Shown one piece after another: positions 1 to 64,000 of a stretch of DNA of 64,000 nt; position 1 is the stretch's first letter, and each line of letters starts with the position of its first letter. The stretch spans positions 2,073-66,072 of the forward strand of contig JAUNOC010000007.1 in assembly GCA_030531205.1 (NCBI GenBank). Reading direction: 5' to 3'. The notes beneath the pieces are model-generated. The model had not been told where the DNA came from, did not search any database, and worked only from the letters and a program-made list of their open reading frames with translations. A program made the translations under genes and the position numbers. Source of the DNA: Phascolarctobacterium sp. GTDB lineage: Bacteria; Bacillota; Negativicutes; Acidaminococcales; Acidaminococcaceae.

Positions 1-28
1 AAATTCTGAATCCTGATTTCTGATTCCT
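1..28 (-). repeat. Degenerate heptanucleotide-periodic tract (AAATTCT GAATCCT GATTTCT GATTCCT) directly downstream of the minus-strand CDS stop; cut by the window edge
   Basis: 7-nt periodicity read directly. The reverse complement AGGAATC AGAAATC AGGATTC matches the heptamer type at 32181-32285. Confidence 0.5.
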
Positions 29-667
29 TTATCCATGCATATAATTTTTAATAATACAGATTGGTGTTTTTTGGCTGTCGTTGCCAAAGGGGTTGTCAAT
101 CAAAATTTGTGCCACAAGAGCGGCATTCACTCCGGCACTGGTACCAAGTATATGACTGCGTTTTAAGTCGTTCACATCCGCAATGCAGGCACCGAAAGCA
201 CCGGTGGCGGTCTTAATTTTTTCGCTGACTCCCACAGGGTCAAAAGGCCCGGGCACAATGTGTTTGTCAAAGGGTGGCATGGTTCCCGTTACATCGTCAA
301 TCAGTCGTGCCTGATAGCCCGCTGTGCGATAGAACACACCGGCGATGCCAAGACATTTGGCAAGTGTGCCTAATATAACAGCAAAGAATACTCTTAACCC
401 GCCGCTGTAATTAATAAGGCACTGCATAGAGTAAGGACTGGAAATGCTGCCTTTGGCAGGAAAGAGGCGGCTGAGGAATTTCGCCAAAAGTGTTGGGTGC
501 AGGTAATCGCACCGCACTGCACTGCCTTGTGTAATAGCCACCACAGATTCTGCTACGCATACCACATCATTGGCGGTAATTTTATCGCCGCCATATTTTA
601 CAATGGCATTGGTAATGTCGTCATGATGCGTTAGGATAGGTGTTTTAATTGGAATAATGTCATACAT
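29..667 (-). CDS. F420-0:gamma-glutamyl ligase-like (CofE family) protein
   Basis: 212-aa ORF. The N-terminus (MYDIIPIKTPILTHHDDI) and overall pattern resemble CofE-like ligase family proteins. Family assigned from memory only. Confidence 0.6.
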   Translation of the reverse strand: MYDIIPIKTPILTHHDDITNAIVKYGGDKITANDVVCVAESVVAITQGSAVRCDYLHPTLLAKFLSRLFPAKGSISSPYSMQCLINYSGGLRVFFAVILGTLAKCLGIAGVFYRTAGYQARLIDDVTGTMPPFDKHIVPGPFDPVGVSEKIKTATGAFGACIADVNDLKRSHILGTSAGVNAALVAQILIDNPFGNDSQKTPICIIKNYMHG

Positions 668-687
668 AATGATATTATTATAAACTC

Positions 688-716
688 TTGCAATTTTTTG
701 TTCAAGATATTATAAT
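688..716 (+). promoter_or_regulatory. Sigma-70-type promoter for the tRNA
   Basis: TTGCAA (688-693), 17-nt spacer, TATAAT (711-716). The tRNA 5' end lies 13 nt downstream. Confidence 0.5.
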
Positions 717-728
717 AAAAAAGTTAAT

Positions 729-804
729 ACGCCTGTAGCTCAGTGGATTAGAGCGTCGGCCTCCGGAGCCGTGTGCGCAGGTTCGATTCCTGTCAGGCGT
801 ACCA
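729..804 (+). tRNA. tRNA-Arg (anticodon CCG), CCA encoded
   Basis: Hand-folded 76-nt cloverleaf. Acceptor ACGCCTG pairs with CAGGCGT. D arm is GCTC..GAGC. Anticodon loop is CTCCGGA (T33, CCG, G37). T loop is TTCGATT, with terminal ACCA. Confidence 0.9.
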
Positions 805-813
805 TTTTTATTT

Positions 814-1923
814 ATGAAAATATTAATGTTTATTACAACTGTAGATTTGCTGTTGACGGTGCTGACTTATGTGTATTACCGGTTGGTGTTTAGGTTTGCC
901 AGAAGCACTGCCTTTTTATTTTTCTATGTGTTGTTCAGTGCTAATGTTATTATAAGCAGAGTACTTTCTGACCGTTTCCCGCTTACTTTGTTGTGGGCGG
1001 AATCCTACATTAGCGGTATTTGGTTGACGGTTTTATATTATTCGTTGTTGTTGGCAATTCTTCATCTTGCCTTTTTTATTGTTTTTAATTTACTGCATTT
1101 GCGGTTGCCCCATCAAAGGTTTGCCCAAGTGGTGCTGGCATTTTTTACGGTTTTGAGTGTGTGGGGCGGCTGGCGGGCTTATCATCCGGTGGTGCGGGAG
1201 GAGATTGTTTCCACAGCGAAACTGGAGCAAGGTACGGAGCTGAAGGTTGCGTTGGTAAGTGATTTGCATTTGGGCAGGACGTTGGTGCGCGGTTACAGTT
1301 GGGATGTGGTGGAGTTAATCAATGCCCAACAACCTGATGTTGTAATTATTGCCGGAGATTTGCTGGACGGGAAAATAAGTCATGTCCTGCGTGCCAATTC
1401 GTTGGAACCGCTTTCCTATTTAGAAGCGCCTTTGGGAACTTATATGGTCATGGGTAATCACGATTATATTGATAATCCTTCAAGATTACAGCGTTTGCTG
1501 AAAATGATGAGAATCAAAGTGTTGCACGGAAATAATGTGGGACTTCAAAATGGTACGGTTAAGATTACAGGTTTGGTGGATTTTAGCAGGGATTCCGGTA
1601 CGGAGACATTACGCCAACTTTCAGCGGGCAATAATGATTTTTTCAGTATTATAGTTGACCATCAGCCCAGACGCTTTTTGGCAGCACAGGAGGAAGGTTA
1701 TGACTTGTATTTGTCAGGACATACCCACACGGGGCAGTTGTGGCCGAACCGTTTGTTCACTTTTTTCATGTATGATTTGGACTATGGGCGCAGGGAATAT
1801 GGGGAAATGACTGCCATTGTGACCAGTGGTATAGGTTTTTGGGGGCCGCCAATACGGTCAACAGTTTCTCCGGAAATTGTACTGATTAAAGTGCAGGGGA
1901 ATGGCGAAAGCAAAAATAGCTAA
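814..1923 (+). CDS. Membrane-anchored metallophosphoesterase (YkuE/calcineurin-like)
   Basis: Hydrophobic N-terminal third followed by the motifs DLHLG, GDLLD, GNHD and GHTH. No clear SD, so the start is uncertain. Confidence 0.8.
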   Translation: MKILMFITTVDLLLTVLTYVYYRLVFRFARSTAFLFFYVLFSANVIISRVLSDRFPLTLLWAESYISGIWLTVLYYSLLLAILHLAFFIVFNLLHLRLPHQRFAQVVLAFFTVLSVWGGWRAYHPVVREEIVSTAKLEQGTELKVALVSDLHLGRTLVRGYSWDVVELINAQQPDVVIIAGDLLDGKISHVLRANSLEPLSYLEAPLGTYMVMGNHDYIDNPSRLQRLLKMMRIKVLHGNNVGLQNGTVKITGLVDFSRDSGTETLRQLSAGNNDFFSIIVDHQPRRFLAAQEEGYDLYLSGHTHTGQLWPNRLFTFFMYDLDYGRREYGEMTAIVTSGIGFWGPPIRSTVSPEIVLIKVQGNGESKNS

Positions 1924-1942
1924 AACAAGCAAATGTTACAAT

Positions 1943-1980
1943 AAATGCGAATTTTTTATAAAAATTCGCATTTATTTAGT
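1943..1980 (+). terminator. Rho-independent terminator
   Basis: AAATGCGAATTTTT / AAAAATTCGCATTT hairpin followed by a T-rich run. Confidence 0.6.
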
Positions 1981-2027
1981 TTTCATTACAGAAAAAATCT
2001 TGTTAAGAAAAAAAAATAAAAAAAAGT

Positions 2028-2056
2028 TTGACACAAGTCCGCTGTTTTGATAAAAT
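2028..2056 (+). promoter_or_regulatory. str operon promoter
   Basis: TTGACA (2028-2033), 17-nt spacer, TAAAAT (2051-2056). Confidence 0.55.
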
Positions 2057-2173
2057 TGCGAACGTTCGCCCTCTTATGTATATATATATAAGAAATTGCT
2101 AATAGATAAGAGTCCGATGAAAATCGGATTTTTATAAAAACAACTAACCAAGTGTGAGAAAGGAGGTGCTGAT

Positions 2174-2557
2174 GTGCCAACAATCAATCAGCTGATTCGT
2201 AAGGGACGTAAGGTTTTGACGGATAAGTCCGCTTCACCGGCATTGAAAGAGTGTCCGCAAAAGCGGGGGGTTTGTACCCGTGTTTACACCACTACGCCGA
2301 AGAAACCTAACTCCGCATTGCGTAAGGTAGCCCGTGTGCGTCTGACCAATGGTCTGGAAGTAACGGCTTATATCCCCGGCATTGGCCACAATTTGCAAGA
2401 GCATAGCGTGGTTATGATTAGGGGCGGAAGGGTTAAGGACCTTCCTGGTGTGCGTTATCACATCATTCGTGGAGCTTTGGATGCTGCCGGTGTTGCAGAC
2501 CGTCAACAGGGTCGCAGCAAGTACGGTGCGAAGAAACCTAAAGAGAAAAAGCAATGA
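2174..2557 (+). CDS. rpsL: 30S ribosomal protein S12
   Basis: [12 protein letters not shown]... is canonical S12. GTG start downstream of AGGAGG. Confidence 0.97.
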
Positions 2558-2589
2558 GCATAGTGCTCACCATTGAATGAAAGGAGTGA

Positions 2590-3066
<477 letters not shown>

Positions 3067-3078
3067 TAAGGAGAAAAA

Positions 3079-5163
3079 ATGGGCAGAGAATATCCACTTG
3101 AAAAAACAAGAAATATCGGCATTATGGCACATATTGATGCCGGCAAGACAACTACCACAGAACGTATTCTGTTCTATACTGGCAAGACCCACAAATTGGG
3201 AGAAACCCATGAGGGCGCTGCCACAATGGACTGGATGGTTCAGGAACAGGAACGTGGTATTACCATCACCAGTGCGGCAACAACTTGCTTCTGGTTGGGC
3301 AACCGTATCAATATCATTGATACCCCGGGCCACGTTGACTTTACAGTAGAAGTTGAACGTTCTCTCCGTGTATTGGATGGTTCTGTAGCAGTATTTTGTG
3401 CCAAGGGCGGCGTTGAGCCCCAGTCCGAAACTGTATGGCGTCAGGCGGACAAATATAATGTTCCCCGCATGGCATACGTAAATAAAATGGACATTACCGG
3501 TGCTGATTTCTATCGTGTGGTTAGCATGATGAAAGAGCGTTTGGGTGCTAACGCAGTTCCCATTCAACTGCCAATCGGTTTTGAAGACAGTTTTGTCGGA
3601 CTGATTGACTTAATAAAGATGAAGGCCTACATCTACCATGACGATTTAGGCAAAGAGCAGGAAGAAACTGATGTTCCGGCAGATATGTTGGACAAGGCAA
3701 AAGAGTATCGTGCCGCATTGGTTGAAGCAGTTGCTGAAGCAGACGATGAATTGATGATGAAATATCTTGATGGTGGCGAATTGACCGAAGATGAAATCAA
3801 CGGTGCCATTCGTAAGATGACCATTGCCTGCAAGTTGACCCCGGTATGTTGCGGTTCTTCTTACCGTAACCGTGGTGTACAACATTTGTTGGATGCAGTA
3901 GTTGCCTATATGCCGGCTCCTACCGATATTCCTCCCATCAAGGGCGTTACCCCAGACGGGAAGGAAGCAGAGCGTCCTTCCAGCGACGAAGAACCCTTCA
4001 GTGCGTTGGCATTTAAGATTATGACCGACCCCTTTGTCGGTAAGTTGGCATTCTTCCGTGTATATAGCGGAACTTTGGAAGCAGGCAGTTATGTATATAA
4101 CTCTACCAAGGGCAAGCGTGAACGTATCGGTCGTATTCTGCAAATGCATGCCAACCACCGTGAAGAAATCACTAAGGTTTACAGCGGTGATATTGCAGCA
4201 GCAGTTGGTTTAAAAGATACAACAACAGGTGATACTTTGTGTGATGAGAATAATGAGATTATTCTTGAATCCATGGTGTTCCCTGATCCGGTTATCAGCG
4301 TAGCCGTAGAACCCAAGACCAAGGCAGACCAAGAAAAAATGGGTATTGCATTGGCTAAGTTGGCGGAAGAAGACCCCACTTTCCGTGTTCACACAGATCC
4401 GGAAACCAATCAGACAATTATAAGCGGTATGGGCGAACTTCACTTGGATATTATTGTGGACCGTTTGCTCCGTGAATTTAAGGTTGGTTGCACTGTGGGT
4501 AATCCCCAAGTTGCTTATCGTGAAACTATTCGTAAGTCCGTTAAGTCCGAAGGTAAGTTTATCCGTCAGTCCGGCGGTAAAGGTCAATATGGTCATTGCT
4601 GGTTGGAACTTACCCCGAAAGAACCGGGAACCGGCTTCAGTTTCGAAAGCAAAATTGTCGGTGGCGCCATTCCTAAAGAATACATTGCGCCTATTGAAAA
4701 TGGTGTTAAGGAAGCAATGGAGAACGGTGTTTTGGCAGGTTATCCGATGGTAGATATTGCTGTTACCGTTTATGATGGTTCTTATCATGAAGTGGACTCC
4801 AGTGAAATGGCGTTCAAGATTGCGGCTTCCATGGGCTTCAAATCAGGTGCAGTTAAAGCCGATCCGGTTATTTTGGAACCGATTATGAAGGTTGAAGTAA
4901 CTGTTCCTGAAGAATATATGGGCGATGTAATTGGTGACTTGAACAGCCGCCGTGGCCGCATCAATTCTATGGACGCAAGAAATGGTGCCCAAATTATTGA
5001 CGCTTTCGTCCCGTTGGCTTCAATGTTTGGTTATGCAACAGATTTGCGTTCCAGAACCCAAGGTCGTGGCAACTACGTAATGCAGATTGACCACTACGAA
5101 GCAGTGCCGAATAATATTGCGGAAGAAATTATCGCAAAGAACAAAGGCACCACTGCTGAATAA
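3079..5163 (+). CDS. fusA: Elongation factor G
   Basis: 694 aa. G-domain motifs AHIDAGKTT and DTPGHVDF; str operon position. Confidence 0.97.
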
Positions 5164-5254
5164 AAAAAACATTCTGTCGAGCAATGACAGAATGGAAAAA
5201 TAAAATTTTATTAAACTTTTTGAAAGGTTTTAAAGAAAAAGGAGGATTTTCAAA

Positions 5255-6442
5255 ATGTCTAAAGCAAAGTACGAACGTACAAAACCCCATCTGAACATTG
5301 GTACCATTGGTCACGTTGACCATGGCAAGACCACCTTGACTGCTGCCATTACCAAAGTTTTGGCTGACAAAGGCCAGGCAGAATTCATGGACTATGCAAA
5401 CATTGATAAGGCGCCGGAAGAGCGTGAACGTGGTATTACCATTAATACCGCACACGTTGAATATGAGACCGAAACCCGTCACTACGCACACGTTGACTGC
5501 CCGGGCCATGCTGACTATGTAAAGAACATGATTACTGGTGCAGCACAAATGGACGGTGCAATTCTCGTTGTATCCGCAGCCGATGGTCCTATGCCTCAAA
5601 CCCGTGAACACATTTTGTTGGCTCGTCAAGTAGGCGTTCCCGCTATTGTAGTGTTCTTGAACAAATGTGATATGGTTGACGATCCTGAATTGTTGGAATT
5701 GGTGGAAATGGAAGTTCGCGAACTGCTCAGTAGTTACGAATTCCCTGGCGACGACATTCCTATCGTTAAGGGTTCCGCACTGAAAGCATTGGAAGGCGAT
5801 GCAAAATTTGTTGCCGCTATTGATGAATTGATGGCAGCAGTTGACAGCTACATTCCTATGCCTGAACGTGCAAAGGATAAACCCTTCTTGATGCCTGTGG
5901 AAGACGTATTCACCATTACCGGTCGTGGTACTGTTGCTACCGGCCGTGTAGAACGTGGTACCATTAAAGTTGGCGACACCGTTGAAATCATCGGTTTGGC
6001 TACTGAAAACAAACAAACTGTTGTTACTGGTGTAGAAATGTTCCGCAAATTGTTGGACGAAGCAATGGCTGGTGATAATATTGGTTGCTTGCTCCGTGGT
6101 ATTGACCGTAAGGAAATTGAACGTGGTCAAGTTTTGGCAAAACCCGGTTCCATTAAACCTTTGACCAAATTCAAAGGCGAAGTTTACGTATTGACCAAAG
6201 AGGAAGGTGGTCGTCATACCCCGTTCTTCAATGGTTACCGTCCTCAATTCTACTTCCGTACTACCGACGTTACCGGTGTTGCTAAGTTGCCTGACGGCGT
6301 TGAAATGGTTATGCCTGGCGACCATGTAACTATTGAAGTTGAATTGATTACCCCGATTGCTATTGAACAAGGTTTGCGTTTTGCTATTCGTGAAGGTGGC
6401 CGTACTGTAGGTGCTGGCATGGTATCCGAAATTATGGCTTAA
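5255..6442 (+). CDS. tuf: Elongation factor Tu
   Basis: 395 aa. [17 protein letters not shown] and NKCD motifs. Confidence 0.98.
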
Positions 6443-6620
6443 TGTTGGTATATAGATAACATATACATTATATATGGGTGTTGGCTCCGCCGCTTAATGG
6501 CGACGGAGCAGGTATGCCCTTTGACTGTGAAGTGGGAGGTTGCACGCCCTGGTTGCGTGGTTTTCCCACGGAGTAAGTCCAAATCGTATGAGTTTGGGCG
6601 AATAGGAGGAAAAGAATTTA

Positions 6621-6935
6621 ATGGCTAAGTCTCAGAAAATCAGAATACGTTTGAAAGCGTATGATCACAAGATGTTAGATCAGAGTGCGGCAAAGATTGT
6701 GGACACTGCTGAGCGTACAGGCGCTTTGGTATCTGGCCCGATTCCCTTGCCGACTGAAAAGAACATCTATACTATTCTCCGTTCTCCTCATGTTAACAAG
6801 GATAGCAGAGAACAGTTTGAAATGCGTACTCACAAAAGATTAATCGATATTTTAGAACCCAGTCCTAAGACAGTTGACAGTTTGATGCGACTTGACCTGC
6901 CTGCCGGAGTGGATATCGAAATCAAGGTACTGTAA
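6621..6935 (+). CDS. rpsJ: 30S ribosomal protein S10
   Basis: [16 protein letters not shown]... is canonical S10. Confidence 0.97.
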
Positions 6936-6954
6936 TTGTAGGGAGGAATAAAGA

Positions 6955-7638
6955 ATGGCTAAAGCTATTATTGGCAAGAAGTTGGGCATGACCCAAATCT
7001 TTGCAGAAGACGGCAAGCTGATCCCTGTTACAGTTGTGGAAGCAGGTCCTTGTGCAGTACTGCAAGTTAAAAATGTGGAAAACGACGGCTATGATGCTGC
7101 TGTCGTAGGTTTTGGAGAAATTAAAGAAAAACAAGTTACCAAACCTATGGCCGGCGTATTTGCCAAAGCCGGTGTTAAAGCAGTTCGTTGGTTGCGGGAA
7201 CTCCGCAGCGACAAAGCCGTGGAATACAAGGTTGGCGACCAAATTACCTGTGATATTTTCGCAGCAGGTGATGTGGTGGATGCCTTGGGCATTTCCCGTG
7301 GTAAGGGTTTTGCCGGTACCACCAAGCGTTATCACTTTGGTCGTGGTCCTATGAAACATGGTTCCAAGAGTCATCGTGAGCCCGGTTCAATGGGCCCCCG
7401 TTACTCCGGCCCGGGCGGTCGTGTAATGCCCGGCAAACGTCTCCCCGGTCATATGGGTGTTGACCATGCAACAGTTCAACATCTTCGTATAGTAAGGGTT
7501 GACAAGGAACGGAACCTGTTGTTGGTAAGGGGTGGAATCCCTGGTGCAACTGGAAGTTGCGTAATGATTAGAGAAACAATAAAGCCGATTAAACCGCCAC
7601 AAGTTCAGGCGGCTAAAAAGAAGGCTAAGAAAGAGTAA
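6955..7638 (+). CDS. rplC: 50S ribosomal protein L3
   Basis: IIGKKLGMTQIF... is canonical L3; S10 operon order. Confidence 0.97.
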   Translation: MAKAIIGKKLGMTQIFAEDGKLIPVTVVEAGPCAVLQVKNVENDGYDAAVVGFGEIKEKQVTKPMAGVFAKAGVKAVRWLRELRSDKAVEYKVGDQITCDIFAAGDVVDALGISRGKGFAGTTKRYHFGRGPMKHGSKSHREPGSMGPRYSGPGGRVMPGKRLPGHMGVDHATVQHLRIVRVDKERNLLLVRGGIPGATGSCVMIRETIKPIKPPQVQAAKKKAKKE

Positions 7639-7657
7639 GGAAGGAGGTTGCTTTTAG

Positions 7658-8278
7658 ATGGCTAAAGTATATGATTTGACTGGCAAAGAAGTCGGTGAAA
7701 TTGAATTAAATGCTGAAGTATTTGGCCGTGAATTTAATGGCGGTTTAGTACATCAGGCAGTAGTTATGCAAATGGCTGCAATGCGTCAAGGCACTTCTTC
7801 CACAAAGAAACGTGGTGAGGTGCGTGGTGGTGGCAGAAAACCTTGGAAACAAAAAGGTACCGGCCATGCACGTTGCGGCAGTATCCGTAGCAGCATTTGG
7901 GTTGGCGGCGGTGTAACCTTTGGTCCCAAACCCCGCAGCTATGCGAAGGATATGCCTCGCAAAATGCGCCGTTTGGCAATTGCCTGCTCCTTGAGCAGCA
8001 AGGTTGCCGCAAATGAATTGGTGGTTGTTGATGGTATGAAATTTGATACCATTAAAACTAAAAAAGCAGTAGAGGTTATAAAGGCCTTTGATGCTGCTGA
8101 CAAGAAAGTACTCTTTATTACGGTAGTTGGCAACACTAATGTGGAGAAATCCGCAGCTAATTTGCCGAAAGTAAAAGTAATTTCTAATATGGGCTTAAAC
8201 TGCATGGATATCTTGAACGCCAACAAGGTGCTTTTGGATAAGGCCGCAGTAGCAGCTATTGAGGAGGTGCTGGGATAA
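7658..8278 (+). CDS. rplD: 50S ribosomal protein L4
   Basis: [16 protein letters not shown] motif. Confidence 0.96.
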
Positions 8279-8568
8279 TGGCAGTTAATCCTCGTGATAT
8301 TATAAAGCGTCCGGTTATTACCGAAAAGACGCAAGCCATGATGAACGAAAACAAATATACCTTTGAAGTTCCTATGACTGCAAACAAGGTAGAAATTCGT
8401 CAGGCCATTGAAGCGATTTTCAACGTTAAGGTTGAAAGAGTGAACACCGTGCGTGTGCTTGGTAAAACTAAACGCATGGGTAGATTCCAAGGCAAGCGTA
8501 GCGATTACAAGAAAGCAATCGTAAAACTTGTTGAAGGATCTAAGATTACCCTCTTCGAAGGGATGTAA
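8278..8568 (+). CDS. rplW: 50S ribosomal protein L23
   Basis: [11 protein letters not shown]... The start overlaps the rplD stop (ATAATG). Confidence 0.96.
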
Positions 8569-8582
8569 GGAGAAGAGAAATA

Positions 8583-9413
8583 ATGGGAATTAAAAGTTAT
8601 CGCCCCACGTCGCCCAGCCGTCGTTTTATTACAGGCAGCGACTATACGGAGCTCACAACGGACAGACCGTATTATCCGTTGACAGAAAGGATTACGGAAA
8701 AAGCAGGCCGCAATTACACCGGTAAGATGACCGTGCGTCATCAAGGTGGCGGCAACAAGCGTTTGTATCGTATCATTGATTTCAAGCGCAATAAGGACAA
8801 TGTTCCTGCTATTGTTAAGACCATTGAATATGATCCTTATCGCAATGCCAGAATTGCTTTGGTAGCATATTTAGATGGTGAGAAACGCTACATTCTTGCA
8901 CCTTTGGGATTAAAGGTTGGTCAAAGAATTGTTAGTGGCGAAATAGCAGATATTGTGGTTGGGAATACTATGCCTTTGAAAAACATTCCCTTGGGTACTG
9001 AAGTACACAATGTGGAAATGAAAATTGGCAAGGGCGGACAATTGGCACGTAGTGCCGGCGGTTTTGCCCAACTGATGGCAAAGGATGGGGACTATGCTTT
9101 GCTCCGTCTTCCTTCAGGTGAAATCCGTAAAGTACATATCAATTGCCGTGCTACCATCGGCATTGTTGGTAATCTGGAATTTGAAAACATTCACATCGGT
9201 AAAGCAGGCCGCAACCGTTGGTTGGGTATCCGTCCTGCAAACCGTGGTGTAGTTATGAACCCGAATGACCATCCGCATGGTGGTGGTGAAGGTCACAGCC
9301 CGGTCGGCCGTAAGCGCCCGGTTACCCCTTGGGGCAAGTGTGCATTTGGTACCAAGACCCGCAAGGAAAAGAAAGCTTCTACGAAGTTAATCTTGAAGCG
9401 TCGTAATGGTTAA
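8583..9413 (+). CDS. rplB: 50S ribosomal protein L2
   Basis: 276 aa. The HPHGGGEG motif is present. Confidence 0.97.
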
Positions 9414-9437
9414 TGAATAGGGAAAGGAGAAACCAGA

Positions 9438-9761
9438 GTGTCTAGATCAGTTAAAAAAGGACCCTTTGTCCAAGAAGCGCTGTTGAAAAGAATTGAAGCG
9501 CTCAACGCCGCTAATGATAAGAAAGTTTTGAAGACCTGGAGCCGTGCTTCCATGATACTTCCTTCTTTCATTGGTCACACTATTGCGGTACATGACGGAC
9601 GCAAACATGTTCCCGTGTTCATTACCGAGGATATGGTCGGTCATAAATTGGGAGAATTTGCTCCCACCAGAACCTTTAGAGGCCACAGTGATAAGGCCAC
9701 AGAAGTTGGCGCAGGCAGTGCACCGGCAGCTCCGGCAGCACCCGCAGCCAAGAAAGAGTAG
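9438..9761 (+). CDS. rpsS: 30S ribosomal protein S19, with a C-terminal Ala/Pro-rich extension
   Basis: [10 protein letters not shown]... is canonical S19; GTG start. The tail ...[17 protein letters not shown] is additional. Confidence 0.95.
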
Positions 9762-9774
9762 GAGGGTATAACAT

Positions 9775-10110
9775 ATGGAAGCATATGCAGTTGCTAAAAA
9801 TATCCGTATCAGTCCCCGTAAGGTTCGCATTGTAGTGAATCTTATCCGTGGCAAAGCGGTTAATGAAGCTTTCGCAATCCTGAAGTTTACCCCCAAAGTA
9901 GGCTGTGAGGTTGTGGAAAAAGTGTTGAAAAGTGCCGTTGCTAATGCAGAACATAATTTCGATATGGATAGCGAGAAGTTGTTTGTAAACGAAATTTATG
10001 TAGATGCAGGCCCCACATTAAAGAGGATACATCCTCGTTCCCGTGGACAGGCATTTAGTATTTTGAAAAGAACTTGCCAGGTAACCGTTAAGGTTGGCGA
10101 GAAGAAGTAA
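9775..10110 (+). CDS. rplV: 50S ribosomal protein L22
   Basis: [17 protein letters not shown]... is canonical L22. Confidence 0.96.
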
Positions 10111-10132
10111 GAGCGAAGGAGGAAATCAGAAA

Positions 10133-10804
10133 TTGGGACAAAAAGTTAATCCGCATGGATTTCGGGTTGGCGTAATTAAATCTTGGGATTCCAAGTGGTA
10201 TGCCGACAGAGATTATCAAAAATTCCTGTTAGAAGATATCCGCATTCGCGAGTTCGTGATGGAAAAATTATTTCTCAGCGGTATTAGCCGTGTGGAAATT
10301 GAGCGGGCTTCCAACAAAGTTCGTGTTTCCATCTACACCGCAAAACCCGGTATGGTTATTGGCCGTCAAGGGGCAAATATTGAACTCTTGAAAAAGGACT
10401 TAAAAAAACTTACTACCGGTGATGTGGATGTTAATATTAACGAAATTAAGCAACCAGATTTGGATGCAAAATTGGTAGCAGAAAATGTTGCAGCACAATT
10501 GGAACGCCGTATTGCTTTCCGCCGTGCTATGAAACAAAGTGTAGGCCGCACCATGCGTTTGGGCGCAAAGGGTATTAAGATTACCGTAAGCGGTCGTTTG
10601 GGCGGAGCAGATATTGCCCGTGCAGAATTCTGCCGTGAGGGTTCCATTCCTCTGCACACTTTGAGAGCGGACATTGATTACGCTACCGCCGAAGCACATA
10701 CAACTTATGGTCGTATTGGTGTTAAGGTATGGATTTATAAGGGCGAAGTTTTGCCAGAGTCCAAGGACGTGGCTAAAGCATCTCCGAAGAAGGAGGAGGC
10801 CTAA
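10133..10804 (+). CDS. rpsC: 30S ribosomal protein S3
   Basis: [12 protein letters not shown]... I call a TTG start at 10133, after GGAGG. The track ORF start at 10094 overlaps rplV. Confidence 0.93.
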
Positions 10805-10805
10805 A

Positions 10806-11258
10806 ATGTTATTACCAAAGAGAACAAAGTACCGCAAGGTACAACGTGGTCGTATGAAAGGCCGTGCAATGCGTGGTAACAAATTGGCTCATGGTGATTA
10901 TGGTTTGGTAGCATTGGAACCAGCATGGATTACCAACCGTCAGATTGAAGCAGCCCGTATTGCCATGACACGTTATATCAAACGTGGTGGCCAAGTATGG
11001 ATTCAAATATTCCCGGACAAACCGGTTACAGCAAAACCTGCTGAAACCCGTATGGGTTCCGGTAAGGGATCCCCTGAATACTGGGTAGCAGTTGTTAAAC
11101 CCGGCCGTGTATTATTTGAAATGAACGGCATATCTCTTGAAGATGCCAAAGAAGCAATGCGTCTTGCAGGTCACAAATTGCCGATTAAAACCAGATTCGT
11201 GACCAAAGAACAACTTGCTGCAGAAATTGCTGCACGTGAAGGTGGTGAAGGAAAATGA
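10806..11258 (+). CDS. rplP: 50S ribosomal protein L16
   Basis: [19 protein letters not shown]... The ATG at 10806 is in frame within the longer track ORF. Confidence 0.95.
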
Positions 11259-11449
11259 AAATTAAAGAAGTTCGTGATTTGTCTGCCGCAGATTTGGAAA
11301 AGAAATTGGCAGAGTTGAAAGAAGAACTCTTCAATCTCCGTTTTCAAATGGCAACCGGTCAATGCGAAAATCCCACCAAAGTTCGCGATATTAAAAAATC
11401 TATTGCGAGAATTAAGACCATTCAGCGTGAAGCTGAGTTGAAGGCCTAA
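11255..11449 (+). CDS. rpmC: 50S ribosomal protein L29
   Basis: 64 aa, LRFQMATGQ motif. Overlaps the rplP stop. Confidence 0.95.
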
Positions 11450-11463
11450 GAGGAGGATGCAAG

Positions 11464-11724
11464 ATGACCGAAGAAAGAAATGCACGCGTAAGCCGTCAGG
11501 GTGTGGTTGTAAGTGACAAGATGGATAAGACCATTGTGGTTTCCATTGAAAGAACTGTGCAACATCCTGTGTATGGCAAGGGTGTAAAAAAGACCGTTAA
11601 ATTTAAAGCTCATGATGAGAACAATGAAGCTCATGTGGGAGATACAGTGGAGATTATGTCCACACGTCCTATCAGCAAGGATAAAAGATGGCGTTTGACC
11701 AAAATTGTTGAAAGGGCAAAATAA
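11464..11724 (+). CDS. rpsQ: 30S ribosomal protein S17
   Basis: [14 protein letters not shown]... is canonical S17. Confidence 0.95.
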
Positions 11725-11782
11725 TTTCTTTATGTAACGAGGCCTCGCTGTTACGAGGCAGAATGAATCAGGAGGATTTAAG

Positions 11783-12151
11783 ATGATTCAGCAAGAAACA
11801 GTTCTGAACGTCGCTGATAACTCCGGCGCGAAGAAAGTTTTGTGTATTCGTGTAATGGGCGGTTCCTACCGCAAGTATGCGAATATCGGCGACATCATCG
11901 TCGCTGCCGTCAAGGAAGCGGCCCCCGATGGCACCGTCAAAAAAGGCGATGTTGTAAAATGCGTTGTGGTTCGCAGCGTAAAAGGGGTACGTCGTGAGGA
12001 TGGTTCTTACATCCGTTTTGACGAAAATGCTGCTGTGCTTATCAAAGACGATAAGACAACAGTGGGAACCCGTATTTTCGGGCCTGTAGCACGCGAATTG
12101 CGTGATCACGATTTTATGAGAATCGTGTCTTTGGCACCTGAAGTGCTTTAA
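11783..12151 (+). CDS. rplN: 50S ribosomal protein L14
   Basis: [17 protein letters not shown]... is canonical L14. Confidence 0.97.
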
Positions 12152-12169
12152 TCTGAAGGAGGAATTATC

Positions 12170-12487
12170 ATGAGTATTAAAAAAGGTGATACCGTGCTGG
12201 TTCTTTCCGGCAAGGATAAGGGCAAGCAGGGCAAAGTTCTTGAAGCAATGCCGAAGAAGGACAAGGTCGTTGTGGAAGGTATTAACGAAGTAAAACGTCA
12301 TACCAAACCCAATGGGGCCAATCCTCAAGGCGGCATTATTACCAAACCAGCACCAATGACGAGTAGCAAATTGCAGGTAGTTTGTCCTGCTTGCAAAAAA
12401 GCAACCCGTGTAAAGAAGATTGTGGTGGCTGGCAAATCCGTCCGCGCTTGCAAGCGTTGTGGCGAAGTAATTGATAAAGAAAAATAA
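12170..12487 (+). CDS. rplX: 50S ribosomal protein L24
   Basis: [21 protein letters not shown]... is canonical L24. Confidence 0.95.
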
Positions 12488-12507
12488 TCGAGGAAGGAGG
12501 AAAATAA

Positions 12508-13056
12508 ATGGCAAAGACTAGACTTCAAGAGAAGTACTTGTCCGAAGTTGTTAAAGGACTTCAAGACAAGTTCAAATATAAAAATGTTATGGAAGTGCCC
12601 AAGGTTGAGAAAGTTATTATCAACATGGGTGTCGGCGAAGCCGTAAGCAATCCCAAGGCATTGGAAAATGCTGTGGCTGACTTGACTTTGATTGCAGGCC
12701 AAAAACCTGTTATCACTAAAGCAAAGAAATCCATTGCGAACTTTAAAGTTCGTGCCGGCATGAACCTTGGCGCAAAGGTAACCCTGCGTGGGGATAGAAT
12801 GTACTATTTTCTCGATAAGTTAATGAACCTGGCATTGCCCCGTGTCCGCGATTTTCGTGGTGTAAGTGCAAAAGCATTTGACGGACGTGGCAACTATGCA
12901 TTAGGTTTAAAAGAACAGCTGATTTTCCCGGAAATCGATTATGATAAAATCGACAAGGTGCGTGGTATGGATGTAATTATTGTTACCACCGCTAAAACCG
13001 ATGAGGAAGGTCGCGAGCTGCTTCGATTGATGGGCATGCCTTTTGGCGCAAATTAA
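12508..13056 (+). CDS. rplE: 50S ribosomal protein L5
   Basis: 182 aa. [20 protein letters not shown] is canonical L5. Confidence 0.96.
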
Positions 13057-13069
13057 GGAGGTAACAACT

Positions 13070-13255
13070 TTGGCTAAGAAAGCATTGATTGAAAAATGGA
13101 AAGCTGAACCGAAGTACGAAGTTCGCCGCTACAACCGTTGCAAAATCTGCGGCAGACCTCATGCTTATATGCGTAAGTTCGGCATTTGCCGTATCTGTTT
13201 CCGTGAATACGCTTATCAAGGCGTAATTCCCGGTGTTACGAAGGCAAGCTGGTAA
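13070..13255 (+). CDS. rpsZ: 30S ribosomal protein S14, zinc-binding type Z (61 aa)
   Basis: AKKALIEK...[10 protein letters not shown]...CRICFRE shows the Cys4 pattern. TTG start at 13070 after AAGGAGG. The longer track start overlaps rplE. Confidence 0.92.
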
Positions 13256-13279
13256 AGAGAGGAAGGAGGACTTTTAAGA

Positions 13280-13678
13280 ATGGTTATGACTGATCCAATT
13301 GCAGATATGTTGACCCGTATCCGCAATGCAAACTCTGTTCAACATGAAAAAGTTACTATCCCCGCCAGCAAGGTTAAAACGGCTATCGCTGAGATTTTGA
13401 AGAACGAGGGATATATTAAGGACTTTGAAATGGGAACTGAAAATAACCATCCTGTTATGACTGTAAGTTTGAAATACGGTCCTAATCAGGAAAAGGTTAT
13501 TACAGGCATTAAGAGAATTTCTAAACCCGGCTTAAGAATTTATGCTCAAAATGACGAGCTCCCCAAGGTATTGGGCGGACTTGGCATTGCATTAGTTTCT
13601 ACAAGTCAGGGAATGATGACTGACAAGGCAGCCCGCAAGGCAGGCCTTGGCGGCGAAATTGTTGCTTACGTTTGGTAA
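13280..13678 (+). CDS. rpsH: 30S ribosomal protein S8
   Basis: [14 protein letters not shown]... is canonical S8. Confidence 0.96.
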
Positions 13679-13693
13679 TGGAGGTAGGTTAAA

Positions 13694-14239
13694 ATGTCAA
13701 GAATTGGTAGAAAACCCATCACCGTACCGGCAGGCGTAACGGTGACAATAAATGATAATCTGGTTAAAGTTAAAGGCCCCAAAGGGGAATTGCAACGCCA
13801 GATTTCCAAACAAATGAAATTGACTTTGGACAATGGTGTTCTCACTGTTGAAAGAAGCAATGATGAAAAAGAAAGTGTTGCACTTCACGGTTTGAGCCGT
13901 ACCCTTATCAATAATATGATTGTTGGGGTTACCACCGGTTATTCCAAGACACTTGAAATTATAGGTGTCGGTTATCGTGCAGCAATGCAGGGCAAGGCTA
14001 TTAACTTCAATTTAGGTTTTAGTCATCCTTGCGTAAAAGAACCCCCTGCAGGGATTACCTTCGCAGTTCCTCAACCCAACCAAATTGTGGTTAGCGGAGC
14101 AGACAAGGAATTGGTTGGTGCAGTTGCGGCGGATTTACGTACATTGCGTTTGCCTGAACCTTACAAAGGAAAAGGCATCCGTTACCAGGGCGAATATGTA
14201 CGTCGTAAAGTCGGCAAGGCTGCCGCTAAGGGTAAGTAA
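13694..14239 (+). CDS. rplF: 50S ribosomal protein L6
   Basis: MSRIGRKPITVPAGV... is canonical L6. Confidence 0.96.
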   Translation: MSRIGRKPITVPAGVTVTINDNLVKVKGPKGELQRQISKQMKLTLDNGVLTVERSNDEKESVALHGLSRTLINNMIVGVTTGYSKTLEIIGVGYRAAMQGKAINFNLGFSHPCVKEPPAGITFAVPQPNQIVVSGADKELVGAVAADLRTLRLPEPYKGKGIRYQGEYVRRKVGKAAAKGK

Positions 14240-14257
14240 TAGGAAGGAGTGACGATT

Positions 14258-14620
14258 TTGTTTAATAAAGTTAACAAGAACGCTAAGCGCGTAAAACGTC
14301 ATGGCAGGGTGCGCAGATATATTCAGGGCACCGCCGAAATTCCCCGCTTGAATGTGTTCCGCTCCTTGAGTAATATCTATGCACAGATTATTGATGATGA
14401 AAGCGGCAAGACATTGGTTGCTGCCAGCACCATAGAAAAATCTGTGAAAGAAACCTACGGCGGTAACATTGAAGCAGCAAAAGCGATTGGCAAAACTATT
14501 GCTGAAAGAGCTTTAGCAAAGGGCATTAAAAATGTAGTATTTGACCGTGGCGGTTATATCTATCATGGTCGTGTAAAAGCATTGGCAGAGGCCGCTCGTG
14601 AAGCTGGCCTTGAGTTCTAA
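14258..14620 (+). CDS. rplR: 50S ribosomal protein L18
   Basis: [17 protein letters not shown]... is L18. I prefer the TTG start at 14258 (9 nt after GGAG) over the GTG at 14249, which abuts the SD. Confidence 0.9.
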
Positions 14621-14637
14621 GAAAGGAGGAATGACAA

Positions 14638-15288
14638 GTGGCTGAAGAAGAAAAGAAAGAAGTGCAGGCTGAAAAAGCTGAAACAAAAGAAGTAAAAGAA
14701 GTTAAACAAGGCAAAGAACAAAAAACAGAACAACGTGGCGAACGCAAACCGCGTGGCCGTAAGAATGAACGCCGTGACCGCAAGGACCGTCGTGATGACA
14801 AAAAAGACCAAAACGAAATGATTGAGAAGATGGTCTTCTTGAATCGTTGTGCTAAGGTTGTTAAAGGTGGTCGTCGTTACTCCTTTGCAGCGTTGATGGT
14901 TGTTGGTGACGGTAAAGGTCATGTTGGCATGGGTTTGGGAAAAGCAGCTGAAGTTCCTGAAGCAGTACGTAAAGGAATTGAGGATGCTAAAAAGTCCATG
15001 ATTAACGTACCGAGAGTTGGTACCACCATTCCTCATGAGAACATTGGTATTTTTGGTGCAGGCAGAGTATTATTGAAACCCGCCAGCAAAGGTACCGGTG
15101 TTATTGCTGGTGGTCCCGTGCGTGCGGTATTGGAATGTGCAGGGATTAGTGACATTCTCACCAAATCTCAAGGCAGTGCTAATGCCGGCAACATCGTACG
15201 TGCTACCATGGAAGCATTGAAAAATTTAAAATCTGCTGAAGGTGTAGCTGCATTGCGTGGCAAGACCGTAGCAGAAATTGTAGGTTGA
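14638..15288 (+). CDS. rpsE: 30S ribosomal protein S5 with a ~45-aa Lys/Glu/Arg-rich N-terminal extension
   Basis: The core ...[30 protein letters not shown]... is canonical S5. GTG start after AAGGAGG. The protein is 216 aa. Confidence 0.93.
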
Positions 15289-15304
15289 TTGGAGGGAATT
15301 GATT

Positions 15305-15484
15305 ATGGCAAAACTTAAAATTACATTAGTAAAGAGCGTAATCGGTTATACCGAAGATCAAAAACTGACTGTACGGGCATTGGGATTAAGAAAAATCCGT
15401 ACCAGTGCAGTGCAAGAGGATACACCTGTTATCCGCGGGATGATTCACAAGGTACAACATCTCGTTAAAGTTGAGAATGCTTAA
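15305..15484 (+). CDS. rpmD: 50S ribosomal protein L30
   Basis: [14 protein letters not shown]... The ATG at 15305 lies 7 nt after GGAGGG. The ATG at 15299 is too close to the SD. Confidence 0.93.
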
Positions 15485-15495
15485 GGAGGAGAAGG

Positions 15496-15936
15496 ATGTA
15501 CTTACATGAACTGGCACCCGCTGAGGGTTCCCAAAAAAAACACATCCGTGTAGGTCGTGGCCTGGGCTCCGGCTTTGGCAAAACTGCAGGGAAAGGTACA
15601 AAAGGTCAACATTCCCGTTCCGGCGGTGTTAAGCGTCCTGGTTTTGAAGGCGGTCAACGTCCTCTTTACCTGCGCTTGCCGAAACGTGGTTTCTATAATA
15701 AGTTTGGCAAAGAATTTACCGAACTTAATGTTAGCGATTTGAACCGTTTTGATGACGGCACCACTGTAGATGCAATTCTTCTTATTGAAGAGGGCGTGGT
15801 GAAAAACGTCAGGGACGGTATCCGGATTCTTGGCAAAGGTGAGCTGACCAAAAAACTTACCGTACAAGCAGCCGGATTTAGCAAAGCAGCTGAAGAAAAA
15901 ATTTTAGCTGCAGGCGGTAAGGTAGAGGTTATTTGA
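15496..15936 (+). CDS. rplO: 50S ribosomal protein L15
   Basis: [23 protein letters not shown] is canonical L15. Confidence 0.96.
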
Positions 15937-15963
15937 AAACTTTCTGCAAGAAAGAGGTAATCA

Positions 15964-17220
15964 ATGTTATCTGAATTTGCAAATGGTTTCAAAGTAACTG
16001 AGCTCAGAAACAGAGTAATTTTTACCCTGGTAATGTTCTGCTTTTTCCGTTTAGGAGCACATATCCCCGTACCCGGAGTGAATGCAGAAGTTATTGAGCA
16101 GTTGTTCAATAGCGGAAGTTTGTTCGGAATGCTGGATATGTTCAGCGGCGGTGCCTTGAGTAAATTTTCCATCTTTGCAATGAGCATTACCCCGTACATT
16201 AATGCTTCAATTATTCTTCAACTTTTGAAGGCGGTAGTCCCGACTTTGGATCAATGGTCAAAGGAGGGCGAAGAGGGCTTTAAGAAGATTAACAAGCTGA
16301 CCCGTCAATTCACAGTAGTTCTGTGCTTTGTACAGGCGTATGGCATGGCTTATGGCCTTCGTATGGCAATCAATAACCCAGGCATTGCTTCAATGCTTAT
16401 GATTGCCTTAACGCTCACCGCAGGAACAATGCTCCTAATGTGGATTGGCGAACAGATGACTGCTAAAGGTCTTGGAAACGGTATTTCGCTCATCATCTTC
16501 GCGGGTATCGTCAGTCGTCTTCCGGATGGGTTGAAGGTAATTTATGAATACCTGAATGCGGGCACAGTTAATCTGGTGAATGTGATCTTGTTCGCGGTGC
16601 TTGCCCTAGCCATAATCATTTTTGTAATAATGATTACGGAAGGGATTCGCAAGATTCCCATTCAATATGCCAAACGCATTGTGGGACACAAGTCCTATGG
16701 TGGTTCAAGCAGTTATCTACCTATGAAAATAAATCAGGCAAATGTTATTCCGGTCATCTTTGCATCCAGTGTGCTGATGTTTCCAGCCACTATTGCACAG
16801 TTTGTCAATGTGCCGGCAGTAAGAAATTTTGCTGAATATCTTCGTTGGGGCAGCCCGCTGCAAACCACACTATATGTTCTCTTAATAATTTTCTTCACTT
16901 TCTTTTATACGGCAGTAATGATGAATATAAAAGATTTGAGTGAGAACTTGAAAAAGAACGGTGGCTTTATTCCGGGGATTCGCCCCGGACAACCCACAGC
17001 GGATTATCTTGATGGTGTTATGAGCCGCATCACCATGGCAGGAGCAATATTCTTAGCCATTATTGCGTTGACGCCGAATGTCGTCGCTGGAATTACCCAT
17101 ATCGAAGGCATTTACTTTGGCGGCACAGCTCTGCTGATTGTGGTGGCAGTGGCTTTAGACACACTTAAACAAGCGGAAAGTATGGTAATCATGAGGCATT
17201 ATCATGGTTTCATGAAGTAG
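15964..17220 (+). CDS. secY: Preprotein translocase subunit SecY
   Basis: 418-aa multi-TM protein in the conserved spc-operon position. Confidence 0.96.
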
Positions 17221-17228
17221 GAGGAATT

Positions 17229-17876
17229 ATGTATATTCTATTAATGGGACCTCCGGGTGCAGGTAAGGGCACCCAAGCTGAAAGGCTGATCAGCGATTTC
17301 AAACTCCCCCATATCTCCACAGGTGATATGTTCCGGGCAGCAGTAAAGGCAGGCACGGCAATGGGGAAAGAAGCCAAAAAATATATGGATGCAGGCGGTC
17401 TGGTGCCGGACGAAGTAACCATTGGAATTGTTCGGGAAGGATTGGCAAAACCGGAATGTGCAAAAGATTTTATGCTGGACGGTTTTCCACGCACTTTGGA
17501 ACAGGCAGTGGCGCTTGACAAAATTATGGCAGACATGGGCAAGAAATTGGATGCAGTATTGAATATCAATGTACCCGATTCAGAACTTGTCAGCAGGGTA
17601 ACAGGCAGACGCATCTGTAAAGAATGTGGTGCAACCTATCACGAAAAATTCAACCCCACCAAAGTTGCAGGCAAATGTGACAAATGTGGCGGAGTGCTGT
17701 ATCAACGTGATGATGATAAAGGTGAAACGGTACTTAACCGTTTGAAAGCTTATCATTCCCAAACAGAACCCCTCTTTGACTATTACAGAAAAGCAGGCAT
17801 TTACAAAGAAGTGAACGGCTTGCAGGACATTGAGAAGGTTTATCAGGATGTTAAGCAAGCGTTAGGCAAGGCATAA
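17229..17876 (+). CDS. adk: Adenylate kinase (zinc-lid type)
   Basis: [11 protein letters not shown]-loop. CKECG...CDKCG lid cysteines. Confidence 0.96.
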
Positions 17877-17888
17877 GGAGGAAGCCGG

Positions 17889-18107
17889 ATGTCGAAACAA
17901 GATGTTATCGAGGTTACGGGAGTAATTCTGGAAGCGTTGCCGAACGCAATGTTCAAGGTTGAGCTGGAAAACAAACATGTGATTTTGGCTCATATCAGTG
18001 GTAAAATTCGTATGAATTTTATAAAGATTCTTCCCGGGGACAAGGTTACAGTGGAACTTACTCCCTATGACCTGAACCGTGGCAGAATCACCTATCGTTT
18101 TAAGTAA
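17889..18107 (+). CDS. infA: Translation initiation factor IF-1
   Basis: 72 aa. ...[25 protein letters not shown]... is canonical IF-1. Confidence 0.96.
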
Positions 18108-18126
18108 TTACAGGAGGAAAACGTAA

Positions 18127-18240
<114 letters not shown>

Positions 18241-18254
18241 GAGGAGGTAAAAGA

Positions 18255-18626
18255 ATGGCTCGTATTAGTGGTGTGGATTTGCCAAGAGACAAACGCATCG
18301 AATATGCACTTCCCTACATTTATGGAATTGGCTTGACTCTTTCCCGTTACATTCTCAGCAAGACCGGTATCAACCCTGATACCCGTGTGCGGGATTTAAC
18401 AGAAGAAGAAATGGCTAAAATCCGTGAAGTGATTGAAAAAGACGAAATCAAAGTTGAAGGTGATTTGCGTCGTGAAGAACAGATGAACATCAAACGGTTG
18501 ATTGAAATTGGCAGCTATCGTGGCCGCCGTCATCGTGCCGGTTTGCCTGTTCGCGGACAAAACACCAAGAATAACGCCCGTACACGTAAAGGTCCGAAAA
18601 AGACCCCGGGCGCAAAGAAGAAATAA
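18255..18626 (+). CDS. rpsM: 30S ribosomal protein S13
   Basis: [14 protein letters not shown]... ATG at 18255 after GAGGAGG. The longer track ORF overlaps rpmJ. Confidence 0.95.
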
Positions 18627-18643
18627 GGAAGGAGTGATTTAAT

Positions 18644-19027
18644 TTGGCAGTTAGAACTGGTAAGAAAAAAGTAGTTAGAAAAGTTGCTACCGGTGTTGCA
18701 CATATCCGTAGCACTTTCAACAATACCATCGTTAGTATTTCTGATACAGATGGCAGAGTATTGGCATGGGCCAGTGCCGGCGAAATGGGCTTCCGTGGCA
18801 GCCGTAAATCCACTCCTTTTGCCGCACAAATGGCAGCTGAAACAGCCGTAAAGAATGTTATGGAATACGGCTTGAAAGAAGTTGCTGTATATGTAAAAGG
18901 GCCGGGAGCAGGCCGTGAGTCCGCAATCCGTGCGTTGCAAGCAGGCGGTTTGGAAATTACTGCAATCAGGGATGTAACACCAATTCCCCACAATGGTTGC
19001 CGTCCGCCCAAGCGTCGTCGCGTATAA
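18644..19027 (+). CDS. rpsK: 30S ribosomal protein S11
   Basis: ...[18 protein letters not shown]... is canonical S11. TTG start. Confidence 0.95.
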
Positions 19028-19041
19028 TGAGGAGGTAAAAT

Positions 19042-19635
19042 ATGGCATTAGAAAAAGGCCCTGTGTTGAAGCGTTGCCGCAGTTTGGGCTTGGCACCTCA
19101 GTTTTTGGGCGTAAATAAAGAATCCAAACGGCAAGCACGCCGTTTGTTGAAGAAGAAAAGTGAATATGGCATTCAATTAAACGAGAAACAAAAGGCCAAA
19201 TTCATTTATGGCGTATTGGAACGTCAGTTCCGTGGCTATTACGAAAAAGCTAAAAAGATTGAAGGCGTAACCGGTACTAACCTGTTAGTATTGTTGGAAC
19301 GCCGTCTTGACAATGTAGTATATCGTATGGGTTTGGCAACTACCCGCCGTCAGTCACGCCAAGTTGTCCGTCACGGACATATCGCTGTAAACGGCAAAAA
19401 AGTTGATATTCCTTCTGCTCTCGTCAGCGTAGGTGATGTGGTAACTGTTGCAGAGAGCAGCAGATCTAAAGAATACTTTAAAGGAATGGATGAGAAACTC
19501 GCCAAGGTTGCTGTTCCCGCTTGGATTGAACTTGACGCTACCAATATGAGCGGCAAGATTGCACGTTTTCCGCAACGGGAAGAAATCGATGTACCCATCG
19601 AGGAGCATTTCATCGTCGAGTTGTACTCCAAATAA
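19042..19635 (+). CDS. rpsD: 30S ribosomal protein S4
   Basis: 197 aa. ...[23 protein letters not shown]... is canonical S4. Confidence 0.96.
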   Translation: [197 protein letters not shown]

Positions 19636-19704
19636 TAACTTTCAATTTTCAGTTGTTGTTTACTTTGTTGCGTGGTGCGACAAACGAAAGGAGTGTAATA
19701 CGAT

Positions 19705-20670
19705 ATGATTAAAGTTGTTAGACCTCATTTGCTGGAAAACTTTGTTAGTGATGACACAAGTTACGGCAGATTTGTTTGGGAACCTTTGGAAAGAGGTTTT
19801 GGTATAACCTTGGGCAACAGCTTGCGCCGGGTACTTTTAAGTTCTTTGGACGGCCTGGCTGTTTATCAAATTAAAATTGACGGGGTTTTGCATGAATTCA
19901 CTTCCGTACCCGGTGTCAGGGAAGATGTTACCAACATCATTCTCAACATCAAGGGCTTGAATTTCAAGGCATTGGCAGAAGATGTGGACGAAAAAGTTTT
20001 ACATCTGGAAGTCAAGGGCGAAGGTGAAGTTACTGCCAAAGATATAGAATGTCCTTCTGACGTTGAAATCTTGAATCCCGAATTACATATTGCTACCTTG
20101 GACAGAGGTGGTTCTTTGAAAATGGATATCTTCATTAAACGTGGTGTAGGTTATGTGCCTGCAGAGCGGAACAAAAGTGGGGATATCATTGGCACCATTC
20201 CTGTGGACAGTATCTTTGCCCCGGTGTTAAGAGTTAAGTTTGGTGTAACCAATGCCCGTGTCGGCAATGTTACCAACTACGACCGTCTGACCCTGGAACT
20301 TTGGACTGACGGCAGTATTGACCCTGTGAGCGCAGTAGATAAGGCAAGCGGAATTCTGAAAGAATATTTGGATATGTTCCGCACCACCCGTGATATTATC
20401 CTGATGACGGATGAAGATGAACAGGGTGGGTCTAAAGAAGAAACCCACAAGAGTGCCAGCGTGGAAGACCTGGACCTCTCCGTGCGTAGCACCAACTGCC
20501 TGCGTAGGGCTGGCATTGGCACCATTGATGACCTGTGCAAGAGAACGGAAGACGACATGATGAAAATCCGTAACCTGGGCAGAAAATCTTTGGACGAAAT
20601 TAAGAAGAAGTTGGCCGGAATGGGCTTGGGCTTCAGACTCGTAGATTCAGAAAGAGAAGAGGAGGAATAA
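19705..20670 (+). CDS. rpoA: DNA-directed RNA polymerase alpha subunit
   Basis: 321 aa. ...GNSLRRVLLSS... in the N-terminal domain; C-terminal LDLSVRSTNCLRRAGI motif. Confidence 0.96.
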   Translation: MIKVVRPHLLENFVSDDTSYGRFVWEPLERGFGITLGNSLRRVLLSSLDGLAVYQIKIDGVLHEFTSVPGVREDVTNIILNIKGLNFKALAEDVDEKVLHLEVKGEGEVTAKDIECPSDVEILNPELHIATLDRGGSLKMDIFIKRGVGYVPAERNKSGDIIGTIPVDSIFAPVLRVKFGVTNARVGNVTNYDRLTLELWTDGSIDPVSAVDKASGILKEYLDMFRTTRDIILMTDEDEQGGSKEETHKSASVEDLDLSVRSTNCLRRAGIGTIDDLCKRTEDDMMKIRNLGRKSLDEIKKKLAGMGLGFRLVDSEREEEE

Positions 20671-20671
20671 A

Positions 20672-21010
20672 ATGTTCTATAGGAAATTAAGTAGAAATAC
20701 TGGCAATCGCAAAGCGTTGTTCCGTAGCATTTTGGTTTCCTTCTTTAGATATGGCAGAATTGAAACTACCATCGCTAAAGCAAAGGAAGTTGCAAAGCAC
20801 AGCGCCAATATGATTAGCGTGGCACAAAAGGCAACCTTGGCTGCCCGCCGTCAGGTAATCGCTGAACTTCAGGACGAAGAAGTTGTAACGAAACTTTTTG
20901 ATGAAATTGCCCCCAAATACAAAGACCGTAAGGGTGGCTTTACCCGCATTTACCGTAAAGGCCCCCGCCGTGGGGATGCGGCTGAAATGGCTATCATTGA
21001 GTTAATCTGA
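20672..21010 (+). CDS. rplQ: 50S ribosomal protein L17
   Basis: 112 aa. ...KGGFTRIYRKGPRRGD... is canonical L17. Confidence 0.95.
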   Translation: MFYRKLSRNTGNRKALFRSILVSFFRYGRIETTIAKAKEVAKHSANMISVAQKATLAARRQVIAELQDEEVVTKLFDEIAPKYKDRKGGFTRIYRKGPRRGDAAEMAIIELI

Positions 21011-21014
21011 AAGA

Positions 21015-21041
21015 AGGCCGCACTTTGGTGCGGCTTTTTTG
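21015..21041 (+). terminator. Rho-independent terminator ending the alpha operon
   Basis: GCCGCAC tttg GTGCGGC followed by TTTTTT. Confidence 0.8.
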
Positions 21042-21069
21042 CATTTATATTTTTTGATTTTAGAAGATT

Positions 21070-22155
21070 ATGCTGACTAAAAATGTTGTAGAATTTTTAT
21101 ATTCCACCGCTTCTATGCAACGGTGGAACGACCATATCAGGGTGGACGGCTTCACAGAACTGGACAAGCAGGCACACAAGGCAATGATTCTTTATGTCTT
21201 GGGCAGACACGAAGAAGACGAAGGGACAAAACCTAACTGGCGGGTTTTGGTGGAAGGGCTTATCTTTGAATATATCCACCGTTCTTTTCTGACGGACATC
21301 AAGCCGCCAGTCTTTCACGAATTAGTGAGAGAGTGCAAAAGGGAACTGAATGATTGGGTTTATAAACAAGTTGACGAAAGAGTGCCCGACCTGGACAAGG
21401 GACTGCGAAGCCGTATGGAAGATTGGTTTGACAAAAGCGACAACCCGTTGGAAAAGCAGTTGGTGCGTGCCGCACACTATTTGGCAACCCAGTGGGAATT
21501 TGCGGTCATCTATCGTTTGAACGAGGGCCGTTACGGCATTGAGGAAACTAAAAAAGAAATAGAGTCAGAACTCTTAAACCACAAGAATTTGGCAGGCACA
21601 CGCCAAGTTGTTTTTGGCGGGCCCACCAAAAATTTTATTGATTTAGTCGGTCAACTGCGTTATCAAAAACGCTGGGCACAAAGCGAACGGCTGCCCAGCA
21701 CCAGCGTTTTAGGGCATAGTTTGATTGTCGCCATGTTTGGCTATATGTGCAATTTGCAGCGTGGCCGCAAGGATGCAGAAACATTGGAAGATTTTTGGCG
21801 TGGGCTGTTTCATGACTTGCCGGAAGTTTTGACCAGGGATATTGTCAGCCCGGTCAAGAAGAATGTGGCAGGATTGGATGAAGTAATAAGCAGGGTGGAG
21901 AATAAACTCATTAACGAAAAAATTTTACCGCTTTTGCCGGAACACTGGCGTAAGGATATGCTTCGCATCACGCAAGGATTTGATGCCGCATCGTTGATGA
22001 AAGCGTGTGACAATTTGGCTGCCTATATGGAAGTCAAACTCAGTCAGGAAAGCGGTGTTACCAGCAGGCATATGGAGGAAGCCGCCAAAGCGATGGAAAA
22101 GCAATATAAGGATAAAGTTATAGACGGAATTGACTTTGGGAAACTGTTTGTGTAA
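21070..22155 (+). CDS. HD-domain phosphohydrolase family protein
   Basis: 361 aa. ...LGHSLIVAMF... and ...FHDLPEVLTRDIVSPVK... resemble HD-superfamily metal-binding motifs. Specific function unknown. Confidence 0.6.
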   Translation: MLTKNVVEFLYSTASMQRWNDHIRVDGFTELDKQAHKAMILYVLGRHEEDEGTKPNWRVLVEGLIFEYIHRSFLTDIKPPVFHELVRECKRELNDWVYKQVDERVPDLDKGLRSRMEDWFDKSDNPLEKQLVRAAHYLATQWEFAVIYRLNEGRYGIEETKKEIESELLNHKNLAGTRQVVFGGPTKNFIDLVGQLRYQKRWAQSERLPSTSVLGHSLIVAMFGYMCNLQRGRKDAETLEDFWRGLFHDLPEVLTRDIVSPVKKNVAGLDEVISRVENKLINEKILPLLPEHWRKDMLRITQGFDAASLMKACDNLAAYMEVKLSQESGVTSRHMEEAAKAMEKQYKDKVIDGIDFGKLFV

Positions 22156-22187
22156 TTAGCAATTAGTAATGAGTAATTAGTAATTGT
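22153..22187. repeat. Heptamer tract TAATTAG CAATTAG TAATGAG TAATTAG TAATTGT, starting with the TAA stop of the upstream gene
   Basis: 7-nt periodicity read directly. An inverted counterpart lies at 22659-22680, and the same type recurs at 63983-64000. Confidence 0.7.
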
Positions 22188-22404
22188 GGTAAAATGTTCC
22201 GTTGATTAGATTTTTGGGTTTCAGGTGTGTGGAGTTTTGCAAACCCTCGTCCGCCCATAAAGGGGTAGACAGTCCGGTGGACTGTCGCCGAGAAATTTGG
22301 GCTTGTCCAGCGAGGTAAAAGACCGACACAGGTTTTAAGGTCGGTGGTGGGGTGAGCAATTATGCGGAGGATAATGAAAAGATAAAAAATTAAAGCTTAA
22401 AGTT
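22186..22404 (+). repeat. Partial element copy: TIR-like end plus conserved module Y
   Basis: GTGGTAAAATGTTCCGTTGATTAGA matches the family TIR. 22217-22368 aligns with 40316-40420 and part of 32326-32400. Confidence 0.7.
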
Positions 22405-22658
22405 ATGGTAAGATGTTCCTGAGATTATAGCAGGATAGTTAGTATAGCGCGAACTTAAGGCCCCTTGGTGAAGGGGCTGTCAGCGATAGGAACATAGGTG
22501 GCTGACTGAGGATTGGGAACTTCGCATTATGCGAAAGTATCGCTTTAATCTGCACCCCCAGTCGCCTTTCTATGTTCCTTTAGGCGCCAGCCCCCGCAAA
22601 GGCGGGGGCTACTCATGTTCCTGTAATCTGTAATATAATCATAGGAACATATCACCAT
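22405..22658 (+). mobile_element. Complete 254-bp TIR-bounded non-coding element (MITE-like), copy A2
   Basis: The left end ATGGTAAGATGTTCCTGAGATTATA matches the reverse complement of the right end, ATGGTGATATGTTCCTATGATTATA. Internal GC hairpins. No ORF with an SD. Confidence 0.75.
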
Positions 22659-22708
22659 AATTAGTCATTACTAATTCCCTTAACACCTGAAACCTGACAC
22701 CTGAAAAA
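22659..22708. repeat. Heptamer tracts flanking copy A2 on the right (AATTAGT CATTACT ...; CTGAAAC CTGACAC CTGAAAA)
   Basis: 7-nt periodicity. These are the reverse complements of the TAATTAG-type and AGGTNTC-type heptamers on the left side. Confidence 0.65.
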
Positions 22709-22730
22709 CTGTGCATAGCACAGTTTTTTG
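22704..22730. terminator. Bidirectional rho-independent terminator
   Basis: AAAAA CTGTGC ata GCACAG TTTTTT. Confidence 0.7.
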
Positions 22731-22790
22731 TTTCATAATTTACAGCGAAAAAAACTCTTATGTATACAATGAAAAATAGGGGTTTAAGTA

Positions 22791-22818
22791 TTGCATTTTT
22801 TGATTTTAGGACTATAAT
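22791..22818 (+). promoter_or_regulatory. gdh promoter
   Basis: TTGCAT, 16-nt spacer, TATAAT, about 35 nt upstream of the ATG. An AGGAGG SD follows. Confidence 0.5.
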
Positions 22819-22852
22819 TTATTAAGATAAAAAATCACTTAGGAGGATTATT

Positions 22853-24088
22853 ATGGATTTATTTGAGATGGCCAAAGTTCCTATGGCCGCTGCTGAAAAA
22901 GCAATGAACCTTGACCCCGGTGCTGCAGCAATCATTGCAGAGCCCGAGCGTGTTTTGGAAGTACATATTCCCGTAAGAATGGATGATGGTTCCCTGAAAG
23001 TATTTACCGGTTTCCGTGCCCAACACAGCACAGTGCTTGGCCCGGCAAAGGGCGGTGTACGTTATCACCCCTCAGTTTGTTTGGACGAAGTAAAAACCTT
23101 GAGTTTCTGGATGACCTGTAAATGCGCAGTTGCCGGCTTGCCCTATGGCGGCGGCAAAGGCGGTATTATCTGTGACCCGCAAAAAATGAGTCAAAGAGAA
23201 TTAGAGAGAATGACCCGTGGTTACATTGACCGTATTGCTCCCTGTATCGGCGAGAAATTGGATATTCCTGCCCCTGATATGAACACCAATGGTCAGGTAA
23301 TGGCGTGGATGATGGACGAATACAGCAAGATTAAAAACCAATATGAACCGGGCTTTATCACCGGCAAACCTTTGGGCATGGGCGGCTCTGAAGGCCGCAC
23401 TGCCGCTACCGGTTTGGGTGTAGTGGTTGCAGCAATGGAAGCAATGAAGGTTAAGAAAATTGACCCCAAGAAAGCAACCGTTGCCGTGCAAGGCTATGGT
23501 AATGTAGGCAGTTGGACTGCTAAACACTTTGCCAAGAGAGGTTGCAAAGTGGTGGCACTTTCCGATATCAAGGGCGGCATCTATAACCCTAAAGGATTTG
23601 ATATGAAGAAATTAGATGCTTACTATGAAAAGAAGAGAACATTACACGGCTTCCCCGGCGCTAAAGAAATCACCAATGCAGAACTCCTGGCATTGCCCGT
23701 AACCGTTTTGGCACCCTGTGCAATGGAATTGCAACTGACCAAAGACAATGCGGACAAAGTAAGGGCAAAGATGATTGTGGAAGGCGCTAACGGGCCTACC
23801 ACTCCGGATGCAGACAAGGTATTTGACAAGAAAGGTATTTTTGTAGTGCCTGATATTCTTGCCAACGGCGGCGGTGTAACCGTATCCTATTTTGAATGGG
23901 TGCAGAACCTGTACCGTTATTTCTGGACTGAAAAAGAAGTTGTAGAAAAACAGACCGAAATGATGAAACGGGCATTCAAGAATGTTTATGAAACATCCAA
24001 AAAATATAAAGTTAATATGCGTGTGGCCGCATATTGCGTAGCATTGAATGCAATGGCAATGCCGATGAAAATGCGTGGCATTTATTGA
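22853..24088 (+). CDS. gdh: Glutamate dehydrogenase (Glu/Leu/Phe/Val dehydrogenase family)
   Basis: 411 aa. KGGVRYHP and GLPYGGGKGG motifs, plus the GYGNVG dinucleotide-binding motif. Confidence 0.92.
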   Translation: MDLFEMAKVPMAAAEKAMNLDPGAAAIIAEPERVLEVHIPVRMDDGSLKVFTGFRAQHSTVLGPAKGGVRYHPSVCLDEVKTLSFWMTCKCAVAGLPYGGGKGGIICDPQKMSQRELERMTRGYIDRIAPCIGEKLDIPAPDMNTNGQVMAWMMDEYSKIKNQYEPGFITGKPLGMGGSEGRTAATGLGVVVAAMEAMKVKKIDPKKATVAVQGYGNVGSWTAKHFAKRGCKVVALSDIKGGIYNPKGFDMKKLDAYYEKKRTLHGFPGAKEITNAELLALPVTVLAPCAMELQLTKDNADKVRAKMIVEGANGPTTPDADKVFDKKGIFVVPDILANGGGVTVSYFEWVQNLYRYFWTEKEVVEKQTEMMKRAFKNVYETSKKYKVNMRVAAYCVALNAMAMPMKMRGIY

Positions 24089-24089
24089 T

Positions 24090-24120
24090 AAAAAAATCCG
24101 CCGAAAGGCGGATTTTTTGT
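24090..24120 (+). terminator. Rho-independent terminator after gdh
   Basis: AATCCGCC gaaa GGCGGATT followed by TTTTT. Confidence 0.85.
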
Positions 24121-24134
24121 TGCGGCGGTGCCAC

Positions 24135-24191
24135 AATGAAAAGTTAAAAGTTAAAAATGAAAAATTATGGTAGGATGTTCCTGTGATTATA
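24135..24191 (+). repeat. Heptamer tract (GAAAAGT TAAAAGT TAAAAAT GAAAAAT) plus a solo element TIR
   Basis: ATGGTAGGATGTTCCTGTGATTATA at 24167-24191 matches the family TIR. No core or second TIR follows. Confidence 0.7.
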
Positions 24192-24206
24192 TTTCAGAAT
24201 GTTTTA

Positions 24207-24215
24207 TGATATAAT
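24207..24215 (+). promoter_or_regulatory. Extended -10 promoter element TGATATAAT
   Basis: Fits the TGnTATAAT consensus, 44 nt upstream of the HAD-like CDS. The same 19-nt block recurs at 26001-26020. Confidence 0.45.
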
Positions 24216-24258
24216 ATTAAAATAACCATTCAAAAAATAATTAAGCGGAGTATAAGAA

Positions 24259-25329
24259 ATGAAAAATTTATTGTTGGCTTGTTTGACAGTTTTATATCTA
24301 TTGGCAAACACTTGTCCTGTTGTCCAGGCCATGTGTCGGGAAGACATAGCAAAGATAAATATCAGACGGGAAAAACATTTTAAGTATTGGACGGCGGATT
24401 CAAATGCTAAAAAAATTTTGGTTGAATATGTTAAGGATGTTGTTAATCCCAACAGCCAAAATTTTATCCCCGTGCCGGAGAGGATTGCGGTATTTGATTG
24501 TGACGGCACTTTGATTGGTGAGCGTAACCCTTACTATTTTGAAGGACTGATGCTTTTGTACCGTAATGCCGACCCCAATGTACCTCTAAAATGCAAAAAT
24601 GCAAAAGCAACGGCTCAAATAAGGTCAATAATTGACGGAGGTTCTATGCCGTCACAGGTGTGGCAGGAATTGGAACAGGCATATGTGGACTGTTTAGCGG
24701 GGCAGACACCTGAGGAGTACAGGGAATATGTACGGCATTATATAACTACCGAAAAGGTTGAAGGTTATTCCAATCTTAAAATTGGGGAAGAGTTCTTTTT
24801 GCCCATGGTTGAAATAGTATCTTATCTGCGGAATAACAAGTTTTCAATATATATTGTTACGGGGAGCGAGCGGGACGAAATGCGTGTTTATTGTGAACCG
24901 CTGAAGATACCCTATCAAAACATAATTGGCAGTGACCACAGCATTACAACGGAGAAAATGGGAAGTTCTGACAGCAGCAGATATTTTTATGGTGCTGCCG
25001 GAAATGAAAAAATAGTGCGTGGCAACGAACTGACTGCAAAAAATCTTAATTTCAACAAAATTATCGCCATGAACAGGGAGATTGGCATGCGTCCTGTGCT
25101 GGCATTTGGCAATGGCTCCGGTGATATGGGAATGTTCAATTATACGGTTATGAATAATAAGCACCGTACTTTGGCTTTTGCGGTGTTGTGCGATGACACG
25201 GAACGGGAAAACGGAAGTTTGAAAAGTGCGGAGAAGATGCGGAAGAATTGTGAAAAATATGGATGGATTCCCATTTCTATGAAAAATGACTTTGCCACTA
25301 TTTATGGCTATGATGTGAAAAAACTATAA
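24259..25329 (+). CDS. Secreted HAD-superfamily hydrolase (SerB-like phosphatase family)
   Basis: N-terminal signal-like segment MKNLLLACLTVLYLLANTCPVVQA. HAD motif I FDCDGTL and the C-terminal GNGSGDMGM motif. Confidence 0.7.
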   Translation: MKNLLLACLTVLYLLANTCPVVQAMCREDIAKINIRREKHFKYWTADSNAKKILVEYVKDVVNPNSQNFIPVPERIAVFDCDGTLIGERNPYYFEGLMLLYRNADPNVPLKCKNAKATAQIRSIIDGGSMPSQVWQELEQAYVDCLAGQTPEEYREYVRHYITTEKVEGYSNLKIGEEFFLPMVEIVSYLRNNKFSIYIVTGSERDEMRVYCEPLKIPYQNIIGSDHSITTEKMGSSDSSRYFYGAAGNEKIVRGNELTAKNLNFNKIIAMNREIGMRPVLAFGNGSGDMGMFNYTVMNNKHRTLAFAVLCDDTERENGSLKSAEKMRKNCEKYGWIPISMKNDFATIYGYDVKKL

Positions 25330-25359
25330 TTACTGCTCACTGCATTTTTCTGACGAGTA

Positions 25360-25419
25360 AAAATAAAAAAAGCGCCAAAATTATATACACTTGACCCTAA
25401 ATGTATATAATTTTGACGC
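25360..25419 (-). terminator. Minus-strand-oriented rho-independent terminator
   Basis: A 19-bp AT-rich stem (GCGCCAAAATTATATACAC / ATGTATATAATTTTGACGC, 2 mismatches). On the minus strand it is followed by TTTTTTTATTTTT. There is no T-run on the plus strand. Confidence 0.5.
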
Positions 25420-25458
25420 TAAAGCAAAAAGCAAAAGGAAAAAATTTTTACGTGATGT

Positions 25459-25499
25459 CCAATCTGATATCAGATTGGGGTAAGTCTGATATCAGATTG
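25459..25499. promoter_or_regulatory. Palindrome pair U1: a 20-bp perfect palindrome plus a 12-bp core copy
   Basis: CCAATCTGATATCAGATTGG (25459-25478) and TCTGATATCAGA (25485-25496). Confidence 0.6.
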
Positions 25500-25514
25500 A
25501 GCGTTAAAAAAATT

Positions 25515-25545
25515 AATTAGCACGCAAGTGCTAATTTTTATTTTC
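25515..25545. terminator. Bidirectional terminator-like hairpin
   Basis: AATTAGCAC gcaa GTGCTAATT, flanked by AAAAAAA upstream and TTTATTTT downstream. Confidence 0.6.
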
Positions 25546-25590
25546 TGATTGAAATCATAAAAATTATTTTGTGGCGAACGCCGAAGGCGA

Positions 25591-25606
25591 AATCTTATAT
25601 AAGATT
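25591..25606. promoter_or_regulatory. 16-bp perfect palindrome of the same motif class
   Basis: AATCTTATATAAGATT. Confidence 0.55.
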
Positions 25607-25653
25607 GAACATACACCGAAAGAAAAATTTTGTAAAACTTTTGGTGATAGCTG

Positions 25654-25691
25654 AATATCATATGAGATTGGGTGCAATCTCATATGATATT
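25654..25691. promoter_or_regulatory. Palindrome U2: 17-bp perfect inverted repeat with a 4-nt loop
   Basis: AATATCATATGAGATTG ggtg CAATCTCATATGATATT. Like U1, it is followed by RRCGTTAAAAAAAT. Confidence 0.6.
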
Positions 25692-25718
25692 GGACGTTAA
25701 AAAAATAAATGCCATGTT

Positions 25719-25818
25719 TGCCCTCTTGGTGAAGAGGGTGGATTGCCCATAGGAACATAGAAGGGCAAGACGGGTGATTGCTCACTGCGAAGTTCTCAAC
25801 CCCTTCACCAAGGGACCT
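25719..25818 (-). repeat. Core-only fragment of the element family (inverted relative to copy A2)
   Basis: CCCTCTTGGTGAAGAGGGTGGATTGCCCATAGGAACATAGAAGGGCAAGACGGGTGATTGC... aligns with 28704-28790 and with the reverse complement of 40525-40583. Confidence 0.7.
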
Positions 25819-25837
25819 TTCTTATTTTTTCTCTTAC

Positions 25838-25965
25838 TATGTATAATAGACATGAGAATGAATTTTATAACCAAAATGGCAGAAAAATTTTAATTTTCTT
25901 TATTATATATAATAGACACGAGTTTTGCTTTTGCAACCAAAATGGGAAAGAAAATCTCTAATTTC
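25838..25965 (+). repeat. Two tandem ~61-62-nt direct repeats, 66-bp period
   Basis: TATGTATAATAGACATGAG...AACCAAAATGGCAGAAAAATTTTAATTTTC compared with TATATATAATAGACACGAG...AACCAAAATGGGAAAGAAAATCTCTAATTTC. Confidence 0.6.
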
Positions 25966-26007
25966 ACGATTAAAGTATAGTTTCTGTTTCATTTGGTGTA
26001 GTTTTTA

Positions 26008-26016
26008 TGATATAAT
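26008..26016 (+). promoter_or_regulatory. Extended -10 promoter element TGATATAAT upstream of the DUF2075-like gene
   Basis: Fits the TGnTATAAT consensus. Embedded in GTTTTTATGATATAATATT, which is near-identical to 24201-24219. Confidence 0.45.
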
Positions 26017-26107
26017 ATTTATATCTATTCTCGCCCCCAGTCAGGGGAGGGGTTGTTTGCAGTTGTAAGTTAGATAAATGTGTAGAAAGGATATCTGCAT
26101 AAATATT

Positions 26108-28099
26108 ATGGCTAAATATACATTTGCAACCAAAGAAGGTAAGGCATATTATTACAATTCAATACCGGATTTTATTAAAGATGATGGTAATAGCATAATA
26201 GGGCAGTTAGTAGAACATTCTTTTCAAGTTGAAAAGGAGCAAACAGATGCTTGGAGTTATCAAATTACTGAATTGCAAACTCGTTTACAGGATGCAGGAG
26301 TGAGTGGCGATATCATTTTTGAATATGACATTGTACGTCTTGGTAAACGCATTGATGTCATTTTATTAATACGTCACATGGTATTTTCTATTGAGTTTAA
26401 AAACGGTAAGAATATTTTTACTGCGCAAGACGCTCAGCAAGCAGAAGACTATGCTTTAGATATTAAAAACTTTCATAAAGAGTCCGAAAATCTATATGTT
26501 TGCCCCATATTGGTAGCTACACATGCTCCTAAATATCATAAAGAGCAAGAACTTAAATGTTATACTGATAAACAAGTGTATTTGCAAAGGGAAAATATTG
26601 AGACATTAATACCTAAAGTAAATGAAGTGGCTAGTAAATATGGCGATGATGAAAAGATTGATTTTGAAAAGTGGTTTAATTCGCCATATTACCCAACACC
26701 GACTATTATTGCAGCAGCCGTTGAAGCATATAAAACCCATAATATTAGTGATATAGCAAAATCAGCTGCGGGACAAGCAAATATAGAAGCATGTGAAAAG
26801 GAAATTAATGACATTATTGAGTACGCTAAAAGTAATCATAAAAAATGTATTTGTTTTGTAACAGGTGTTCCTGGTGCAGGTAAAACGCTTGTTGGTTTAG
26901 ATGTAGTAGCAAAAAACCTTGATAAAGGCGAAAAAAATATGAGCGTTTATTTATCTGGTAATGGTCCATTAGTTGAAGTTTTACAAGAAGCACTTATTAA
27001 GAGTACGAAGATAAAAGGAACTACAAAACGCGAAACGCAAACGGCTGTATCAGCGTTAATTCAAGGAAGTTATGCATTCAAAAAAGCGCATGCTAATGAT
27101 GAAAATCCCATACCTGAAAATATCTTGATTTTTGATGAGGCACAACGTGTTTGGAATGTTCAAAAGATGGCATCTAAACACAAAACAGAAGGAATGGCTG
27201 TCAGTGAATCGTATTTATTTTATAAGATTATGGACAGAAAAAAGGACTGGGCAGTAATGATTTGTTTAGTAGGGCTCGGGCAAGATATTTATGATGGTGA
27301 AGTAGGCATTAATGAGTGGTTTAGATGTGGCATTAATGATTTTAAAGATTGGGAAATATTCTATTCGTCAGATATTTTTGATCAATTAGAAGATAAGAAC
27401 ATTGATAGACAAGCGATTGAAGGATGTAATAGATGTCATATTAAATTAGGATTACATTTAAAAACGTCTGTAAGGTCATTCCGTGCGGATAAGCAGAGTG
27501 CTTTTGTAGATAATTTGTTGGCAAATAATTTAGTAGATGCATCTAAACTATATGAACAAATAGTGCAGAAATATCCTTTATATATTACTCGTGATTATTC
27601 ATTGGCTAAATGGTGGGTACGTCAACAGGTTAGAGGTTCACAACGTTGTGGCGTTTTGGCAAGCAGTAGTGCACAGCGGTTAAAACCAGAGGGAATTTAT
27701 ATTCCTAAAGATATTGATGTTAAAAATTGGTTTTTAGCTCCAAGCACGGATTTGCGGTCGTCAAATAGATTGGAAGTAGTTGCAAGTGAGTTTGATGTAC
27801 AAGGATTAGAAATTGATTGGGGACTTGTATGTTGGGACGCTGATTTAAGACGTAAAGGTGATGATTGGGATTACTACAATTTTAGAGGAGCAAAATGGAC
27901 TAAACGAAACAAAATAGAAACGCAGCGCTATTTGTTAAATTCTTATCGTGTGTTATTAACACGTTCAAGACAAGGTATGGTAATTTTTGTTCCTAAGGGT
28001 GTAAATAAAGATGAGGATGAAACAAGAAACTATAAGTTTTATGATGGTATTTATAATTACTTGTTGTCATGTGGTATTAAAGAACTAAAGAAAAAGTGA
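26108..28099 (+). CDS. PD-(D/E)xK-like nuclease domain fused to a P-loop SF1-like ATPase (DUF2075 / Schlafen group-3 helicase-like)
   Basis: N-terminal ...EYDIVRLGKRIDVILLIRHMVFSIEFKNG...DYALDIKNFH. Walker A is GVPGAGKT and Walker B is ILIFDEAQ. The C-terminal YRVLLTRSRQGMVIF resembles helicase motif VI. Visibly AT-rich. An alternative ATG exists at 26078. Confidence 0.75.
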   Translation: MAKYTFATKEGKAYYYNSIPDFIKDDGNSIIGQLVEHSFQVEKEQTDAWSYQITELQTRLQDAGVSGDIIFEYDIVRLGKRIDVILLIRHMVFSIEFKNGKNIFTAQDAQQAEDYALDIKNFHKESENLYVCPILVATHAPKYHKEQELKCYTDKQVYLQRENIETLIPKVNEVASKYGDDEKIDFEKWFNSPYYPTPTIIAAAVEAYKTHNISDIAKSAAGQANIEACEKEINDIIEYAKSNHKKCICFVTGVPGAGKTLVGLDVVAKNLDKGEKNMSVYLSGNGPLVEVLQEALIKSTKIKGTTKRETQTAVSALIQGSYAFKKAHANDENPIPENILIFDEAQRVWNVQKMASKHKTEGMAVSESYLFYKIMDRKKDWAVMICLVGLGQDIYDGEVGINEWFRCGINDFKDWEIFYSSDIFDQLEDKNIDRQAIEGCNRCHIKLGLHLKTSVRSFRADKQSAFVDNLLANNLVDASKLYEQIVQKYPLYITRDYSLAKWWVRQQVRGSQRCGVLASSSAQRLKPEGIYIPKDIDVKNWFLAPSTDLRSSNRLEVVASEFDVQGLEIDWGLVCWDADLRRKGDDWDYYNFRGAKWTKRNKIETQRYLLNSYRVLLTRSRQGMVIFVPKGVNKDEDETRNYKFYDGIYNYLLSCGIKELKKK

Positions 28100-28161
28100 A
28101 TTGGTTTGTCCTTCCTTTAATGCGGGGGTTATAACAGGTGATATGTGGTTGTTTATTTTGG

Positions 28162-28201
28162 GGAAATTCCGTAATTTCCACGTGGAAATTACGGAATTTC
28201 C
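28162..28201. repeat. 40-bp perfect palindrome
   Basis: GGAAATTCCGTAATTTCCAC|GTGGAAATTACGGAATTTCC, verified base by base. Lies 62 nt after the DUF2075-like stop. Confidence 0.9.
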
Positions 28202-28399
28202 ATTTGTTGAAAAAAATTTAAAGGCGAGGTTTTTAACCTCCTATATATACAAGACGAAAAAATATTCAAATTGTAGATATTGTCAAAAAAAAAATTTTAA
28301 AAAAATTGTTATGTACCATATTTGACCCACTCCTTATGCTATCATAAACCCATAGCAAGAAGAGAGAACTCTTCATAAAATTTTAAGGAGGTGCGGAAA

Positions 28400-28591
28400 A
28401 TGTTGGAATGTCCACGCTGCGGCAGCAGCAAATTGGTTACGAAGAGTGACAAGCATAATTTTTGGTTGGGTACTGACAAACTGAAGATTAAAAAGGATTA
28501 TGGCTGGGGTATGGGAAATACCAGTGTGCCAGATGATAAGGTGGTTTGTCAGGAATGTGGTTATGTGTTCAAACCCGGATGGAGTAGGTAA
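28400..28591 (+). CDS. Small zinc-ribbon protein (63 aa)
   Basis: CPRCG ... CQECG (two CxxC pairs). AAGGAGG lies 8 nt upstream of the ATG at 28400. A strong terminator follows immediately. Confidence 0.6.
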   Translation: MLECPRCGSSKLVTKSDKHNFWLGTDKLKIKKDYGWGMGNTSVPDDKVVCQECGYVFKPGWSR

Positions 28592-28592
28592 C

Positions 28593-28620
28593 AAAAAAAA
28601 CGGCGAAAGCCGTTTTTTTG
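28593..28620 (+). terminator. Rho-independent terminator
   Basis: AAAAAAAA CGGC gaaa GCCG TTTTTTT. Confidence 0.8.
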
Positions 28621-28935
28621 TTAGTTAAAAGAGATAAGAGATGGTAAGAGGTATCAGGTGTCAGGTTTCAGGTTAGAGGGAAGTTAGCATCAAGCGGACT
28701 TTGCCCTCTTTGTAAAGAGGGTGGATTGCCTAAAGGAACATAGAAAGGCAAGACGGGTGATTGCATACTGCAAAGTTCTCAATCCTCAGTCGGCTACGCC
28801 GCCAGCTCCTTCACCAGGGAGCCAAAAGTTAGCAATATGGTGAACTTAAATAATTTCAATTACAGGAACATATTACCATCATTGTGAATTATGCATTTTG
28901 AATTGTGAATTACAATTGTGAATTATCAATAATAG
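28621..28935 (-). mobile_element. Degenerate element copy D: heptamer tract, inverted core, one TIR, heptamer tract
   Basis: AGGTATC AGGTGTC AGGTTTC AGGTTAG AGGGAAG (28649-28683). The core 28684-28850 aligns with the reverse complement of copy A2. The TIR ...CAGGAACATATTACCAT ends at 28879. ATTGTGA ATTATGC ATTTTGA ATTGTGA... spans 28881-28929. Confidence 0.65.
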
Positions 28936-28944
28936 TGGTATAAT
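28936..28944 (+). promoter_or_regulatory. Extended -10 promoter element TGGTATAAT for gatCAB
   Basis: Fits the TGnTATAAT consensus, about 30 nt upstream of gatC. Confidence 0.45.
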
Positions 28945-28975
28945 ATAAAAAAATATTCTAAAAAGGAGATTTGTG

Positions 28976-29260
28976 ATGGTTACTAAAGAGGATGTAAAAT
29001 ACATCGCAGCGTTGAGCCGCTTGACTGTTCCCGAAAATGAATTGGAAAAATTCACCGAGCAGTTTAATCAGATTTTGGATTATGCGGACAAACTGCAGAA
29101 ATTGGACACCAAGGGGATTGAACCCACTGCTAATGTGCTTCCTGTGAGCAATGTATTCCGTGAGGATGTGGCGTTGCCCGGTGTGAGCCATGAGGATGCT
29201 TTGAAAAATGCTCCTGCAGAGCATAATGGGGGCTTTAAGGTTCCCCGTGTGTTGGAATAA
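28976..29260 (+). CDS. gatC: Asp/Glu-tRNA(Asn/Gln) amidotransferase subunit C
   Basis: ...[34 protein letters not shown]... is canonical GatC. The ATG at 28976 lies 7 nt after GGAG. A GTG at 28973 is also possible. Confidence 0.9.
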
Positions 29261-29271
29261 GGAGGGCTGCA

Positions 29272-30738
29272 ATGAACTTGTTTGAACTGACAGCCCACGA
29301 GGCACACGAAAAGTTAGTGAAAAAAGAGGTCAGCAGCGTTGAACTTACAAAGGCGTTGTTTGACCGTATTGATAAGGTGGAAAAGGATGTCCGTGCCTAT
29401 GTAACTTTGGACAGGGAGAATGCGCTTGCCCAAGCGAAAAAGGTGGATGACTTGTTGGCTGCCGGTAAGGCAGTTCCTGCTTTGGCAGGTGTGCCGGGGG
29501 CTATTAAAGATAATATTTCCACTTTGGGTTTGCGGACAACTTGTTCCAGCAAGATTTTGGAAAACTTTATTCCTATTTATGATGCTCATGTTATTGCCAA
29601 TCTCCGCAAGGATGAAACAATTTTCTTGGGCAAAACCAATTTGGATGAATTTGCTATGGGTTCCACTACGGAAACCAGTTATTTTGGTGCCAGCCACAAT
29701 CCTTGGAAATTAGATTGTGTGCCCGGTGGTTCCAGCGGTGGCAGTGCGGCTGCCATTGCGGCAGGTGAAGCGGTTTGGACTTTGGGCAGTGATACGGGCG
29801 GTTCCATTCGTCAGCCGGCATCATTCTGCGGTTGTGTTGGTTTGAAACCTACCTATGGTCGTGTAAGTCGTTACGGCTGTGTGGCGTTTGCTTCTTCTTT
29901 AGACCAGATTGGCCCCATCACCCGTGATGTTACGGATGCGGCTTTGGTGTTGAATACAATCTGTGGCAAGGATGTTCACGATGCTACCAGTTTGGATGTG
30001 GAAGTTCCTGATTTCACAAAGGCGTTGGTAGCGGATGTGAAGGGGATGAAGATTGGTCTGCCGAAAGAATATTTTAGCGAGGGTGTTGACCCGAAAGTTA
30101 AGGACTGCGTTATGGCGGCGGCAAAGAAGTTTGAGGAGATGGGGGCAACGATTGTTGATATTTCCCTGCCGCATACGGAATATGCTGTTACCACTTACTA
30201 TATCATTGCTCCGGCAGAGGCCAGTGCCAACCTTGCCCGCTTTGACGGTGTGCGTTACGGGCATAGGAATATGGAAGCGGCAAGCGCTCCCGAAATGACG
30301 GCTATAAGCCGTACTGAGGGCTTTGGTGCAGAGGTACGCCGCCGTATTATGTTGGGCACTTATGTTTTGAGCAGCGGGTATTACGATGCTTATTACAACA
30401 AGGCAATGCAAGTGAGAACTTTAATCCGCCGTGATTTTGAAGATGCCTTCAAGAAGGTGGATGTAATTCTTACTCCCACTTGCCCTGTAACTACTTTTAG
30501 TTATAGCGACAAGATGGATCCTTTGAGCATTTATATGTTGGATGTAAGCACTATCCCTGTGAATATGGCAGGGCTTCCCGGAATTTCCGTTCCTTGCGGT
30601 TTTGTGGACGGTAAGCCGGTGGGACTGCAACTGATTGGTAAGGTGTTGGATGAAAACAGTATTTTGCGTGCTGCCTTTACTTATGAGCAGGCAACTGATT
30701 TTCACAAACAATTTGCACCTTTGGGAGGTAACAAATAA
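29272..30738 (+). CDS. gatA: Glutamyl-tRNA(Gln) amidotransferase subunit A
   Basis: 488 aa. Amidase signature [12 protein letters not shown] and ...[12 protein letters not shown]... Confidence 0.95.
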
Positions 30739-32180
30739 TGGCTAAATATATTACAGTTATCGGCTTGGAAGTACATGCTGAATTGAAAACTAAATCCAAG
30801 GCGTTCTGCTCTTGTTCCACAGAGTTCGGCGCTACTCCCAATACTCATGTTTGCCCTGTGTGCTTGGGTATGCCAGGAGCGTTGCCGGTGTTGAACAAGC
30901 AGGTGGTAGAGTTTGCTATTCGTGCGGGTTTGGCTTTGAACTGCGAAATTCAAAAGTTCAATAAGTTTGACAGAAAAAATTATTTTTATCCTGACTTGGC
31001 AAAGAATTATCAAATTAGTCAGTGGGAAGAACCGATTTGCCTCAAGGGGCATATTGATATTAATGTGAATGGGGAGGAAAAGCGGATTGGTATTACCCGT
31101 ATTCACATGGAAGAAGATGCGGGGAAATTGGTACACAGCGGTGCCACTATTTCCACTTCCGACAGCAGTGCGGTGGACTATAACCGTGCCGGTGTTCCGT
31201 TGATTGAAATTGTGTCTGAGCCGGATATGCGGAGTGCGGAAGAAGCCCGTGCTTATATGGAGAACTTGAAAGCAATTTTGGAATACACGGATGTGTGCGA
31301 TTGCAAGATGCAGGAAGGTTCCTTGCGTTGTGATGCCAATATTTCCATTATGCCGGAAGGTGCAAAGGAATTTGGTACCCGTGCGGAAATTAAAAACTTG
31401 AATTCTTTTAAGGCATTGGTGCGTGCCATTGAATATGAAGTTGAGCGTCAGAAAGAGGTTATTGAAGATGGTGGTCATGTGGTGCAGGAAACCCGCACTT
31501 GGGATGATGCCAAAGGTGTAACTTTGAGTATGCGTTCCAAAGAGGAAGCCCATGATTACCGTTATTTCCCTGAACCGGATTTGGTGCCTGTGGAAATTGA
31601 TGATGCGTGGATTAATCGGGTTAAGAGTGAATTGCCGGAATTGCCGGTACAACGTCAGGCACGCTTGATGGAGCAGTTCGGTTTGCCGAGTTATGATGCG
31701 GGACTTTTGGTTTCTTCCAAAGCGATGGCAGAATATTTTGATAAGGCAGTTAAAACTGCCAAGGATGCGAAGGCGGTTTCCAACTGGCTTTTAGGTGATG
31801 TTTCCGCTTGGCTCAATAATGAGAATAAAGAGATTGGGGACTTTGTGGTTATACCGGAACATTTGGCAGAGTTGACAAATTTGGTTAAAGACGGAGTGTT
31901 GAGTTCCAAATTGGCAAAGAAAGTTTTTGCTGAAATGTTGAAGGGCAACAAGGCACCGAAAGATTTAGTTAAGGAATTGGGTTTGGAGCAGGTGAGTGAT
32001 ACGGGTGCCATTGAAAAATTTGTAGATGAGGCATTGGCAGAAAACCCGCAATCAGTTGCGGACTACAAGGCAGGCAAGGATAAGGCGATAGGTTTCTTGG
32101 TCGGACAGATTATGAAGAAATCCAAGGGCAAGGCAAATCCGGGCATGGTGCAGCAATTATTGAAGCAGAAACTTCAATAA
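30738..32180 (+). CDS. gatB: Asp/Glu-tRNA amidotransferase subunit B
   Basis: 480 aa. ...[18 protein letters not shown]... is canonical GatB. The start overlaps the gatA stop. Confidence 0.95.
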
Positions 32181-32282
32181 TTCAGGTTTCAGGTATTAGG
32201 TGTCAGGTTAGAGGATAAAGGAATTAGGATTCAGGATTTAGGGGAAGGATAAGGCGTAGAGCGTAGGGCATAAGGCATAGGG
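32181..32282. repeat. About 15 consecutive degenerate heptamers (TTCAGGT-type) immediately after the gatB stop
   Basis: TTCAGGT TTCAGGT ATTAGGT GTCAGGT TAGAGGA TAAAGGA ATTAGGA TTCAGGA TTTAGGG GAAGGAT AAGGCGT AGAGCGT AGGGCAT AAGGCAT AGGGAAG. Confidence 0.75.
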
Positions 32283-32541
32283 AAGGTAAGATGTTCCTGT
32301 GATTATAGCAGGAAAGTTGGCAGAGTGCGAATTCTCGTCCGCCCATTGAGGGGCGGGGAACCGCCTATGGGAGCGTGTTGGCGGTGGTGGGGTGGCGACT
32401 GCATAGCGAAAGTATCGCTTTAATCGCCACCCTCAGTCAGTTGCTACGCAACTGCCAGCCCCCTCTAAGGGGGCACGAGAGTCAGCATTGTGCTAAATTT
32501 TAATCATTTTAATCATTTTAATCAAAGGAACATATCACCAT
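32283..32541 (+). mobile_element. Complete 259-bp TIR-bounded non-coding element, copy E
   Basis: The left end AAGGTAAGATGTTCCTGTGATTATA matches the reverse complement of the right end, ATGGTGATATGTTCCTTTGATTA. The core shares modules with copies A1, A2, F and G. Confidence 0.75.
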
Positions 32542-32583
32542 AATTTTTCATTTTTAACTTTTAATTTTTAATTTTTAATTGTT
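32542..32583. repeat. Heptamer tract CATTTTT AACTTTT AATTTTT AATTTTT AATTGTT
   Basis: 7-nt periodicity. It is the reverse complement of the tract type at 24138-24165. Confidence 0.65.
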
Positions 32584-32597
32584 AAAGGAACAGAAGT

Positions 32598-35054
32598 ATG
32601 AAGTATGGTTTGACTTCCGCCGAGGCGAAGGCCTCGGCGGAATTATACGGGAAAAACACTTTATCCAGTTTGCCCAGGGCAACTTTTTGGGATAAGTTTA
32701 AGGACAATTTGCGTGACCCGATTATTGAAATTTTAATCGTGGCCTTGATAGCAGATTGTCTTTTTGCTTATATGGGTTACGGCGATTGGCTGGAAGTTTT
32801 GGGTATTTTAGTGGCAATTTTACTTGCCACTTTTGTTTCCACTTACTCGGAATATTCCAACGAAACTGCTTTCCAAAAATTGCAGGAGGAAGCCAGCCGC
32901 ATTTATTGTCGGGTGTGGCGGGATGGGGAACCTACGCAGATTCGCATTGATGAACTTGTAGTTGGTGATGTGATTATGCTGGGGGCAGGTGATAAGATCC
33001 CTGTGGACGGTGTACTGGTGAAAGGGAATTTAGGCCTTGACCAAAGTGCGTTGAACGGAGAAAGTGATGAGGCGGAAAAGGTTGTTGCCCCCACCGATTT
33101 TCAATGGGACGGTAAAATTGATTTTCTCAATGAGTACCGGTTATATCGTGGCAGCGTGGTGGTCAGCGGTGATGCCATAATGGTTGCCAAATGTGTTGGG
33201 GATAATAGCGTTTACGGTCAGCTGACTAAGGAACTGCAGATTGAGGAGCGTCCAAGCCCTTTGAAAATTAAACTGGAGCATCTTGCCAAGCAGATTGCTA
33301 AATTTGGGTATGCCGCAGGTTTTCTGATTGCGGCGGCGGTATTCATAGAGAAATATTTGGCAAAGGAAAATTATTTTGCCCAACCTATGCAGATTATTGG
33401 CGGAGATATGGTCAGTGCCATTATTGTGGGTATTGTTATTATTGTAATGGCGGTGCCGGAGGGGCTGCCTTTAATGATTGCCATTGTCAGCAGTTTGAAT
33501 ATGAAAAAGATGTTGCATGACAATGTGCTGGTGCGGAAATTGGTAGGTATTGAAACAGCAGGCAGTTTGAATTTGCTTTTTACAGATAAGACGGGGACTA
33601 TTACCAAAGGGCATTTGGAAGTTGTGAATTTTCTTACGGGCAACCGTGAAGAGTTCAAAACTTTTGCAGAATTGCCGGCAACGATAAAGAAATATACTTA
33701 TGAAAATATTGTGGTGAATACGAGTGCCACCGTGACGGAAGATGCCATTCTTGGCGGCAATATGACGGAGAAGGCACTTTCGGATTATATCGGAAAATAT
33801 CGTACAGGGGTTCCCCAACGGTTGCAGTTCCGTCCTTTTAATTCAGCTGATAAATATAGTTTGGCAGTAACAGATGGAATGGAGAAATTGTTAGTGAAGG
33901 GTGCGCCGGAAAAACTTTTGCTCAGTACAGATTACTATTGGGATAAAGACGGGCAACGTCAGATATTGACGGATGCCATGAAGCAGAACCTGGATTACCG
34001 TATGGTAGAATTGGCACGGCAGGCAATCCGTATGTTGGCACTTTGCACAGCAGAGCAGGAACAGAATGGTGTGGAGAAGGGACTGACATTAGTAGGCATT
34101 CTCTGTATTCGTGACGAAGTCCGTGCTGAGGCGGTGAGTGCAATTAAAGCAGTACAGGATGCGGGTGTACAGGTGGTTATGATTACAGGGGACAGAAAAG
34201 AAACCGCCGCCGCTATTGCCAAAGATGCAGGATTGCTTCGTCATCCGGAAGAATTGGTGTGGACGAGTGCAGAGTTAGCCGCTTTTAGTGATGAGGAAGT
34301 AAAATTGATGTTGCCCAAACTGCGGGTGGTGGCACGGGCGTTGCCAATGGACAAGAGCCGCTTGGTGCGTATTGCACAGGAACTCAATTTAGTTGTTGGT
34401 ATGACGGGCGATGGTGTGAATGATTCGCCTGCATTGAAAATGTCCGATGTTGGTTTTGCTATGGGCAGCGGTACGGATGTGGCGAAGGAAGCGGGCGACA
34501 TTGTTATTCTTGATGATAATTTTTTAAGTATCAAACAAGCAATTCTTTATGGTCGTACTATTTATAAATCCATCTGCAAATTTGTTACCTTCCAACTGAC
34601 TATCAATGTGGGGGCGGTGGCAGTGAATTTAATTGCACCTTTCTTGGGAGTGGAACATCCTTTAACGATTATTCAAATTCTTTGGATTAATTTGGTGATG
34701 GATACTTTGGCTGCCATTGCTTTTGGCGGCGAGCCGGCTTTGGAAAAGTATTTGCAGGAAGTGCCAAAAAAGCGGACGGAGCGGATAGTCAGCCGTTCTA
34801 TGTTGACACATATTGGCATTGCCGGTGCGGTAACTTTACTGGTATTCAGTTATTTTGTGCCGGAGAGCCGACACATCTATTTTGAAAATGGCATTTTCTT
34901 TACCGTTTTCATTTTGCTGGCTGTTGTCAATGCCTTCGTGGTGCGGGCAAACGGTTGGCGGGTGTGGGAAGGTTTGAGTAAGAATAGGGGCTTTTTGTCC
35001 ATAATGTTTTTGATTGTGGTAGTTCAAGTCGCACTTTTGAAAATTGTATATTAG
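32598..35054 (+). CDS. Cation-transporting P-type ATPase (Ca2+-ATPase-like, P2 type)
   Basis: 818 aa. DKTGTIT phosphorylation motif, TGDGVNDSPALK hinge motif, multiple TM segments. Confidence 0.9.
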   Translation: MKYGLTSAEAKASAELYGKNTLSSLPRATFWDKFKDNLRDPIIEILIVALIADCLFAYMGYGDWLEVLGILVAILLATFVSTYSEYSNETAFQKLQEEASRIYCRVWRDGEPTQIRIDELVVGDVIMLGAGDKIPVDGVLVKGNLGLDQSALNGESDEAEKVVAPTDFQWDGKIDFLNEYRLYRGSVVVSGDAIMVAKCVGDNSVYGQLTKELQIEERPSPLKIKLEHLAKQIAKFGYAAGFLIAAAVFIEKYLAKENYFAQPMQIIGGDMVSAIIVGIVIIVMAVPEGLPLMIAIVSSLNMKKMLHDNVLVRKLVGIETAGSLNLLFTDKTGTITKGHLEVVNFLTGNREEFKTFAELPATIKKYTYENIVVNTSATVTEDAILGGNMTEKALSDYIGKYRTGVPQRLQFRPFNSADKYSLAVTDGMEKLLVKGAPEKLLLSTDYYWDKDGQRQILTDAMKQNLDYRMVELARQAIRMLALCTAEQEQNGVEKGLTLVGILCIRDEVRAEAVSAIKAVQDAGVQVVMITGDRKETAAAIAKDAGLLRHPEELVWTSAELAAFSDEEVKLMLPKLRVVARALPMDKSRLVRIAQELNLVVGMTGDGVNDSPALKMSDVGFAMGSGTDVAKEAGDIVILDDNFLSIKQAILYGRTIYKSICKFVTFQLTINVGAVAVNLIAPFLGVEHPLTIIQILWINLVMDTLAAIAFGGEPALEKYLQEVPKKRTERIVSRSMLTHIGIAGAVTLLVFSYFVPESRHIYFENGIFFTVFILLAVVNAFVVRANGWRVWEGLSKNRGFLSIMFLIVVVQVALLKIVY

Positions 35055-35077
35055 TTACAAAATTTTATATATTTTTC

Positions 35078-35106
35078 TTGCAATTATATAAATATTAGTA
35101 TAAAAT
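35078..35106 (+). promoter_or_regulatory. Promoter abutting the yigZ start
   Basis: TTGCAA (35078-35083), 17-nt spacer, TAAAAT (35101-35106). Confidence 0.5.
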
Positions 35107-35745
35107 ATGAACGCTATGGAAATTTTTACCATCGCTAAAGATGTTAAAAACGAGATAGTAATTGAAAAAAGTCGTTTTATTTGTACTTTGAAAAAAGTGC
35201 AGACGGAAGCGGAAGCCCAGGATTTTATCAAAGCTATCAAGAAAGAATATTGGAATGCTACCCACAACTGCAGTGCTTATTTGCTGAATGAGCAGGCACA
35301 AAGGTCAAGCGATGACGGGGAGCCAAGCGGTACAGCAGGCATACCTATGTTGGAAGTGTTGCGTAAGAAAAATGTTCAAGGTGTGGCTGCGGTGGTAACC
35401 CGTTATTTTGGCGGGGTAAAGTTGGGCGCAGGTGGTTTGGTAAGGGCATATACTAATTCTGTGGCAGAGGCAATTAAAAAAGCAGGCCGTGCCAAGAGAG
35501 TGGAATTGGGTGTTTTTGTTTTTACAGTCAACCCCAACGATTCGGGAAAAATTTTAAATATGCTTTATGCTGACAATCGCTATGCAATTAAGCAGGTGGC
35601 TTATGAGGAAAGAACAAAAATTACTTTCCTTATCACCAAAGATGAACAGCAAGAGGCAGAACAATATTTGACACAACTTTTGCAGATGTCGGTGGAACTG
35701 GAGTTTGTGGAAAGTCAATTCACAGAGATTGCAGTGGAACAGTGA
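35107..35745 (+). CDS. yigZ: IMPACT/YigZ family protein
   Basis: ...IEKSRFI...ATHNCSAY...DDGEPSGTAG.PML... is canonical YigZ. The true start is more likely the ATG at 35116, because 35107 abuts the -10 box. Confidence 0.85.
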   Translation: MNAMEIFTIAKDVKNEIVIEKSRFICTLKKVQTEAEAQDFIKAIKKEYWNATHNCSAYLLNEQAQRSSDDGEPSGTAGIPMLEVLRKKNVQGVAAVVTRYFGGVKLGAGGLVRAYTNSVAEAIKKAGRAKRVELGVFVFTVNPNDSGKILNMLYADNRYAIKQVAYEERTKITFLITKDEQQEAEQYLTQLLQMSVELEFVESQFTEIAVEQ

Positions 35746-35752
35746 GAGGAAT

Positions 35753-36724
35753 ATGATTAGAGCATTTCACACAACTTGGAATTTTTTGAAATCAATGGTT
35801 TGCAGGGATAAGACCTACTCTGTTATGGTGGTACCTAACGACGGTGGGGAAATGAGCAACCATGATTTTGATGGCAATGAGGTACGCACCCTGATTAATG
35901 TTATAGCAGGTGTGGTGGCTTTCATTGCTTTTAGTGTTGGCACAATGTATTATGTCATTTACACAGGTTGGGCGGACAGAAATGAACTGAAAGAATATTA
36001 CGCTGCCAAAGAAATACAGGACAAGCGGTTGGAAGATTTGCAGAATTTGACCGATAATGTGCAGAAAGAATTGGCAGAACTGCAACAGATGAAAAAAGAT
36101 GTTATCAGAGAGATGAAGAAGGCAGGCATGGAACCGCCGACTTTGGCAGATGAGAAGGATAAACGCAGTGGCAAGGGTGGACCGATCTTTGGACTTACAG
36201 ACCGCATGGGTTCCAAAATGCGTGTTTTGGAAGAACAGAATGAGAACCTTGCTTTCAATATTGAGATTGATAAACAAGATATAAAGAAACTGTATAAAGT
36301 AATTCGTCAAGACAACTACAAGAAAGAAGTAACTCCGGATATTTGGCCTGTGGATAATGGTTGGATTTCCAGTGAGTTTGGTCGTAGGCAAGACCCTGTA
36401 ACTGGTGCGTGGGGTGATTTCCATCCCGGTCTTGATATTGCTGCACCTTATGGCGAACCGGTATATGCCGGAGCCAGCGGCAGGGTAACTCATGCAGGTT
36501 GGTACAGTGGCTATGGCAAATATATTGAGATTGAACATGATTACGGTTATAGCACTGCTTACGGACATTTAAGCACTATTGCGGTGAATGTGAATGCCTA
36601 TGTAGTAAAAGGGCAGTTCATTGGTAGGGTTGGCAGTACGGGTTATTCCACAGGACCACATCTGCATTACGAGGTAATTCTTTGGGGCGAACAGATTAAT
36701 CCGCGTGGTATGATCAAAAGATAG
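35753..36724 (+). CDS. M23 family (LytM-type) peptidoglycan metallopeptidase with N-terminal TM and coiled-coil
   Basis: HPGLDIAAPYG...GRVGSTGYSTGPHLHYEV motifs. The ATG at 35753 follows the yigZ stop. Confidence 0.88.
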   Translation: MIRAFHTTWNFLKSMVCRDKTYSVMVVPNDGGEMSNHDFDGNEVRTLINVIAGVVAFIAFSVGTMYYVIYTGWADRNELKEYYAAKEIQDKRLEDLQNLTDNVQKELAELQQMKKDVIREMKKAGMEPPTLADEKDKRSGKGGPIFGLTDRMGSKMRVLEEQNENLAFNIEIDKQDIKKLYKVIRQDNYKKEVTPDIWPVDNGWISSEFGRRQDPVTGAWGDFHPGLDIAAPYGEPVYAGASGRVTHAGWYSGYGKYIEIEHDYGYSTAYGHLSTIAVNVNAYVVKGQFIGRVGSTGYSTGPHLHYEVILWGEQINPRGMIKR

Positions 36725-36747
36725 CATTAGGGTGAACTTTTATAAAC

Positions 36748-36786
36748 ATAATCACTGGAACTAATTACCATGATTTTTAATTTTTG
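36748..36786. repeat. Solo degenerate element TIR plus a short heptamer tract
   Basis: The reverse complement of 36748-36771 is ATGGTAATTAGTTCCAGTGATTAT, which matches the family TIR. It is followed by GATTTTT AATTTTT. Confidence 0.5.
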
Positions 36787-36816
36787 AAAGGGCTTCAATT
36801 TTGAAGCCCTTTTGTG
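36787..36816 (+). terminator. Rho-independent terminator after the M23 peptidase gene
   Basis: AAAGGGCTTCAA / TTGAAGCCCTTT hairpin followed by a T-rich run. Confidence 0.7.
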
Positions 36817-36828
36817 TAAGGAGCAAAT

Positions 36829-37467
36829 ATGCGTTTGAGAAAAAAACCTTGGATTGAAAAAGCGATGGATGCTGTGCGTGGCAAAACTTTGTTGGACCAA
36901 GATTTAGATAAGATGCAGGGGCATTGGCAGGAGTTGTTCCCCGGCAAAAGATTATGTTTGGAGATTGGTTGTGGCAAGGGCAAATTTGTTATTGGAATGG
37001 CGAAACTGCATCCGGAGTGCGCTTTTGTTGCAGTGGAGAGCCAACATGATATTGCCTTTTATCCGGCACGGGCGGCATTGGAAGATGAACTAAATAATGT
37101 GCGGGTCATTCATGCCGATGCGGCCGGGCTTTTGGAATGGTTTGCCCCGGGGGAGATTAAAGAAATATATCTAAACTTCAGCGACCCGTGGCCGAAGGCA
37201 AGGCACGCCAAACGGCGGCTTACTTACCGAAAATTTCTGGAAATTTATAGGCAACTTTTGGGCAAGGGCGGTCGTTTGCGTTTTAAGACGGACAACAAAG
37301 ATTTATTTGAGTTCAGTTTGGAAGAATTTGCCGAGGTGGGAGTGAAGATAGTGCAACTCACCCGTGATTTGCATAACAGTACGGTTGTAAACGAAGTGCA
37401 GACCGAGTATGAAGAAAAGTTTAGTGCGAAGGGCAACAAGATTTACTTTGTGGAAGTGGAGTTTTAA
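36829..37467 (+). CDS. trmB: tRNA (guanine46-N7)-methyltransferase
   Basis: 212 aa. ...LEIGCGKGKF... SAM-binding motif and ...NFSDPWPK... are canonical TrmB. Confidence 0.92.
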   Translation: MRLRKKPWIEKAMDAVRGKTLLDQDLDKMQGHWQELFPGKRLCLEIGCGKGKFVIGMAKLHPECAFVAVESQHDIAFYPARAALEDELNNVRVIHADAAGLLEWFAPGEIKEIYLNFSDPWPKARHAKRRLTYRKFLEIYRQLLGKGGRLRFKTDNKDLFEFSLEEFAEVGVKIVQLTRDLHNSTVVNEVQTEYEEKFSAKGNKIYFVEVEF

Positions 37468-37474
37468 GTTGCCG

Positions 37475-37503
37475 TTGACTTAATAGCGTATATAGGGTAA
37501 GAT
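37475..37503 (+). promoter_or_regulatory. metN promoter placed for a leaderless transcript
   Basis: TTGACT (37475-37480), 17-nt spacer, TAAGAT (37498-37503). The ATG is at 37511 and there is no SD. Confidence 0.55.
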
Positions 37504-37510
37504 ATACATT

Positions 37511-38548
37511 ATGATTAAATTAGAGAATGTAGAAAAAACATATTTTAGCAAAGCGGGGGATGTTCACGCTTTGAAACCGGTATCCTTAGAAGTTCAACAG
37601 GGAGAGATTTTTGGTATTATCGGTTTGAGCGGTGCGGGTAAGAGTACCCTTGTGCGTTGTATCAATATGTTGGAAAAACCCACTGGCGGCAAGGTTTTCG
37701 TGGACGGGGAAGAAATGACTGCTATGACGGAAGAAGAACTTCGCCATGCCCGTCAGACCATTGGTATGATTTTCCAACATTTTAATTTGCTTGCCAGCCG
37801 TACGGTAAGACAGAATATTGCTTTTCCTTTAGAGATTCAAGGAAAAGATAAAGCATATATTGCTAAACGGGTTGAAGAAATGTTGGAACTGGTGCAGTTG
37901 GAAGGTCGTGGCGATTATTATCCCAGTCAGCTTAGTGGCGGTCAAAAACAAAGAGTAGGCATTGCCCGTGCTTTGGCATCCGACCCTAAAGTTTTGCTCT
38001 GTGACGAGGCCACCAGTGCTTTGGACCCGGCAACTACCAAGTCCATTTTGGAATTGTTGAAAGAGATTAACAAAAAATTAGGATTGACCATTGTGATGAT
38101 TACCCATCAAATGGAAGTGGTAAAGCAAATTTGCGACCGGGTGGCAGTAATTGAAAATGGTGTGATTGTGGAAGAAGGCAGTATGATTAATGTTTTCACC
38201 AATCCGCAACATCCGACGACAAAAAGTTTTACTGCCGCAGTAACCAACGCAGAATTACCTGAGATGGTAAAACAAATGAATCTTAAGCAAGAATATACAC
38301 CTGGCACAAAATTGATAACCCGTATTTCCTTTATTGGCGATTTGGCAGGGGAACCGATTATCAGTGGCATGGTAAAGAAATTTGATGTGGACGTTTCCAT
38401 TCTTTATGGAAATATAGACCAGTTAAAAGATACGGCTTATGGCACTTTGATTTTAGAAGTAAGCGGCGACGAAACTGCTTTGAGGGCGGCACATGCTTAC
38501 TTACAAGACAAGGGTGTTAAGGGGGAGGTGATTGGCTTTGAGTCCTGA
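37511..38548 (+). CDS. metN: Methionine ABC transporter ATP-binding protein
   Basis: 345 aa. GLSGAGKST Walker A, LSGGQKQR signature, C-terminal NIL/ACT-like domain. Confidence 0.92.
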   Translation: MIKLENVEKTYFSKAGDVHALKPVSLEVQQGEIFGIIGLSGAGKSTLVRCINMLEKPTGGKVFVDGEEMTAMTEEELRHARQTIGMIFQHFNLLASRTVRQNIAFPLEIQGKDKAYIAKRVEEMLELVQLEGRGDYYPSQLSGGQKQRVGIARALASDPKVLLCDEATSALDPATTKSILELLKEINKKLGLTIVMITHQMEVVKQICDRVAVIENGVIVEEGSMINVFTNPQHPTTKSFTAAVTNAELPEMVKQMNLKQEYTPGTKLITRISFIGDLAGEPIISGMVKKFDVDVSILYGNIDQLKDTAYGTLILEVSGDETALRAAHAYLQDKGVKGEVIGFES

Positions 38549-39197
38549 TATGTGGGGGCTTTTGCTGGACTCCTTCTGGGAAACTATGTATATGGTTATC
38601 ACCAGTACAGTGCTTGCCACTGCCATTGGTTTGCCCTTGGGTGTTATTTTAACTGTAACCCGTTCCAATCACATTCTGCCCAACGTGGCGGTGAACAGTG
38701 TGTTGGGGGCAATAGTGAATGCGGCCCGTTCTACACCTTTTATTATTTTGATGGTAGCAATTATTCCCCTGACCCGTTTAATTGTGGGCAGCAGTATTGG
38801 TACAACAGCAGCGATTGTGCCGCTTACCATTAGTGCGGCACCTTTTATAGCAAGGGTTATTGAAGGGTCTTTGTTGGAAATTGAACCTGGTGTTATTGAG
38901 GCGGCACAGGCCATGGGGGCCAGCCCTATGCAAATAATTATGAAGGTGCTTTTGCCTGAAGCATTGCACAGTATTGTGTTGGGTATAACTTTGGCAATTA
39001 TCAGTTTGATCGGTTATTCCGCTATGGCAGGCGCTTTGGGCGGCGGCGGACTTGGAGATTTGGCAATCCGTTATGGTTATCAGCGGTTCCGTCTGGATAT
39101 TATGATAATTACGGTAATAGTGCTGATTGTTATGGTTCAGACCATGCAGTCCATCGGTGATTACGCCAGCAAAAAATTGAATAAGAACAAGTTATAA
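38532..39197 (+). CDS. metI: Methionine ABC transporter permease
   Basis: About 220-aa multi-TM protein following metN. The start is ambiguous (TTG at 38532 or ATG at 38550). Confidence 0.88.
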   Translation: MALSPDMWGLLLDSFWETMYMVITSTVLATAIGLPLGVILTVTRSNHILPNVAVNSVLGAIVNAARSTPFIILMVAIIPLTRLIVGSSIGTTAAIVPLTISAAPFIARVIEGSLLEIEPGVIEAAQAMGASPMQIIMKVLLPEALHSIVLGITLAIISLIGYSAMAGALGGGGLGDLAIRYGYQRFRLDIMIITVIVLIVMVQTMQSIGDYASKKLNKNKL

Positions 39198-39214
39198 TCA
39201 GGTGATTATATTTT

Positions 39215-39245
39215 GAAAAAACTCCGCAAGAGCGGAGTTTTTTAT
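39215..39245 (+). terminator. Rho-independent terminator after metI
   Basis: AACTCCGC aaga GCGGAGTT followed by TTTTT. Confidence 0.85.
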
Positions 39246-39253
39246 GTTATAAT
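39245..39253 (+). promoter_or_regulatory. Extended -10 element TGTTATAAT, 8 nt upstream of the prfA ATG
   Basis: Fits the TGnTATAAT consensus. There is no SD between it and the ATG at 39262. Confidence 0.5.
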
Positions 39254-39261
39254 ATTAAATT

Positions 39262-40314
39262 ATGATTGACAAGTTACAGGTCTTGGAAGACCGGTTTTTA
39301 GATTTGGAACATAAGATTGCAGACCCGGATGTTATTGCTGACCAGACGGCATGGCAAAAAGCCATGAAAGCACGTGCGGAACTGGAAGAAGTGGTGACCG
39401 TGTTCCGTGAGTATAAAAATCTTTTGCAACAGTATGATGATGCCAAATTGCTGTTGGAAGATGCGGATTTTGCTGATGTGGCGAAAGAGGAATTAAAGGA
39501 ACTGGAACCGAAGTTGGCTGATATATCAGAACGGCTGAAAATTTTGCTTTTGCCCAAAGACCCTAATGATAACAAGAATGTTATTGTGGAAATCCGTGGG
39601 GGTACAGGCGGTGAGGAAGCCGCTCTTTTTGCAGCTGATTTGTTCCGCATGTATAGCCGTTATGCGGAAGGCAGGGGCTGGCGGGTGGAAGTAATGGATT
39701 CCAATCCTACTGGCATCGGCGGCTATAAGGAAATTGTTTTTATGGTTACGGGGGATAATGTTTATAGCCATATGAAATTTGAAAGCGGCACTCACCGAGT
39801 TCAGAGAGTGCCGGAAACGGAGGCTCAGGGACGCATTCACACCAGTGCTGCAACTGTGGCAGTGTTACCGGAAGCCGATGAAGTTGATATTGAGATTAAA
39901 CCATCAGACCTTAAGATTGATACTTTCCGTGCCGGTGGGGCAGGCGGGCAATATGTGAACAAAACTGAATCCGCTGTGCGGATGACTCATATTCCGACAG
40001 GAATTGTGGCACAATGTCAGGACGAAAAAAGCCAGTTGAAAAACAGGGAAAAATGTTTGAAGGTTTTGCGTGCCAGAGTATTGGAAGCGGCACAGCGCGA
40101 ACAGCAGGACGCCACAGCAGCGGACAGAAAAAATCAGGTTGGCAGTGGGGACAGAAGTGAGAAAATTCGTACTTATAATTTCCCGCAGGCCAGAGTAACT
40201 GATCATCGCATTGGTTTTACCAGTCATAATTTACCGGCCATTATGAATGGGGATATGCAGGAAGTTTTTGATGCTTTAATCGCCGACCATCAGGCCAAAT
40301 TAATGGGCAAGTGA
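39262..40314 (+). CDS. prfA: Peptide chain release factor 1
   Basis: 350 aa. PET tripeptide (RVPETE) and GGQ motif ([11 protein letters not shown]). Confidence 0.96.
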
Positions 40315-40447
40315 AGGTTTCAGGTGTGTGGGGGTTATGCGAACCCTTGTCCGCCACTAAAGGGGCGGGGGACCGTCTAAAGGAACATAGAAGGACGGTG
40401 GTGGGGTGAGCAATTACGCTGATGCTAATGAAAAGATAATTAAAGTT
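40315..40447 (+). repeat. Module Y copy plus the AT-rich left extension of the next element
   Basis: GGTTTCAGGTGTGTGG...GGTGGTGGGGTGAGCAATTACGC...TAATGAAAAGATAATTAAAGTT aligns with 22217-22404. Confidence 0.7.
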
Positions 40448-40641
40448 ACGGTAAGATGTTCCGGTGATTAGAACATTGGATATTGATGTGCTGGGTTCAT
40501 TAGTTCAGTTGGAGGGAGCGACCCACCCCGTCTTGCCCTTCTGTGTTCCTGTAGGCAATCCACCCCGCCCACGCCTGGGCGGGAAAATGCAGTTCGCAAT
40601 AAGCGTAGTTTTTTGTTTTTATCAATGGAACATATCACCAT
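40448..40641 (-). mobile_element. Complete 194-bp TIR-bounded non-coding element, copy F (core inverted relative to A2)
   Basis: The left end ACGGTAAGATGTTCCGGTGATTAGA matches the reverse complement of the right end, ATGGTGATATGTTCCATTGATAA. Confidence 0.7.
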
Positions 40642-40679
40642 AGTTTTAAGTTTTCCATTTTTAATTTTTAATTTATAAA
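40642..40679. repeat. AT-rich heptamer-like tract running up to the prmC ATG
   Basis: AGTTTTA AGTTTTC CATTTTT AATTTTT AATTTAT. Confidence 0.55.
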
Positions 40680-41561
40680 ATGACTTGGACTATTAAGAGT
40701 GTCCTAAATTGGACACAGGAATATTTTGTCAAACAGCATATTGACAGCCCTAGAGTAGATGCGGAAATTCTGTTGAGCTCAGTATTGCAATGCAATCGTG
40801 TGAAATTGTATGTTGAGCAGGACAAGCCCTTGAGTCAGCAGGAACTGAACACCATGCATGAACTTGTAGAACGGCGTGGCAGGCATGAACCGATTGCATA
40901 TATTTTGGGCTGCAAGGGTTTTATGCAGGATGATTTTGTGGTTTCTCCTGCGGTATTAGTGCCTCGTCCGGAAACGGAACTTTTAGTAGAAAAAGCGGCT
41001 GCGATTTTCCAAAATGAGAGAATAGAATTTTTAGATATCGGTACAGGCAGTGGGGCGATTGTTATCAGTTTGTTAAAACTTTTGCCCAATGCTTATGCTA
41101 CTGCTGCGGATATCAGCAGCGATGCTTTGGCGGTTGCCATGACTAATGCACAAAATCTTGGCGTGGCGGACAGAGTGAAGTTTGTCAAGACCGATGTATA
41201 TCAGGGGCTGGACAGTCAAAAATTTGACTTAATAATTTCCAATCCGCCTTATATTCCTAACGGGGATATAGATTCTTTAGATGAGGATGTAAAAAAAGAG
41301 CCCCGTCTTGCATTGGCGGGGGGCGTGGATGGCTTGGATTTTTATCGCCGTATAATTACCGGAGCAGATAAATATCTTACTTCTGATGGTGTGCTGGCAA
41401 TGGAATTAGGCATTCATCAAAGTCAGGCAGTAGCAACGCTTTGCCGTGAGGCGGGATATACTATAATTAAGGTCACTAAAGATTATGCCGGCATTGACAG
41501 AGATATTTTTGCGACTAAGGAACAGGGAAAATATGCAAACAAAATTTTGGAACTTAAGTGA
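40680..41561 (+). CDS. prmC: Release factor glutamine N5-methyltransferase
   Basis: 293 aa. NPPY motif (IISNPPYIP) and DIGTGSGAI SAM-binding motif. Confidence 0.93.
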   Translation: MTWTIKSVLNWTQEYFVKQHIDSPRVDAEILLSSVLQCNRVKLYVEQDKPLSQQELNTMHELVERRGRHEPIAYILGCKGFMQDDFVVSPAVLVPRPETELLVEKAAAIFQNERIEFLDIGTGSGAIVISLLKLLPNAYATAADISSDALAVAMTNAQNLGVADRVKFVKTDVYQGLDSQKFDLIISNPPYIPNGDIDSLDEDVKKEPRLALAGGVDGLDFYRRIITGADKYLTSDGVLAMELGIHQSQAVATLCREAGYTIIKVTKDYAGIDRDIFATKEQGKYANKILELK

Positions 41562-42528
41562 AAATAGTGATGATGTTTTTCAGCAAGCAGGTGCCTTGAT
41601 AAGGGCAGGGAAACTGGTGGCTTTCCCTACGGAAACTGTTTATGGGCTTGGCGCCAACGGCTTGGACAGTGAGGCAGTGGCAAAGATTTATGTTGCCAAA
41701 GGCAGACCCAGCGATAATCCTATCATTCTGCACATTGCCAAATTGGATGAACTCAATTCCCTGACCATTAATTTAAGTCCAATGGCAAAAAAGTTAGCTG
41801 AAAGTTTCTGGCCGGGCCCTATGACTTTAGTAGTTCCAAGAAGTAAAATTGTTTCTGATATAGTTACAGCAGGGCTTGACACGGTGGCGGTGCGTTTGCC
41901 GGGCAATGAGTATGCCCGTAAACTGATTGCAGCAGCAGGGGTGCCTATTGCGGCGCCCAGTGCCAATATCAGCGGCCGGCCCAGCCCCACAACGGCGGTG
42001 GAAGTTAAGGAAGATATGGACGGGAAAATTGCCGCAATTTTAGATGGCGGTGCCTGTGAGGAGGGCTTGGAGTCCACTGTTATTGATACTACGGGGACAG
42101 TGCCGGTTGTATTACGTCCCGGTGGTATAACCCAGGAAATGATTAAGCAGGTTATGGGAAATGTGGAACTGGACAAGGGATTGGTTGACAGTAACAGGAC
42201 ACCAAAAGCACCTGGAATGAAATATAAACATTATGCACCAAAAGCGGCTATGCACTTGTGCCGCACGGAAGAAATACTTTATATTTGTGCCGGTACGGCA
42301 TTGGCAAAGGCCTTGAAAGTTGGGGTGGTGGCACCATTTCCAATCGGAGGTTGTGTGAATAAAACCTATACATCTTTGGAAGACTTGGCTAATAAACTAT
42401 TCTATTTTTTGCGGGACTTGGACAGGGCAAAAGTTGATGTAATCTATGCTTTGGCAGTGCCGGAATGGGGACTGGGTCTGGCGATTATGAACAGAATGAA
42501 AAAATCATGCGGAGGTAGTATCTTATGA
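41533..42528 (+). CDS. tsaC: L-threonylcarbamoyladenylate synthase (Sua5/YwlC long form)
   Basis: ...VAFPTETVYGLGAN... and ...SANISGRPSPT... motifs. The ATG at 41533 lies within the longer track ORF. Confidence 0.9.
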   Translation: MQTKFWNLSENSDDVFQQAGALIRAGKLVAFPTETVYGLGANGLDSEAVAKIYVAKGRPSDNPIILHIAKLDELNSLTINLSPMAKKLAESFWPGPMTLVVPRSKIVSDIVTAGLDTVAVRLPGNEYARKLIAAAGVPIAAPSANISGRPSPTTAVEVKEDMDGKIAAILDGGACEEGLESTVIDTTGTVPVVLRPGGITQEMIKQVMGNVELDKGLVDSNRTPKAPGMKYKHYAPKAAMHLCRTEEILYICAGTALAKALKVGVVAPFPIGGCVNKTYTSLEDLANKLFYFLRDLDRAKVDVIYALAVPEWGLGLAIMNRMKKSCGGSIL

Positions 42529-42962
42529 AATTGTTAATGGGCAGTGACCACGGAGGTATTCATCTCAAAAAACATTTGGCAGAATATTTGAAAGCCAAAG
42601 GATATGAGATTATTGATGTGGGAACGGACAGTGAAGCAAGTTGTGATTACCCGGATTTTGCTGCCAAACTTTGTGGCGAAATTGGCAAGGGGACTGCTAC
42701 AAAGGGTATTTTGGTTTGTGGCACGGGTATTGGTATTTCCATTGCGGCCAACAAATGCAAAGGCATTCGTGCCGCCGTGTGCAACGATGTGTATAATGCA
42801 AAAATGAGCCGTTTGCATAACGATGCTAATGTGCTTTGTATGGGTGAAAGAACTATTGGTGTGGGTACGGCGGAATTAATTGTGGATACTTGGCTGAATA
42901 CAGAATTTGAAGGCGGACGGCATGCCCGCCGTATTGATAAAATAATGGCATTGGAAAAATAA
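42525..42962 (+). CDS. rpiB: Ribose-5-phosphate isomerase B
   Basis: 145 aa. ...GSDHGG..LK... and ...[13 protein letters not shown]... are canonical RpiB/LacAB. Confidence 0.93.
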
Positions 42963-42973
42963 GGAGGGAAAAA

Positions 42974-43432
42974 ATGGACAGACCGACATGGGATGAATAT
43001 TTTATGGAAATGGCGGAAGTGGCAGCCAAACGCAGTACCTGTATGCGCCGCAAGGTGGGAGCAGTAATTGTGAAGAACAAACAAATTCTTGCTTCCGGTT
43101 ACAATGGCACTCCTATGGGCTTGCCCCATTGTGAGGCAGTGGGTTGCTTGCGTGAACAGTTAAATGTACCCAGCGGCAAAAATCATGAACTTTGCCGTGG
43201 CGTACATGCAGAGCAAAATGCGATTTGTCAGGCGGCTTTTCACGGCGTCAGCGTGAAGGGGGCAACTATTTATGTGACCAACCAACCCTGTGTAGTTTGC
43301 ACAAAAATGTTGATTAATGCGGGAATTGAAAGGGTGGTTTACGCTAATCCCTATCCGGATGAACTGGCACAGGAGATGATGGGTGAAAGCCAAATGACGA
43401 TTGAGGTATTTAAGCCCAATGGCAAAAAATGA
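42974..43432 (+). CDS. comEB: dCMP deaminase (ComEB family)
   Basis: HAEQNA and [13 protein letters not shown] zinc-binding motifs. Confidence 0.9.
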
Positions 43433-43901
43433 GGATTTGAACGCTATTGCCCACGCAATTTATGAGGGTGCTTGTGAAGAAAAACTAAAGACCGTTGCTC
43501 AAAGAAAACCAAAGGATAACGAGAGTGATTATCATAATGAAAGTATACGGGGAAAGGTGGCTTTAAGCGGCGAAAATGCGGCCTGTCAATATTTGCAGGA
43601 AAGGGGGTTTGAGATTGTCAAACGCAATTACCGTTGTTATGTCGGGGAAATAGACATTATTGCCAGTCATAACGGTGCCCTGCATTTTGTGGAAGTCAAA
43701 ACCCGCAGCAGTGAGTTGTACGGACTTCCACGAGAAGCAGTAACCTGGACGAAACAGAGAAAAATCCGCCGTTGTGCGGAAAGTTATTTGGTAATGACTA
43801 AACTTATCAATAATATGCCACCTTTGAGTTTTGACGTAATTGAAGTCATTCTCACAGCAGGACGGGTGCAAAGCATAAATCATTTAATTGGATGTTTTTA
43901 A
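43419..43901 (+). CDS. yraN: YraN family (UPF0102) endonuclease-like protein with an N-terminal extension
   Basis: ...[32 protein letters not shown]...FVEVKTR... is the YraN core. The start is uncertain (43401, 43419 or further downstream). Confidence 0.8.
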
Positions 43902-43903
43902 CG

Positions 43904-43936
43904 AAAAAAGCCATCGGCATCGCCGATGGCTTTTTC
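43904..43936 (+). terminator. Rho-independent terminator after yraN
   Basis: GCCATCGGC atc GCCGATGGC followed by TTTTT. Confidence 0.85.
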
Positions 43937-43938
43937 GT

Positions 43939-43971
43939 TAATGAAAAGCTAAAAACTTAAAACTTAAAGTT
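43939..43971. repeat. AT-rich heptamer tract (TAATGAA AAGCTAA AAACTTA AAACTTA AAGTT)
   Basis: 7-nt periodicity. Shares the TAATGAAAAG...TTAAAGTT pattern with 22372-22404 and 40426-40447. Confidence 0.6.
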
Positions 43972-44198
43972 GTGGTAATATGTTCCTGTGATTATATTAG
44001 ATTACCCCTTCATTTTGGGAGGGGAGGGCCGATACTGGAACGTGGACCGGCGGGGTGAGCGATTATGTAGTGACAAAGTTTTCGGAGTAATCTGCACCCC
44101 CAGTCGCAACCAAGTTCCGAAAAGCGACAGCCCCCGCAAGGGCGGGGGCTACTTATGTTCCTGTAACTTGTTATATAATCACCGGAACATTTTACCAT
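43972..44198 (+). mobile_element. Complete 227-bp TIR-bounded non-coding element, copy G
   Basis: The left end GTGGTAATATGTTCCTGTGATTATAT matches the reverse complement of the right end, ATGGTAAAATGTTCCGGTGATTATAT (about 26 nt). Confidence 0.75.
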
Positions 44199-44232
44199 CT
44201 TTCTTAATTATGAATTCTTAATTCATAATTGA
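44199..44232. repeat. Heptamer tract TTAATTA TGAATTC TTAATTC ATAATTG
   Basis: 7-nt periodicity read directly. Confidence 0.6.
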
Positions 44233-44241
44233 AATTGCCCA

Positions 44242-45279
44242 TTATCTGAAGTAGCTGTTGCAGGCAACATAGGCCTTTGCCGGTAATGCTTTGTCTTTAT
44301 CCCATTGTAGTTTAATATGGTTGAGAAAGGCCTGAATTTGGGATTCAGCACAATTGGGGGCTTGGGGTGGGAAGAAGATGTCACAACATTCTTGTAACAA
44401 ATACACTCTTTCGTCAGCTATTTGCCAATCCGTTAATGCCCCAAGTAATTTCTTCCCCCGTTCACTCTCTAAGTTTTTTTCCGGGTCAAGGCCTTCTTCA
44501 GGCACAAAGACCTCAAACCCCAAACGGGAATCATACTGGTTGTCGGGCATTAAGTTCAAGCTGACTGTAATTTCCCTGAAGTTTAAATTAATCAAGTATT
44601 GTAGTTGTTCCTTCATAGATTTAGTCAAAGGACTGTGTTGAATATTTTTTAAAAGAGTTTCTATATCTTCTATTGAGCAGGGCAGGTGCTGGTCATTAAC
44701 AGAAATTTTAGTAAAGATAAGTTTCAAGGGTGAATCGGGTCTGCTGGGCATTAAACCGAGGTAGAGTAACTGCCAATCTTGTGGAAGGTTGTTAACAATT
44801 TCCTGCGCTTTTGCCCATTGGGGAGGTTCAGAACCTTTTATCCAAAGTTTGGAAAAAACAGTTTCAACACAATCGGTACAATCAAAAAACACCGCAGGAA
44901 TTTCCTGATTGCCATTGCCGGTATCCAATTCAACATAAACACTATTGTCTGCAGGCAACAACATTTGCAGATATTGGAACAGCGGTTGAATTTTTTTCCC
45001 CGGTGTGCTGTTGAAAAAATTATTGTGCAGATTATGCAAACTGTAACTGAAGGAAATATCCGTATAGGCAGTACCAAGCAGGGGAATTTCCAGCAGGGAT
45101 TGCTGCATATCTACCGGATTAGCCAGTTGAAAATCTTTGGCGGCTTCCAAAATAGTTGCAGGATTTTCGCCAAAAAGTTTTGCAACAGTATCCGCAAATA
45201 AACTGTTAAGCCAAAAAGCAAAAATGTCAGCAGTGGGAGTATTTTGCAATATATTGTTGTCAGTAATGTTAGAATTCAT
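44242..45279 (-). CDS. Hypothetical protein (345 aa), no family recognised
   Basis: Long ORF with GGAG 5 nt upstream of the ATG. It is the only minus-strand gene in the interior of the window. No motif I can assign. Confidence 0.6.
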   Translation of the reverse strand: MNSNITDNNILQNTPTADIFAFWLNSLFADTVAKLFGENPATILEAAKDFQLANPVDMQQSLLEIPLLGTAYTDISFSYSLHNLHNNFFNSTPGKKIQPLFQYLQMLLPADNSVYVELDTGNGNQEIPAVFFDCTDCVETVFSKLWIKGSEPPQWAKAQEIVNNLPQDWQLLYLGLMPSRPDSPLKLIFTKISVNDQHLPCSIEDIETLLKNIQHSPLTKSMKEQLQYLINLNFREITVSLNLMPDNQYDSRLGFEVFVPEEGLDPEKNLESERGKKLLGALTDWQIADERVYLLQECCDIFFPPQAPNCAESQIQAFLNHIKLQWDKDKALPAKAYVACNSYFR

Positions 45280-45427
45280 TTTATCTCCGCTCGCATAAAC
45301 TTTATATTATTATATCATTATCCTGTGCATTTGCAACAATAGCAAACTGACCAATGGCATGGTTTCACATACAAAGAAGACGATAATGTAATTATTTTTA
45401 TTAGGACCACAAAACCTTGGCATATTG

Positions 45428-45436
45428 TGGTATAAT
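45428..45436 (+). promoter_or_regulatory. Extended -10 element TGGTATAAT for comM
   Basis: Fits the TGnTATAAT consensus, 32 nt upstream of the ATG at 45468. An AAGGAGG SD lies between. Confidence 0.45.
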
Positions 45437-45467
45437 ATATAAAACAGAGTTAACTAAGGAGGGCAAA

Positions 45468-46988
45468 ATGTTTGCAAAAACATTAGGAGAAACCACAGTA
45501 GGCATTGACGGGGCGTTAATCACTGTGGAAGTGGATATCAATAATGGTTTGCCAAAATTTGATGTGGTAGGTTTGCCAACAACGGCCGTAAAGGAAGCAA
45601 GGGAGCGGGTAAAGTCCGCTATAACCAATAGTGGCTTTGTTTTCCCAATGGGAAACAATGTAATCAATTTAGCTCCTGCGGATTTGAAGAAAGATGGCAG
45701 CAGTCTGGATTTGCCAATGGCTATTGGTGTATTGGTTGCCAATAATCAGGGCATCGGTCAGGCAGAAGTTGATGATAAAATTTTTGTGGGTGAGTTGTCT
45801 CTTGACGGTGGAATCCGTAAGGTGAGCGGTGTGTTGCCCATGGTTATGGAGGCACAACGGCTCGGTTATAAAGAGATTTTTATTCCCGCTGAAAATGAAG
45901 CGGAGGGAAAACTTATTCCTGGTATTGATGTCTATGCGGTAAAAAATCTTTCTCAATTAGTTAATCATTTGCAGGGTGTAAGTCCCTTGATTCCTTTGCC
46001 CAAGAAAAATATTTTGAGTAATATGGAACGGGCTTATAGTGTGGATTTTGCTGATGTGAAGGGGCAGCCGGTGGCAAGGAGGGCTATGGAAATAGCGGCA
46101 GCCGGCGGTCATTCTATTTTAATGGTTGGCTCTCCGGGTTGTGGCAAGACCATGTTGGCACGGCGTTTGGTAACTATTATGCCACCTATGACTGAGGCAG
46201 AGGCCTTGGAAGTTACGAAAATTTATTCCGTCAGTGGGAAATTAGGCAGTGGCGGTATTATGCTGGAGCGACCTTTCCGCAGTCCCCATCATTCTACTAG
46301 TGCTAATGCTCTGTTAGGCGGTGGTACGGTCCCTAAACCGGGTGAGGTTACTTTAAGCCATAACGGGGTGTTGTTTTTAGATGAGTTCCCGGAGTTTGAA
46401 CGCAATACATTGGAAATGCTCCGTCAGCCCTTGGAAGATGGGGAAGTAAGTATTTCCCGGGTAAAGGCGCAAATGTGTTTCCCCAGCAAGTTTCTTTTGG
46501 TGGCAGCACAGAACCCCTGCCCTTGTGGTTATTTAGGCGATCCTTTGCGGCAATGTACTTGCAAACCTAAGGATATTGAAGGGTACAGGCGCAAAATTAG
46601 CGGGCCGCTTTTGGATAGGATTGATATTCAAATAAACTTGACACGAGTCGGATTTGATGAATTGCAGACGAAGGCGGCAGGTGAATCAAGTTCAGTGGTC
46701 AGGCAACGGGTTATAGCGGCAAGAAATTTGCAATTAGACAGATTGGAAGGTACAGGCATTTATTGCAATGCCCAAATGACCCGTAAGGAAGTGGAAAAGT
46801 TTTGTGCATTGGATGAGGCAGCACAAAAAGTGTTGGAAAAATATTTTAGTGCTTTACATCTTTCTGCCCGTTCCCATGACCGGGTTTTGAAGGTGGCGAG
46901 GACCATTGCAGATTTGGATAATTCAGGGCAGATTCAGCCAAAACATATTGCGGAGGCCATTCAGTTACGGACCTCCGTCAATGCCTAA
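45468..46988 (+). CDS. comM: YifB/ComM family Mg-chelatase-like AAA+ ATPase
   Basis: N-terminal Lon-protease-like domain, GSPGCGKT Walker A, VLFLDEFPEF Walker B. ATG at 45468 after AAGGAGGG. Confidence 0.92.
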   Translation: MFAKTLGETTVGIDGALITVEVDINNGLPKFDVVGLPTTAVKEARERVKSAITNSGFVFPMGNNVINLAPADLKKDGSSLDLPMAIGVLVANNQGIGQAEVDDKIFVGELSLDGGIRKVSGVLPMVMEAQRLGYKEIFIPAENEAEGKLIPGIDVYAVKNLSQLVNHLQGVSPLIPLPKKNILSNMERAYSVDFADVKGQPVARRAMEIAAAGGHSILMVGSPGCGKTMLARRLVTIMPPMTEAEALEVTKIYSVSGKLGSGGIMLERPFRSPHHSTSANALLGGGTVPKPGEVTLSHNGVLFLDEFPEFERNTLEMLRQPLEDGEVSISRVKAQMCFPSKFLLVAAQNPCPCGYLGDPLRQCTCKPKDIEGYRRKISGPLLDRIDIQINLTRVGFDELQTKAAGESSSVVRQRVIAARNLQLDRLEGTGIYCNAQMTRKEVEKFCALDEAAQKVLEKYFSALHLSARSHDRVLKVARTIADLDNSGQIQPKHIAEAIQLRTSVNA

Positions 46989-47018
46989 ATAGCGATAAAC
47001 AAGTGAAGGAGAAAGATT

Positions 47019-49673
47019 ATGGCAGAAGCAAATAACATTCCTAAGACCTATGACCCGGAGGCGGTTGAGAAAAAATGGTATAAAGTGTGGGAAGACAAAG
47101 GTTATTTTCATGCTGAAGTGGAGAAAGGAAAAGAACCTTTTACTATCGTCATTCCGCCCCCAAACATTACAGGTCAGTTGCATATGGGGCATGCTTTGGA
47201 TAATACTTTGCAGGATATTTTAATCCGTTGGCACAGGATGATGGGACATAACACTCTGTGGATGCCCGGTTATGACCATGCTGGTTTGGCAACTCAAATT
47301 AAGGTTGAGGAAGTAATCAAAAAAGAGGAAAACAAGACCCGCTACGATTTAGGCCGGGAGGAGTTTTTGAAACGGGTTTGGGTGTGGAAAGAACAATATG
47401 GTGACCGCATTATTAACCAGTTGAAATGTTTGGGCGTTTCCTGTGACTGGGAGCGGAAACGTTTCACTATGGATGAGGGGTGCAGCCGTGCAGTACGGGA
47501 AGTTTTTTGCGCACTGTTTGAGAAGGGTTTGATTTATAAAGGTACACGCATAACCAACTGGTGTGTTAACTGCAACACGGCTCTCAGCGATATTGAAGTT
47601 GAACACAAGGATGATGCAGGACATTTTTGGCATATTAAGTATCCCTTTGTGGGTGAACCGGATAAATTTCTGGTAATTGCTACCACCCGCCCGGAAACCA
47701 TGTTGGGCGATACGGCGGTGGCAGTTAATCCTGATGATGAACGTTACACAAATTTGGTGGGTAAGAAATTGTTGTTGCCCTTGGTGAACAAGGAAATTCC
47801 TATCATTGCTGACAGTTATGTAGATAAAGAATTTGGAACTGGTGCAGTTAAGGTTACTCCTGCCCATGATCCCAATGACTATGAGATGGGATTGCGTCAT
47901 AAATTAGAAAATATTGTTGTTATTGGCATGAATGGCAAGATGACGGAAGCATGCGGCAAATACGCAGGCATGGACCGTTATGAATGTCGTAAGGTCCTCT
48001 GCGAAGATTTGGAAAAAGAGGGTTATTTGTTGAAAGTGGAAGACCACACCCATGCAGTTGGTCATTGCCAACGTTGTGGTCATGTGGTTGAACCCTTGGT
48101 TTCCACCCAATGGTTTGTGAAGATGGAACCCTTGGTTAAGGCGGCGGTAGAATGTGTCAATGACGGCAGATGTCAGTTTGTACCTGAACGTTTTACCAAG
48201 ACCTATACGGGTTGGATGGAAAATATTCGTGACTGGTGTATCAGCCGTCAAATTTGGTGGGGACATAGGATTCCTGTGTGGTATTGTGATGACTGCGGGG
48301 AGATGAGCGCCAGCCGTACGGATTTAACTAAGTGTCCTAAGTGTGGCAGTACTCATATCCATCAGGATGAGGATGCTTTGGACACATGGTTCAGCAGTGC
48401 CTTGTGGCCCTTCAGCACTATGGGATGGCCGGATAAAACGGATTTGTTGCAACAGTTCTATCCCACCAGTGTGCTGGTAACTGGCTATGATATTATTTTC
48501 TTCTGGGTTGCCAGAATGTTGATTATGGGTATGGAATTTATGAAGGATATACCCTTTGAAAAGGTATTCATTCACGGCTTGGTAAGGGACAGTCAGGGCA
48601 GGAAAATGTCCAAGTCCCTGGGCAACGGCATTGACCCCTTGGAAGTAGTGGAAAAATATGGTGCAGATACCTTACGGTTTATGTTGATTACGGGCAATAC
48701 TCCGGGTAATGATATGCGCTTCTACTGGGAACGGGTGGAAAGCACACGGAACTTTGCCAACAAAATTTGGAACGCTTCCCGGTTTGCTCTAATGAACATG
48801 GAAGGTTACAGTGAGAAAGCAAAACTGGCACCTCTTAATCTTTCTGATAAATGGATTTTATCCCGTCTGCAACATACTGCGGCAGATGTTACCAAGATGC
48901 TGGAAAAGTTTGAATTAGGCGAAGCGGGCAGGATGATTTATGACTTCATTTGGGGAGAAGTTTGCGACTGGTATATTGAACTGGCAAAGCCACGTTTATA
49001 TGGGCATGAGGGTGATAAGGCACGGGCAACTGCTCAACATGTACTGGCAGAGGTATTGACAGGCGCTATGAAGTTGTTGCACCCCTTTATGCCGTTTATT
49101 ACCGAGGAAATATTCCAATGCCTGCCTCATGAAGGCGAAACTATTATGTTGGCAAAATGGCCTGCGGCGGACAAAAATAAAATTGATGAAGATGCAGAAA
49201 AACTTATGGGTGCCATTATGGAAACCATTGGTGCTATCCGTAATATGCGGGCAGAAGTGAACGCAGTTCCCTCCAAAAAAGTTCCTGCTATTTTGCTGGC
49301 AGATGAAGCATTGCGTAAAGGTATTGAGGAGAATGCGGCATATATTCATTTGCTGGGGGGTGTGGATGATTTAAAATTGTTGCCTTTAACCACAGAAAAG
49401 CCGGCTAATGCCATGACAATAGTAGTTAATGGGGTTGAAGTATATTTGCCATTGGCAGGACTGATTGACGTAGAAAAGGAAACCGCCCGTCTGACCAAAG
49501 AAGTTGCTGATTTAGATAAGGAATTGGCGAGGGTAAACGGGAAATTGAATAACAAGGGATTTTTGGCAAAAGCACCCCAGGACGTGGTGGACAAGGAAAA
49601 GGCCAAAGCTGCAGAGTTTGAAACCAAGAAAAAAGCCATCGTGGAACGGCTGGAGTATTTGAAAGGACTATAA
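47019..49673 (+). CDS. valS: Valyl-tRNA synthetase
   Basis: 884 aa. HMGH (HIGH-class) and KMSKS motifs, C-terminal coiled-coil. Confidence 0.96.
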   Translation: MAEANNIPKTYDPEAVEKKWYKVWEDKGYFHAEVEKGKEPFTIVIPPPNITGQLHMGHALDNTLQDILIRWHRMMGHNTLWMPGYDHAGLATQIKVEEVIKKEENKTRYDLGREEFLKRVWVWKEQYGDRIINQLKCLGVSCDWERKRFTMDEGCSRAVREVFCALFEKGLIYKGTRITNWCVNCNTALSDIEVEHKDDAGHFWHIKYPFVGEPDKFLVIATTRPETMLGDTAVAVNPDDERYTNLVGKKLLLPLVNKEIPIIADSYVDKEFGTGAVKVTPAHDPNDYEMGLRHKLENIVVIGMNGKMTEACGKYAGMDRYECRKVLCEDLEKEGYLLKVEDHTHAVGHCQRCGHVVEPLVSTQWFVKMEPLVKAAVECVNDGRCQFVPERFTKTYTGWMENIRDWCISRQIWWGHRIPVWYCDDCGEMSASRTDLTKCPKCGSTHIHQDEDALDTWFSSALWPFSTMGWPDKTDLLQQFYPTSVLVTGYDIIFFWVARMLIMGMEFMKDIPFEKVFIHGLVRDSQGRKMSKSLGNGIDPLEVVEKYGADTLRFMLITGNTPGNDMRFYWERVESTRNFANKIWNASRFALMNMEGYSEKAKLAPLNLSDKWILSRLQHTAADVTKMLEKFELGEAGRMIYDFIWGEVCDWYIELAKPRLYGHEGDKARATAQHVLAEVLTGAMKLLHPFMPFITEEIFQCLPHEGETIMLAKWPAADKNKIDEDAEKLMGAIMETIGAIRNMRAEVNAVPSKKVPAILLADEALRKGIEENAAYIHLLGGVDDLKLLPLTTEKPANAMTIVVNGVEVYLPLAGLIDVEKETARLTKEVADLDKELARVNGKLNNKGFLAKAPQDVVDKEKAKAAEFETKKKAIVERLEYLKGL

Positions 49674-49675
49674 AA

Positions 49676-49708
49676 TAAAAATCCCGTCGGATAATGACGG
49701 GATTTTTG
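49676..49708 (+). terminator. Rho-independent terminator after valS
   Basis: AATCCCGTC ggataat GACGGGATT followed by TTTT. Confidence 0.85.
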
Positions 49709-49779
49709 CTTTTGTCATATTTTTGTCACAAGTTTTGTTATAATTAGGGTTAAGAACGAAAGTAAGGCAGGTGAGAGAT

Positions 49780-50850
49780 ATGTTGAATTTCATCAAGAGA
49801 AATAAGTATATTGCTATCGGTTTAGTTGTTCTTATGGCGGGATGCTGGGGCGGTTACAATTATTATACCAATTCCAAAACAGAAACCGCTTCCATAAAAA
49901 CCGGTGTGGTGACCAAAGGTTCTTTGGTTAAGTCCATTAGTGCTACTGGCTCTTTGAGCGCAGTAAATAATGTGGATATTTCTTCTAAAATTACGGGCAG
50001 GATTGTGGCTGTAATGGTAGAAGAAAACCAGCATGTGAATGCGGGTGATGTACTTGTTCGTCTGGATGACACGGCTCTCCGTGCTACTATGAACCAAATG
50101 AATGCCAAACTGGTTAAGGCAGAAAATGATTTTAACCGTTATAAAACCCTGCTGACTAAAGGGGCCATCAGTGCTTCCGATTATGATGAATATGAATCTA
50201 ATTATTTGGTTGCGAAAACGAATTATGAAAAGGCAGCAAGTGATGTAAGCGATACGGTTATTATCAGTCCTATTGACGGTTATGTTATTGGCAAGCCCAC
50301 CCCTGTGGGTCAGACGATTTCCAGCGGTATCAGTACACCTCAAGTTATTATGAGCGTTGCTACTTTGGATAATATGCAGATTGAAACTTTGGTTGACGAA
50401 AGTGATATTGGTCAGGTTAAGGTAGGGCAAAGGGTGCGTTTCACCGTTGATGCATATAGCAATGAAACTTTTACAGGAACGGTGCGTTTGGTGAGCCGCC
50501 AGGCCAAGACAGAAAACAATGTAATTTACTACACAGTATATGTTAATGTGGATGATTCCAAGGGCAAGTTGTTGCCAACCATGACTGCCAGGGCGGAAAT
50601 TATTGTGGATGAATTGGACAATACTTTGGTTGTGCCGTTGAATTGTATCAATGTAGAAGGCAAAAGCCGTTTCGTGAATGTGTATAATACTAAGACAAAA
50701 GAAACTCGTAAGGTGTCTGTACAAACCCGTATGGCAAGTGACGATGCTTTGGCGGTATATAGTGATGAACTTAAAGAGGGAGATGTGCTGCTGGCACGGA
50801 AGGCAGTAAAGAAGCAGGCAGGCGTGCGTGTTGGAGGGCCAAGGTTATAA
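49780..50850 (+). CDS. Efflux periplasmic adaptor (HlyD/MacA family)
   Basis: N-terminal TM, then lipoyl/barrel-type motifs (...VDISSKITGRIV..., ...ISPIDGYV...). I prefer the ATG at 49780 to the GTG at 49771. Confidence 0.85.
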   Translation: MLNFIKRNKYIAIGLVVLMAGCWGGYNYYTNSKTETASIKTGVVTKGSLVKSISATGSLSAVNNVDISSKITGRIVAVMVEENQHVNAGDVLVRLDDTALRATMNQMNAKLVKAENDFNRYKTLLTKGAISASDYDEYESNYLVAKTNYEKAASDVSDTVIISPIDGYVIGKPTPVGQTISSGISTPQVIMSVATLDNMQIETLVDESDIGQVKVGQRVRFTVDAYSNETFTGTVRLVSRQAKTENNVIYYTVYVNVDDSKGKLLPTMTARAEIIVDELDNTLVVPLNCINVEGKSRFVNVYNTKTKETRKVSVQTRMASDDALAVYSDELKEGDVLLARKAVKKQAGVRVGGPRL

Positions 50851-51530
50851 TGTCAGTAATTGAGTTGAAAGATATAATGAAAACATATCAGATGGGGGAC
50901 AGCATTGTACATGCTCTTTTCCATGTGAATGTAAAAATTGATTATGGGGAGTTCACTTCCATTATGGGCCCTTCGGGCAGTGGTAAATCTACTATGATGA
51001 ACATTTTGGGATGTTTGGACAGACCTACAAGCGGTGAGTACTATTTGGACGGCAAGGAAATTGCGGGTTATAACGATGATGAACTGGCTCATACCCGTAA
51101 TGCCAAAATCGGATTTGTATTTCAAAATTTCAATCTGTTGGCAAAACTGACTGCTCAGGCCAATGTGGCTTTACCTTTGGTTTATGCCGGGGTTGGAGAA
51201 GAAGAACGGATGGAACGGGCAAAGGTTGCTTTGACAGCAGTAGGATTGGGTGCCCGTTTAGACCATAAACCATCGGAGATGAGCGGAGGCCAGCGTCAAA
51301 GGGTGGCTATCGCCAGGGCTTTGATAAATAATCCTGCTATTATTATGGCGGATGAGCCCACCGGTAATTTGGACACTAAATCCAGTTATGAAATTATGGA
51401 TATTTTTGCCCGGTTGCATAGTGAGGGGAAGACCATTGTGATGGTTACTCATGAGCCGGATATTGCAGAAAAAACCAAACGTATTCTTGTAATGCGGGAC
51501 GGACAACTTGTAAGCGACGAGAGAAGGTGA
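50850..51530 (+). CDS. MacB-type ABC transporter ATP-binding protein
   Basis: GPSGSGKST Walker A, MSGGQRQR signature, IIMADEPTGNLD Walker B. Confidence 0.92.
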   Translation: MSVIELKDIMKTYQMGDSIVHALFHVNVKIDYGEFTSIMGPSGSGKSTMMNILGCLDRPTSGEYYLDGKEIAGYNDDELAHTRNAKIGFVFQNFNLLAKLTAQANVALPLVYAGVGEEERMERAKVALTAVGLGARLDHKPSEMSGGQRQRVAIARALINNPAIIMADEPTGNLDTKSSYEIMDIFARLHSEGKTIVMVTHEPDIAEKTKRILVMRDGQLVSDERR

Positions 51531-52750
51531 GCAATTTGTTTAATGAATCAATCAAGATGGCTTTAGACGGAATGTTGGGAAACAAAATGCGCACACTTTT
51601 GACCTTGTTGGGTATTATCATTGGTGTTGGAGCCGTAATTGCCATGGTGTCTTTGGGGTTTGGTGTTAAGGAGAGTATTAAAGAAAATATTTCCAAACTT
51701 GGCAGTAATACATTGATGGTAATGAGCGGGGGGCGTACTGCCACTGGTGCCAGAATTGCCAGTGGGGAGGGCGCAAAGTTGACAGTTGATGATATGGAAG
51801 CCATTTCTAAACAGGTTGATGATGTTGTCGGCATCAGTGCTACGGTGAGCCGCAGTTATCAAATGGTTTATGGTAACCAAAACTGGACGAGTCGTGTGGA
51901 AGGCACTACTCCCAGTCATTTCAGCATTCAAAATTATGAATTGTCTGATGGAAGAATTTTTGGTCAAAGGGATTTGAACAGTCGTAATCGTGTTGCGGTG
52001 CTTGGTAAAACAGTGACCACTAACCTTTTCGAAAGTGAAGATCCGATAGGTCAGACCATCCGCATTAACAAGGCACCATTTCAAGTTATCGGGGTGTTGA
52101 AGGAAAAAGGTCAGGCCGGCGGGGGGACGAATCAGGATGATGTGGTTTTTGTGCCTTTGACTACCGCCATGAACCGAATGATGGGTATCACTTATGTGCA
52201 AAGAATTACTATTCAGACCAAGAATGAAAATGTAATTGACGATGTGCAGGCAGAGGTGGAAGAGGTTTTGCGGATGCGGCATAAGATAAAGGATGGTGCT
52301 TATGATGATTTCACCATCAACAATATGGCGGCAGTAATGGAAACCATGATGTCCACAGCTAATACAATTACGATGCTTTTGGGATGTATTGCGGCAATTT
52401 CCTTGTTAGTTGGTGGTATTGGAATTATGAATATTATGTTGGTTTCAGTAACAGAACGGACCAGGGAAATTGGTATTCGTAAGGCATTGGGGGCGACATA
52501 CGATAATATTCTTTTACAATTTTTAATTGAAGCCATGGTTATTGGTATAGTGGGAGGCTTCTTTGGTGTGGTATTGGGTGTAGGCGCAAGTTATGCTATC
52601 AGTTTTTTCCTGGATTGGAAAACAGTTATCAGTGTTGGTGCTATAGTAATTGCGGTGGCTTTCAGCGTGGGAATTGGTTTGTTCTTTGGTATTTATCCTG
52701 CAAGGAAAGCGGCACTTTTAGACCCAATTGATGCGTTGCGATATGAATAG
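51527..52750 (+). CDS. ABC transporter permease (FtsX/MacB family)
   Basis: 407 aa. One TM, a large extracytoplasmic domain, then three TMs with ...ERTREIGIRKALGA... Confidence 0.9.
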   Translation: MSNLFNESIKMALDGMLGNKMRTLLTLLGIIIGVGAVIAMVSLGFGVKESIKENISKLGSNTLMVMSGGRTATGARIASGEGAKLTVDDMEAISKQVDDVVGISATVSRSYQMVYGNQNWTSRVEGTTPSHFSIQNYELSDGRIFGQRDLNSRNRVAVLGKTVTTNLFESEDPIGQTIRINKAPFQVIGVLKEKGQAGGGTNQDDVVFVPLTTAMNRMMGITYVQRITIQTKNENVIDDVQAEVEEVLRMRHKIKDGAYDDFTINNMAAVMETMMSTANTITMLLGCIAAISLLVGGIGIMNIMLVSVTERTREIGIRKALGATYDNILLQFLIEAMVIGIVGGFFGVVLGVGASYAISFFLDWKTVISVGAIVIAVAFSVGIGLFFGIYPARKAALLDPIDALRYE

Positions 52751-52925
52751 TAAGAATTCTTTTTCGGAATATTTGGGGGCATTGTGGCGATATTGTCAGA
52801 CTCCAAAAGCAAAATTTGACTTAAAGGATCGGGCGAAAGCACTGGTCCTTTTCGTCTTTTTAATATTTGTGGTTCAATGGCTTGTTAAGTTGATTATGAA
52901 ATGGTATAATATAAAATTATATTGA
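52743..52925 (+). CDS. Small hypothetical membrane protein (60 aa)
   Basis: Its ATG overlaps the permease stop (ATGAATAG). C-terminal hydrophobic segment LVLFVFLIFVVQWLV. No homology recognised. Confidence 0.35.
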   Translation: MNSKNSFSEYLGALWRYCQTPKAKFDLKDRAKALVLFVFLIFVVQWLVKLIMKWYNIKLY

Positions 52926-52941
52926 TCGGGGTATTTATGAA

Positions 52942-53541
52942 ATGAAAGCATTGGGCATTTTGGGTGGCAGTTTTGACCCTATTCATAGGGGACATATAAT
53001 GCTTGCCCAAAATGTTTATGAAAAATTAGATTTGGAGCGGGTTATTTTTGTTCCTGCTTATGTGGCACCTCATAAAATCGGACAAAGTTACGCTTCGCCT
53101 GAGGACCGTTACTGTATGACGGAATTGGCGGTTGACGGAATTTCACATTTTAGTGTAAGTGATGTGGAATTCAAAAAGAAAGGCATAAGCTATACTTTCG
53201 AAACCTTGCGGATAATGAAACAGCAATTCCCAAATCAGGATTTGTATTTCATTATAGGTGCAGACGGTGTGCCGCAACTTGACAGTTGGCACCATATTGA
53301 TGAGATTTTTGAATTGGCAAAGTTTGCAGTGGTATATCGTCCTGGATATGAGGAGGAGATTGCTCTCGCCAAACAGCGTTTTGGAGAAAATTCAAAAAAA
53401 ATAATCATGATTGAAACTCCTGAATACCCTGTTTCCAGTACTTTGGTACGGGAAAATATTGTAAAAAAATTACCCTTGACAGGATTAGTTGCTCCGGCGG
53501 TGGAGCAGTATATCCAGGAGTGGCGGCTTTATCAAAAATGA
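52942..53541 (+). CDS. nadD: Nicotinate-nucleotide adenylyltransferase
   Basis: GILGGSFDPIHRGH motif. Confidence 0.93.
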   Translation: MKALGILGGSFDPIHRGHIMLAQNVYEKLDLERVIFVPAYVAPHKIGQSYASPEDRYCMTELAVDGISHFSVSDVEFKKKGISYTFETLRIMKQQFPNQDLYFIIGADGVPQLDSWHHIDEIFELAKFAVVYRPGYEEEIALAKQRFGENSKKIIMIETPEYPVSSTLVRENIVKKLPLTGLVAPAVEQYIQEWRLYQK

Positions 53542-54107
53542 ATTTTGAAGAAATGCGTATAAAACTGCAAAGTGAATTAAAACCATCCCGTTATGCCCAT
53601 TCCTTCAGGGTTTATGAAACGGCTATGGAAATGGCAAAATGGTATGGAATGCCGACTGAAAAATTGGCAGTGGCGGCACTTTTGCATGATTGTGGCAGAA
53701 AGATTGAAGTTCAAAACAGTGTACATCAGGCATTGGTTTGGAATCTTGGTGTTGATGATGTGGAACGGCAACAACCGATTTTACTCCATCAAAAATTAGG
53801 TGCATATTTGGCAAAACAAGAATATGGCATAGATGATGAAGAAATTTTAAATGCTATTGCGACACATACTACCGGTGATAAGGGGATGAGTATGATGGCG
53901 CAGGTGGTGTATTTGGCGGATATGATAGAACCGGGCAGGGTATATGACGGTATGGAAGAATTGCGGGAAGTTGCTAAAAAAGATTTGCAATTGGGGATGA
54001 TTAATTGTTATGCTCATACTATGAATTATCTTTTACGGCAGGGACTGTTGATTCATCCAAAGTGCGTAGAGGGATATAATGAGCTTTTATTTCAAGGAGA
54101 TAAGTAG
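53538..54107 (+). CDS. yqeK: HD-domain bis(5'-nucleosyl)-tetraphosphatase YqeK
   Basis: ...SRYAHSFRV...LLHDCGR... The ATG at 53538 overlaps the nadD stop. Conserved nadD-yqeK pairing. Confidence 0.88.
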   Translation: MNFEEMRIKLQSELKPSRYAHSFRVYETAMEMAKWYGMPTEKLAVAALLHDCGRKIEVQNSVHQALVWNLGVDDVERQQPILLHQKLGAYLAKQEYGIDDEEILNAIATHTTGDKGMSMMAQVVYLADMIEPGRVYDGMEELREVAKKDLQLGMINCYAHTMNYLLRQGLLIHPKCVEGYNELLFQGDK

Positions 54108-54115
54108 TTAGGGAA

Positions 54116-55849
54116 ATGGACGAAAAAGATTTACTTGCGATTAAACAGGAGATGGAAAGAAAACGCCTGGAAATCGAAAGGGAAATTGAAGAAAAGCGGA
54201 AAGCGGTTGAATTGGAAATTGCCAGCAAACACAAGGCATTGGACGACCGACTGAATAGCCAGCGAAATGAAATGCAACGCCGTCATGACGAGCAAGTTAG
54301 AAATATGAACCGGCAGATTAATGCCAGGGAACTTGCCGCCCGTATTGAGGCGGAGTTTAACGCAGGCAAAGAATTGGTGGAGTCCGGTATTGTTGCGGGT
54401 GAGCAATATGCGCCTGTGGCACAGACTAAGAATGTGACTGCAGATGCCGATATTTTAATGCAAAAAATGCTGGCGGAAACATTGGCTGAAGAAGAAGCAA
54501 AGCGCAAAGTAGAGGAAGAAACGAAGCGTCAAGCCGAAGAAGAAGCAAAACGCAAAGCAGTGGAAGAGGAAAAGCGTCAAGCTGAAGAAAAAGCAAAACG
54601 TCGTTTAGAAGAGGAAGAATTATTACGCAAAGCAAAAGAAGAAGCCCAAAAGAAAGAGGAAAACGCAAAACATAAAGCAGAGGTAGAGGAAGTAAACCGC
54701 AAGGCGAAAGAAGAATTAAAAAGGATAGCAGAGAAAGAACTGGAAAGAAAGCAAACTGCAGAAAAAGCTAAAATAGAACAGAAAAAACAAGAAGTCGAGA
54801 AAGAAACAATAATAGCTGCTACGGCATTGTCAGGAGATGATGGTGGGCAAAAAACGGAAATGAAGAAGAAAAGTAAAATTCACTGGGGTAGGTTGATTAT
54901 TTTTATTGTTGCAGTAATCCTGGTGGCACTGATTTTCTTTTTTGGTACGATTTTTGTTGTTCGTCAGTTCGTACAAAATGAAGATGTGGGCGTGGTTTAT
55001 CCCCGCAGTAAAGTTGTTACTTTAACGGATGAGCAAGGCAATATTTTAGATAGCGGAGAAAAGATTGAATCAGTAGCGGACGAACGCATCAATGTTTTGG
55101 TTATGGGGAGTGATTATGGAGATAGCGAGGCGGAGAAGGACGACCCCAAGCGCACGGATGCCATGATGCTTTTGAGCTTTGATCCACAAAACAAAAAAGT
55201 TTCTGTGCTTAGTATCCCACGGGATACAATGGTAATTTTGCCAGGACATAAATTGCCGGAAAAGATTAATGCGGCATACGCTTTTGGCGGGGTGATGATG
55301 GCAAAGCAGACCGTTGCTAACCTTTTGGGAGTACCCATTACCCATTATGCTTTGGCGGACTGGCAGGCATTTACCAAAGTTGTGGATTTAATGGGCGGTG
55401 TGGATTTGTTAGTGGAACATGATATGAAATACGATGACCCCTATGCGGATTTACATATTGATTTGAAGAAGGGTTTCCAGCATTTGAACGGCAAACAGGC
55501 AGGTCAGTATGTGCGTTACCGCAGTGATGAATTGGGGGATATTGGCAGAGCCCAACGCCAACAAAAATTCTTGCGGGCGGCGATGGACCAAGTGTTTAGT
55601 GTTGCCAATATAACGAAGATTCCTTCCCTTATCAGCATGGTCTGCGATAATGTGGAAACGGATATGAATGTCATGACAATGCTGAAAGCATTGAACAGCA
55701 TTAAATTGATTGATAAAGAGCGTGTAAAAACAGGCACTTTGGGTGGGGACTTTGTGGAAGAGAATGATATAAGTTATTGTAAAACAGACGAAGCCGCCAT
55801 CAGAAAAGCGTTGAAGGATTTGGAAATACCCAGTAGTAAATTGAAATAA
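54116..55849 (+). CDS. LytR-CpsA-Psr (LCP) family protein with a ~230-aa charged N-terminal coiled-coil region
   Basis: E/K/R-rich repeats (EEEAKRK...), then the TM segment LIIFIVAVILVALIFFFGTIFVV, then the LCP core ...RTDAMMLLSFDP....LSIPRDT... Confidence 0.88.
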   Translation: MDEKDLLAIKQEMERKRLEIEREIEEKRKAVELEIASKHKALDDRLNSQRNEMQRRHDEQVRNMNRQINARELAARIEAEFNAGKELVESGIVAGEQYAPVAQTKNVTADADILMQKMLAETLAEEEAKRKVEEETKRQAEEEAKRKAVEEEKRQAEEKAKRRLEEEELLRKAKEEAQKKEENAKHKAEVEEVNRKAKEELKRIAEKELERKQTAEKAKIEQKKQEVEKETIIAATALSGDDGGQKTEMKKKSKIHWGRLIIFIVAVILVALIFFFGTIFVVRQFVQNEDVGVVYPRSKVVTLTDEQGNILDSGEKIESVADERINVLVMGSDYGDSEAEKDDPKRTDAMMLLSFDPQNKKVSVLSIPRDTMVILPGHKLPEKINAAYAFGGVMMAKQTVANLLGVPITHYALADWQAFTKVVDLMGGVDLLVEHDMKYDDPYADLHIDLKKGFQHLNGKQAGQYVRYRSDELGDIGRAQRQQKFLRAAMDQVFSVANITKIPSLISMVCDNVETDMNVMTMLKALNSIKLIDKERVKTGTLGGDFVEENDISYCKTDEAAIRKALKDLEIPSSKLK

Positions 55850-55851
55850 AA

Positions 55852-56736
55852 ATGCAAGCAACAAATGGTGTGAAGAAACTTAGACCCGGTGATGTGGTGA
55901 CTTTGAAAGTTGCACGATTGGCGGAAATGGGAGCATTTCTGGATGCGGGTACGGGCAATACTCAAGACGATATTCTTCTTCACAAACAACAACAGAACAG
56001 AGAACTGAAAGTTGGGGATGAGGTAACTGTATGGCTTTATCTCAATAATCGTTCCATGCTTACGGCAAGCACTAAACTCCCTAAAATGAAGGAAGGTCAA
56101 CTTGGTTATGTGAAGGTTTTGAGCATAACCAAAGACGGAGGTTTTGTGGATATTGGTGCGGAACGTGGTGTTTTTATGCCTTACAGCCAAATGCGGGGGC
56201 GTGTGGAGCCGGAGCAAATGGTGTGGGTAAAACTCTATCGGGATAAGAGCGGACGGCAGGCAGTTACCATGCGGGTGGAAGATGATATTCTTGCAGCGTC
56301 CCGTCCTGCTGAAGGTATTAAAGTTGGGGATATGGTGGAAGGAACTGTTTATAACATTCTTCCAGAAGGATTTTTTATATTCACCCGCAAACGAAATATT
56401 GGCTTTTTGCATCGGGATGAGGCATTGGGTCAGAGATTGGATTTTGGACAAATGCTTAAGGCAAGGGTAATTTTTCTGCGTGAAGACGGGCGGATGAATT
56501 TGTCTTTGCGTTTGCAGAAAGAGGATGCCTTGGGAGTTGATGCGGCAGCAATTTTGAATATTTTACAAGGACGGGGTGGCAAGATGCCTTATGGTGATGA
56601 TACCCAGCCCAATATTATTAAAGCAAAATTCAACATTAGTAAAGCCGCTTTCAAAAGGGCTTTAGGGCATTTGATGAAACAGGGCAAGGTTAAGCAGGAG
56701 AATGGTTGGACTATACTTTTGGACAGCAAAAGTTAA
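55852..56736 (+). CDS. cvfB: S1-like RNA-binding protein CvfB/YitL family
   Basis: 294 aa. Repeated S1-like segments and a C-terminal winged-helix-like ...FKRALGHLMKQGKV... Confidence 0.8.
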   Translation: MQATNGVKKLRPGDVVTLKVARLAEMGAFLDAGTGNTQDDILLHKQQQNRELKVGDEVTVWLYLNNRSMLTASTKLPKMKEGQLGYVKVLSITKDGGFVDIGAERGVFMPYSQMRGRVEPEQMVWVKLYRDKSGRQAVTMRVEDDILAASRPAEGIKVGDMVEGTVYNILPEGFFIFTRKRNIGFLHRDEALGQRLDFGQMLKARVIFLREDGRMNLSLRLQKEDALGVDAAAILNILQGRGGKMPYGDDTQPNIIKAKFNISKAAFKRALGHLMKQGKVKQENGWTILLDSKS

Positions 56737-56775
56737 AAGTCAAATTTTTACAAAAAAGTTTGACTTTTAACTTTT
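56728..56775. terminator. 17-bp perfect AT-rich inverted repeat spanning the cvfB stop and the groES -35 box
   Basis: AAAAGTTAAAAGTCAAA, 14-nt loop, TTTGACTTTTAACTTTT. Confidence 0.6.
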
Positions 56776-56787
56776 TGATGATATAAT
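56760..56787 (+). promoter_or_regulatory. groESL promoter
   Basis: TTGACT, 16-nt spacer containing TG, TATAAT (TGATATAAT). Confidence 0.6.
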
Positions 56788-56857
56788 AATTCCTTGGGCA
56801 GGGTTGCCTAAATAGTGTTTTTTATAATTTTTATAGAAAAGCGAAGGAGGAGAAAAA

Positions 56858-57169
56858 ATGTTAAAACCGCTTTCTGACAATGTTTTGGTGGAGGTTGTGG
56901 AGCAAGTTGCGAAAACAGCCAGTGGTATCTATTTGCCGGATACTGCGTCCAAAGAAAAACCCCAAACAGGCAAGGTTGTTGCTGTGGGAGATGGACGTTT
57001 GATGGACAATGGTACAGTTGTCAAGGTTGATGTTGCTGTAGGTGACGAGGTTTTGTTTGCCAAGTATGCCGGGACCGAAGTCAAGATTGAAGGCAAGGAT
57101 TATTTGTTAATTCCCGGCCGTGAGATTTTGGCAAAGTTTGAGAAAACAGCAAAAACAAAAAAGAAATAA
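56858..57169 (+). CDS. groES: Co-chaperonin GroES
   Basis: [12 protein letters not shown]... is canonical GroES. Confidence 0.96.
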
Positions 57170-57176
57170 GAGGTGA

Positions 57177-58802
<1,626 letters not shown>

Positions 58803-58810
58803 TTAGAACT

Positions 58811-58848
58811 AAAAAAATGACTTCGGCATTGCCGAAGTCATTTTTTTA
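58811..58848 (+). terminator. Rho-independent terminator after groEL
   Basis: ATGACTTCGGC att GCCGAAGTCAT followed by TTTTTTT. Confidence 0.88.
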
Positions 58849-58985
58849 GTTTTGGGAATAAAATTTTTAAAACAATTTTTAGTTGCATTATATATATATA
58901 TAGTTTATAATATACCATAATATAAAATGTTTCATGAAATTTTTAGCCGTCGGGGAACGGAATTTTAACTGATAGAGGAGGAAAA

Positions 58986-61046
58986 ATGAAAAAGAGCAAA
59001 TATCGTAATTTGACTTTGGCATTAATGAGTTTGCTGATAGCGGTTCCTGTTTTTGCGGAAACTAACCCCAGCAAGGCATCTGTGCAGGATGGAGCTTATG
59101 TTCCTGATGTCAACTTAGTTGATTTGGAACGGGTGGTGGAATCTCCCCGCGAAAGAAAGGAACGTGAGGCACGGGGCGAGAAGTTGCCGGCGGAAATTAA
59201 CCCTCCGGTAATTGAAGAAGATGATTTGATTATCCGTGAGGCGGAGCAGGAAGCACCGAAAGAATTGACTGAGGCACAAAAGGCATTGTTGCCTTATATT
59301 GGTAAGACCATTGTCAGCCAAAAGGTTTTAGGTAATGTTAATGTTACCGAAGAACAGGTAATGGCTATGTTGCGGCAGAAGAAAGGTATGCAACTGACTG
59401 AGGCAGGTGTCAATGAGGATTTGCGTGCTATTTATGATTCCGGATTTTTCTATGAGTTGCGTCCGGATTTCAAAATTGTGAATGGTGGTGTAAGCATTAC
59501 TTATGAAGTTCATGAAAACCCCATCTATAACGGTTTTGATATTCAGGGGAATACGATTATAGACCAGAAAAAGATTAATTCCTTATTCAATATGCAACCC
59601 GGGCAGGTGGCAAACCTTCGTGAAATCAATAAAGCGGTGGCTGATTTGGAAGAGGAATATCGTTCCAATGGTTATATTCTTGCCCGTGTTAATGATGCTC
59701 ATTTGGATGATGAGGGTATTTTGCGGGTTGATTTGAACGAAGGCATGGTGGAGGACTTTAAGGTTAAGGGTAATGTAAAATGTAAAGACCATGTAATTTT
59801 ACGGGAACTGACCCTAAAGAAAAATCATCCATTCAATGCAAAGTTGGCCCGCCGTTCTATGCAGAGGGTACAAAACCTTGGTTATTTTGAAGATGTTAAT
59901 ATTAAAATGAATCCTGGCCAGGCACCGGGAGCGGTTGAGGTAGAAGTTGATGTTAAAGAAATCAATACTGGACAGTTTGGTATCGGTGCAGGTTATTCTA
60001 AGGCGGATGGTTTTGTAGGTCAATTGTCCATTGGTGATAAGAATCTCTTTGGCAGTGGCGACAGTGCCAGTATCCGTTGGGAATTTGGTGGTGAAGATAA
60101 TAAGAACTATGATTTTACTTATTCCAAACCTTGGATTGATAAGCACGAGACCCGTATGACCATCAATTTATATGATGTAACCAATGAATATGAGGATTAT
60201 GATATTAATGCAGAAAGTCTTGCCCGTTATGATAAAAAACGCAGAGGACAGGAATTGACTTTTAGTCGCCGGGCTGAGAACGAATTTATTAGTAATTATG
60301 TAACGCTTAAGAATCGTGAAGATATTTATGAAGGAATGGCGGATGATTATGACCGTGATTTTCAATACTACGAGAAAGGTTATAATAAATATGGAACCGA
60401 TGAAAATGCACGTCTTTCTGGAGATAAGAAGATAAAGGATTATTATCCAAGTAATTATCAGGATCGTAGGGATGAGAATTTTGGTAAAACGAGATCTATT
60501 ACATTAGGACGTATTTTTGATAACCGTGATAATATTTATGATCCCCATGAAGGTAAGCGTTTGGCGTTCAGCATTGAAGATGCTCATGCATTAGGTGGGG
60601 ACTTCAAATTTACAAAATATACGGTGGATACCAGATATTATTTCCGTGGTGGCGGAGAAAATGTTTGGGCATTAAATCTCATGGGCGGTTATGCCAGCGG
60701 TGATATGCCACTTAGCCAACGTTACAGCATGGGTGGCAGTGAAACCTTACGTGGCTTTGAAGATGATCAGTTCCGTGGCAATAGCATGTTGAAAGGAACA
60801 TTGGAATACCGGTTCCCCATTGTTAAGAAAATTCAGGGTGTAGTGTTTAATGATAATGGTTATGCTTGGGATAAGCGGTTTGAAAATAAATTCCATGTGG
60901 GAGATACCAAGAGTTCTGTAGGTTTGGGCTTACGTATTAATTCGCCCTTAGGACCTATCCGTCTGGATTATGGCTGGCAGGTTCGTCGTGGTGATGATTC
61001 TGGTAGCCGTGGCAAGTTCCACTTCAGTTTTGGCGGACAATTCTAA
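58986..61046 (+). CDS. bamA: Outer membrane protein assembly factor BamA (Omp85 family)
   Basis: 686 aa. Signal peptide, POTRA-like repeats, C-terminal beta-barrel ending ...FHFSFGGQF. Confidence 0.88.
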   Translation: MKKSKYRNLTLALMSLLIAVPVFAETNPSKASVQDGAYVPDVNLVDLERVVESPRERKEREARGEKLPAEINPPVIEEDDLIIREAEQEAPKELTEAQKALLPYIGKTIVSQKVLGNVNVTEEQVMAMLRQKKGMQLTEAGVNEDLRAIYDSGFFYELRPDFKIVNGGVSITYEVHENPIYNGFDIQGNTIIDQKKINSLFNMQPGQVANLREINKAVADLEEEYRSNGYILARVNDAHLDDEGILRVDLNEGMVEDFKVKGNVKCKDHVILRELTLKKNHPFNAKLARRSMQRVQNLGYFEDVNIKMNPGQAPGAVEVEVDVKEINTGQFGIGAGYSKADGFVGQLSIGDKNLFGSGDSASIRWEFGGEDNKNYDFTYSKPWIDKHETRMTINLYDVTNEYEDYDINAESLARYDKKRRGQELTFSRRAENEFISNYVTLKNREDIYEGMADDYDRDFQYYEKGYNKYGTDENARLSGDKKIKDYYPSNYQDRRDENFGKTRSITLGRIFDNRDNIYDPHEGKRLAFSIEDAHALGGDFKFTKYTVDTRYYFRGGGENVWALNLMGGYASGDMPLSQRYSMGGSETLRGFEDDQFRGNSMLKGTLEYRFPIVKKIQGVVFNDNGYAWDKRFENKFHVGDTKSSVGLGLRINSPLGPIRLDYGWQVRRGDDSGSRGKFHFSFGGQF

Positions 61047-61076
61047 TTTGATTTTGGGAAAGAAGGTTGAGTTATT

Positions 61077-61556
61077 ATGATGAATTTATTTGGCGGTAAG
61101 AGAATGGCAAGAATTTTGGATATTTTTATTGCTGTTCTGTTTTTGGTCGGCTGTTTTGCATTCAGTATGAATCAAAGCAGTTTTGGCAGTACAAGCGTTG
61201 CTGAAGCCGCTGCCAATAGTGCTATTGGTGTAGTGGATTTTCAACGTCTGATTACCTCCGCCCCCAATATTGATAATGTTCGGACAACTATGAAAAATGA
61301 AGTCGCTGCGGCAGAAAAAGATTTTGCCAATAAAGCAAAATCCATGAGTGAGCAAGAAAAACAAAATTTTGGCAAACAATTGCAGACCCGTTTAATGAAC
61401 AGGGAAAATGAGTTAATGACTCCTGTACTGAATTCAATCAATGCTGCCATCAAATCTGTTGCCAATAAGAAGGGTTTAAGTGTAGTCGTTCATAAGAATG
61501 TTGTTGTTTTAGGTGGTTTGGATATCACTGAAGAAGTTGTAAAGGCAATGAAATAA
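61077..61556 (+). CDS. skp: OmpH/Skp-family periplasmic chaperone
   Basis: 159 aa. Signal/TM segment then a Lys/Glu/Gln-rich helical region. Lies between bamA and lpxD. The start is uncertain. Confidence 0.75.
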   Translation: MMNLFGGKRMARILDIFIAVLFLVGCFAFSMNQSSFGSTSVAEAAANSAIGVVDFQRLITSAPNIDNVRTTMKNEVAAAEKDFANKAKSMSEQEKQNFGKQLQTRLMNRENELMTPVLNSINAAIKSVANKKGLSVVVHKNVVVLGGLDITEEVVKAMK

Positions 61557-61596
61557 ACTCAGACATCGGGTATTAAGTATTTGAGGTTATGATCAG

Positions 61597-62004
61597 ATGG
61601 TTAAAAAATTAGCTGTAGCTTTTTTGTTAGTAGTTTCAATTGGTTTGGTTGGTTGTGGCAGAAGTTCTGAATTTGGAGTTGTTGATTTGGCTAAGGTGGA
61701 AAGTGAAGCTGCCCAACTGAAATCCATTCGTGAGGAAGGCATTAAAGAATTAGGTAATCTGCAAAAAGAAATGGAAAAGGCATTGAAAAACAAATCTGGA
61801 GATGCCAAAACAAAAATCATTGAGGATTACCGTGCCAGGGCTCAAGTGGTTCAAGGAAATATGGCCAACAGAATGCGTAACCAGTTAGATGGTGTCGTGC
61901 ATCAGGTGGCACAGAAACATGGTTTAGGTGCTGTTTTGGCAAAGGAAGCAGTTCCTGATGGAGGAACTGACCTTACAGCAGAAGTTTTAGAAGCGTTGAA
62001 ATAG
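61597..62004 (+). CDS. Second OmpH/Skp-family protein, probable lipoprotein
   Basis: Lipobox-like LVGC after a hydrophobic leader. Helical charged body similar to the preceding gene. Confidence 0.7.
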   Translation: MVKKLAVAFLLVVSIGLVGCGRSSEFGVVDLAKVESEAAQLKSIREEGIKELGNLQKEMEKALKNKSGDAKTKIIEDYRARAQVVQGNMANRMRNQLDGVVHQVAQKHGLGAVLAKEAVPDGGTDLTAEVLEALK

Positions 62005-62005
62005 T

Positions 62006-63022
62006 ATGCAGAAAACAGTTCAAGAAATTGCCAAATTGGTTAATGGCAGTTTGGAAAATGATAATCCTGAATTGATAATAACTGGGGTGAACGGGTTGGT
62101 GGAGGCAGGACCAACAGAAGTGAGTTTTGCGGTTCCCCCCTATGTTGATGAATGTCACAAGTCGAAGGCAGGCGTTATGTTGCTTGCCTTTGATGACAGG
62201 AAATTAGAGGATCGTCCAGTCATCCGGGTGCAAAATCCCCGGGTGGCTTTTGCTGTTTTATTGGAACTTTTTCGTCCTCAGGCAGATGTGGAAAGAACGG
62301 TAAGTAAATATGCTTTTATTCATCCAGCAGCACAACTGGGAAAAAATGTGGCTGTACAGGCATTTGCCTATATTGATGCAGGGGCGGAAATTGGTGATAA
62401 CACAGTTATTTCTGCCAATGTTTTCATTGGTAAGAATGTTACTTTAGGGTGTGATTGTTTTCTTTATCCTAACGTAGTCGTAAGGGAAAATTGTGTTCTT
62501 GGCAATAAGGTGATTTTGCAGGCGGGTGCTGTTGTTGGGGGTGACGGATTTGGCTTTGTTACCCAGCCAGATGGCAGCCACACTAAGGTTTTGCAAACAG
62601 GAAATGTGATTATTGAAGACGATGTTGAAATAGGGTGTAACAGCACGGTTGATAGGGCAACGGTGGGACATACCATCGTGGGCAAAGGCACAAAAATTGA
62701 TAATTTAGTGCATTTGGGTCACAATGTGGTTGTGGGTAAAAATTGTTTTTTATGTGCCCAAGTTGGAGTTGCGGGCAGCACAGTAATTGGAGATAACAAT
62801 ACTTTTGCAGGGCAGGTTGCAGTAAATGGGCATATTAAGATTGGCAACAATAATTTATTTGCAGGCAGGACTGGTATTACCAAAAATGTGGGTGACAATA
62901 TGCAAATGGGCGGCTTCCCGGAGCGTCCGCTTAAGGAATGGATGCGGCATGAGGCATGGCTGAATAAGATTGAGGCATTGAGCAAACGGGTAAAAGAGTT
63001 GGAACAAAGAATTAAAGAATAA
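62006..63022 (+). CDS. lpxD: UDP-3-O-acylglucosamine N-acyltransferase
   Basis: 338 aa. Left-handed beta-helix hexapeptide repeats and the typical N-terminal ...IAKLVNG... region. Conserved bamA-skp-lpxD order. Confidence 0.9.
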   Translation: MQKTVQEIAKLVNGSLENDNPELIITGVNGLVEAGPTEVSFAVPPYVDECHKSKAGVMLLAFDDRKLEDRPVIRVQNPRVAFAVLLELFRPQADVERTVSKYAFIHPAAQLGKNVAVQAFAYIDAGAEIGDNTVISANVFIGKNVTLGCDCFLYPNVVVRENCVLGNKVILQAGAVVGGDGFGFVTQPDGSHTKVLQTGNVIIEDDVEIGCNSTVDRATVGHTIVGKGTKIDNLVHLGHNVVVGKNCFLCAQVGVAGSTVIGDNNTFAGQVAVNGHIKIGNNNLFAGRTGITKNVGDNMQMGGFPERPLKEWMRHEAWLNKIEALSKRVKELEQRIKE

Positions 63023-63079
63023 ATTTAGGTACCAGGTTTCAGGTGTCAGGTTATAGGGAAGAACAAGGGGTTATGGTTT
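63023..63079. repeat. Heptamer tract AGGTACC AGGTTTC AGGTGTC AGGTTAT AGGGAAG, continuing with GGTT-type heptamers to the next start codon
   Basis: Near-identical to 28649-28683. Begins just after the lpxD stop. Confidence 0.65.
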
Positions 63080-63985
63080 GTGGTTGGTTATTGGGTTATT
63101 AAATTTGTAAGTAAGGTTTTATGTTGCCTGCCTGTCGGCTGGCAGCATAAAATTGGAAATATATTGGGAAATATTGCCGTAAAAATTTGCCCGTCTTGGC
63201 GTATGGATATGGCAAGAGCCAATATCCGTGAATGTTTGGGGGTGGATGCGGAACGAGCGGATAAAATCGCCAAAGAGAGCGTCAAACGCTTTGGCAGGAT
63301 GGCTGTGGAAGTTCTTTGCTTTCCTAACCTGAACAAGGATAATGTTTTGGATTCTGTGGATATGGAAGGCATTGAACATTTGCAAAATGCTTGCAGTTTG
63401 GATAAAGGTGTCATTATGGTTACAGGGCATTTTGGTAATTGGGAAATGCTAGGAGCCATTGTAGGTCTTTTAGGTTATCCGGTGCTTTCCATAGTCAGAC
63501 ATCAGAATAAGGGCAGTATGAACCGTTTGATCAATGAATATAGGGAAATGGTGGGGCAGACCATTGCCTATAATCGTGGCGAAAACAATCTTTTGCAGGT
63601 TGTGCGGATGTTAAAAGCAAAGAAGATTGTAGGAATTTTGTATGATCAGGATACTAATGATATCGGCGTAAAGTTGGATTTATTTGGAAAAACATGTATA
63701 GTTCCAGATGGGGCTGTGGCATTGAGCAGAATTAACAAAGCGCCCATTGTTCCAATCTTTATTCATAACAGGGATGAGGGAAAATTTAAAGTTAAAATTT
63801 ATCCGGCACTTACTTGTGAAAGTAAAGATAAGTACGATGAAGTAATGGGAAAATTAGTAGATATTCTTGAACAGGAAGTGCGTGAAGACCCGGCCATGTG
63901 GTTTTGGGTACATGACCGTTGGAAAGACGGTCATCAAAGATTTGATAAAGAATATGACGAAAATAAGCATGGGCATCATCCATAA
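63080..63985 (+). CDS. Lipid A biosynthesis (Kdo2-lipid IVA) late acyltransferase, LpxL/HtrB family
   Basis: 301 aa. HX4D-type motif TGHFGNWEM. GTG start. Lies next to lpxD. Confidence 0.8.
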   Translation: MVGYWVIKFVSKVLCCLPVGWQHKIGNILGNIAVKICPSWRMDMARANIRECLGVDAERADKIAKESVKRFGRMAVEVLCFPNLNKDNVLDSVDMEGIEHLQNACSLDKGVIMVTGHFGNWEMLGAIVGLLGYPVLSIVRHQNKGSMNRLINEYREMVGQTIAYNRGENNLLQVVRMLKAKKIVGILYDQDTNDIGVKLDLFGKTCIVPDGAVALSRINKAPIVPIFIHNRDEGKFKVKIYPALTCESKDKYDEVMGKLVDILEQEVREDPAMWFWVHDRWKDGHQRFDKEYDENKHGHHP

Positions 63986-64000
63986 TTAGTAGTTAGTAAT
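63983..64000. repeat. Start of another TAATTAG-type heptamer tract (TAATTAG TAGTTAG TAAT...), cut by the window edge
   Basis: Same heptamers as 22153-22187. It again starts with the TAA stop codon of the upstream gene. Confidence 0.55.

What the first reader, a model, noticed from the sequence alone, without database searches (positions are those of the whole stretch)
22153..22708. Type locus of a dense, modular, TIR-bounded non-coding element family (at least 11 loci in 64 kb)
Four complete copies of 194-259 bp are bounded by ~25-nt terminal inverted repeats. They lie at 22405-22658, 32283-32541, 40448-40641 and 43972-44198.
- Left ends: ATGGTAAGATGTTCCTGAGATTATA, AAGGTAAGATGTTCCTGTGATTATA, ACGGTAAGATGTTCCGGTGATTAGA, GTGGTAATATGTTCCTGTGATTATA.
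- Reverse complements of the right ends: ATGGTGATATGTTCCTATGATTATA, ATGGTGATATGTTCCTTTGATTA, ATGGTGATATGTTCCATTGATAA, ATGGTAAAATGTTCCGGTGATTATA.
- Consensus: ATGGTRAKATGTTCCNKTGATTAKA.

Partial or solo pieces occur at 22186-22404, 24167-24191, 25719-25818 (core only, inverted), 28684-28879, 36748-36771 and 40316-40420. In the fullest copy (A2) the motif GGAACAT/ATGTTCC recurs five times, in both orientations, including inside the TIRs.

No copy contains an ORF with an SD, and no transposase is present in the window. Every copy sits just after the stop codon of an operon-terminal gene. TIRs plus shuffled hairpin modules recall MITE, BOX, BIME and Correia-type elements. I do not recognise this sequence as any named family.
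Basis: partly seen in the sequence, partly recalled or inferred. Interest (0 to 1): 0.8.

Follow-up and report, generated by a model that had tools for sequence, protein, structure and literature searches.

The report
Mosaic intergenic repeat family in Phascolarctobacterium
The flagged sequence is one copy of a real, very abundant, non-coding repeat family private to one group of uncultured gut Phascolarctobacterium bacteria; it resembles the REP/BIME and MITE repeats of other bacteria but has an unusual build, and the enzyme that spreads it is still unknown.

Summary
The 25-nt motif ("T", ATGGTRANATGTTCCNNTGATTANA) occurs 12 times in the window against 0 expected. It also occurs at least 364 times in 465 kb sampled from a related Acidaminococcaceae MAG, JAZLLX01.

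The "TIR-bounded MITE" reading is only partly right:
- T is a direct repeat as often as an inverted one. Only about 10% of T clusters are a simple inverted pair. The type locus is a "T> T> <T" composite spanning 22154-22705.
- Every T is preceded by about 32 nt with strict 7-nt periodicity. These tracts fall into about 11 discrete variants ("flavours") that assort independently of what follows T.
- The interiors are cassettes of G+C-rich hairpins. Their stems covary around conserved loops, some of which repeat the T core motif (ATGTTCC/GGAACAT).
- There are no target-site duplications and no transposase with matching ends. Rfam, the literature, plasmid, phage and JGI metagenome searches all found nothing.
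- Elements are strictly intergenic and polar with respect to gene and leading-strand direction. They differ structurally between strains of 98-99% identity.
- Relatives whose flanking HD-domain protein is 54-69% identical lack the family.

Best reading: a new BIME/REPIN-like mosaic repeat family that is mobilised in trans and reshuffled by recombination at T and by slippage in the heptamer tracts.

The parts
22154..22185 (+). Outer left arm of the type locus. Heptamer-periodic tract of flavour 1 (AATTAGC AATTAGT AATGAGT AATTAGT AATT), starting inside the stop codon of the HD-domain gene.
   Evidence: Read directly. Flavour 1 is one of 11 recurrent 32-nt variants; this cluster has 48 copies. 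Conspecific contigs L096/L097 carry flavour 6 here instead.
22186..22210 (+). T core copy 1 (GTGGTAAAATGTTCCGTTGATTAGA). It is in direct orientation to the next T.
22211..22372 (+). A-body. It opens with TTTTGGGTTTCAGGTGTG, carries G+C hairpins, and ends GGTGGTGGGGTGAGCAATTA.
   Evidence: BLAST hits of 88-93% identity to many JAZLLX01 copies. 91 A-body hits in the loci, 59 co-oriented with the leading strand against 20 opposite. Not significantly folded as a whole (z -1.0).
22373..22404 (+). Internal arm, flavour 3 (AATGAAAAGATAAAAAATTAAAGCTTAAAGTT).
   Evidence: This is the commonest flavour cluster, with 71 copies. It usually follows the A-body end.
22405..22429 (+). T core copy 2.
22430..22633 (.). 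B-body: a near-palindromic set of G+C hairpin cassettes. It holds GGAACAT at 22489 and ATGTTCC at 22572 and 22615, and the C-module AATCTGCACCCCCAGTCGC...GCCCCCGCAAAGGCGGGGGC.
   Evidence: Fold of 22405-22658 gives z -7.6 on the + strand and -8.7 on the - strand. Module copies are 87-97% identical to JAZLLX01 copies. C-module orientation is 42 leading to 2 lagging.
22634..22658 (-). T core copy 3, inverted (ATGGTGATATGTTCCTATGATTATA on the - strand).
22659..22705 (-). Outer right arm. Read on the - strand it is a CAGGT-type heptamer tract followed by flavour 1 (TTCAGGTGTCAGGTTTCAGGTG..AATTAGTAATGACTAATT).
   Evidence: Inverted repeats I6 and I23, read directly. The L099 orthologue has the same arm type.
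24135..24191 (+). Solo arm: flavour 4 (24135-24166) plus T (24167-24191), lying after the gdh terminator.
   Evidence: I1: 89% complementary to 32519-32573. Conspecific L098 has an extra [flavour 8 + degenerate T] unit here.
25717..25819 (+). Body-only fragment with no T. It holds a GGTG-loop hairpin, a hairpin with the AGGAACATAGAA loop, and an inverted GGTG-loop hairpin.
   Evidence: Repeat D6 is 90% identical to 28700-28785, plus I3 and I16. 95-98% identical to JAZLLX01 copies.
28644..28930 (.). Right-half element: CAGGT heptamer tract (28644-28687), body (28688-28854), T inverted (28855-28879), and an AATTGTG-type arm (28880 to about 28930) running into the gatC promoter region.
   Evidence: (D3, D6, D8). 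A promoter-like site at 28916-28944 overlaps the arm.
32181..32580 (.). Complete '+-' element after gatB. It consists of a CAGGT>AGGA>AGGG heptamer gradient (32181-32250), flavour 10 (32251-32282), T (32283-32307), body (32308-32516), T inverted (32517-32541) and a flavour 4 arm (32542-32580).
   Evidence: The JAZLLX01 orthologue L030 has a different module set. Conspecific L100 has flavour 5 in place of flavour 10, and different 9-mer and 7-mer copy numbers.
36725..36787 (-). Remnant: short body stub, degenerate T (36747-36771, 3 mismatches) and a short arm.
   Evidence: The orthologous site in L030 holds a 392-nt '++-' element. It is conserved, with one base difference in the 120 nt compared, in conspecific L100.
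40315..40678 (.). Composite between prfA and prmC. It consists of an A-body without its own T (40315-40426), flavour 3 (40427-40447), T (40448-40472), body (40473-40616), T inverted (40617-40641) and a flavour 4 arm (40642-40678).
   Evidence: the A-body is 91-95% identical to many copies. The orthologous site in the horse MAG contig L023 holds only an (AGGTGTC)n tract.
43940..44235 (.). Complete '+-' element: arm (43940-43971), T (43972-43996), body with the uninterrupted GGGGTGAGC...CACCCCCAGTC hairpin and C-module (43997-44173), T inverted (44174-44198), and arm (44199-44235).
   Evidence: (D5: 80% identical to 22574-22677).
63023..63057 (+). Heptamer tract only (TTTAGGT ACCAGGT TTCAGGT GTCAGGT TATAGGG), with no T.
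   Evidence: Repeat D8. The orthologous site in L079 carries flavour 2, T and a hairpin instead.
1..34 (-). Heptamer tract of the AGGA/CAGG type in reverse orientation, at the window edge.
   Evidence: Inverted repeat I8 pairs it with 32213-32241.

Best explanation
This is a lineage-specific family of non-coding, non-autonomous mosaic repeats, closest in kind to BIME/REPIN elements.

Building blocks:
- Arm: a purine-rich tract with strict 7-nt periodicity, in about 11 discrete 32-nt variants ("flavours"), running into a 25-nt conserved core, T.
- Body: a cassette set of G+C-rich hairpins. Stems vary by compensated changes while loops stay fixed, and several loops repeat the T core motif ATGTTCC/GGAACAT.
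- Assembly: one to several arms point inward across a body.

Shown here:
- The family fills about a quarter of the intergenic regions in carrier genomes.
- It is polar with respect to gene and leading-strand direction.
- It is absent from more distant Phascolarctobacterium.
- It changes structure between conspecific strains through arm swaps with break-points in or next to T, gain or loss of one [arm+T] unit, and heptamer copy-number slippage.

Inferred:
- Copies are made in trans by a single-copy or low-copy enzyme encoded elsewhere in the genome. That enzyme would recognise T and the hairpins, probably on single-stranded DNA, as RAYT does for REPINs.
- The 25-nt T then serves as the shared homology at which arms and bodies are recombined.
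- Any host-level role, such as hairpins in 3' UTRs or intra-operon spacers, is secondary and untested.
For: Dispersal and specificity:
- 12 hits in the window against 0 expected.
- 364 T copies in 465 kb of JAZLLX01, plus copies in three other Acidaminococcaceae MAGs.
- None in L108 or L109, relatives whose HD protein is 69% and 54% identical.
- Only chance singletons in IMG/VR and the JGI metagenomes.

Architecture:
- Close T pairs are ++71, --66, +-76 and -+10.
- Strand-neutral cluster types: solo 42, '++-' 29, '++' 23, '+-' 15.
- Lag-7 autocorrelation of the 35 nt 5' of T is 0.68, against 0.27 in random sequence. Eleven flavours cover about 336 of 394 arms.

T as a joint:
- Adjusted mutual information between flavour and downstream body is 0.07; between flavour and far-upstream sequence it is 0.37.
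- T positions 1-7 are linked to the flavour and position 24 to the body.
- Outer arms of an element match in flavour no more often than chance (6 observed, 8.4 expected).

Hairpins:
- The 11-nt loop core AGGAACA-AGAA is invariant. 6 of 7 stem pairs show changes on both sides.
- 87% of cells pair against 74% in shuffles, and the covariation score is 0.49 against 0.25 (0 of 500 shuffles reach it).
- GGTG and GGCG tetraloop hairpins have compensated stems.
- The 22405-22658 element folds with z -7.6 and -8.7 on the two strands.

Polarity:
- A-body 59:20 (p = 1e-5).
- C-module 42:2 (p = 1e-10).

Intergenic restriction: 8 of 390 T copies lie inside long ORFs. T-bearing intergenic regions have a median length of 570-850 nt, against 8-93 nt without T.

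Strain-level change at 98-99% identity.

No multi-copy IS in the sampled 0.7 Mb. The only repeats longer than 450 nt are autotransporter paralogues, two Rpn genes, and composite or tandem arrays of the family's own modules.

Module consensus is conserved across species. For example, 32382-32489 is 99% identical to a JAZLLX01 copy while flanking genes are 84-88% identical. This fits a persistent, vertically kept system, as described for REPIN-RAYT (abstracts listed).
Against: - No mobilising enzyme was identified. There is no RAYT or intact IS200-type gene in the DNA available, only a 41-aa TnpA stump at L059 7375-7500 that is unrelated in sequence to T.
- T itself is not a palindrome and lacks the GTAG/CGTC tag of REPs.
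- No clean filled-versus-empty site was found among close relatives, so transposition as such is not demonstrated. All the changes seen could come from recombination and slippage alone.
- Polarity cannot be assigned to replication rather than transcription, because gene strand and GC skew are confounded in 8-kb loci.
- The 7-nt periodicity of the arms is not explained by this model.
Confidence: 0.55

Rival explanations
1. Classical MITE. These would be deletion derivatives of a DDE-transposase IS or transposon whose terminal inverted repeats are T, moved by cut-and-paste. The multiple T copies per end would be multiple transposase-binding sites, as in Tn7, Mu or Tn402 ends.
For: - Convergent T pairs far outnumber divergent ones (76 against 10).
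- T copies within one side are direct and the two sides are inverted, like multi-site transposon ends.
- Copy number is high and location is intergenic.
Against: - No target-site duplication at any copy or orthologous site.
- The most conserved sequence is internal, and a variable 32-nt arm lies outside it.
- Strong orientation bias is unusual for DDE-transposase MITEs.
- No multi-copy transposase in 0.7 Mb, and none in the window.
- 29% of clusters are solo T.
Confidence: 0.15
2. Site-specific recombination cassettes. T would be the crossover site of a dedicated recombinase or nuclease, and [T + body + arm] units would be integrated, excised and inverted at T. This would be an integron- or shufflon-like system for non-coding cassettes.
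For: - The arm to the left of T goes with the upstream sequence, not with the body to the right of T.
- One [arm+T] unit is gained or lost between strains, and an arm plus the 5' part of T is swapped.
- Tandem ++ arrays reach five T copies.
- Rpn/YhgA-type recombination-promoting nuclease genes are present in the carrier genome.
Against: - The same linkage pattern is expected from ordinary homologous recombination or gene conversion at any conserved segment.
- T has no dyad symmetry like tyrosine-recombinase core sites.
- Bodies keep a strong orientation bias (42:2), so inversion at T is rare or counter-selected.
- No recombinase is consistently adjacent.
Confidence: 0.1
3. Primarily functional RNA or regulatory elements. 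Structured 3'-UTR or intra-operon modules (mRNA stabilisers, RNase sites, protein sponges binding the GGAACAU loop or the heptamer tracts) would be kept by selection, and the repetition would reflect function rather than mobility.
For: - Sense-orientation bias relative to flanking genes.
- Conserved loops on covarying stems.
- U-G closing pairs in 12 of 39 distinct hairpin variants on the GGAACAT strand.
- The consensus is more conserved between species than the flanking genes are.
- Elements start at stop codons: 49 of 112 begin within 3 nt.
Against: - The GGAACAT-loop module occurs in both orientations (17 against 11).
- T-arm mismatches show no G-U over A-C bias on the sense strand (59 against 42).
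- Elements are as frequent in divergent (promoter) regions as in co-directional or convergent ones (23%, 27% and 22%).
- Loci differ structurally between strains of one species, which argues against locus-specific function.
- No Rfam family matches.
- Abutting the stop codon is explained by the genome's tiny native spacers, with a median of 8 nt.
Confidence: 0.12
4. Assembly artefact, or a local duplication confined to this contig.
For: MAG assemblies can collapse or chimerise repeats. Logan contigs break inside the elements.
Against: - The type locus has the same architecture, module for module, in an independent ENA assembly (L098), and its right-hand part recurs in three independent Logan assemblies (L104-L106).
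- The family occurs at hundreds of different loci in other MAGs from other studies.
Confidence: 0.01

Closest known systems
BIMEs / REP (PU) clusters of enterobacteria
   Same: - High-copy and strictly extragenic.
- Mosaic combinations of a few short motif types with variable linkers.
- Found after genes and inside operons.
- Hairpin-forming.
- No transposase inside and no target duplication.

The REP/BIME properties cited are from the abstracts (PMC2817692).
   Different: - The repeated unit T is not a palindrome and has no GTAG/CGTC tag.
- T copies are as often direct as inverted, instead of regularly alternating.
- Each T carries a heptamer-periodic arm.
- The host is a Negativicute (Bacillota).
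- There is no sequence similarity.
REPIN-RAYT systems (Pseudomonas, enterobacteria)
   Same: - Inverted doublets that fold into long hairpins (z about -8).
- Non-autonomous, with hundreds of copies.
- Lineage-restricted, and the consensus persists across species.
- A presumed single-copy mobiliser encoded elsewhere.

REPIN-RAYT properties are from the abstracts (PMC3116915, RAREFAN preprint).
   Different: - No RAYT was found in the DNA available.
- Only about 10% of clusters are simple doublets.
- The arms of a doublet are 80% complementary and of different subtypes.
- The bodies are long (150-230 nt) and made of shuffled hairpin cassettes.
MITEs with modular bodies: pneumococcal BOX, Neisseria Correia (from my own knowledge of these families)
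   Same: - Short, non-coding, with terminal inverted sequences.
- A modular interior with variable numbers of modules (as in BOX).
- Located next to genes and co-transcribed with them.
   Different: - No TA or other target duplication.
- The conserved inverted sequence is subterminal.
- Strong orientation bias.
- No sequence similarity, and no hit in Rfam.
Heptanucleotide tandem repeats: cyanobacterial STRR and the TAACTGA repeats of Beggiatoaceae, Cyanobacteria and Bacteroidetes (PMC4679880)
   Same: - Intergenic tracts of 2 to about 10 tandem heptamers.
- Many loci per genome.
- Lineage-patchy distribution.
- Mechanism unknown.
   Different: - Here the tracts come in about 11 fixed 32-nt variants of mixed heptamers rather than one heptamer.
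- They always lead into the 25-nt T core.
- They abut stop codons rather than start codons.
IS200/IS605-derived miniature elements (PATEs) and their single-strand mechanism
   Same: - Hairpin-rich.
- No target duplication.
- Strong strand polarity. Lagging-strand targeting by IS200/IS605 elements is from the PMC6006769 abstract.
- An IS200 TnpA stump exists in a carrier genome.
   Different: - IS200/IS605 ends are not inverted repeats.
- The stump's flanking hairpin is unrelated to T.
- No conserved tetra- or pentanucleotide target was recognised.

Membership tests
MITE (miniature inverted-repeat transposable element) | Terminal inverted repeats at the element ends | tested here: inconclusive
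   Inverted T pairs exist, with 76 close +- pairs. However, only 15 of 144 clusters are a simple pair. T is also subterminal, with a variable 32-nt arm outside it.
MITE (miniature inverted-repeat transposable element) | Target-site duplication flanking each copy | tested here: not met
   No direct repeat flanks any window copy. None appears at orthologous or conspecific comparisons or at interrupted-versus-uninterrupted hairpins.
MITE (miniature inverted-repeat transposable element) | A related autonomous IS with the same ends | tested here: inconclusive
   None in the window and none in about 0.64 Mb of related loci. The only repeats longer than 450 nt are autotransporter paralogues, two Rpn genes, and composite or tandem arrays of the family's own modules. 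No complete genome was available.
REP / BIME | The unit is a 20-40 nt imperfect palindrome with a GTAG or CGTC tag (PMC3733652 abstract) | tested here: not met
   The T consensus ATGGTAAGATGTTCCTGTGATTATA has no internal dyad and no such tag (read directly).
REP / BIME | Extragenic, more than 100 copies, mosaic clusters with linker motifs | tested here: met
   8 of 390 T copies lie in long ORFs. At least 364 copies occur in 465 kb. Modules are shared combinatorially.
REP / BIME | Regular alternation of repeat orientation within clusters | tested here: not met
   ++ and -- neighbours (137) outnumber +- neighbours (76).
REPIN-RAYT | A RAYT (Y1 HUH transposase) gene, usually flanked by the repeats | tested here: inconclusive
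It found only a 41-aa IS200-type stump at L059 7375-7500, not flanked by T. Only part of any carrier genome was available.
REPIN-RAYT | Inverted doublet that folds into one long hairpin | tested here: met
   22405-22658 folds with z -7.6 and -8.7. This holds for the '+-' part only; the A-unit gives z -1.0.
IS200/IS605-derived element | Strand-polar insertion (lagging-strand template) | tested here: inconclusive
   Strong polarity is present: C-module 42:2 and A-body 59:20. Replication and transcription direction cannot be separated in these loci.
Heptanucleotide repeat tracts (STRR / TAACTGA type) | Tandem 7-nt periodic tracts in intergenic DNA | tested here: met
   Lag-7 identity is 0.68 and lag-14 is 0.65, against 0.27 in random sequence.
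Heptanucleotide repeat tracts (STRR / TAACTGA type) | One characteristic heptamer, placed just upstream of start codons (PMC4679880) | tested here: not met
   There are eleven mixed-heptamer variants. The tracts abut stop codons and always lead into T.
Any described RNA family (Rfam 15) | Covariance-model match | tested here: not met
   No hit at gathering thresholds in the window. Nothing relevant at E up to 1 across 22100-44300.
CRISPR array | Direct repeats separated by unique spacers | tested here: not met
   The sequences between T copies are themselves repeated tens of times, and T occurs in both orientations.

The most novel reading that the evidence does not exclude
T would be the recognition and crossover site of a dedicated, still unidentified enzyme: an HUH endonuclease, a recombinase or an Rpn-type nuclease. 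That enzyme would write and reshuffle non-coding hairpin cassettes and heptamer-periodic arms at gene ends across the genome. In effect this would be an integron- or shufflon-like cassette system for non-coding DNA, with the 7-nt periodicity as a footprint of the enzyme's mechanism.
Probability: 0.12. Interest if true: 0.85.

Novelty: new variant of a known kind. Interest (0 to 1): 0.55.

Why it matters
- **Genome structure.** One clade of uncultured gut Phascolarctobacterium has inflated about a quarter of its intergenic regions, from roughly 10-90 nt to roughly 570-850 nt, with a private repeat system.
- **A REP/BIME-like system in Bacillota.** As far as I know such systems are little known in this phylum. 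This one has features not described for REP, BOX or Correia elements: heptamer-phased arms in discrete variants, one 25-mer used both as a direct and as an inverted repeat, and hairpin loops that repeat the core motif.
- **Assembly quality.** The family breaks short-read assemblies. Every Logan contig of the species that reaches an element ends tens of bases into it. The one Logan contig that reads through an element site crosses only the degenerate solo T at 36747.
- **Strain typing.** The elements are hypervariable markers between strains of 98-99% identity.
- **An open question.** Some protein or enzyme presumably recognises ATGTTCC in duplex DNA and in hairpin loops, and it has not been found.

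Tried and rejected
- **Rfam:** gathering and E-value modes found nothing at the elements.
- **Literature string search:** searches for T sequences returned 0 papers.
- **Plasmid BLAST of the type locus:** no match.
- **Viral and JGI metagenome scans:** only chance singletons inside coding sequence, without heptamer arms.
- **Autonomous partner:**
  - The 1-kb multi-copy sequence turned out to be the autotransporter beta-domain.
  - ORFs flanked by T on both sides are housekeeping, toxin-antitoxin, Fic, Abi or AAA genes. Two are Rpn/YhgA-like genes whose shared sequence does not reach the T copies.
  - An HUH motif pattern search (regular expression) gave nothing.
- **T as a sigma-70 promoter:** the reverse complement of T starts with TATAAT, but no -35 sits at the right spacing (read directly; the scan shows no consistent promoter).
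- **Elements as intrinsic terminators:** none of the 21 terminator-like hits in the scan of 21900-41000 falls on a T core or heptamer arm, and only one weak hit (a 5-pair stem at 25801-25814) falls within an element.
- **Heptamer arms as three-frame stop signals:** weak. 39.5% have stops in all frames against 27.7% in shuffles, and two major flavours have none.
- **RNA-strand-specific pairing of the T arms:** no G-U over A-C bias.
- **Matching outer arms, meaning a longer TIR:** not above chance. The flavour-1 match at the type locus is coincidental.
- **Targeting of stop codons:** better explained by the genome's 8-nt native spacers.
- **A clean empty site or target duplication from nested copies:** not found.


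Full report
**1. The observation**

None is expected in 100 dinucleotide-preserving shuffles. All eight quoted end sequences are at the stated coordinates. GGAACAT/ATGTTCC occurs five times inside 22405-22658.

The quoted partial pieces are real members. Their 11-mers recur tens of times in a related genome. They give BLAST hits of 85-99% identity to many loci there.

Only short ORFs of 60 aa or less overlap the type locus. The neighbouring genes are housekeeping genes with no transposase domain: an HD-domain phosphohydrolase, gdh, gatCAB, a P-type ATPase, an M23 peptidase, trmB, metNI, prfA, prmC, sua5 and rpiB.

**2. Source and distribution**

The HD-domain protein upstream of the type locus matches at 100% identity a protein named by NCBI as from a Phascolarctobacterium sp. 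MAG. A Logan contig from run SRR24915793 is 100% identical to the window over 11 kb.

- 76 stretches from one MAG, Acidaminococcaceae JAZLLX01.
- 9 stretches from three other Acidaminococcaceae MAGs: JAZLMD01, JAKSOM01 from horse faeces, and Candidatus Phascolarctobacterium caballi JAGHTS01.
- 8 single hits in unrelated taxa.

Counting with up to 4 mismatches gives 364 T copies in 465 kb of JAZLLX01 and 12 in the 64-kb window. JAZLLX01 genes are 84-92% identical to the window, and the horse MAG about 75%.

Two more distant relatives have ordinary short intergenic regions, no T and no heptamer tract. Their HD proteins are 69% and 54% identical, and 12 kb and 21 kb of syntenic DNA were examined. 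In L109 the HD-gdh spacer is 144 nt, against 697 nt in the window.

IMG/VR gave one hit. The JGI metagenome collection gave 13 single hits, all inside coding sequence and without the flanking tract, so these are chance matches.

The family is therefore dispersed, abundant and restricted to one sub-clade of Phascolarctobacterium-like Negativicutes.

**3. Anatomy**

*T orientation.* T is not only a terminal inverted repeat. Among T neighbours within 450 nt, 71 are ++, 66 are --, 76 are +- and only 10 are -+. The 144 complete clusters break down as follows, counted without regard to strand:

| Cluster type | Count |
|---|---|
| solo T | 42 |
| ++- | 29 |
| ++ | 23 |
| +- | 15 |
| longer arrays, up to five T | the rest |

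The type locus is a '++-' composite. Its parts are:
- arm, 22154-22185
- T, 22186
- A-body
- arm, 22373-22404
- T, 22405
- B-body
- inverted T, 22634
- arm, 22659-22705

*Arms.* Every T is preceded on its 5' side by about 32 nt with strict 7-nt periodicity. Identity is 0.68 at lag 7 and 0.65 at lag 14, against 0.27 for random 35-mers. These arms fall into 11 discrete variants covering about 336 of 394 copies. Examples are AATGAGTAATTAGT..., AATGTCAAAGAACAAAGAGC..., AATGAAAAGATAAAAACTTAAAGCTTAAAGTT, AATGCGTAATGCGGAATTCGC... and GGGATTAGGAGTTAGAGGTTAGGG. Many arms are extended outward by a CAGGT>AGGA>AGGG heptamer gradient, as at 32181-32250 and, in reverse, 22677-22705.

*Bodies.* The bodies are cassettes of G+C-rich hairpins such as CCCCTT-GGTG-AAGGGG, CGCCCA-GGCG-TGGGCG and CCGCCC-ATAAAG-GGGCGG.

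One hairpin class keeps an invariant loop (AAAGGAACATAGAA) on at least four different, fully compensated stems. On an alignment of 39 distinct variants:
- 6 of 7 stem pairs show changes on both sides.
- 87% of cells pair, against 74% in shuffles.
- The covariation score is 0.49 against 0.25, reached by 0 of 500 shuffles.
- Versions with the 3' partners slid by one to three columns score 0.07-0.29.

The caveat is that these variants fall into a few discrete stem classes, so the number of independent events is small.

The loop carries the T core motif. The same motif, on the opposite strand, sits in the loops of the C-module.

*Folding.* The +- part of the type locus folds as one long imperfect hairpin on either strand (z -7.6 and -8.7). 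The A-unit does not (z -1.0).

**4. T is a joint**

The arm variant is almost independent of what follows T. Adjusted mutual information is 0.07 with the downstream body but 0.37 with the sequence further upstream. Within T, positions 1-7 are linked to the arm, position 24 to the body, and the centre to neither. The two outer arms of an element match no more often than chance, 6 observed against 8.4 expected. The flavour-1 match at the type locus is therefore a coincidence, not a longer TIR.

The two T copies of a +- pair are about 80% complementary. They show no excess of G-T over A-C mismatches on the sense strand (59 against 42). They therefore behave as two protein-recognition sites rather than as a selected RNA stem.

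**5. Location and polarity**

T lies inside long ORFs in only 8 of 390 cases.

| Intergenic type | Share carrying T | Median length with T (nt) | Median length without T (nt) |
|---|---|---|---|
| divergent | 23% | 635 | 93 |
| co-directional | 27% | 567 | 8 |
| convergent | 22% | 847 | 35 |

The repeats begin within 3 nt of the upstream stop codon in 49 of 112 cases and within 10 nt in 74. I attribute this to the very short native spacers rather than to targeting of stop codons.

Asymmetric modules are strongly oriented with the flanking genes and the G-rich (leading) strand:
- A-body 59:20, p = 1e-5.
- C-module 42:2, p = 1e-10.

Transcription and replication direction cannot be told apart in 8-kb loci. 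The nine C-modules lying between convergent or divergent genes are all co-oriented with the skew.

**6. Turnover**

Orthologous sites in JAZLLX01 and the horse MAG nearly always carry family sequence, but with a different module set:
- Window 36725-36787 is a stub where L030 has a 392-nt '++-' element.
- Window 40315-40678 is a 364-nt composite where L023 has only an (AGGTGTC)n tract.
- Window 63023-63057 is a bare heptamer tract where L079 has arm + T + hairpin.

I compared four element loci with contigs of the same species at 98-99% identity. Three of the four differ structurally:
- After the HD-gene stop codon, flavour 1 + GTGGTAAAATG is replaced by flavour 6 + ATGGTAAGATG in L096 and L097.
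- At 24167, L098 has one extra [flavour 8 + degenerate T] unit.
- At 32283, L100 has flavour 5 where the window has flavour 10. The break-points are at a shared GCGTA and inside T. L100 also has different copy numbers of a 9-mer and of the TTTTTAA heptamer at the right end.

L100 also has an unrelated 125 nt upstream of that element. This is either a real rearrangement or an assembly chimera.

Within JAZLLX01, copies are a median 79-83% identical, depending on length class. Individual modules in the window are up to 99% identical to JAZLLX01 copies although the flanking genes are 84-88% identical. The family consensus is therefore conserved across species.

**7. What it is not**

- No Rfam family matches, at gathering or relaxed thresholds.
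- No paper in the library contains the T sequences.
- There is no plasmid match.
- No target-site duplication is seen anywhere.
- No multi-copy insertion sequence occurs in about 0.64 Mb of T-rich DNA. The only repeats longer than 450 nt are autotransporter beta-domains, two Rpn/YhgA-like (PF04754) genes whose shared sequence stops short of the nearest T, and composite or tandem arrays of the family's own modules.
Its hairpin is unrelated to T.
- T as a promoter, the elements as intrinsic terminators, and the arms as three-frame stop signals all found little support.

**8. Interpretation**

The best-supported reading is a new, lineage-specific family of mosaic extragenic repeats of the BIME/REPIN kind.

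Demonstrated here:
- The family is real, dispersed and non-coding.
- It has a modular grammar of arm, T and hairpin cassettes.
- It is polar and hypervariable.

Also demonstrated is that arms and bodies re-assort at T and that the heptamer tracts slip.

Inferred:
- New copies are made in trans by an enzyme encoded elsewhere.
- That enzyme recognises T and the hairpins, probably on single-stranded DNA.

The points in favour of this inference are:
- the absence of target duplications;
- the absence of a multi-copy transposase;
- covarying stems with conserved loops;
- strand polarity;
- persistence of the consensus across species.

These are the properties described for REPIN-RAYT systems and for IS200/IS605-type single-strand transposition (abstracts listed).

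The points against are:
- T is not a palindrome and lacks the REP tag;
- no RAYT was found;
- no filled-versus-empty pair was caught, so transposition itself is not shown.

The rivals are not excluded, and section 7 gives the specific evidence against the first and third of them:
- a classical DDE-transposase MITE with several binding sites per end;
- a site-specific cassette system with T as the crossover site;
- a primarily RNA-level function.

The 7-nt periodicity and the discrete variants of the arms remain unexplained. The nearest known phenomena are the cyanobacterial STRR repeats and the TAACTGA heptamer repeats (PMC4679880), whose mechanism is also unknown.

**9. Verdict**

The finding is real and the family appears undescribed. 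It is a new variant of a known kind of element rather than a new category. Interest is moderate to good. It would rise sharply if T proves to be the site of a dedicated recombination or copying enzyme.

Noticed in passing
window 24200-28100: A low-GC island (0.34-0.37, against about 0.44 elsewhere). It holds an unknown 356-aa ORF at 24259-25329 with no Pfam or PADLOC hit, and a 673-aa Schlafen-like helicase at 26078-28099. The helicase matches the PADLOC candidate defence protein PDC-S41 at E = 5e-238. This is probably an acquired defence island.
   Followed up: partly
window 25330-26077: The long spacer upstream of the PDC-S41 gene has its own repeats. There are two copies of a double palindrome (AATCTGATATCAGATT...GTCTGATATCAGATT) at 25461-25517 and 25654-25710. 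There are also two 54-nt direct repeats at 25834-25887 and 25900-25953. They are unrelated to the T family.
   Followed up: no
window 28162-28201: A perfect 40-nt palindrome, GGAAATTCCGTAATTTCCAC|GTGGAAATTACGGAATTTCC, just after the helicase gene. It gives a weak sub-threshold Rfam 'gyrA RNA' hit on the opposite strand (28.9 bits against a gathering score of 45, E = 0.0015).
   Followed up: no
window 28400-28591: A small 63-aa zinc-ribbon ORF with its own Shine-Dalgarno sequence and terminator, lying between the defence island and the 28644 element.
   Followed up: no
window 54485-54751: A 24-nt periodic coding repeat rich in Glu, Lys and Ala (EEEAKRKAE-like), inside a 577-aa ORF at 54116-55849.
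   Followed up: no
L100 5364-6871 (corresponds to window 37468-37510): A conspecific strain (ENA ERZ27247217) carries a 1.5-kb insertion of three small genes (HTH_3, DUF6036 and an 89-aa ORF) between trmB and metN. The window has a 43-nt spacer there.
   Followed up: partly
L100 1-125 (compare window 32100-32240): The same contig has an unrelated sequence, the start of a divergent ORF, upstream of the 32283 element where the window has the gatB 3' end. This is either a rearrangement at the element or an assembly chimera.
   Followed up: partly
L094-L097, L101, L102, L104-L106 (Logan contigs of the species): Every end of these short-read contigs that reaches an element stops there, tens of bases in; the ends next to the HD gene stop about 35-40 nt into the element. 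The repeats therefore fragment assemblies of this lineage.
   Followed up: yes
L024 1515-2465 (-) and L034 6843-7757 (+): Two paralogous Rpn/YhgA-like (PF04754) putative recombination-promoting nuclease genes in JAZLLX01, each lying between T elements. The association may simply reflect the density of T.
   Followed up: partly
L059 7260-7500: A 41-aa stump of an IS200-type TnpA with its upstream hairpin, next to a RelB/ParE-like gene pair in JAZLLX01.
   Followed up: partly
window 28916-28944: The best promoter-like site upstream of gatC takes its -35 (TTGTGA) from the AATTGTG heptamer arm of the 28855 element. Arms may sometimes contribute promoter hexamers.
   Followed up: no

What the first reader, a model, noticed from the sequence alone, without database searches (positions are those of the whole stretch)
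22459..22610. Position-homologous GC hairpins inside the elements keep pairing through compensatory changes
In every copy a hairpin follows the conserved block TATGTTCCTTTAGGC(R). Its stem sequence differs between copies but pairing is kept:
- CCCCCGC aaa GGCGGGGG (22591-22608)
- CCCCCGC aag GGCGGGGG (44131-44148)
- CCCCCT cta AGGGGG (32459-32473)
- CCCTCTT tgta AAGAGGG (28704-28721)
- CCCTCTT ggtg AAGAGGG (25721-25738)
- CCCGCCC acgcct GGGCGGG (40564-40583)

A second hairpin behaves the same way (CCCCTT ggtg AAGGGG at 22461-22476, with inverted versions at 25800-25815 and 28806-28822). In copy A2 a longer pairing joins AGGAACATAG..TGACTG (22488-22507) to CAGTC..TATGTTCCT (22559-22579). Structure conserved while sequence drifts argues that the fold (RNA or single-stranded DNA) is what is selected.
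Basis: seen in the sequence. Interest (0 to 1): 0.6.

Follow-up and report, generated by a model that had tools for sequence, protein, structure and literature searches.

The report
Folded DNA ends of nuclease cassettes
The GC hairpins are real and keep their pairing through matched changes. They are the folded end-pieces of small mobile cassettes that carry a DUF559 nuclease gene, multiplied more than 100 times in this small gut-bacterium genome mostly as gene-less copies, which points to an enzyme partner for a long-unexplained class of triplex-forming bacterial repeats.

Summary
A covariance model finds 125-129 copies of the same unit in this 1.33-Mb genome, at least 150, 29-37 and 24-31 in three sister species, and none in a fourth sister species or 26 other genomes.

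Each unit has three parts:
- a C-rich 5' flank;
- GC hairpin S2.

All six S1 pairs and four of seven S2 pairs covary (0 of 500 shuffles reach the observed score). The flank also mirrors the purine arm of S2 by the rule of a purine-motif intrastrand DNA triplex, as in BoxC/PIT/TMECO.

The units are the terminal inverted repeats of DUF559 (Vsr-like nuclease) cassettes:
- All 8 DUF559 genes here are flanked by an inverted pair of units.
- The gene and the units occur in the same four genomes.
- Six protein clades each have their own S2 sequence.
- Two 553-bp copies are 99.6% identical exactly between the outer S2 edges.

The window copies are gene-less remnants nested in heptamer-armed inverted-repeat elements. 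The evidence favours a DNA fold over an RNA fold. Nuclease action and triplex formation are inferred, not shown.

The parts
22373..22406 (+). Left heptamer-repeat arm of carrier element A2 (AATGAAAAGATAAAAAATTAAAGCTTAAAGTTAT).
   Evidence: arms of this type precede the end motif genome-wide.
22407..22428 (+). Left end motif of the carrier element (GGTAAGATGTTCCTGAGATTAT).
   Evidence: 276 hits with up to 5 mismatches in 1.33 Mb.: found only in this genus.
22460..22477 (-). S2 GC hairpin of the inverted unit (GCCCCTT ggtg AAGGGGC).
   Evidence: R1 hit 22459-22514, minus strand, 55.9 bits; fold.
22479..22506 (-). S1 hairpin of the inverted unit: GTCAGC / GCTGAC closing the 16-nt loop GATAGGAACATAGGTG.
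22507..22515 (+). G-rich flank TGAGGATTG, the candidate third strand for the S2 at 22460-22477.
   Evidence: its complement ATCCTCA mirrors the purine arm AAGGGGC.
22516..22552 (.). Central spacer between the two inverted units, at the position that the DUF559 gene occupies in full cassettes.
   Evidence: the inner distance is 37-56 nt in the shortest gene-less pairs (100-229 nt in others) and 449-467 nt in gene-bearing cassettes.
22553..22560 (+). C-rich flank CACCCCCA of the forward unit, which mirrors the purine arm GCGGGGGC.
22563..22586 (+).
   Evidence: (R1 hit 22553-22608, 69 bits).
22589..22610 (+). S2 GC hairpin of the forward unit: AGCCCCCGC aaag GCGGGGGCT.
22635..22656 (-). Right end motif of the carrier element (TAATCATAGGAACATATCACC on the plus strand).
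25721..25777 (-). Unit with S1 TTGCCC and S2 CCCTCTT. Its partner S2 at 25800-25815 is decayed.
28704..28760 (-). Unit with S1 TTGCCT and S2 CCCTCTT. Its partner at 28785-28823 has a short TAC loop (CGGC-tac-GCCG) and a compensated S2 (GCTCC/GGAGC).
32340..32393 (-). Unit with the alternative S1 loop (ACCGCC-aacacgctcccata-GGCGGT) and S2 CCGCCCC.
32438..32474 (+). Unit variant: S1 AGTTGC-tac-GCAACT and S2 GCCCCCT-cta-AGGGGGC.
40352..40407 (-). Unit with S1 ACCGTC and S2 CCGCC(CC).
40524..40580 (+). Unit with S1 TTGCC and S2 CCCGCCCA.
44095..44148 (+). Unit with S1 GTCGC (loop AACCAAGTTCCGAAAA) and S2 AGCCCCCGC.

Best explanation
The hairpins belong to a roughly 56-nt unit: a C-rich flank, then hairpin S1, then GC hairpin S2. 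This unit is the terminal inverted repeat of small cassettes whose only gene encodes a DUF559 (PF04480, Vsr-like PD-(D/E)xK) nuclease.

Most units in this genome, including all those in the window, belong to gene-less remnants. These are pairs of inverted units with a short spacer, or single units. They sit as payload inside a genus-specific carrier element built from heptamer-repeat arms and ATGTTCC inverted-repeat ends.

Proposed mechanism:
- In single-stranded or extruded DNA each end folds into S1 and S2.
- On the G-rich strand the flank lies back along S2 as the third strand of a purine-motif intrastrand triplex (G.G-C, T/A.A-T, T.C-G). S1 serves as the connecting loop and displays the ATGTTCC/GGAACAT motif.
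- The cognate DUF559 nuclease recognises this folded end and cuts at or near the outer edge of S2.
- This lets cassettes, and gene-less pairs in trans, be copied to new sites.

Shown: the architecture, three layers of covariation, the gene-unit association, co-diversification of protein clade with end sequence, exact cassette boundaries, and presence/absence between species.

Inferred: triplex formation in vivo, nuclease activity and specificity, and the mobilisation chemistry.
For: 1. S1 and S2 covary. All 6 S1 pairs and 4 of 7 S2 pairs have changes on both sides, and 0/500 shuffles reach the observed score.
2. The flank mirrors the S2 purine arm. G goes to C in 337/353 positions, A to A/T in 96/96, and C to A in 56/60. 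72 of 76 distinct haplotypes fit. The mean fit is 0.92, against 0.73 +/- 0.013 when arms are swapped between classes. This is the class II purine-motif rule described for BoxC/PIT/TMECO (PMC4666352).
3. All 8 DUF559 genes in the genome (Pfam E = 4.6e-31 and 2.6e-29 for two of them; nearest solved structure 3HRL) have an inverted unit upstream and a forward unit downstream. Seven further genes from three sister species have matching end hairpins on both sides.
4. The phyletic patterns match. Units number 125 / at least 150 / 29 / 24 / 0 and DUF559 genes 8 / 11 / 3 / 2 / 0 in the five species of the genus. No unit was found in 26 other genomes, where the only comparable small DUF559 hit is a moderate one in G018 (E 3.6e-14); the rest are weak or lie in large multi-domain proteins.
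5. Six DUF559 clades, at most 59% identical to one another, each carry their own S2 sequence. It is the same or nearly the same at both ends of a cassette.
6. Two cassettes 2.4 kb apart are 99.6% identical over 553 bp. The identity starts and ends at the outer S2 edges, and the flanks are unrelated.
7. Evidence for DNA rather than RNA:
- Stems are about 99% Watson-Crick, with no excess of G.T over A.C mismatches.
- Units function-neutrally occupy both orientations.
- The flank rule (A or T opposite A-T pairs) fits the purine motif, which the cited paper says cannot form in RNA.
- Carrier orientation tends to follow the replication direction where it differs from gene direction: 7 hits against 2, and 25 against 10 in convergent or divergent gaps.
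8. An orthologous site is filled in two species and empty in three.
Against: - No biochemical activity is known for DUF559. No cut site or target duplication could be defined.
- The 'second loop' of the proposed triplex is a 26-35-nt hairpin rather than the 3 nt of TMECO. Whether a triplex forms is untested.
- Copies within a subfamily are near-identical. The number of independent compensatory events is therefore about 10-15 per helix, not hundreds.
- The alignment used for counting was fitted to the structure.
- The replication-orientation signal rests on few loci (6 against 2), and a G001 sample added one contrary case.
- The units lie in transcribed 3'UTRs and intercistronic gaps, so an RNA role cannot be excluded.
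- The nuclease could be a passenger rather than the driver.
Confidence: 0.6

Rival explanations
1. RNA-level elements. The units are co-transcribed with the flanking genes. The GC hairpins act as mRNA stabilisers or processing sites, as REP, ERIC, BOX or Correia elements do. Selection on the RNA fold keeps the stems paired.
For: - The elements lie between a stop codon and the next gene or terminator, so they are transcribed.
- The carrier is co-oriented with genes 96:22.
- A neighbouring hairpin, AGTTCGC-N5-GCGGACT plus a T-run, keeps a T.G wobble in 20 of 24 copies. It is always on the sense/leading strand, as a terminator would be.
- Both strands of the whole element fold far better than shuffles, with z = -6.5 and -8.4.
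Against: - There is no G.U excess in S1 or S2.
- The conserved loop occurs in both orientations relative to transcription.
- The flank rule fits the purine-motif triplex, which is DNA-only.
- No Rfam family matches.
- Where gene direction and replication direction differ, orientation tends to follow replication.
Confidence: 0.15
2. No selection on the fold. The perfect stems reflect recent amplification of a few master copies. They may also reflect mutational mechanisms that restore palindromes, such as template switching in quasi-palindromes or gene conversion between copies. The apparent covariation would then be a by-product.
For: - Copies within a subfamily are nearly identical.
- Mismatches are very rare, about 1-2% of pair cells, and G.T intermediates are not favoured. 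Template-switch correction would give this pattern.
- The interior of an orthologous locus has been reshuffled between two species, which shows frequent exchange between copies.
Against: - Pairing is kept across at least six cassette lineages whose proteins are only 41-59% identical.
- Pairing is also kept in the relic modules of G004, which have different loops.
- Palindrome repair does not explain why an unpaired flank tracks the purine arm in parallel, not complementary, register.
Confidence: 0.15
3. The hairpins are independent intrinsic terminators, or chance palindromes unrelated by position.
For: They are GC-rich hairpins in intergenic DNA downstream of genes.
Against: - S2 is followed by A-runs or mixed sequence, not T-runs, on the unit strand. 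On the other strand a T-run precedes it.
- The hairpins occupy the same position in a 56-nt model with E-values down to 1e-14.
- Control motifs give 3-5 hits against 82.
Confidence: 0.02

Closest known systems
BoxC / PIT elements / TMECO intrastrand-triplex repeats (Hoyne et al. 2000, as cited in Holder et al.; Holder et al. 2015, PMC4666352)
   Same: - The block order is pyrimidine arm, loop, purine arm, then a G-rich third block that mirrors the purine arm (class II purine motif).
- The stems are G/C-rich and the loops less conserved.
- The elements are intergenic and multicopy.
- They are often found as inverted pairs.
- The distribution between close relatives is patchy, and the loci are rearranged.
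   Different: - The sequence differs: CCCTCTT, CCCGCCC and CCCCCGC classes here, against CCCTCNCCC.
- The stems are 6-9 nt.
- The second loop is not 3 nt but a whole covarying hairpin (S1) with a conserved 12-16-nt loop.
- The units flank a DUF559 gene, whereas no enzyme partner or mobile-element link was reported for TMECO.
- Triplex formation has not been tested here.
REP/REPIN-RAYT systems
   Same: - A short structured repeat is amplified to more than 100 intergenic copies.
- A few copies of one nuclease-type gene are each flanked by an inverted pair of the repeat.
- Protein lineages and repeat sequences co-diversify.
- There are gene-less doublets, which are REPIN-like.
   Different: - The enzyme is a Vsr-like PD-(D/E)xK protein (DUF559), not an HUH/Y1 transposase. 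PF01797 is absent.
- The repeat is a two-hairpin plus flank unit rather than a single hairpin with a GTAG head.
- The units are nested in a second repeat family.
MITEs derived from insertion sequences
   Same: - Non-coding deletion derivatives outnumber the gene-bearing parent.
- They have terminal inverted repeats.
- They are intergenic.
- Presence and absence differ between species.
   Different: - No DDE, Y1 or TnpB transposase is present.
- No target-site duplication was identified.
- The ends are folded structures whose stems vary while pairing is kept.
Vsr-like (EDxHD) homing endonucleases such as I-Bth0305I
   Same: A small selfish nuclease gene of the Vsr-like fold. The E-x-D-G-x-x-H motif is intact in the proteins here.
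   Different: - There is no intron or intein host.
- The cassette has its own structured inverted ends and gene-less derivatives.
- Homing has not been shown.
Heptamer-armed four-helix-bundle (PF05635) cassettes / ORF-bearing 23S rRNA intervening sequences
   Same: The carrier elements here have inverted heptamer arms. Two of them carry a PF05635 gene in the payload position.
   Different: The hairpin units studied here are not part of that arm system. PF05635 cassettes in the sister species have arms but no ATGTTCC ends and no units.

Membership tests
BoxC/PIT/TMECO-type intrastrand triplex motif (class II) | Three blocks on one strand: a pyrimidine arm, a purine arm that pairs with it, and a third G-rich block that mirrors the purine arm (G.G-C, A/T.A-T). 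| tested here: met
   72/76 haplotypes fit. G goes to C in 95% of positions and A to A/T in 100%. Swapped-class controls give 0.73 against 0.92.
   The first loop is 3-6 nt. The second 'loop' is the S1 hairpin plus linkers, 26-35 nt.
BoxC/PIT/TMECO-type intrastrand triplex motif (class II) | Consensus CCCTCNCCC-N3-6-GGGNGAGGG-N3-GGGNGAGGG. | tested here: not met
   The stems here are CCCTCTT, CCCGCCCA, CCGCCCC, AGCCCCCGC, GCCCCTT and CCTTCCCT.
BoxC/PIT/TMECO-type intrastrand triplex motif (class II) | Triplex formation demonstrated physically (CD, NMR, DMS footprint). | not testable with these tools
   This needs oligonucleotide biophysics.
REP/REPIN-RAYT | A RAYT (IS200/IS605-type Y1 transposase) gene flanked by the repeats. 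| tested here: not met
   PF01797 is absent from a 98.8%-complete genome. The flanked gene is DUF559 instead.
REP/REPIN-RAYT | A short palindromic repeat, mostly intergenic, in tens to hundreds of copies, often as inverted doublets. | tested here: met
IS200/IS605 and PATE-type ssDNA elements | TnpA(Y1) and/or TnpB encoded, subterminal hairpins, and no inverted terminal repeats. | tested here: not met
   There is no PF01797 and no PF07282. The ends are inverted repeats.
MITE | Terminal inverted repeats, small size, non-coding, with a related gene-bearing parent element. | tested here: met
   Gene-less pairs of inverted units, against 8 gene-bearing cassettes with the same ends.
MITE | A target-site duplication and a recognised transposase family in the parent. 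| tested here: inconclusive
   No duplication was recognisable at the two recent copies. The parent gene is a DUF559 nuclease, not a known transposase.
Curated structured RNA family (Rfam 15) | A match at the gathering threshold. | tested here: not met
   The best sub-threshold match is RsmY at 20.8 bits against a gathering score of 57. No CsrA gene is present.
DUF559 (PF04480) protein family, for the associated gene | A Pfam match above the cut-off, with the Vsr-like E-x-D-G-x-x-H core present. | tested here: met
   107.4 and 101.7 bits against a cut-off of 20.6. The motifs VDF...EIDGAQH and ADF...ELDGGGH are present. PDB 3HRL matches at E = 3e-14.

The most novel reading that the evidence does not exclude
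DUF559 nucleases are the missing enzyme partners of BoxC/PIT-type triplex-forming repeats. Together they would form a REPIN-RAYT-like selfish system built on an unrelated, Vsr-like nuclease. That nuclease would recognise a folded DNA end (GC hairpin, third strand and a display hairpin) rather than a sequence, and would mobilise both its own cassette and more than 100 gene-less copies in trans. In this genus the system would home into the many copies of a second, heptamer-armed repeat family.
Probability: 0.35. Interest if true: 0.85.

Novelty: new variant of a known kind. Interest (0 to 1): 0.68.

Why it matters
- Triplex-forming BoxC/PIT/TMECO repeats have been known since the 1990s without an origin, an enzyme or a function. 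DUF559 is a very large family with a nuclease fold and no known role.
- This genome links the two with several independent lines of evidence: flanking of every gene copy, a shared phyletic pattern, clade-specific ends, and exact duplication boundaries.
- It also yields an explicit three-strand covariation rule across 12 or more sequence classes. Comparative evidence for a non-B DNA structure is rare.
- The link makes direct tests possible: does a DUF559 protein bind or cut its own folded end, and does the flank form the third strand?
- About 15% of the intergenic gaps of a 1.33-Mb gut commensal are occupied by nested selfish repeats. This matters for assembly, annotation and operon structure in such genomes.

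Tried and rejected
- **Known RNA families.** There is no Rfam match at gathering threshold in the window, and none at E <= 1 in the G004 relic loci. Only a sub-threshold RsmY hit was found.
- **CsrA-sponge idea (GGA in loops).** No CsrA gene is present.
- **RAYT or IS200-type transposase.** PF01797 is absent.
- **TnpB.** PF07282 is absent.
- **Reverse transcriptase / retro-mobilisation.** No RVT_1 in G000-G003.
- **Autonomous transposon between distant end motifs.** Only chance arm matches were found.
- **Intrinsic terminators.** S2 has no downstream T-run.
- **Promoter reading of the 22-nt end motif.** No convincing -35 element, and the inverted copies sit directly upstream of genes. Not pursued further.
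- **Long-range loop-loop pairing as the conserved structure.** The S1 stems of partner units are not mutually complementary, and the loop letters are invariant, so covariation cannot support it.
- **G.U-wobble strand test in S1, S2 and the end motifs.** No significant asymmetry.
- **23S rRNA intervening-sequence check.** The assembly holds no 23S rRNA gene.
- **Literature.** No paper in the searchable library links DUF559 with BoxC/PIT/triplex repeats or describes these elements in Phascolarctobacterium.
Full report
**Setting.** The window is C12:2073-66072 of a 1.33-Mb, 15-contig assembly that is 98.8% complete. Almost all genes lie on the plus strand, and the GC skew is positive throughout.

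**The observation.**
- The block TATGTTCCTTTAGGC has 5 matches with up to 2 mismatches in the window, against 0.16 expected. There are about 75 true copies genome-wide.
The block is the 12-16-nt loop of another hairpin, S1. Its 5-7-bp stem has at least ten different, fully complementary sequences: TTGCC, CTTGCC, ACCGTC, ACCGTT, CAATC, CGCCT, CACCT, CTGCCC, GTCAGC and GTCGC.
- S1 is followed after 0-5 nt by the GC hairpin S2, whose stem is CCCTCTT, CCCGCCCA, CCGCCC(C), AGCCCCCGC or GCCCCTT.
- A stem closing a TGTTCC loop followed by a GC hairpin occurs 82 times in the genome. Control hexamers of the same composition give 3-5.
- S1 and S2 types combine in several ways.

**Covariation.**
- I built a covariance model (R1) of the unit from 68 distinct copies.
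- It finds 125-129 units in this genome, at least 150 in G001, 29-37 in G002 and 24-31 in G003. It finds none in G004, the fifth species of the genus, and none in 26 genomes of other genera, families and classes.
- The counts below are on 150 units (111 distinct) from four species:
  - 83.1% of cells are paired, against 70.7% in shuffles (0/500 reach the observed value).
  - 239 cells carry changes on both sides, against 78 in shuffles (0/500).
  - All six S1 pairs and four of seven S2 pairs have double changes.
  - Sliding the partners by 1-3 columns drops pairing to 47-62%.
- Caveats: the alignment is fitted to the model; S2 is partly out of register between classes, which lowers its score; and copies within a class are near-identical, so the independent events number about 10-15 per helix.
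- Seven window units plus the TAC-loop variant fold as ssDNA into S1 plus S2, with z from -3.1 to -5.5. The fold leaves a 10-13-nt C-rich 5' tail free.

**S1 outlives its loop.**
- S1 also occurs with other loops: CACCGAAAAACTTATC, AACACGCTCCCRTA, CTTAAAAACTGT, TAC and even AA. The stems remain paired in all of these.
- G004 has homologous modules with short loops (GTCAC-gaagt-GTGAC and GTCTTGTAAC-tccg-TTGCAAGAC) and a compensated S2 (GGCTCCTTT/AAGGAGCC).
- The stems are therefore older than the ATGTTCC loop.

**What the units are.**
- While inspecting units next to ORFs, I found that a 133-aa gene at C12:70546-70944 lies between an inverted unit upstream and a forward unit downstream. Two identical 120-aa genes on C4 have the same layout.
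- These proteins are DUF559 (PF04480): 107 and 102 bits against a cut-off of 20.6. The Vsr-like core ...VDF...E-I/L-D-G-x-x-H... is intact. The nearest solved structure is 3HRL, 'endonuclease-like protein'.
- tblastn finds eight DUF559 genes in the genome. All eight have S2-S1-G-rich flank upstream and C-rich flank-S1-S2 downstream.
- Seven further genes from G001, G002 and G003 likewise have matching end hairpins on both sides.
- The units are therefore the roughly 60-75-nt structured terminal inverted repeats of DUF559 cassettes.
- The inner distance between paired units is 449-467 nt when the gene is present. In the shortest gene-less pairs it is 37-56 nt, and in others it is 100-229 nt.
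- The window's type copy (22459-22610) is such a gene-less pair with a 37-nt spacer.

**Association tests.**
1. The phyletic patterns match. DUF559 genes number 8, 11, 3, 2 and 0 in G000-G004, which is the pattern of the units. Among the 26 other genomes the only comparable small DUF559 hit is a moderate one (E 3.6e-14) in G018; the remaining hits are weak or lie in large multi-domain proteins.
2. Proteins and ends co-diversify. The 15 proteins fall into six clades at most 59% identical to one another. Each clade has its own S2 sequence, the same or nearly so at both ends: CCCTCTT; CCCGCCCA/CCGCCCCA; AGCCCCCGC; CCGCCC(C); GCCCCTT; CCTTCCCT. Clades shared between species keep their S2.
3. The cassette is a discrete unit. 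The two C4 cassettes are 99.6% identical over 553 bp. The identity begins at TTTCCGCCCC and ends at GGGCGGGAAAA, which are the outer edges of the two S2 hairpins. The flanks are unrelated.
4. Sites turn over. The orthologous gap after the gene ending at window 22155 holds about 550 nt of elements in G000 and G001. The outer arms are the same but the inner modules differ. The gap is empty (about 110-130 nt) in G002, G003 and G004.

**A third layer of covariation.**
- Notes of earlier agents on other genomes mentioned that DUF559 cassette ends resemble BoxC/PIT/TMECO triplex repeats. I treated this as a lead and tested it here.
- Holder et al. 2015 define class II intrastrand triplexes as a pyrimidine arm, a purine arm and a 3' reverse-Hoogsteen block, with G.G-C and A/T.A-T triplets. 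They state that the purine motif cannot form in RNA.
- In the units, the C-rich 5' flank is the parallel complement of the S2 purine arm. On the opposite, G-rich strand the flank is therefore a mirror copy of the purine arm placed 3' of it.
- Examples of purine arm and flank:

| Purine arm | Flank |
|---|---|
| AAGAGGG | ATCACCC / AACACCC |
| GGGCGGG | CCCACCC |
| GGGGCGG | CCCCACC |
| GCGGGGGC | CACCCCCA |
| AAGGGGC | ATCCCCA |
| TGGGAGGGG | CCCTCCCC |

- Over 219 units (76 distinct haplotypes, four species), 72 fit with at most one deviation. G goes to C in 337/353 positions, A to A or T in 96/96, and C to A in 56/60.
- Swapping purine arms between classes lowers the mean fit from 0.92 to 0.73 +/- 0.013, with a maximum of 0.767 in 1000 trials.
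- The letters opposite A-T pairs are A three times out of four on the C-rich strand. That does not suit a pyrimidine-motif (RNA-capable) triplex. It does suit T.A-T in the purine motif on the G-rich strand.
- The unit thus has the logic of a PIT/TMECO motif whose 3-nt second loop is replaced by the S1 hairpin. Whether the triplex forms is untested.

**DNA or RNA?**
- For DNA:
  - Stems are about 99% Watson-Crick. True stem mismatches number 5 A.C, 2 G.T and 5 others, so there is no wobble tolerance.
  - Units occur in both orientations relative to transcription: 34 opposite against 25 the same. Each subtype has a fixed orientation within the carrier.
  - The flank follows the purine-motif rule.
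  - The carrier's left-end motif tends to follow replication direction, inferred from GC skew, rather than gene direction where the two differ. The counts are 7 hits against 2 (6 loci against 2), and 25 against 10 in convergent or divergent gaps.
- A G001 sample added one contrary case and 6:2. I regard this orientation signal as suggestive only.
- For RNA:
  - The elements lie in transcribed gaps.
  - A neighbouring hairpin, AGTTCGC-N5-GCGGACT plus a T-run, keeps a T.G wobble in 20/24 copies. It always lies on the sense/leading strand, like a terminator.

**The carrier.**
- The units sit as payload in a second repeat family: an inverted heptamer-repeat arm, then the 22-nt end motif GGTAAGATGTTCCTGTGATTAT, then the payload, then the inverted end motif and arm.
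- The end motif has 276 hits with up to 5 mismatches. It occupies about 175 of about 1160 gaps and is found only in this genus.
- Two carriers hold a four-helix-bundle gene (PF05635) as payload. That gene family is in 5/5 genomes of the genus and 3/26 others.
- Four-helix-bundle cassettes of the sister species have arms but no ATGTTCC ends and no units. The two systems are therefore separable.
- The S1 loop motif equals the core of the carrier's end motif. TGTTCCTGTG resembles the left end and ATGTTCCTTT the right end. I cannot explain this; it may mean that one protein reads both.
- Cassettes and gene-less pairs are always bracketed by ...GCGAACTTT | cassette | AAAGTTCGC.... This would fit homing into a conserved site of the carrier, but no empty-versus-filled pair resolved the junction.

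**Mechanism, with status.**
- Shown: the unit architecture; covariation in S1, S2 and the flank; the units as DUF559 cassette termini; clade-specific ends; exact duplication boundaries; a shared phyletic pattern; and site turnover.
- Inferred: the ends fold in single-stranded or extruded DNA; the flank forms a purine-motif triplex with S2 on the G-rich strand; the cognate DUF559 nuclease recognises the fold and cuts near the outer S2 edge; and gene-less pairs are mobilised in trans.
- No nuclease activity, cut site or target duplication is known. The nuclease might be a passenger.

**Comparison with what is known.**
- The units work like PIT/TMECO motifs in structure and like REP/REPIN-RAYT or MITE-IS pairs in system logic. 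They fail defining features of each family: loop length and consensus for TMECO, the Y1 transposase for RAYT and IS200, and a known transposase and target duplication for MITEs.
- I found no paper that links DUF559 to such repeats.
- Earlier agents of this scan have reported DUF559 cassettes with hairpin or triplex-like ends in other phyla, mostly in frame inside genes.
- This genome adds an intergenic, heavily amplified, mostly gene-less population. It also adds explicit triplet rules, clade-end co-diversification, and a clean with/without contrast inside one genus.

Noticed in passing
genome-wide; window example 28684-28703: A third hairpin module, AGTTCGC-N5-GCGGACT followed by a T-run, brackets the cassettes. 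It keeps a T.G wobble in 20 of 24 copies and never has the perfect GTCCGC/GCGGAC form. It always lies on the leading/sense strand and looks like a portable weak terminator.
   Followed up: partly
genome-wide (G000), sample of G001: The carrier's left-end motif lies on the leading strand in about 84% of cases. Where flanking genes are on the lagging strand, it tends to follow replication rather than transcription: 7 hits against 2, and 25 against 10 in convergent or divergent gaps. In G001 there is one contrary case and 6:2.
   Followed up: partly
window 22155-22853 and loci L053-L056: The orthologous intergenic site is filled with two tandem elements in G000 and G001. The outer heptamer arms are the same but the inner modules are reshuffled. 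The site is empty in G002, G003 and G004. The insert begins at the stop codon of the upstream gene and lies before that gene's terminator.
   Followed up: yes
window 22266-22335: A module of about 65-70 nt containing the hairpin GACAGTCCGGTGGACTGTC replaces the S1 region of the first element (A1). The same insert recurs in at least 7 other copies in the genome.
   Followed up: no
G000 C4:51314-51866 and C4:53716-54268: Two DUF559 cassettes 2.4 kb apart are 99.6% identical over 553 bp and have unrelated flanks. This points to a very recent duplication or transposition.
   Followed up: yes
loci L062, L063, L065 (G004): G004 has no DUF559 gene and no ATGTTCC-loop unit. It does keep several copies of a string of about 400 nt of GC hairpins homologous to the gene-less pairs, with short loops and compensated stems, for example TGTCGCC-aaa-GGCGACA against TGTCAGTTGC-gga-GCAACTGACA. 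These may be relics, or a separate structured element.
   Followed up: partly
S1 loops and carrier end motifs, genome-wide: The S1 loop motif is the core of the carrier's end motif. TGTTCCTGTG resembles the left end and ATGTTCCTTT the right end. The reason is unexplained.
   Followed up: no
loci L057-L059 (G001-G003): Four-helix-bundle (PF05635) genes of the sister species are bracketed by inverted heptamer arrays of different sequence: AGGTGTC type, GGAATTA type and TAGTAGC type. They lack the ATGTTCC end motif.
   Followed up: no
window 22588-22692, minus strand: A sub-threshold Rfam match to RsmY (20.8 bits, gathering score 57, E = 0.0075 for this small search). The genome has no CsrA, so this is probably chance.
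   Followed up: yes
G000 C12:70546-70944 (about 2.4 kb beyond the window's right end): This is the nearest intact DUF559 cassette to the window. It is nested in a carrier element directly after a stop codon.
   Followed up: yes

What the first reader, a model, noticed from the sequence alone, without database searches (positions are those of the whole stretch)
24121..28972. AT-rich ~4.8-kb accessory island between gdh and gatCAB, bounded by element fragments
Between two strong terminators (24090-24120 and 28593-28620) and the gatC promoter lie the following:
- a solo element TIR (24167-24191);
- a secreted HAD-like hydrolase;
- 750 bp of non-coding DNA packed with palindromes, terminators, an inverted core fragment of the element family and a 66-bp tandem repeat;
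- a DUF2075-like nuclease/ATPase gene;
- a 40-bp perfect palindrome;
- a zinc-ribbon mini-ORF;
- a degenerate element copy (28621-28935).

Hand counts of several 60-nt lines in 26100-28100 give about 30-40% GC (roughly one third), against about 43% in a line of fusA. Gene content is unrelated to the flanking housekeeping genes. This pattern fits horizontally acquired or rearranged accessory DNA delimited by the repeat family.
Basis: partly seen in the sequence, partly recalled or inferred. Interest (0 to 1): 0.6.

Follow-up and report, generated by a model that had tools for sequence, protein, structure and literature searches.

The report
Layered accessory region with framed defence gene
The AT-rich stretch between gdh and gatCAB is real accessory DNA built in layers, and its youngest layer is a horizontally acquired nuclease-helicase defence gene set between a repeated promoter block and a palindromic terminator that also frame this bacterium's CRISPR-Cas9 and restriction systems.

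Summary

**Composition.** The interval is AT-rich: 35.4% GC against 41.4% for the genome (z = -2.0). It is not one island:
- The HAD hydrolase has native composition and occurs in 3 of 5 species of the genus.
- The Zn-ribbon ORF occurs in 2 of 5.
- The DUF2075 gene (GC3 0.23) occurs only here.

**The DUF2075 protein.** It is a full-length PADLOC PDC-S41 match: a PD-(D/E)xK nuclease fused to a Schlafen-type SF1 helicase, the same domain plan as Nhi. Its nearest relatives are spread across phyla and sit in defence islands.

**The repeats.** Flanking by the TIR repeat family is uninformative: 293 TIRs in 1.33 Mb, present in 60-69% of long intergenic gaps. Two rarer modules are informative:
- The 750-bp non-coding block has 12 loci and carries an extended -10 promoter.
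- The 40-bp palindrome module has 4 loci.

Together they frame DUF2075, the Cas9/CRISPR locus and type II R-M systems here, and six defence loci in the sister species. That species has different cargo in a block-and-palindrome frame next to the same HAD-Zn-gatC genes.

**Best reading.** This is a lineage-specific, repeat-borne promoter/terminator frame in which defence genes are installed and exchanged, most likely by recombination. Mechanism and expression are inferred, not shown.

The parts
24092..24119 (+). gdh intrinsic terminator. An A-run and T-run flank a GC stem, so it could act in both directions.
   Evidence: Folds at -17.7 kcal/mol, z -4.0.
24135..24193 (+). Solo left arm of the genus-specific mosaic repeat: AT-rich heptad tract plus TIR GGTAGGATGTTCCTGTGATTA.
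   Evidence: Repeat families D2/D4. It is 89% complementary to the right arm at 32519-32573. The TIR census gives 293 hits against 9 in shuffled sequence.
24207..24215 (+). Extended -10 promoter (TGATATAAT) upstream of HAD. It belongs to the repeated module D12.
   Evidence: D12 copies at 24197, 25998 and 39235. The motif is read from the sequence. Promoter function is inferred.
24259..25329 (+). Secreted or lipid-anchored HAD-superfamily hydrolase. This is the older, genus-restricted layer with native composition.
   Evidence: PDB 4ovy E = 3.8e-21. Weak Pfam HAD hits. Found in G000, G001 (90% identity) and G002 (53%) only. GC3 0.42, 55th percentile.
25339..26095 (+). Repeated non-coding 'block', about 12 loci in this genome. 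It contains hairpins and palindromes, the element core module (25717-25802), two 66-bp tandem units (25827-25964), the extended -10 promoter P1 (TGATATAAT, 26008-26016) and a leader.
   Evidence: BLAST against the genome. Marker census. Alignment of 13 copies. It is 90-97% identical to paralogous copies but only 76-78% identical to G001's copy next to the orthologous HAD-Zn-gatC segment.
26108..28099 (+). Species-specific, horizontally acquired single-gene defence candidate: a PD-(D/E)xK nuclease (residues about 40-140) fused to a DUF2075/Schlafen-type SF1 helicase. PADLOC family PDC-S41; domain plan as in Nhi.
   Evidence: PADLOC E = 5.4e-238. Pfam PF09848 E = 6.6e-70. E72, D83 and E96 invariant and K98 nearly so, plus GVPGAGKT and DEAQ motifs, across 85 homologs. 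AF2 model pLDDT 91. Foldseek hits SLFN11, SLFN14, RecD, Upf1 and Dda. Absent from 40 relatives except a 33%-identical homolog in another family and one weak partial match (E 2e-4). GC3 0.23.
28150..28290 (+). Repeated 3' 'palindrome module': the 40-bp perfect palindrome (28162-28201), a small GC hairpin and a conserved tail. It likely terminates the cargo transcript.
   Evidence: -27.9 kcal/mol, z -5.7. Alignment of 8 copies behind 6 different cargos shows a sharp 5' boundary and co-varying arms. Four loci in G000.
28337..28345 (+). Extended -10 promoter P2 (TGCTATCAT), part of a module that elsewhere follows the block directly.
   Evidence: Read from the sequence. The same module lies upstream of cas9 on C14 and in the empty C5 copy.
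28400..28591 (+). Zn-ribbon mini-protein (two CxxC pairs) with its own RBS. It is shared with the sister species and is independent of DUF2075.
   Evidence: Zn-ribbon Pfam hits, below cut-off. 94% identical in G001, where it sits directly after HAD with no DUF2075.
28593..28620 (+). Intrinsic terminator of the Zn-ribbon gene.
   Evidence: -16.4 kcal/mol, z -5.1.
28621..28935 (+). Complete but degenerate short copy of the mosaic repeat: degenerate left arm, core module 28700-28785, right TIR and arm 28854-28916.
   Evidence: Families D3, D6, D7 and pairs I4-I6.
28916..28944 (+). gatC promoter-like site (TTGTGA, 17-nt spacer, TATAAT, with TG).
   Evidence: Consensus scan, 10 of 12 matches. Function is inferred.

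Best explanation
**What the interval is.** The gdh-gatC interval is a layered accessory region at a lineage-specific rearrangement junction. The organism is an uncultured Acidaminococcaceae gut bacterium with a small (1.33 Mb), repeat-rich genome.

**Layers**
1. A secreted HAD-type hydrolase, old enough to have native composition.
2. A small Zn-ribbon gene shared with the sister species.
3. A recently acquired foreign gene that arrived essentially as a bare ORF. It encodes a PD-(D/E)xK nuclease fused to a DUF2075 (Schlafen-type SF1) helicase. It is a full-length member of the PADLOC candidate defence family PDC-S41 and has the domain plan of Nhi.

**Predicted function (inferred).** The protein acts alone: it uses ATP-driven translocation or unwinding to find invading nucleic acid and its nuclease to cut it.

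**The frame**
- Upstream lies a roughly 750-bp repeated non-coding block that ends in a consensus extended -10 promoter and a leader.
- Downstream lies a repeated module built around a 40-bp palindrome that can terminate transcription.
- In this genome the same frame brackets the Cas9/CRISPR locus, two type II restriction-modification systems and one unknown AT-rich 4-gene module.
- In the sister species it brackets six defence loci.
- Gene-less ('empty') copies also exist.

**Most likely role (inferred).** The frame supplies expression signals. Because it is present at many loci and in related strains, it also supplies homology arms through which defence cargos are inserted, swapped or lost by recombination.

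**The TIR repeats.** The ubiquitous TIR repeats at the outer edges of the interval are background, not borders.
For: **Accessory and layered**
- DUF2075 has no match among 40 relatives apart from a 33%-identical homolog in another family and one weak partial match.
- HAD is in 3 of 5 species of the genus and in no other genus.
- Zn-ribbon is in 2 of 5.
- GC3 is 0.23 for DUF2075 against 0.42 for HAD.

**Rearrangement junction:** gdh and gatA are on different contigs or far apart in every relative, and the DNA downstream of gdh differs in G002 and G003.

**Defence identity**
- PDC-S41, E = 5.4e-238, full length.
- Invariant nuclease and Walker motifs.
- Model pLDDT 91 with alpha-beta-beta-beta-alpha-beta topology at residues 43-137.
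- SF1 helicase fold hits.
- Homologs lie beside Septu, type II and type IV R-M, Vsr and Mza genes.
- Nhi and Nhi-like proteins with this domain plan defend against phage (10.1101/776245; 10.1101/2022.05.11.491447).

**Horizontal transfer**
- The nearest relatives (66-74% identity) are in Lachnospiraceae, Dialister, Ruminobacter, Sphaerochaeta, Selenomonadaceae and Bacteroidales.
- The closest relative (83% aa) shares DNA homology over the CDS only, starting at the ATG.

**The frame**
- Block copies.
- Cargos: Cas9, DpnII-like R-M and TdeIII R-M in G000. In G001: Cas9, AlwI R-M, C5-MTase R-M, type IIG-like R-M, DpnII-like R-M, and a PDC-S02/Vsr/HNH/PDC-S55 set.
- The palindrome module has a sharp boundary behind 6 different cargos.
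- Empty copies lie at C11 and C5.
- Five of 12 block loci are followed by a co-oriented low-GC3 gene, against an 8.8% background; binomial P = 0.0025.

**Exchange**
- G001 has different cargo in a block-and-palindrome frame adjacent to the same HAD-Zn-gatC segment, on the other side of HAD.
- The TdeIII R-M is absent from the orthologous G001 site, which holds only repeats.
- The nuclease gene is swapped inside an otherwise 93%-identical R-M cassette.
- The block next to DUF2075 is 90-97% identical to paralogs but 76-78% to G001's copy, while orthologous genes are 87-89% identical. This points to spread or conversion after speciation.
Against:
- The frame is neither necessary nor exclusive. 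Most of the roughly 27 AT-rich gene clusters lack it, including other likely defence genes (DUF262-like, another MTase pair). Several block copies precede ordinary or no genes.
- The 5' boundaries between block and cargo are ragged across loci. That fits opportunistic recombination but also fits secondary colonisation by repeats.
- The G000 and G001 cassettes sit on opposite sides of HAD, so they are not a simple allelic swap.
- Only two genomes carry the frame and no metagenome contigs matched, so population-level exchange is unobserved.
- The Nhi HMM itself matches only weakly.
Confidence: 0.62

Rival explanations
1. Secondary colonisation. The foreign AT-rich genes arrived by unrelated routes. 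The block and palindrome modules, as mobile MITE/REP-like DNA with a preference for AT-rich or dispensable flanks, inserted next to them afterwards. The frame then marks tolerant DNA and plays no part in acquisition or exchange, though it may still provide promoters.
For: - The modules belong to a hugely proliferated repeat repertoire.
- 5' boundaries are ragged.
- Empty and non-defence copies exist.
- Within-genome copies are more alike than orthologous DNA, implying recent spread.
Against: - Only about 12 block and 4 palindrome loci exist among 382 intergenic gaps, yet block and palindrome pair up in the same order and orientation around cargo at 3 loci here and at least 3 in G001.
- The modules hug the ORFs within 0-90 nt on both sides.
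- Different cargo sits between homologous flanks in the sister species.
Confidence: 0.22
2. One TIR-bounded composite element (a mobile insertion cassette or cargo-carrying MITE) spans 24135-28916, carries HAD, DUF2075 and Zn-ribbon as passengers, and was inserted as a unit between gdh and gatC.
For: A left arm plus TIR at 24135-24193 and a right TIR plus arm at 28854-28916 lie in inverted orientation.
Against: - The three genes have different phyletic ages and composition.
- G001 has HAD-Zn-gatC without DUF2075 and in another arrangement.
- The left arm pairs best (89%) with the arm at 32519-32573, not with 28854-28916.
- 28621-28935 is a self-contained short element.
- TIRs occur in 60-69% of long intergenic gaps.
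- The interval holds only three credible genes, none with a transposase or integrase hit.
Confidence: 0.06
3. A dedicated site-specific cassette system. The palindrome acts like an attC-type recombination site and the block like an attI/promoter platform, served by a recombinase encoded elsewhere, so defence ORFs are captured by site-specific recombination.
For: - The palindrome module has a sharp, conserved 5' boundary behind six different cargos, and its arms co-vary.
- The DUF2075 insert is a bare ORF.
- A short GGTTTTTA-like direct repeat flanks the promoter-to-palindrome segment when compared with the empty C11 copy.
Against: - No integrase lies in or next to the interval.
- Each cassette has its own promoter block instead of one common Pc.
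- Cassettes are dispersed, not arrayed.
- 5' junctions differ between loci.
- The palindrome is perfect, unlike attC sites (general knowledge of integrons).
- The putative direct repeat is short and low in complexity.
Confidence: 0.07
4. There is no real island. The low GC simply reflects an unusually large share of ordinary AT-rich intergenic DNA, and the genes are native.
For: - Intergenic DNA averages 35% GC.
- HAD and Zn-ribbon have native composition.
- The interval is only at the 5.8th percentile.
Against: - DUF2075 has GC3 at the 2nd percentile and is absent from all close relatives.
- Its nearest homologs are in other phyla.
- None of the three genes occurs elsewhere in the family.
Confidence: 0.03

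Closest known systems
Nhi (S. epidermidis SERP2475; Bari et al.) and 'Nhi-like' (Millman et al. 2022) single-gene nuclease-helicase defence
   Same: One polypeptide with an N-terminal PD-(D/E)xK-type nuclease and a DUF2075 SF1 helicase. It is a stand-alone gene in defence neighbourhoods.
   Different: - There is no meaningful sequence membership. The PADLOC Nhi model scores 21.5 bits, over the P-loop only.
- PADLOC files it under the untested candidate family PDC-S41.
- No phenotype is known.
Minimal mobile elements of Neisseria (Saunders & Snyder 2002; described in PMC3787668)
   Same: Gene content varies between close relatives between conserved flanks, often involves R-M genes, and is thought to be exchanged by homologous recombination.
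   Different: Here the conserved flanks are non-coding repeat modules present at about a dozen loci, not unique housekeeping genes. They also carry a promoter and a terminator, so any copy could serve as a landing pad.
REP/BIME, Correia and other MITE-like intergenic repeats that donate promoters or terminators
   Same: A highly proliferated, modular, hairpin-rich intergenic repeat family. Some modules carry -10 boxes or terminator-like hairpins.
   Different: A specific 5' module and a specific 3' module recur as a pair around defence cargos. I know of no such pairing reported for those families (own knowledge; literature search found none).
Integron gene cassettes
   Same: Bare ORFs are followed by a palindromic element and supplied with an external promoter.
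   Different: - No integrase lies nearby.
- Cassettes are dispersed, not arrayed.
- There is one promoter block per cassette.
- The palindrome is perfect, not an attC-like imperfect site.
- 5' junctions are ragged.
Defence islands and hotspots in general
   Same: A variable locus holds different defence genes in sister genomes: PDC-S41 here, and PDC-S02 x2, Vsr, HNH and PDC-S55 in G001.
   Different: Only one defence gene sits at this site here. There is no integrase, tRNA or prophage anchor. The recurring feature is the repeat frame, not the chromosomal position.

Membership tests
PADLOC PDC-S41 (candidate single-gene defence) | Full-length match to the family HMM | tested here: met
   E = 5.4e-238, 789.6 bits, protein 22-671 against profile 3-654 of 657.
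PADLOC PDC-S41 (candidate single-gene defence) | Demonstrated anti-phage activity | not testable with these tools
   No paper in the library mentions PDC-S41. This needs a phage challenge of a laboratory strain expressing the gene.
Nhi / Nhi-like nuclease-helicase immunity | N-terminal PD-(D/E)xK-type nuclease domain | tested here: met
   E72, D83 and E96 are invariant and K98 is at least 90% conserved in 85 homologs. The model shows alpha(43-63)-beta(68-75)-beta(80-88)-beta(91-98)-alpha(106-122)-beta(130-137) at pLDDT mostly above 90. There was no separate fold search of this domain.
Nhi / Nhi-like nuclease-helicase immunity | DUF2075 SF1-type helicase domain with Walker A and B motifs | tested here: met
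   PF09848 E = 6.6e-70. GVPGAGKT and FDEAQR are conserved. Foldseek hits SLFN11, SLFN14, RecD, Upf1 and Dda at probability 1.0.
Nhi / Nhi-like nuclease-helicase immunity | Sequence membership in the Nhi family model | tested here: not met
   The PADLOC Nhi model scores E = 1.9e-5, 21.5 bits, over residues 250-362 only.
Classical genomic island | Deviant composition and sporadic distribution | tested here: met
   35.4% against 41.4% GC, z -2.0. The genes are absent from other genera. The deviation is carried only by DUF2075 and the non-coding DNA.
Classical genomic island | Integrase or mobility gene, tRNA or att direct-repeat borders | tested here: not met
   Only three credible genes, none a recombinase. 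No tRNA lies in 24-29 kb. The borders are generic repeats present in 41-69% of intergenic gaps.
Integron | intI next to attI, a common promoter, and arrayed cassettes each ending in an imperfect attC | tested here: not met
   No integrase in the interval. Cassettes are dispersed over contigs C6, C9, C10, C12 and C14. Each has its own block. The palindrome is perfect.
Mobile insertion cassette / cargo-carrying MITE | Matching terminal inverted repeats with target-site duplication, mobilised in trans by a cognate transposase | tested here: inconclusive
   TIRs are present at 24167-24187 and 28857-28877, but the left arm pairs better with 32519-32573. Element ends are fuzzy heptad tracts, so a target-site duplication could not be read. 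The only transposase-like ORF seen is a frameshifted IS30-like gene elsewhere.
Minimal mobile element (Neisseria type) | Different gene content between the same conserved flanks in close relatives | tested here: inconclusive
   G000 and G001 carry different cargo between homologous block and palindrome flanks adjacent to the same HAD-Zn-gatC genes, but on opposite sides of HAD. The TdeIII R-M shows presence/absence at the pth site. The flanks are repeats, not unique genes.
HAD-superfamily hydrolase (gene 24259-25329) | HAD fold with DxD motif I | tested here: met
   PDB 4ovy E = 3.8e-21 over residues 44-349. FDCDGT is read from the sequence. Pfam scores are 22 bits, below the 26-27 bit cut-offs.

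The most novel reading that the evidence does not exclude
The block and the palindrome module are the two ends of a dedicated, lineage-specific 'plug-in' platform for defence genes. It would be a repeat-borne promoter-leader on one side and a palindromic terminator or recombination site on the other, copied to about a dozen chromosomal sites. It would capture bare foreign ORFs and operons (Cas9/CRISPR, R-M systems, PDC-S41 and unknown modules) and let them be shuffled among sites and strains. In effect this is an integrase-less, dispersed analogue of an integron for immunity genes. The unannotated framed modules (C10:29177-31845; C1:527-1357) would then be new defence systems.
Probability: 0.25. 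Interest if true: 0.8.

Novelty: new variant of a known kind. Interest (0 to 1): 0.52.

Why it matters
On its own the island is an ordinary variable locus with one candidate defence gene.

The unexpected part is the architecture. In a 1.33-Mb gut bacterium, at least four defence loci share the same repeat-derived 5' promoter block, and three of them also share the 3' palindromic terminator module. Six defence loci in its sister species are framed the same way. The cargos differ or are missing at matching sites.

If the frame really mediates installation and exchange, three things follow:
- It would show how a streamlined genome with no obvious integrases keeps a fluid immune repertoire.
- It would give the genus's mysterious mosaic repeats a selectable function.
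- It would offer a simple guilt-by-frame rule for finding new defence genes in this lineage. Two unannotated framed modules are already candidates.

The report also adds a high-confidence model (pLDDT 91) and a conserved catalytic set for the untested PDC-S41 family.

Tried and rejected
- **Rfam** at gathering thresholds found nothing in 24-29 kb.
- **TRF** did not score the 66-bp repeat. BLAST and marker spacing were used instead.
- **Codon log-likelihood metric:** it was uninformative because AT-ending codons are the genome's commonest. GC3 was used instead.
- **First AF2 model:** from 7 sequences, too poor to use (pLDDT 56). It was replaced by an 85-sequence alignment.
- **PDB sequence search** with the DUF2075 protein gave only a chance hit.
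- **Plasmid and phage collections** hold only distant relatives of 42% identity or less, so no vector was identified.
- **Exact-protein look-ups:** no other assembly carries the DUF2075 protein, and HAD appears only on a 1.25-kb contig.
- **Metagenome scans** for the palindrome and the tandem unit found nothing. The species-genome scan found only the sister species.
- **Junction comparison of HAD-Zn (G001) with the two window junctions:** it showed no clean target-site duplication, only a shared TTGACCC motif. A simple insertion model was not adopted.
- **Matching arms at 24135 and 32519:** I considered that the island plus gatCAB was inserted into one element. I left this as a note, because AT-type heptad arms are the commonest type.

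Full report
**Observation**

All listed features are present.
- The two terminators fold strongly (-17.7 and -16.4 kcal/mol, z -4 and -5).
- 24135-24193 is a solo heptad arm plus TIR of a repeat family.
- 24259-25329 encodes a HAD-fold protein. PDB 4ovy matches at E = 3.8e-21, and Pfam hits fall just under the cut-off.
- 25330-26077 is non-coding and full of hairpins and palindromes. It holds a core module of the repeat family (25717-25802) and two 66-bp tandem units about 76% alike.
- 26078-28099 carries PF09848/DUF2075 (E = 6.6e-70).
- 28162-28201 is a perfect 40-bp palindrome.
- 28391-28591 is a CxxC...CxxC mini-ORF.
- 28621-28935 is a degenerate element copy.

GC is 35.4% against 41.4% for the 1.33-Mb genome (z -2.0, 5.8th percentile of equal-size windows) and about 44-47% in the neighbouring kilobases.

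Two starts need correction. DUF2075 most likely begins at ATG 26108. The Zn-ribbon most likely begins at ATG 28400, behind AAGGAGG.

**The interval is not uniform**
- HAD has 40.6% GC and GC3 of 0.42 (55th percentile of 983 ORFs).
- The Zn-ribbon has 44% GC.
- DUF2075 has 33.7% GC and GC3 of 0.23 (2nd percentile).
- The non-coding block at 32.9% is normal for this genome's intergenic DNA, which averages 35% length-weighted.

The dip therefore comes from one foreign gene plus an unusually large share of ordinary intergenic DNA.

**Distribution and synteny**

The sister genome G001 is titled an Acidaminococcaceae MAG. Earlier notes call the lineage an uncultured Phascolarctobacterium (a lead I did not test).
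- DUF2075 has no match among 40 relatives, apart from a 33%-identical homolog in another family and one weak partial match.
- HAD is in G000, G001 (90% identity) and G002 (53%), and in none of 26 other genomes.
- The Zn-ribbon is in G000 and G001 only.
- gdh and gatA are on different contigs in every relative. In the two complete relatives they are far apart: about 1.1 Mb in G012 (same family) and about 0.75 Mb in G027 (same order).
- Upstream synteny (rplQ-HD-gdh) is kept in G001 to G003 (G004's gdh contig is too short to tell), but what follows gdh differs in G002 and G003.

The gdh|gatCAB junction is therefore a lineage-specific rearrangement point, and the content is layered by age.

**The repeat borders are uninformative**
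- The TIR GGTAAGATGTTCCTGTGATTA has 293 hits (up to 5 mismatches) against 9 in shuffled sequence.
- 41% of intergenic gaps of at least 100 bp contain one, as do 60% of gaps of at least 300 bp and 69% of gaps of at least 500 bp.
- The left arm at 24135 pairs best with the arm at 32519, beyond gatB, not with 28854.

**The DUF2075 protein**
- It is a full-length match to PADLOC PDC-S41 (E = 5.4e-238). The Nhi model matches only the P-loop (21.5 bits).
- In 85 homologs of 29-83% identity, E72, D83 and E96 are invariant and K98 nearly so. So are GVPGAGKT and FDEAQR.
- The AF2 model from that alignment has pLDDT 91 and pTM 0.88. Residues 43-137 form an alpha-beta-beta-beta-alpha-beta unit that carries those residues.
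- Foldseek places the rest with SLFN11, SLFN14, RecD, Upf1 and Dda.
- Nhi, and a 'Nhi-like' protein with the same domain plan but no sequence identity, are experimentally shown single-gene defences (10.1101/776245 and 10.1101/2022.05.11.491447).
- Homologs of 66-74% identity are scattered over Lachnospiraceae, Dialister, Ruminobacter, Agathobacter, Sphaerochaeta, Anaerovibrio, Selenomonadaceae and Bacteroidales.
- Those homologs lie beside Septu, type II and type IV R-M, Vsr and Mza genes.
- The closest relative (83% aa) shares 79% DNA identity over window 26107-28028 only, that is the CDS, starting at the ATG. There it is the last gene of a different operon.

The gene therefore arrived by horizontal transfer and sits here as a bare ORF.

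**The frame**

The 750-bp non-coding block is itself a repeat with about 12 loci in this genome. The palindrome module has 4 loci.

| Block copy in G000 | What follows it | Palindrome module after cargo? |
|---|---|---|
| C14 | Cas9-Cas1-Cas2-CRISPR | yes |
| C9 | DpnII-like type II R-M | yes |
| C6:235 kb | TdeIII R-M | no |
| C10 | four AT-rich genes with no family hit | no |
| C12 (this window) | DUF2075 | yes |
| C11, C5 | nothing (gene-less copies) | not applicable |

Five of 12 block loci are followed by a co-oriented gene with GC3 below 0.29. The background rate is 8.8%, giving a binomial P of 0.0025.

G001 shows the same build independently:
- Cas9/CRISPR
- AlwI R-M
- a C5-methylase R-M
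- a type IIG-like R-M with a PDC-S60-like gene
- the DpnII-like R-M
- next to HAD-Zn-gatC, a cassette of two PDC-S02 genes, Vsr, an HNH nuclease and PDC-S55

Alignments give more detail.
- The block has an 'A' form ending in TGnTATAAT plus a leader with a co-varying hairpin, and a 'B' form made of tandem units only.
- The palindrome module starts at the same position behind six different cargos, and its two arms co-vary.
- The window and the G001 cassette stay homologous up to about 26095, roughly 12 nt before the ATG.

Among about 185,000 species genomes, only G001 carries the palindrome.

**Signs of turnover**
- G001 has different cargo in a block-and-palindrome frame adjacent to the same HAD-Zn-gatC segment.
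- The TdeIII R-M is missing from the orthologous G001 site, which holds only repeats.
- In the DpnII-like cassette the methylases are 93% identical, but the middle nuclease-sized gene is unrelated.
- The block next to DUF2075 is 90-97% identical to paralogs in the same genome but 76-78% identical to G001's copy. Orthologous genes are 87-89% identical.

**Interpretation**
- Shown: the layering, the foreign origin and defence-family identity of DUF2075, the non-specificity of the TIR borders, and the recurrent block/palindrome frame around defence cargos in two genomes.
- Inferred: that P1 drives DUF2075, that the palindrome terminates it, that the frame provides homology arms for cassette gain, loss and exchange, and that the protein defends against phage through a nuclease-helicase mechanism.
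- The main rival is that these repeat modules merely colonise the flanks of foreign AT-rich DNA.
- A single TIR-bounded transposon, an integron-like system and 'no island' all fit the data poorly.

**Limits**
- Both genomes are MAGs.
- Only two genomes carry the frame.
- Most AT-rich clusters in the genome lack the frame.

Noticed in passing
G000 contig C10:28629-31845 (locus L021 629-3845): A B-form block is followed by four co-oriented AT-rich genes (212, 264, 119 and 300 aa; GC3 0.18-0.29). None has a PADLOC hit above noise, and the only Pfam hit is a weak M48-peptidase match. By the frame rule this is a candidate unknown defence module.
   Followed up: partly
G000 C9:22046-24698 (L019) versus G001 C74 (L037 5854-8294): Orthologous DpnII-like R-M cassettes keep the downstream N4/N6 methylase at 93% identity (the upstream D12 methylases look orthologous but were not compared). 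The roughly 180-aa gene between the two methylases is unrelated in the two species, and G000 has an extra 81-aa ORF. This is a nuclease swap inside a framed cassette.
   Followed up: partly
window 24135-24189 and 32519-32573; element 32179-32578: The solo left arm after gdh is 89% complementary to the right arm of the element after gatB. That element has mismatched arm types: GC-rich heptads on the left and AT heptads on the right. This suggests recombination between repeat copies created the gdh|island-gatCAB arrangement.
   Followed up: no
G000 contig C1:475-1357: A block tandem unit at the contig start is followed by a 276-aa AT-rich ORF (GC3 0.26) with no PADLOC hit.
   Followed up: partly
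G000 C11:29411-30322 (L025) and C5:81908-82370 (L022): These are gene-less copies of the frame. C11 is a complete TIR-to-TIR 0.9-kb element in which the block runs straight into the tail of the palindrome module. In C5 the block plus leader runs straight into the P2 promoter module.
   Followed up: yes
G000 C6:236356-237000 (L020 4356-5000): An IS30-like transposase (HTH_38) is split by a frameshift, right next to the block of the TdeIII R-M cassette. Its DNA is multi-copy in G004.
   Followed up: partly
window 25372-25419: This 20-bp-stem hairpin is followed by a T-run only on the minus strand, so it looks like a minus-strand terminator inside the block. HAD has no obvious plus-strand terminator before 25515-25536.
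   Followed up: no
G001 C62 (L005 11480-11670): Two copies of the palindrome, one diverged and one near-perfect, follow the last cargo gene. A promoter-like TTGATT...TACAAT lies between them.
   Followed up: no
locus L039 (Logan SRR23311177 contig, 7.3 kb): The closest DUF2075 relative (83% aa) is the last gene of a four-gene operon with two unannotated proteins (620 and 292 aa) and a DUF6339 protein, next to a divergent C5 methylase. In other hosts PDC-S41 may therefore work within a larger system.
   Followed up: partly
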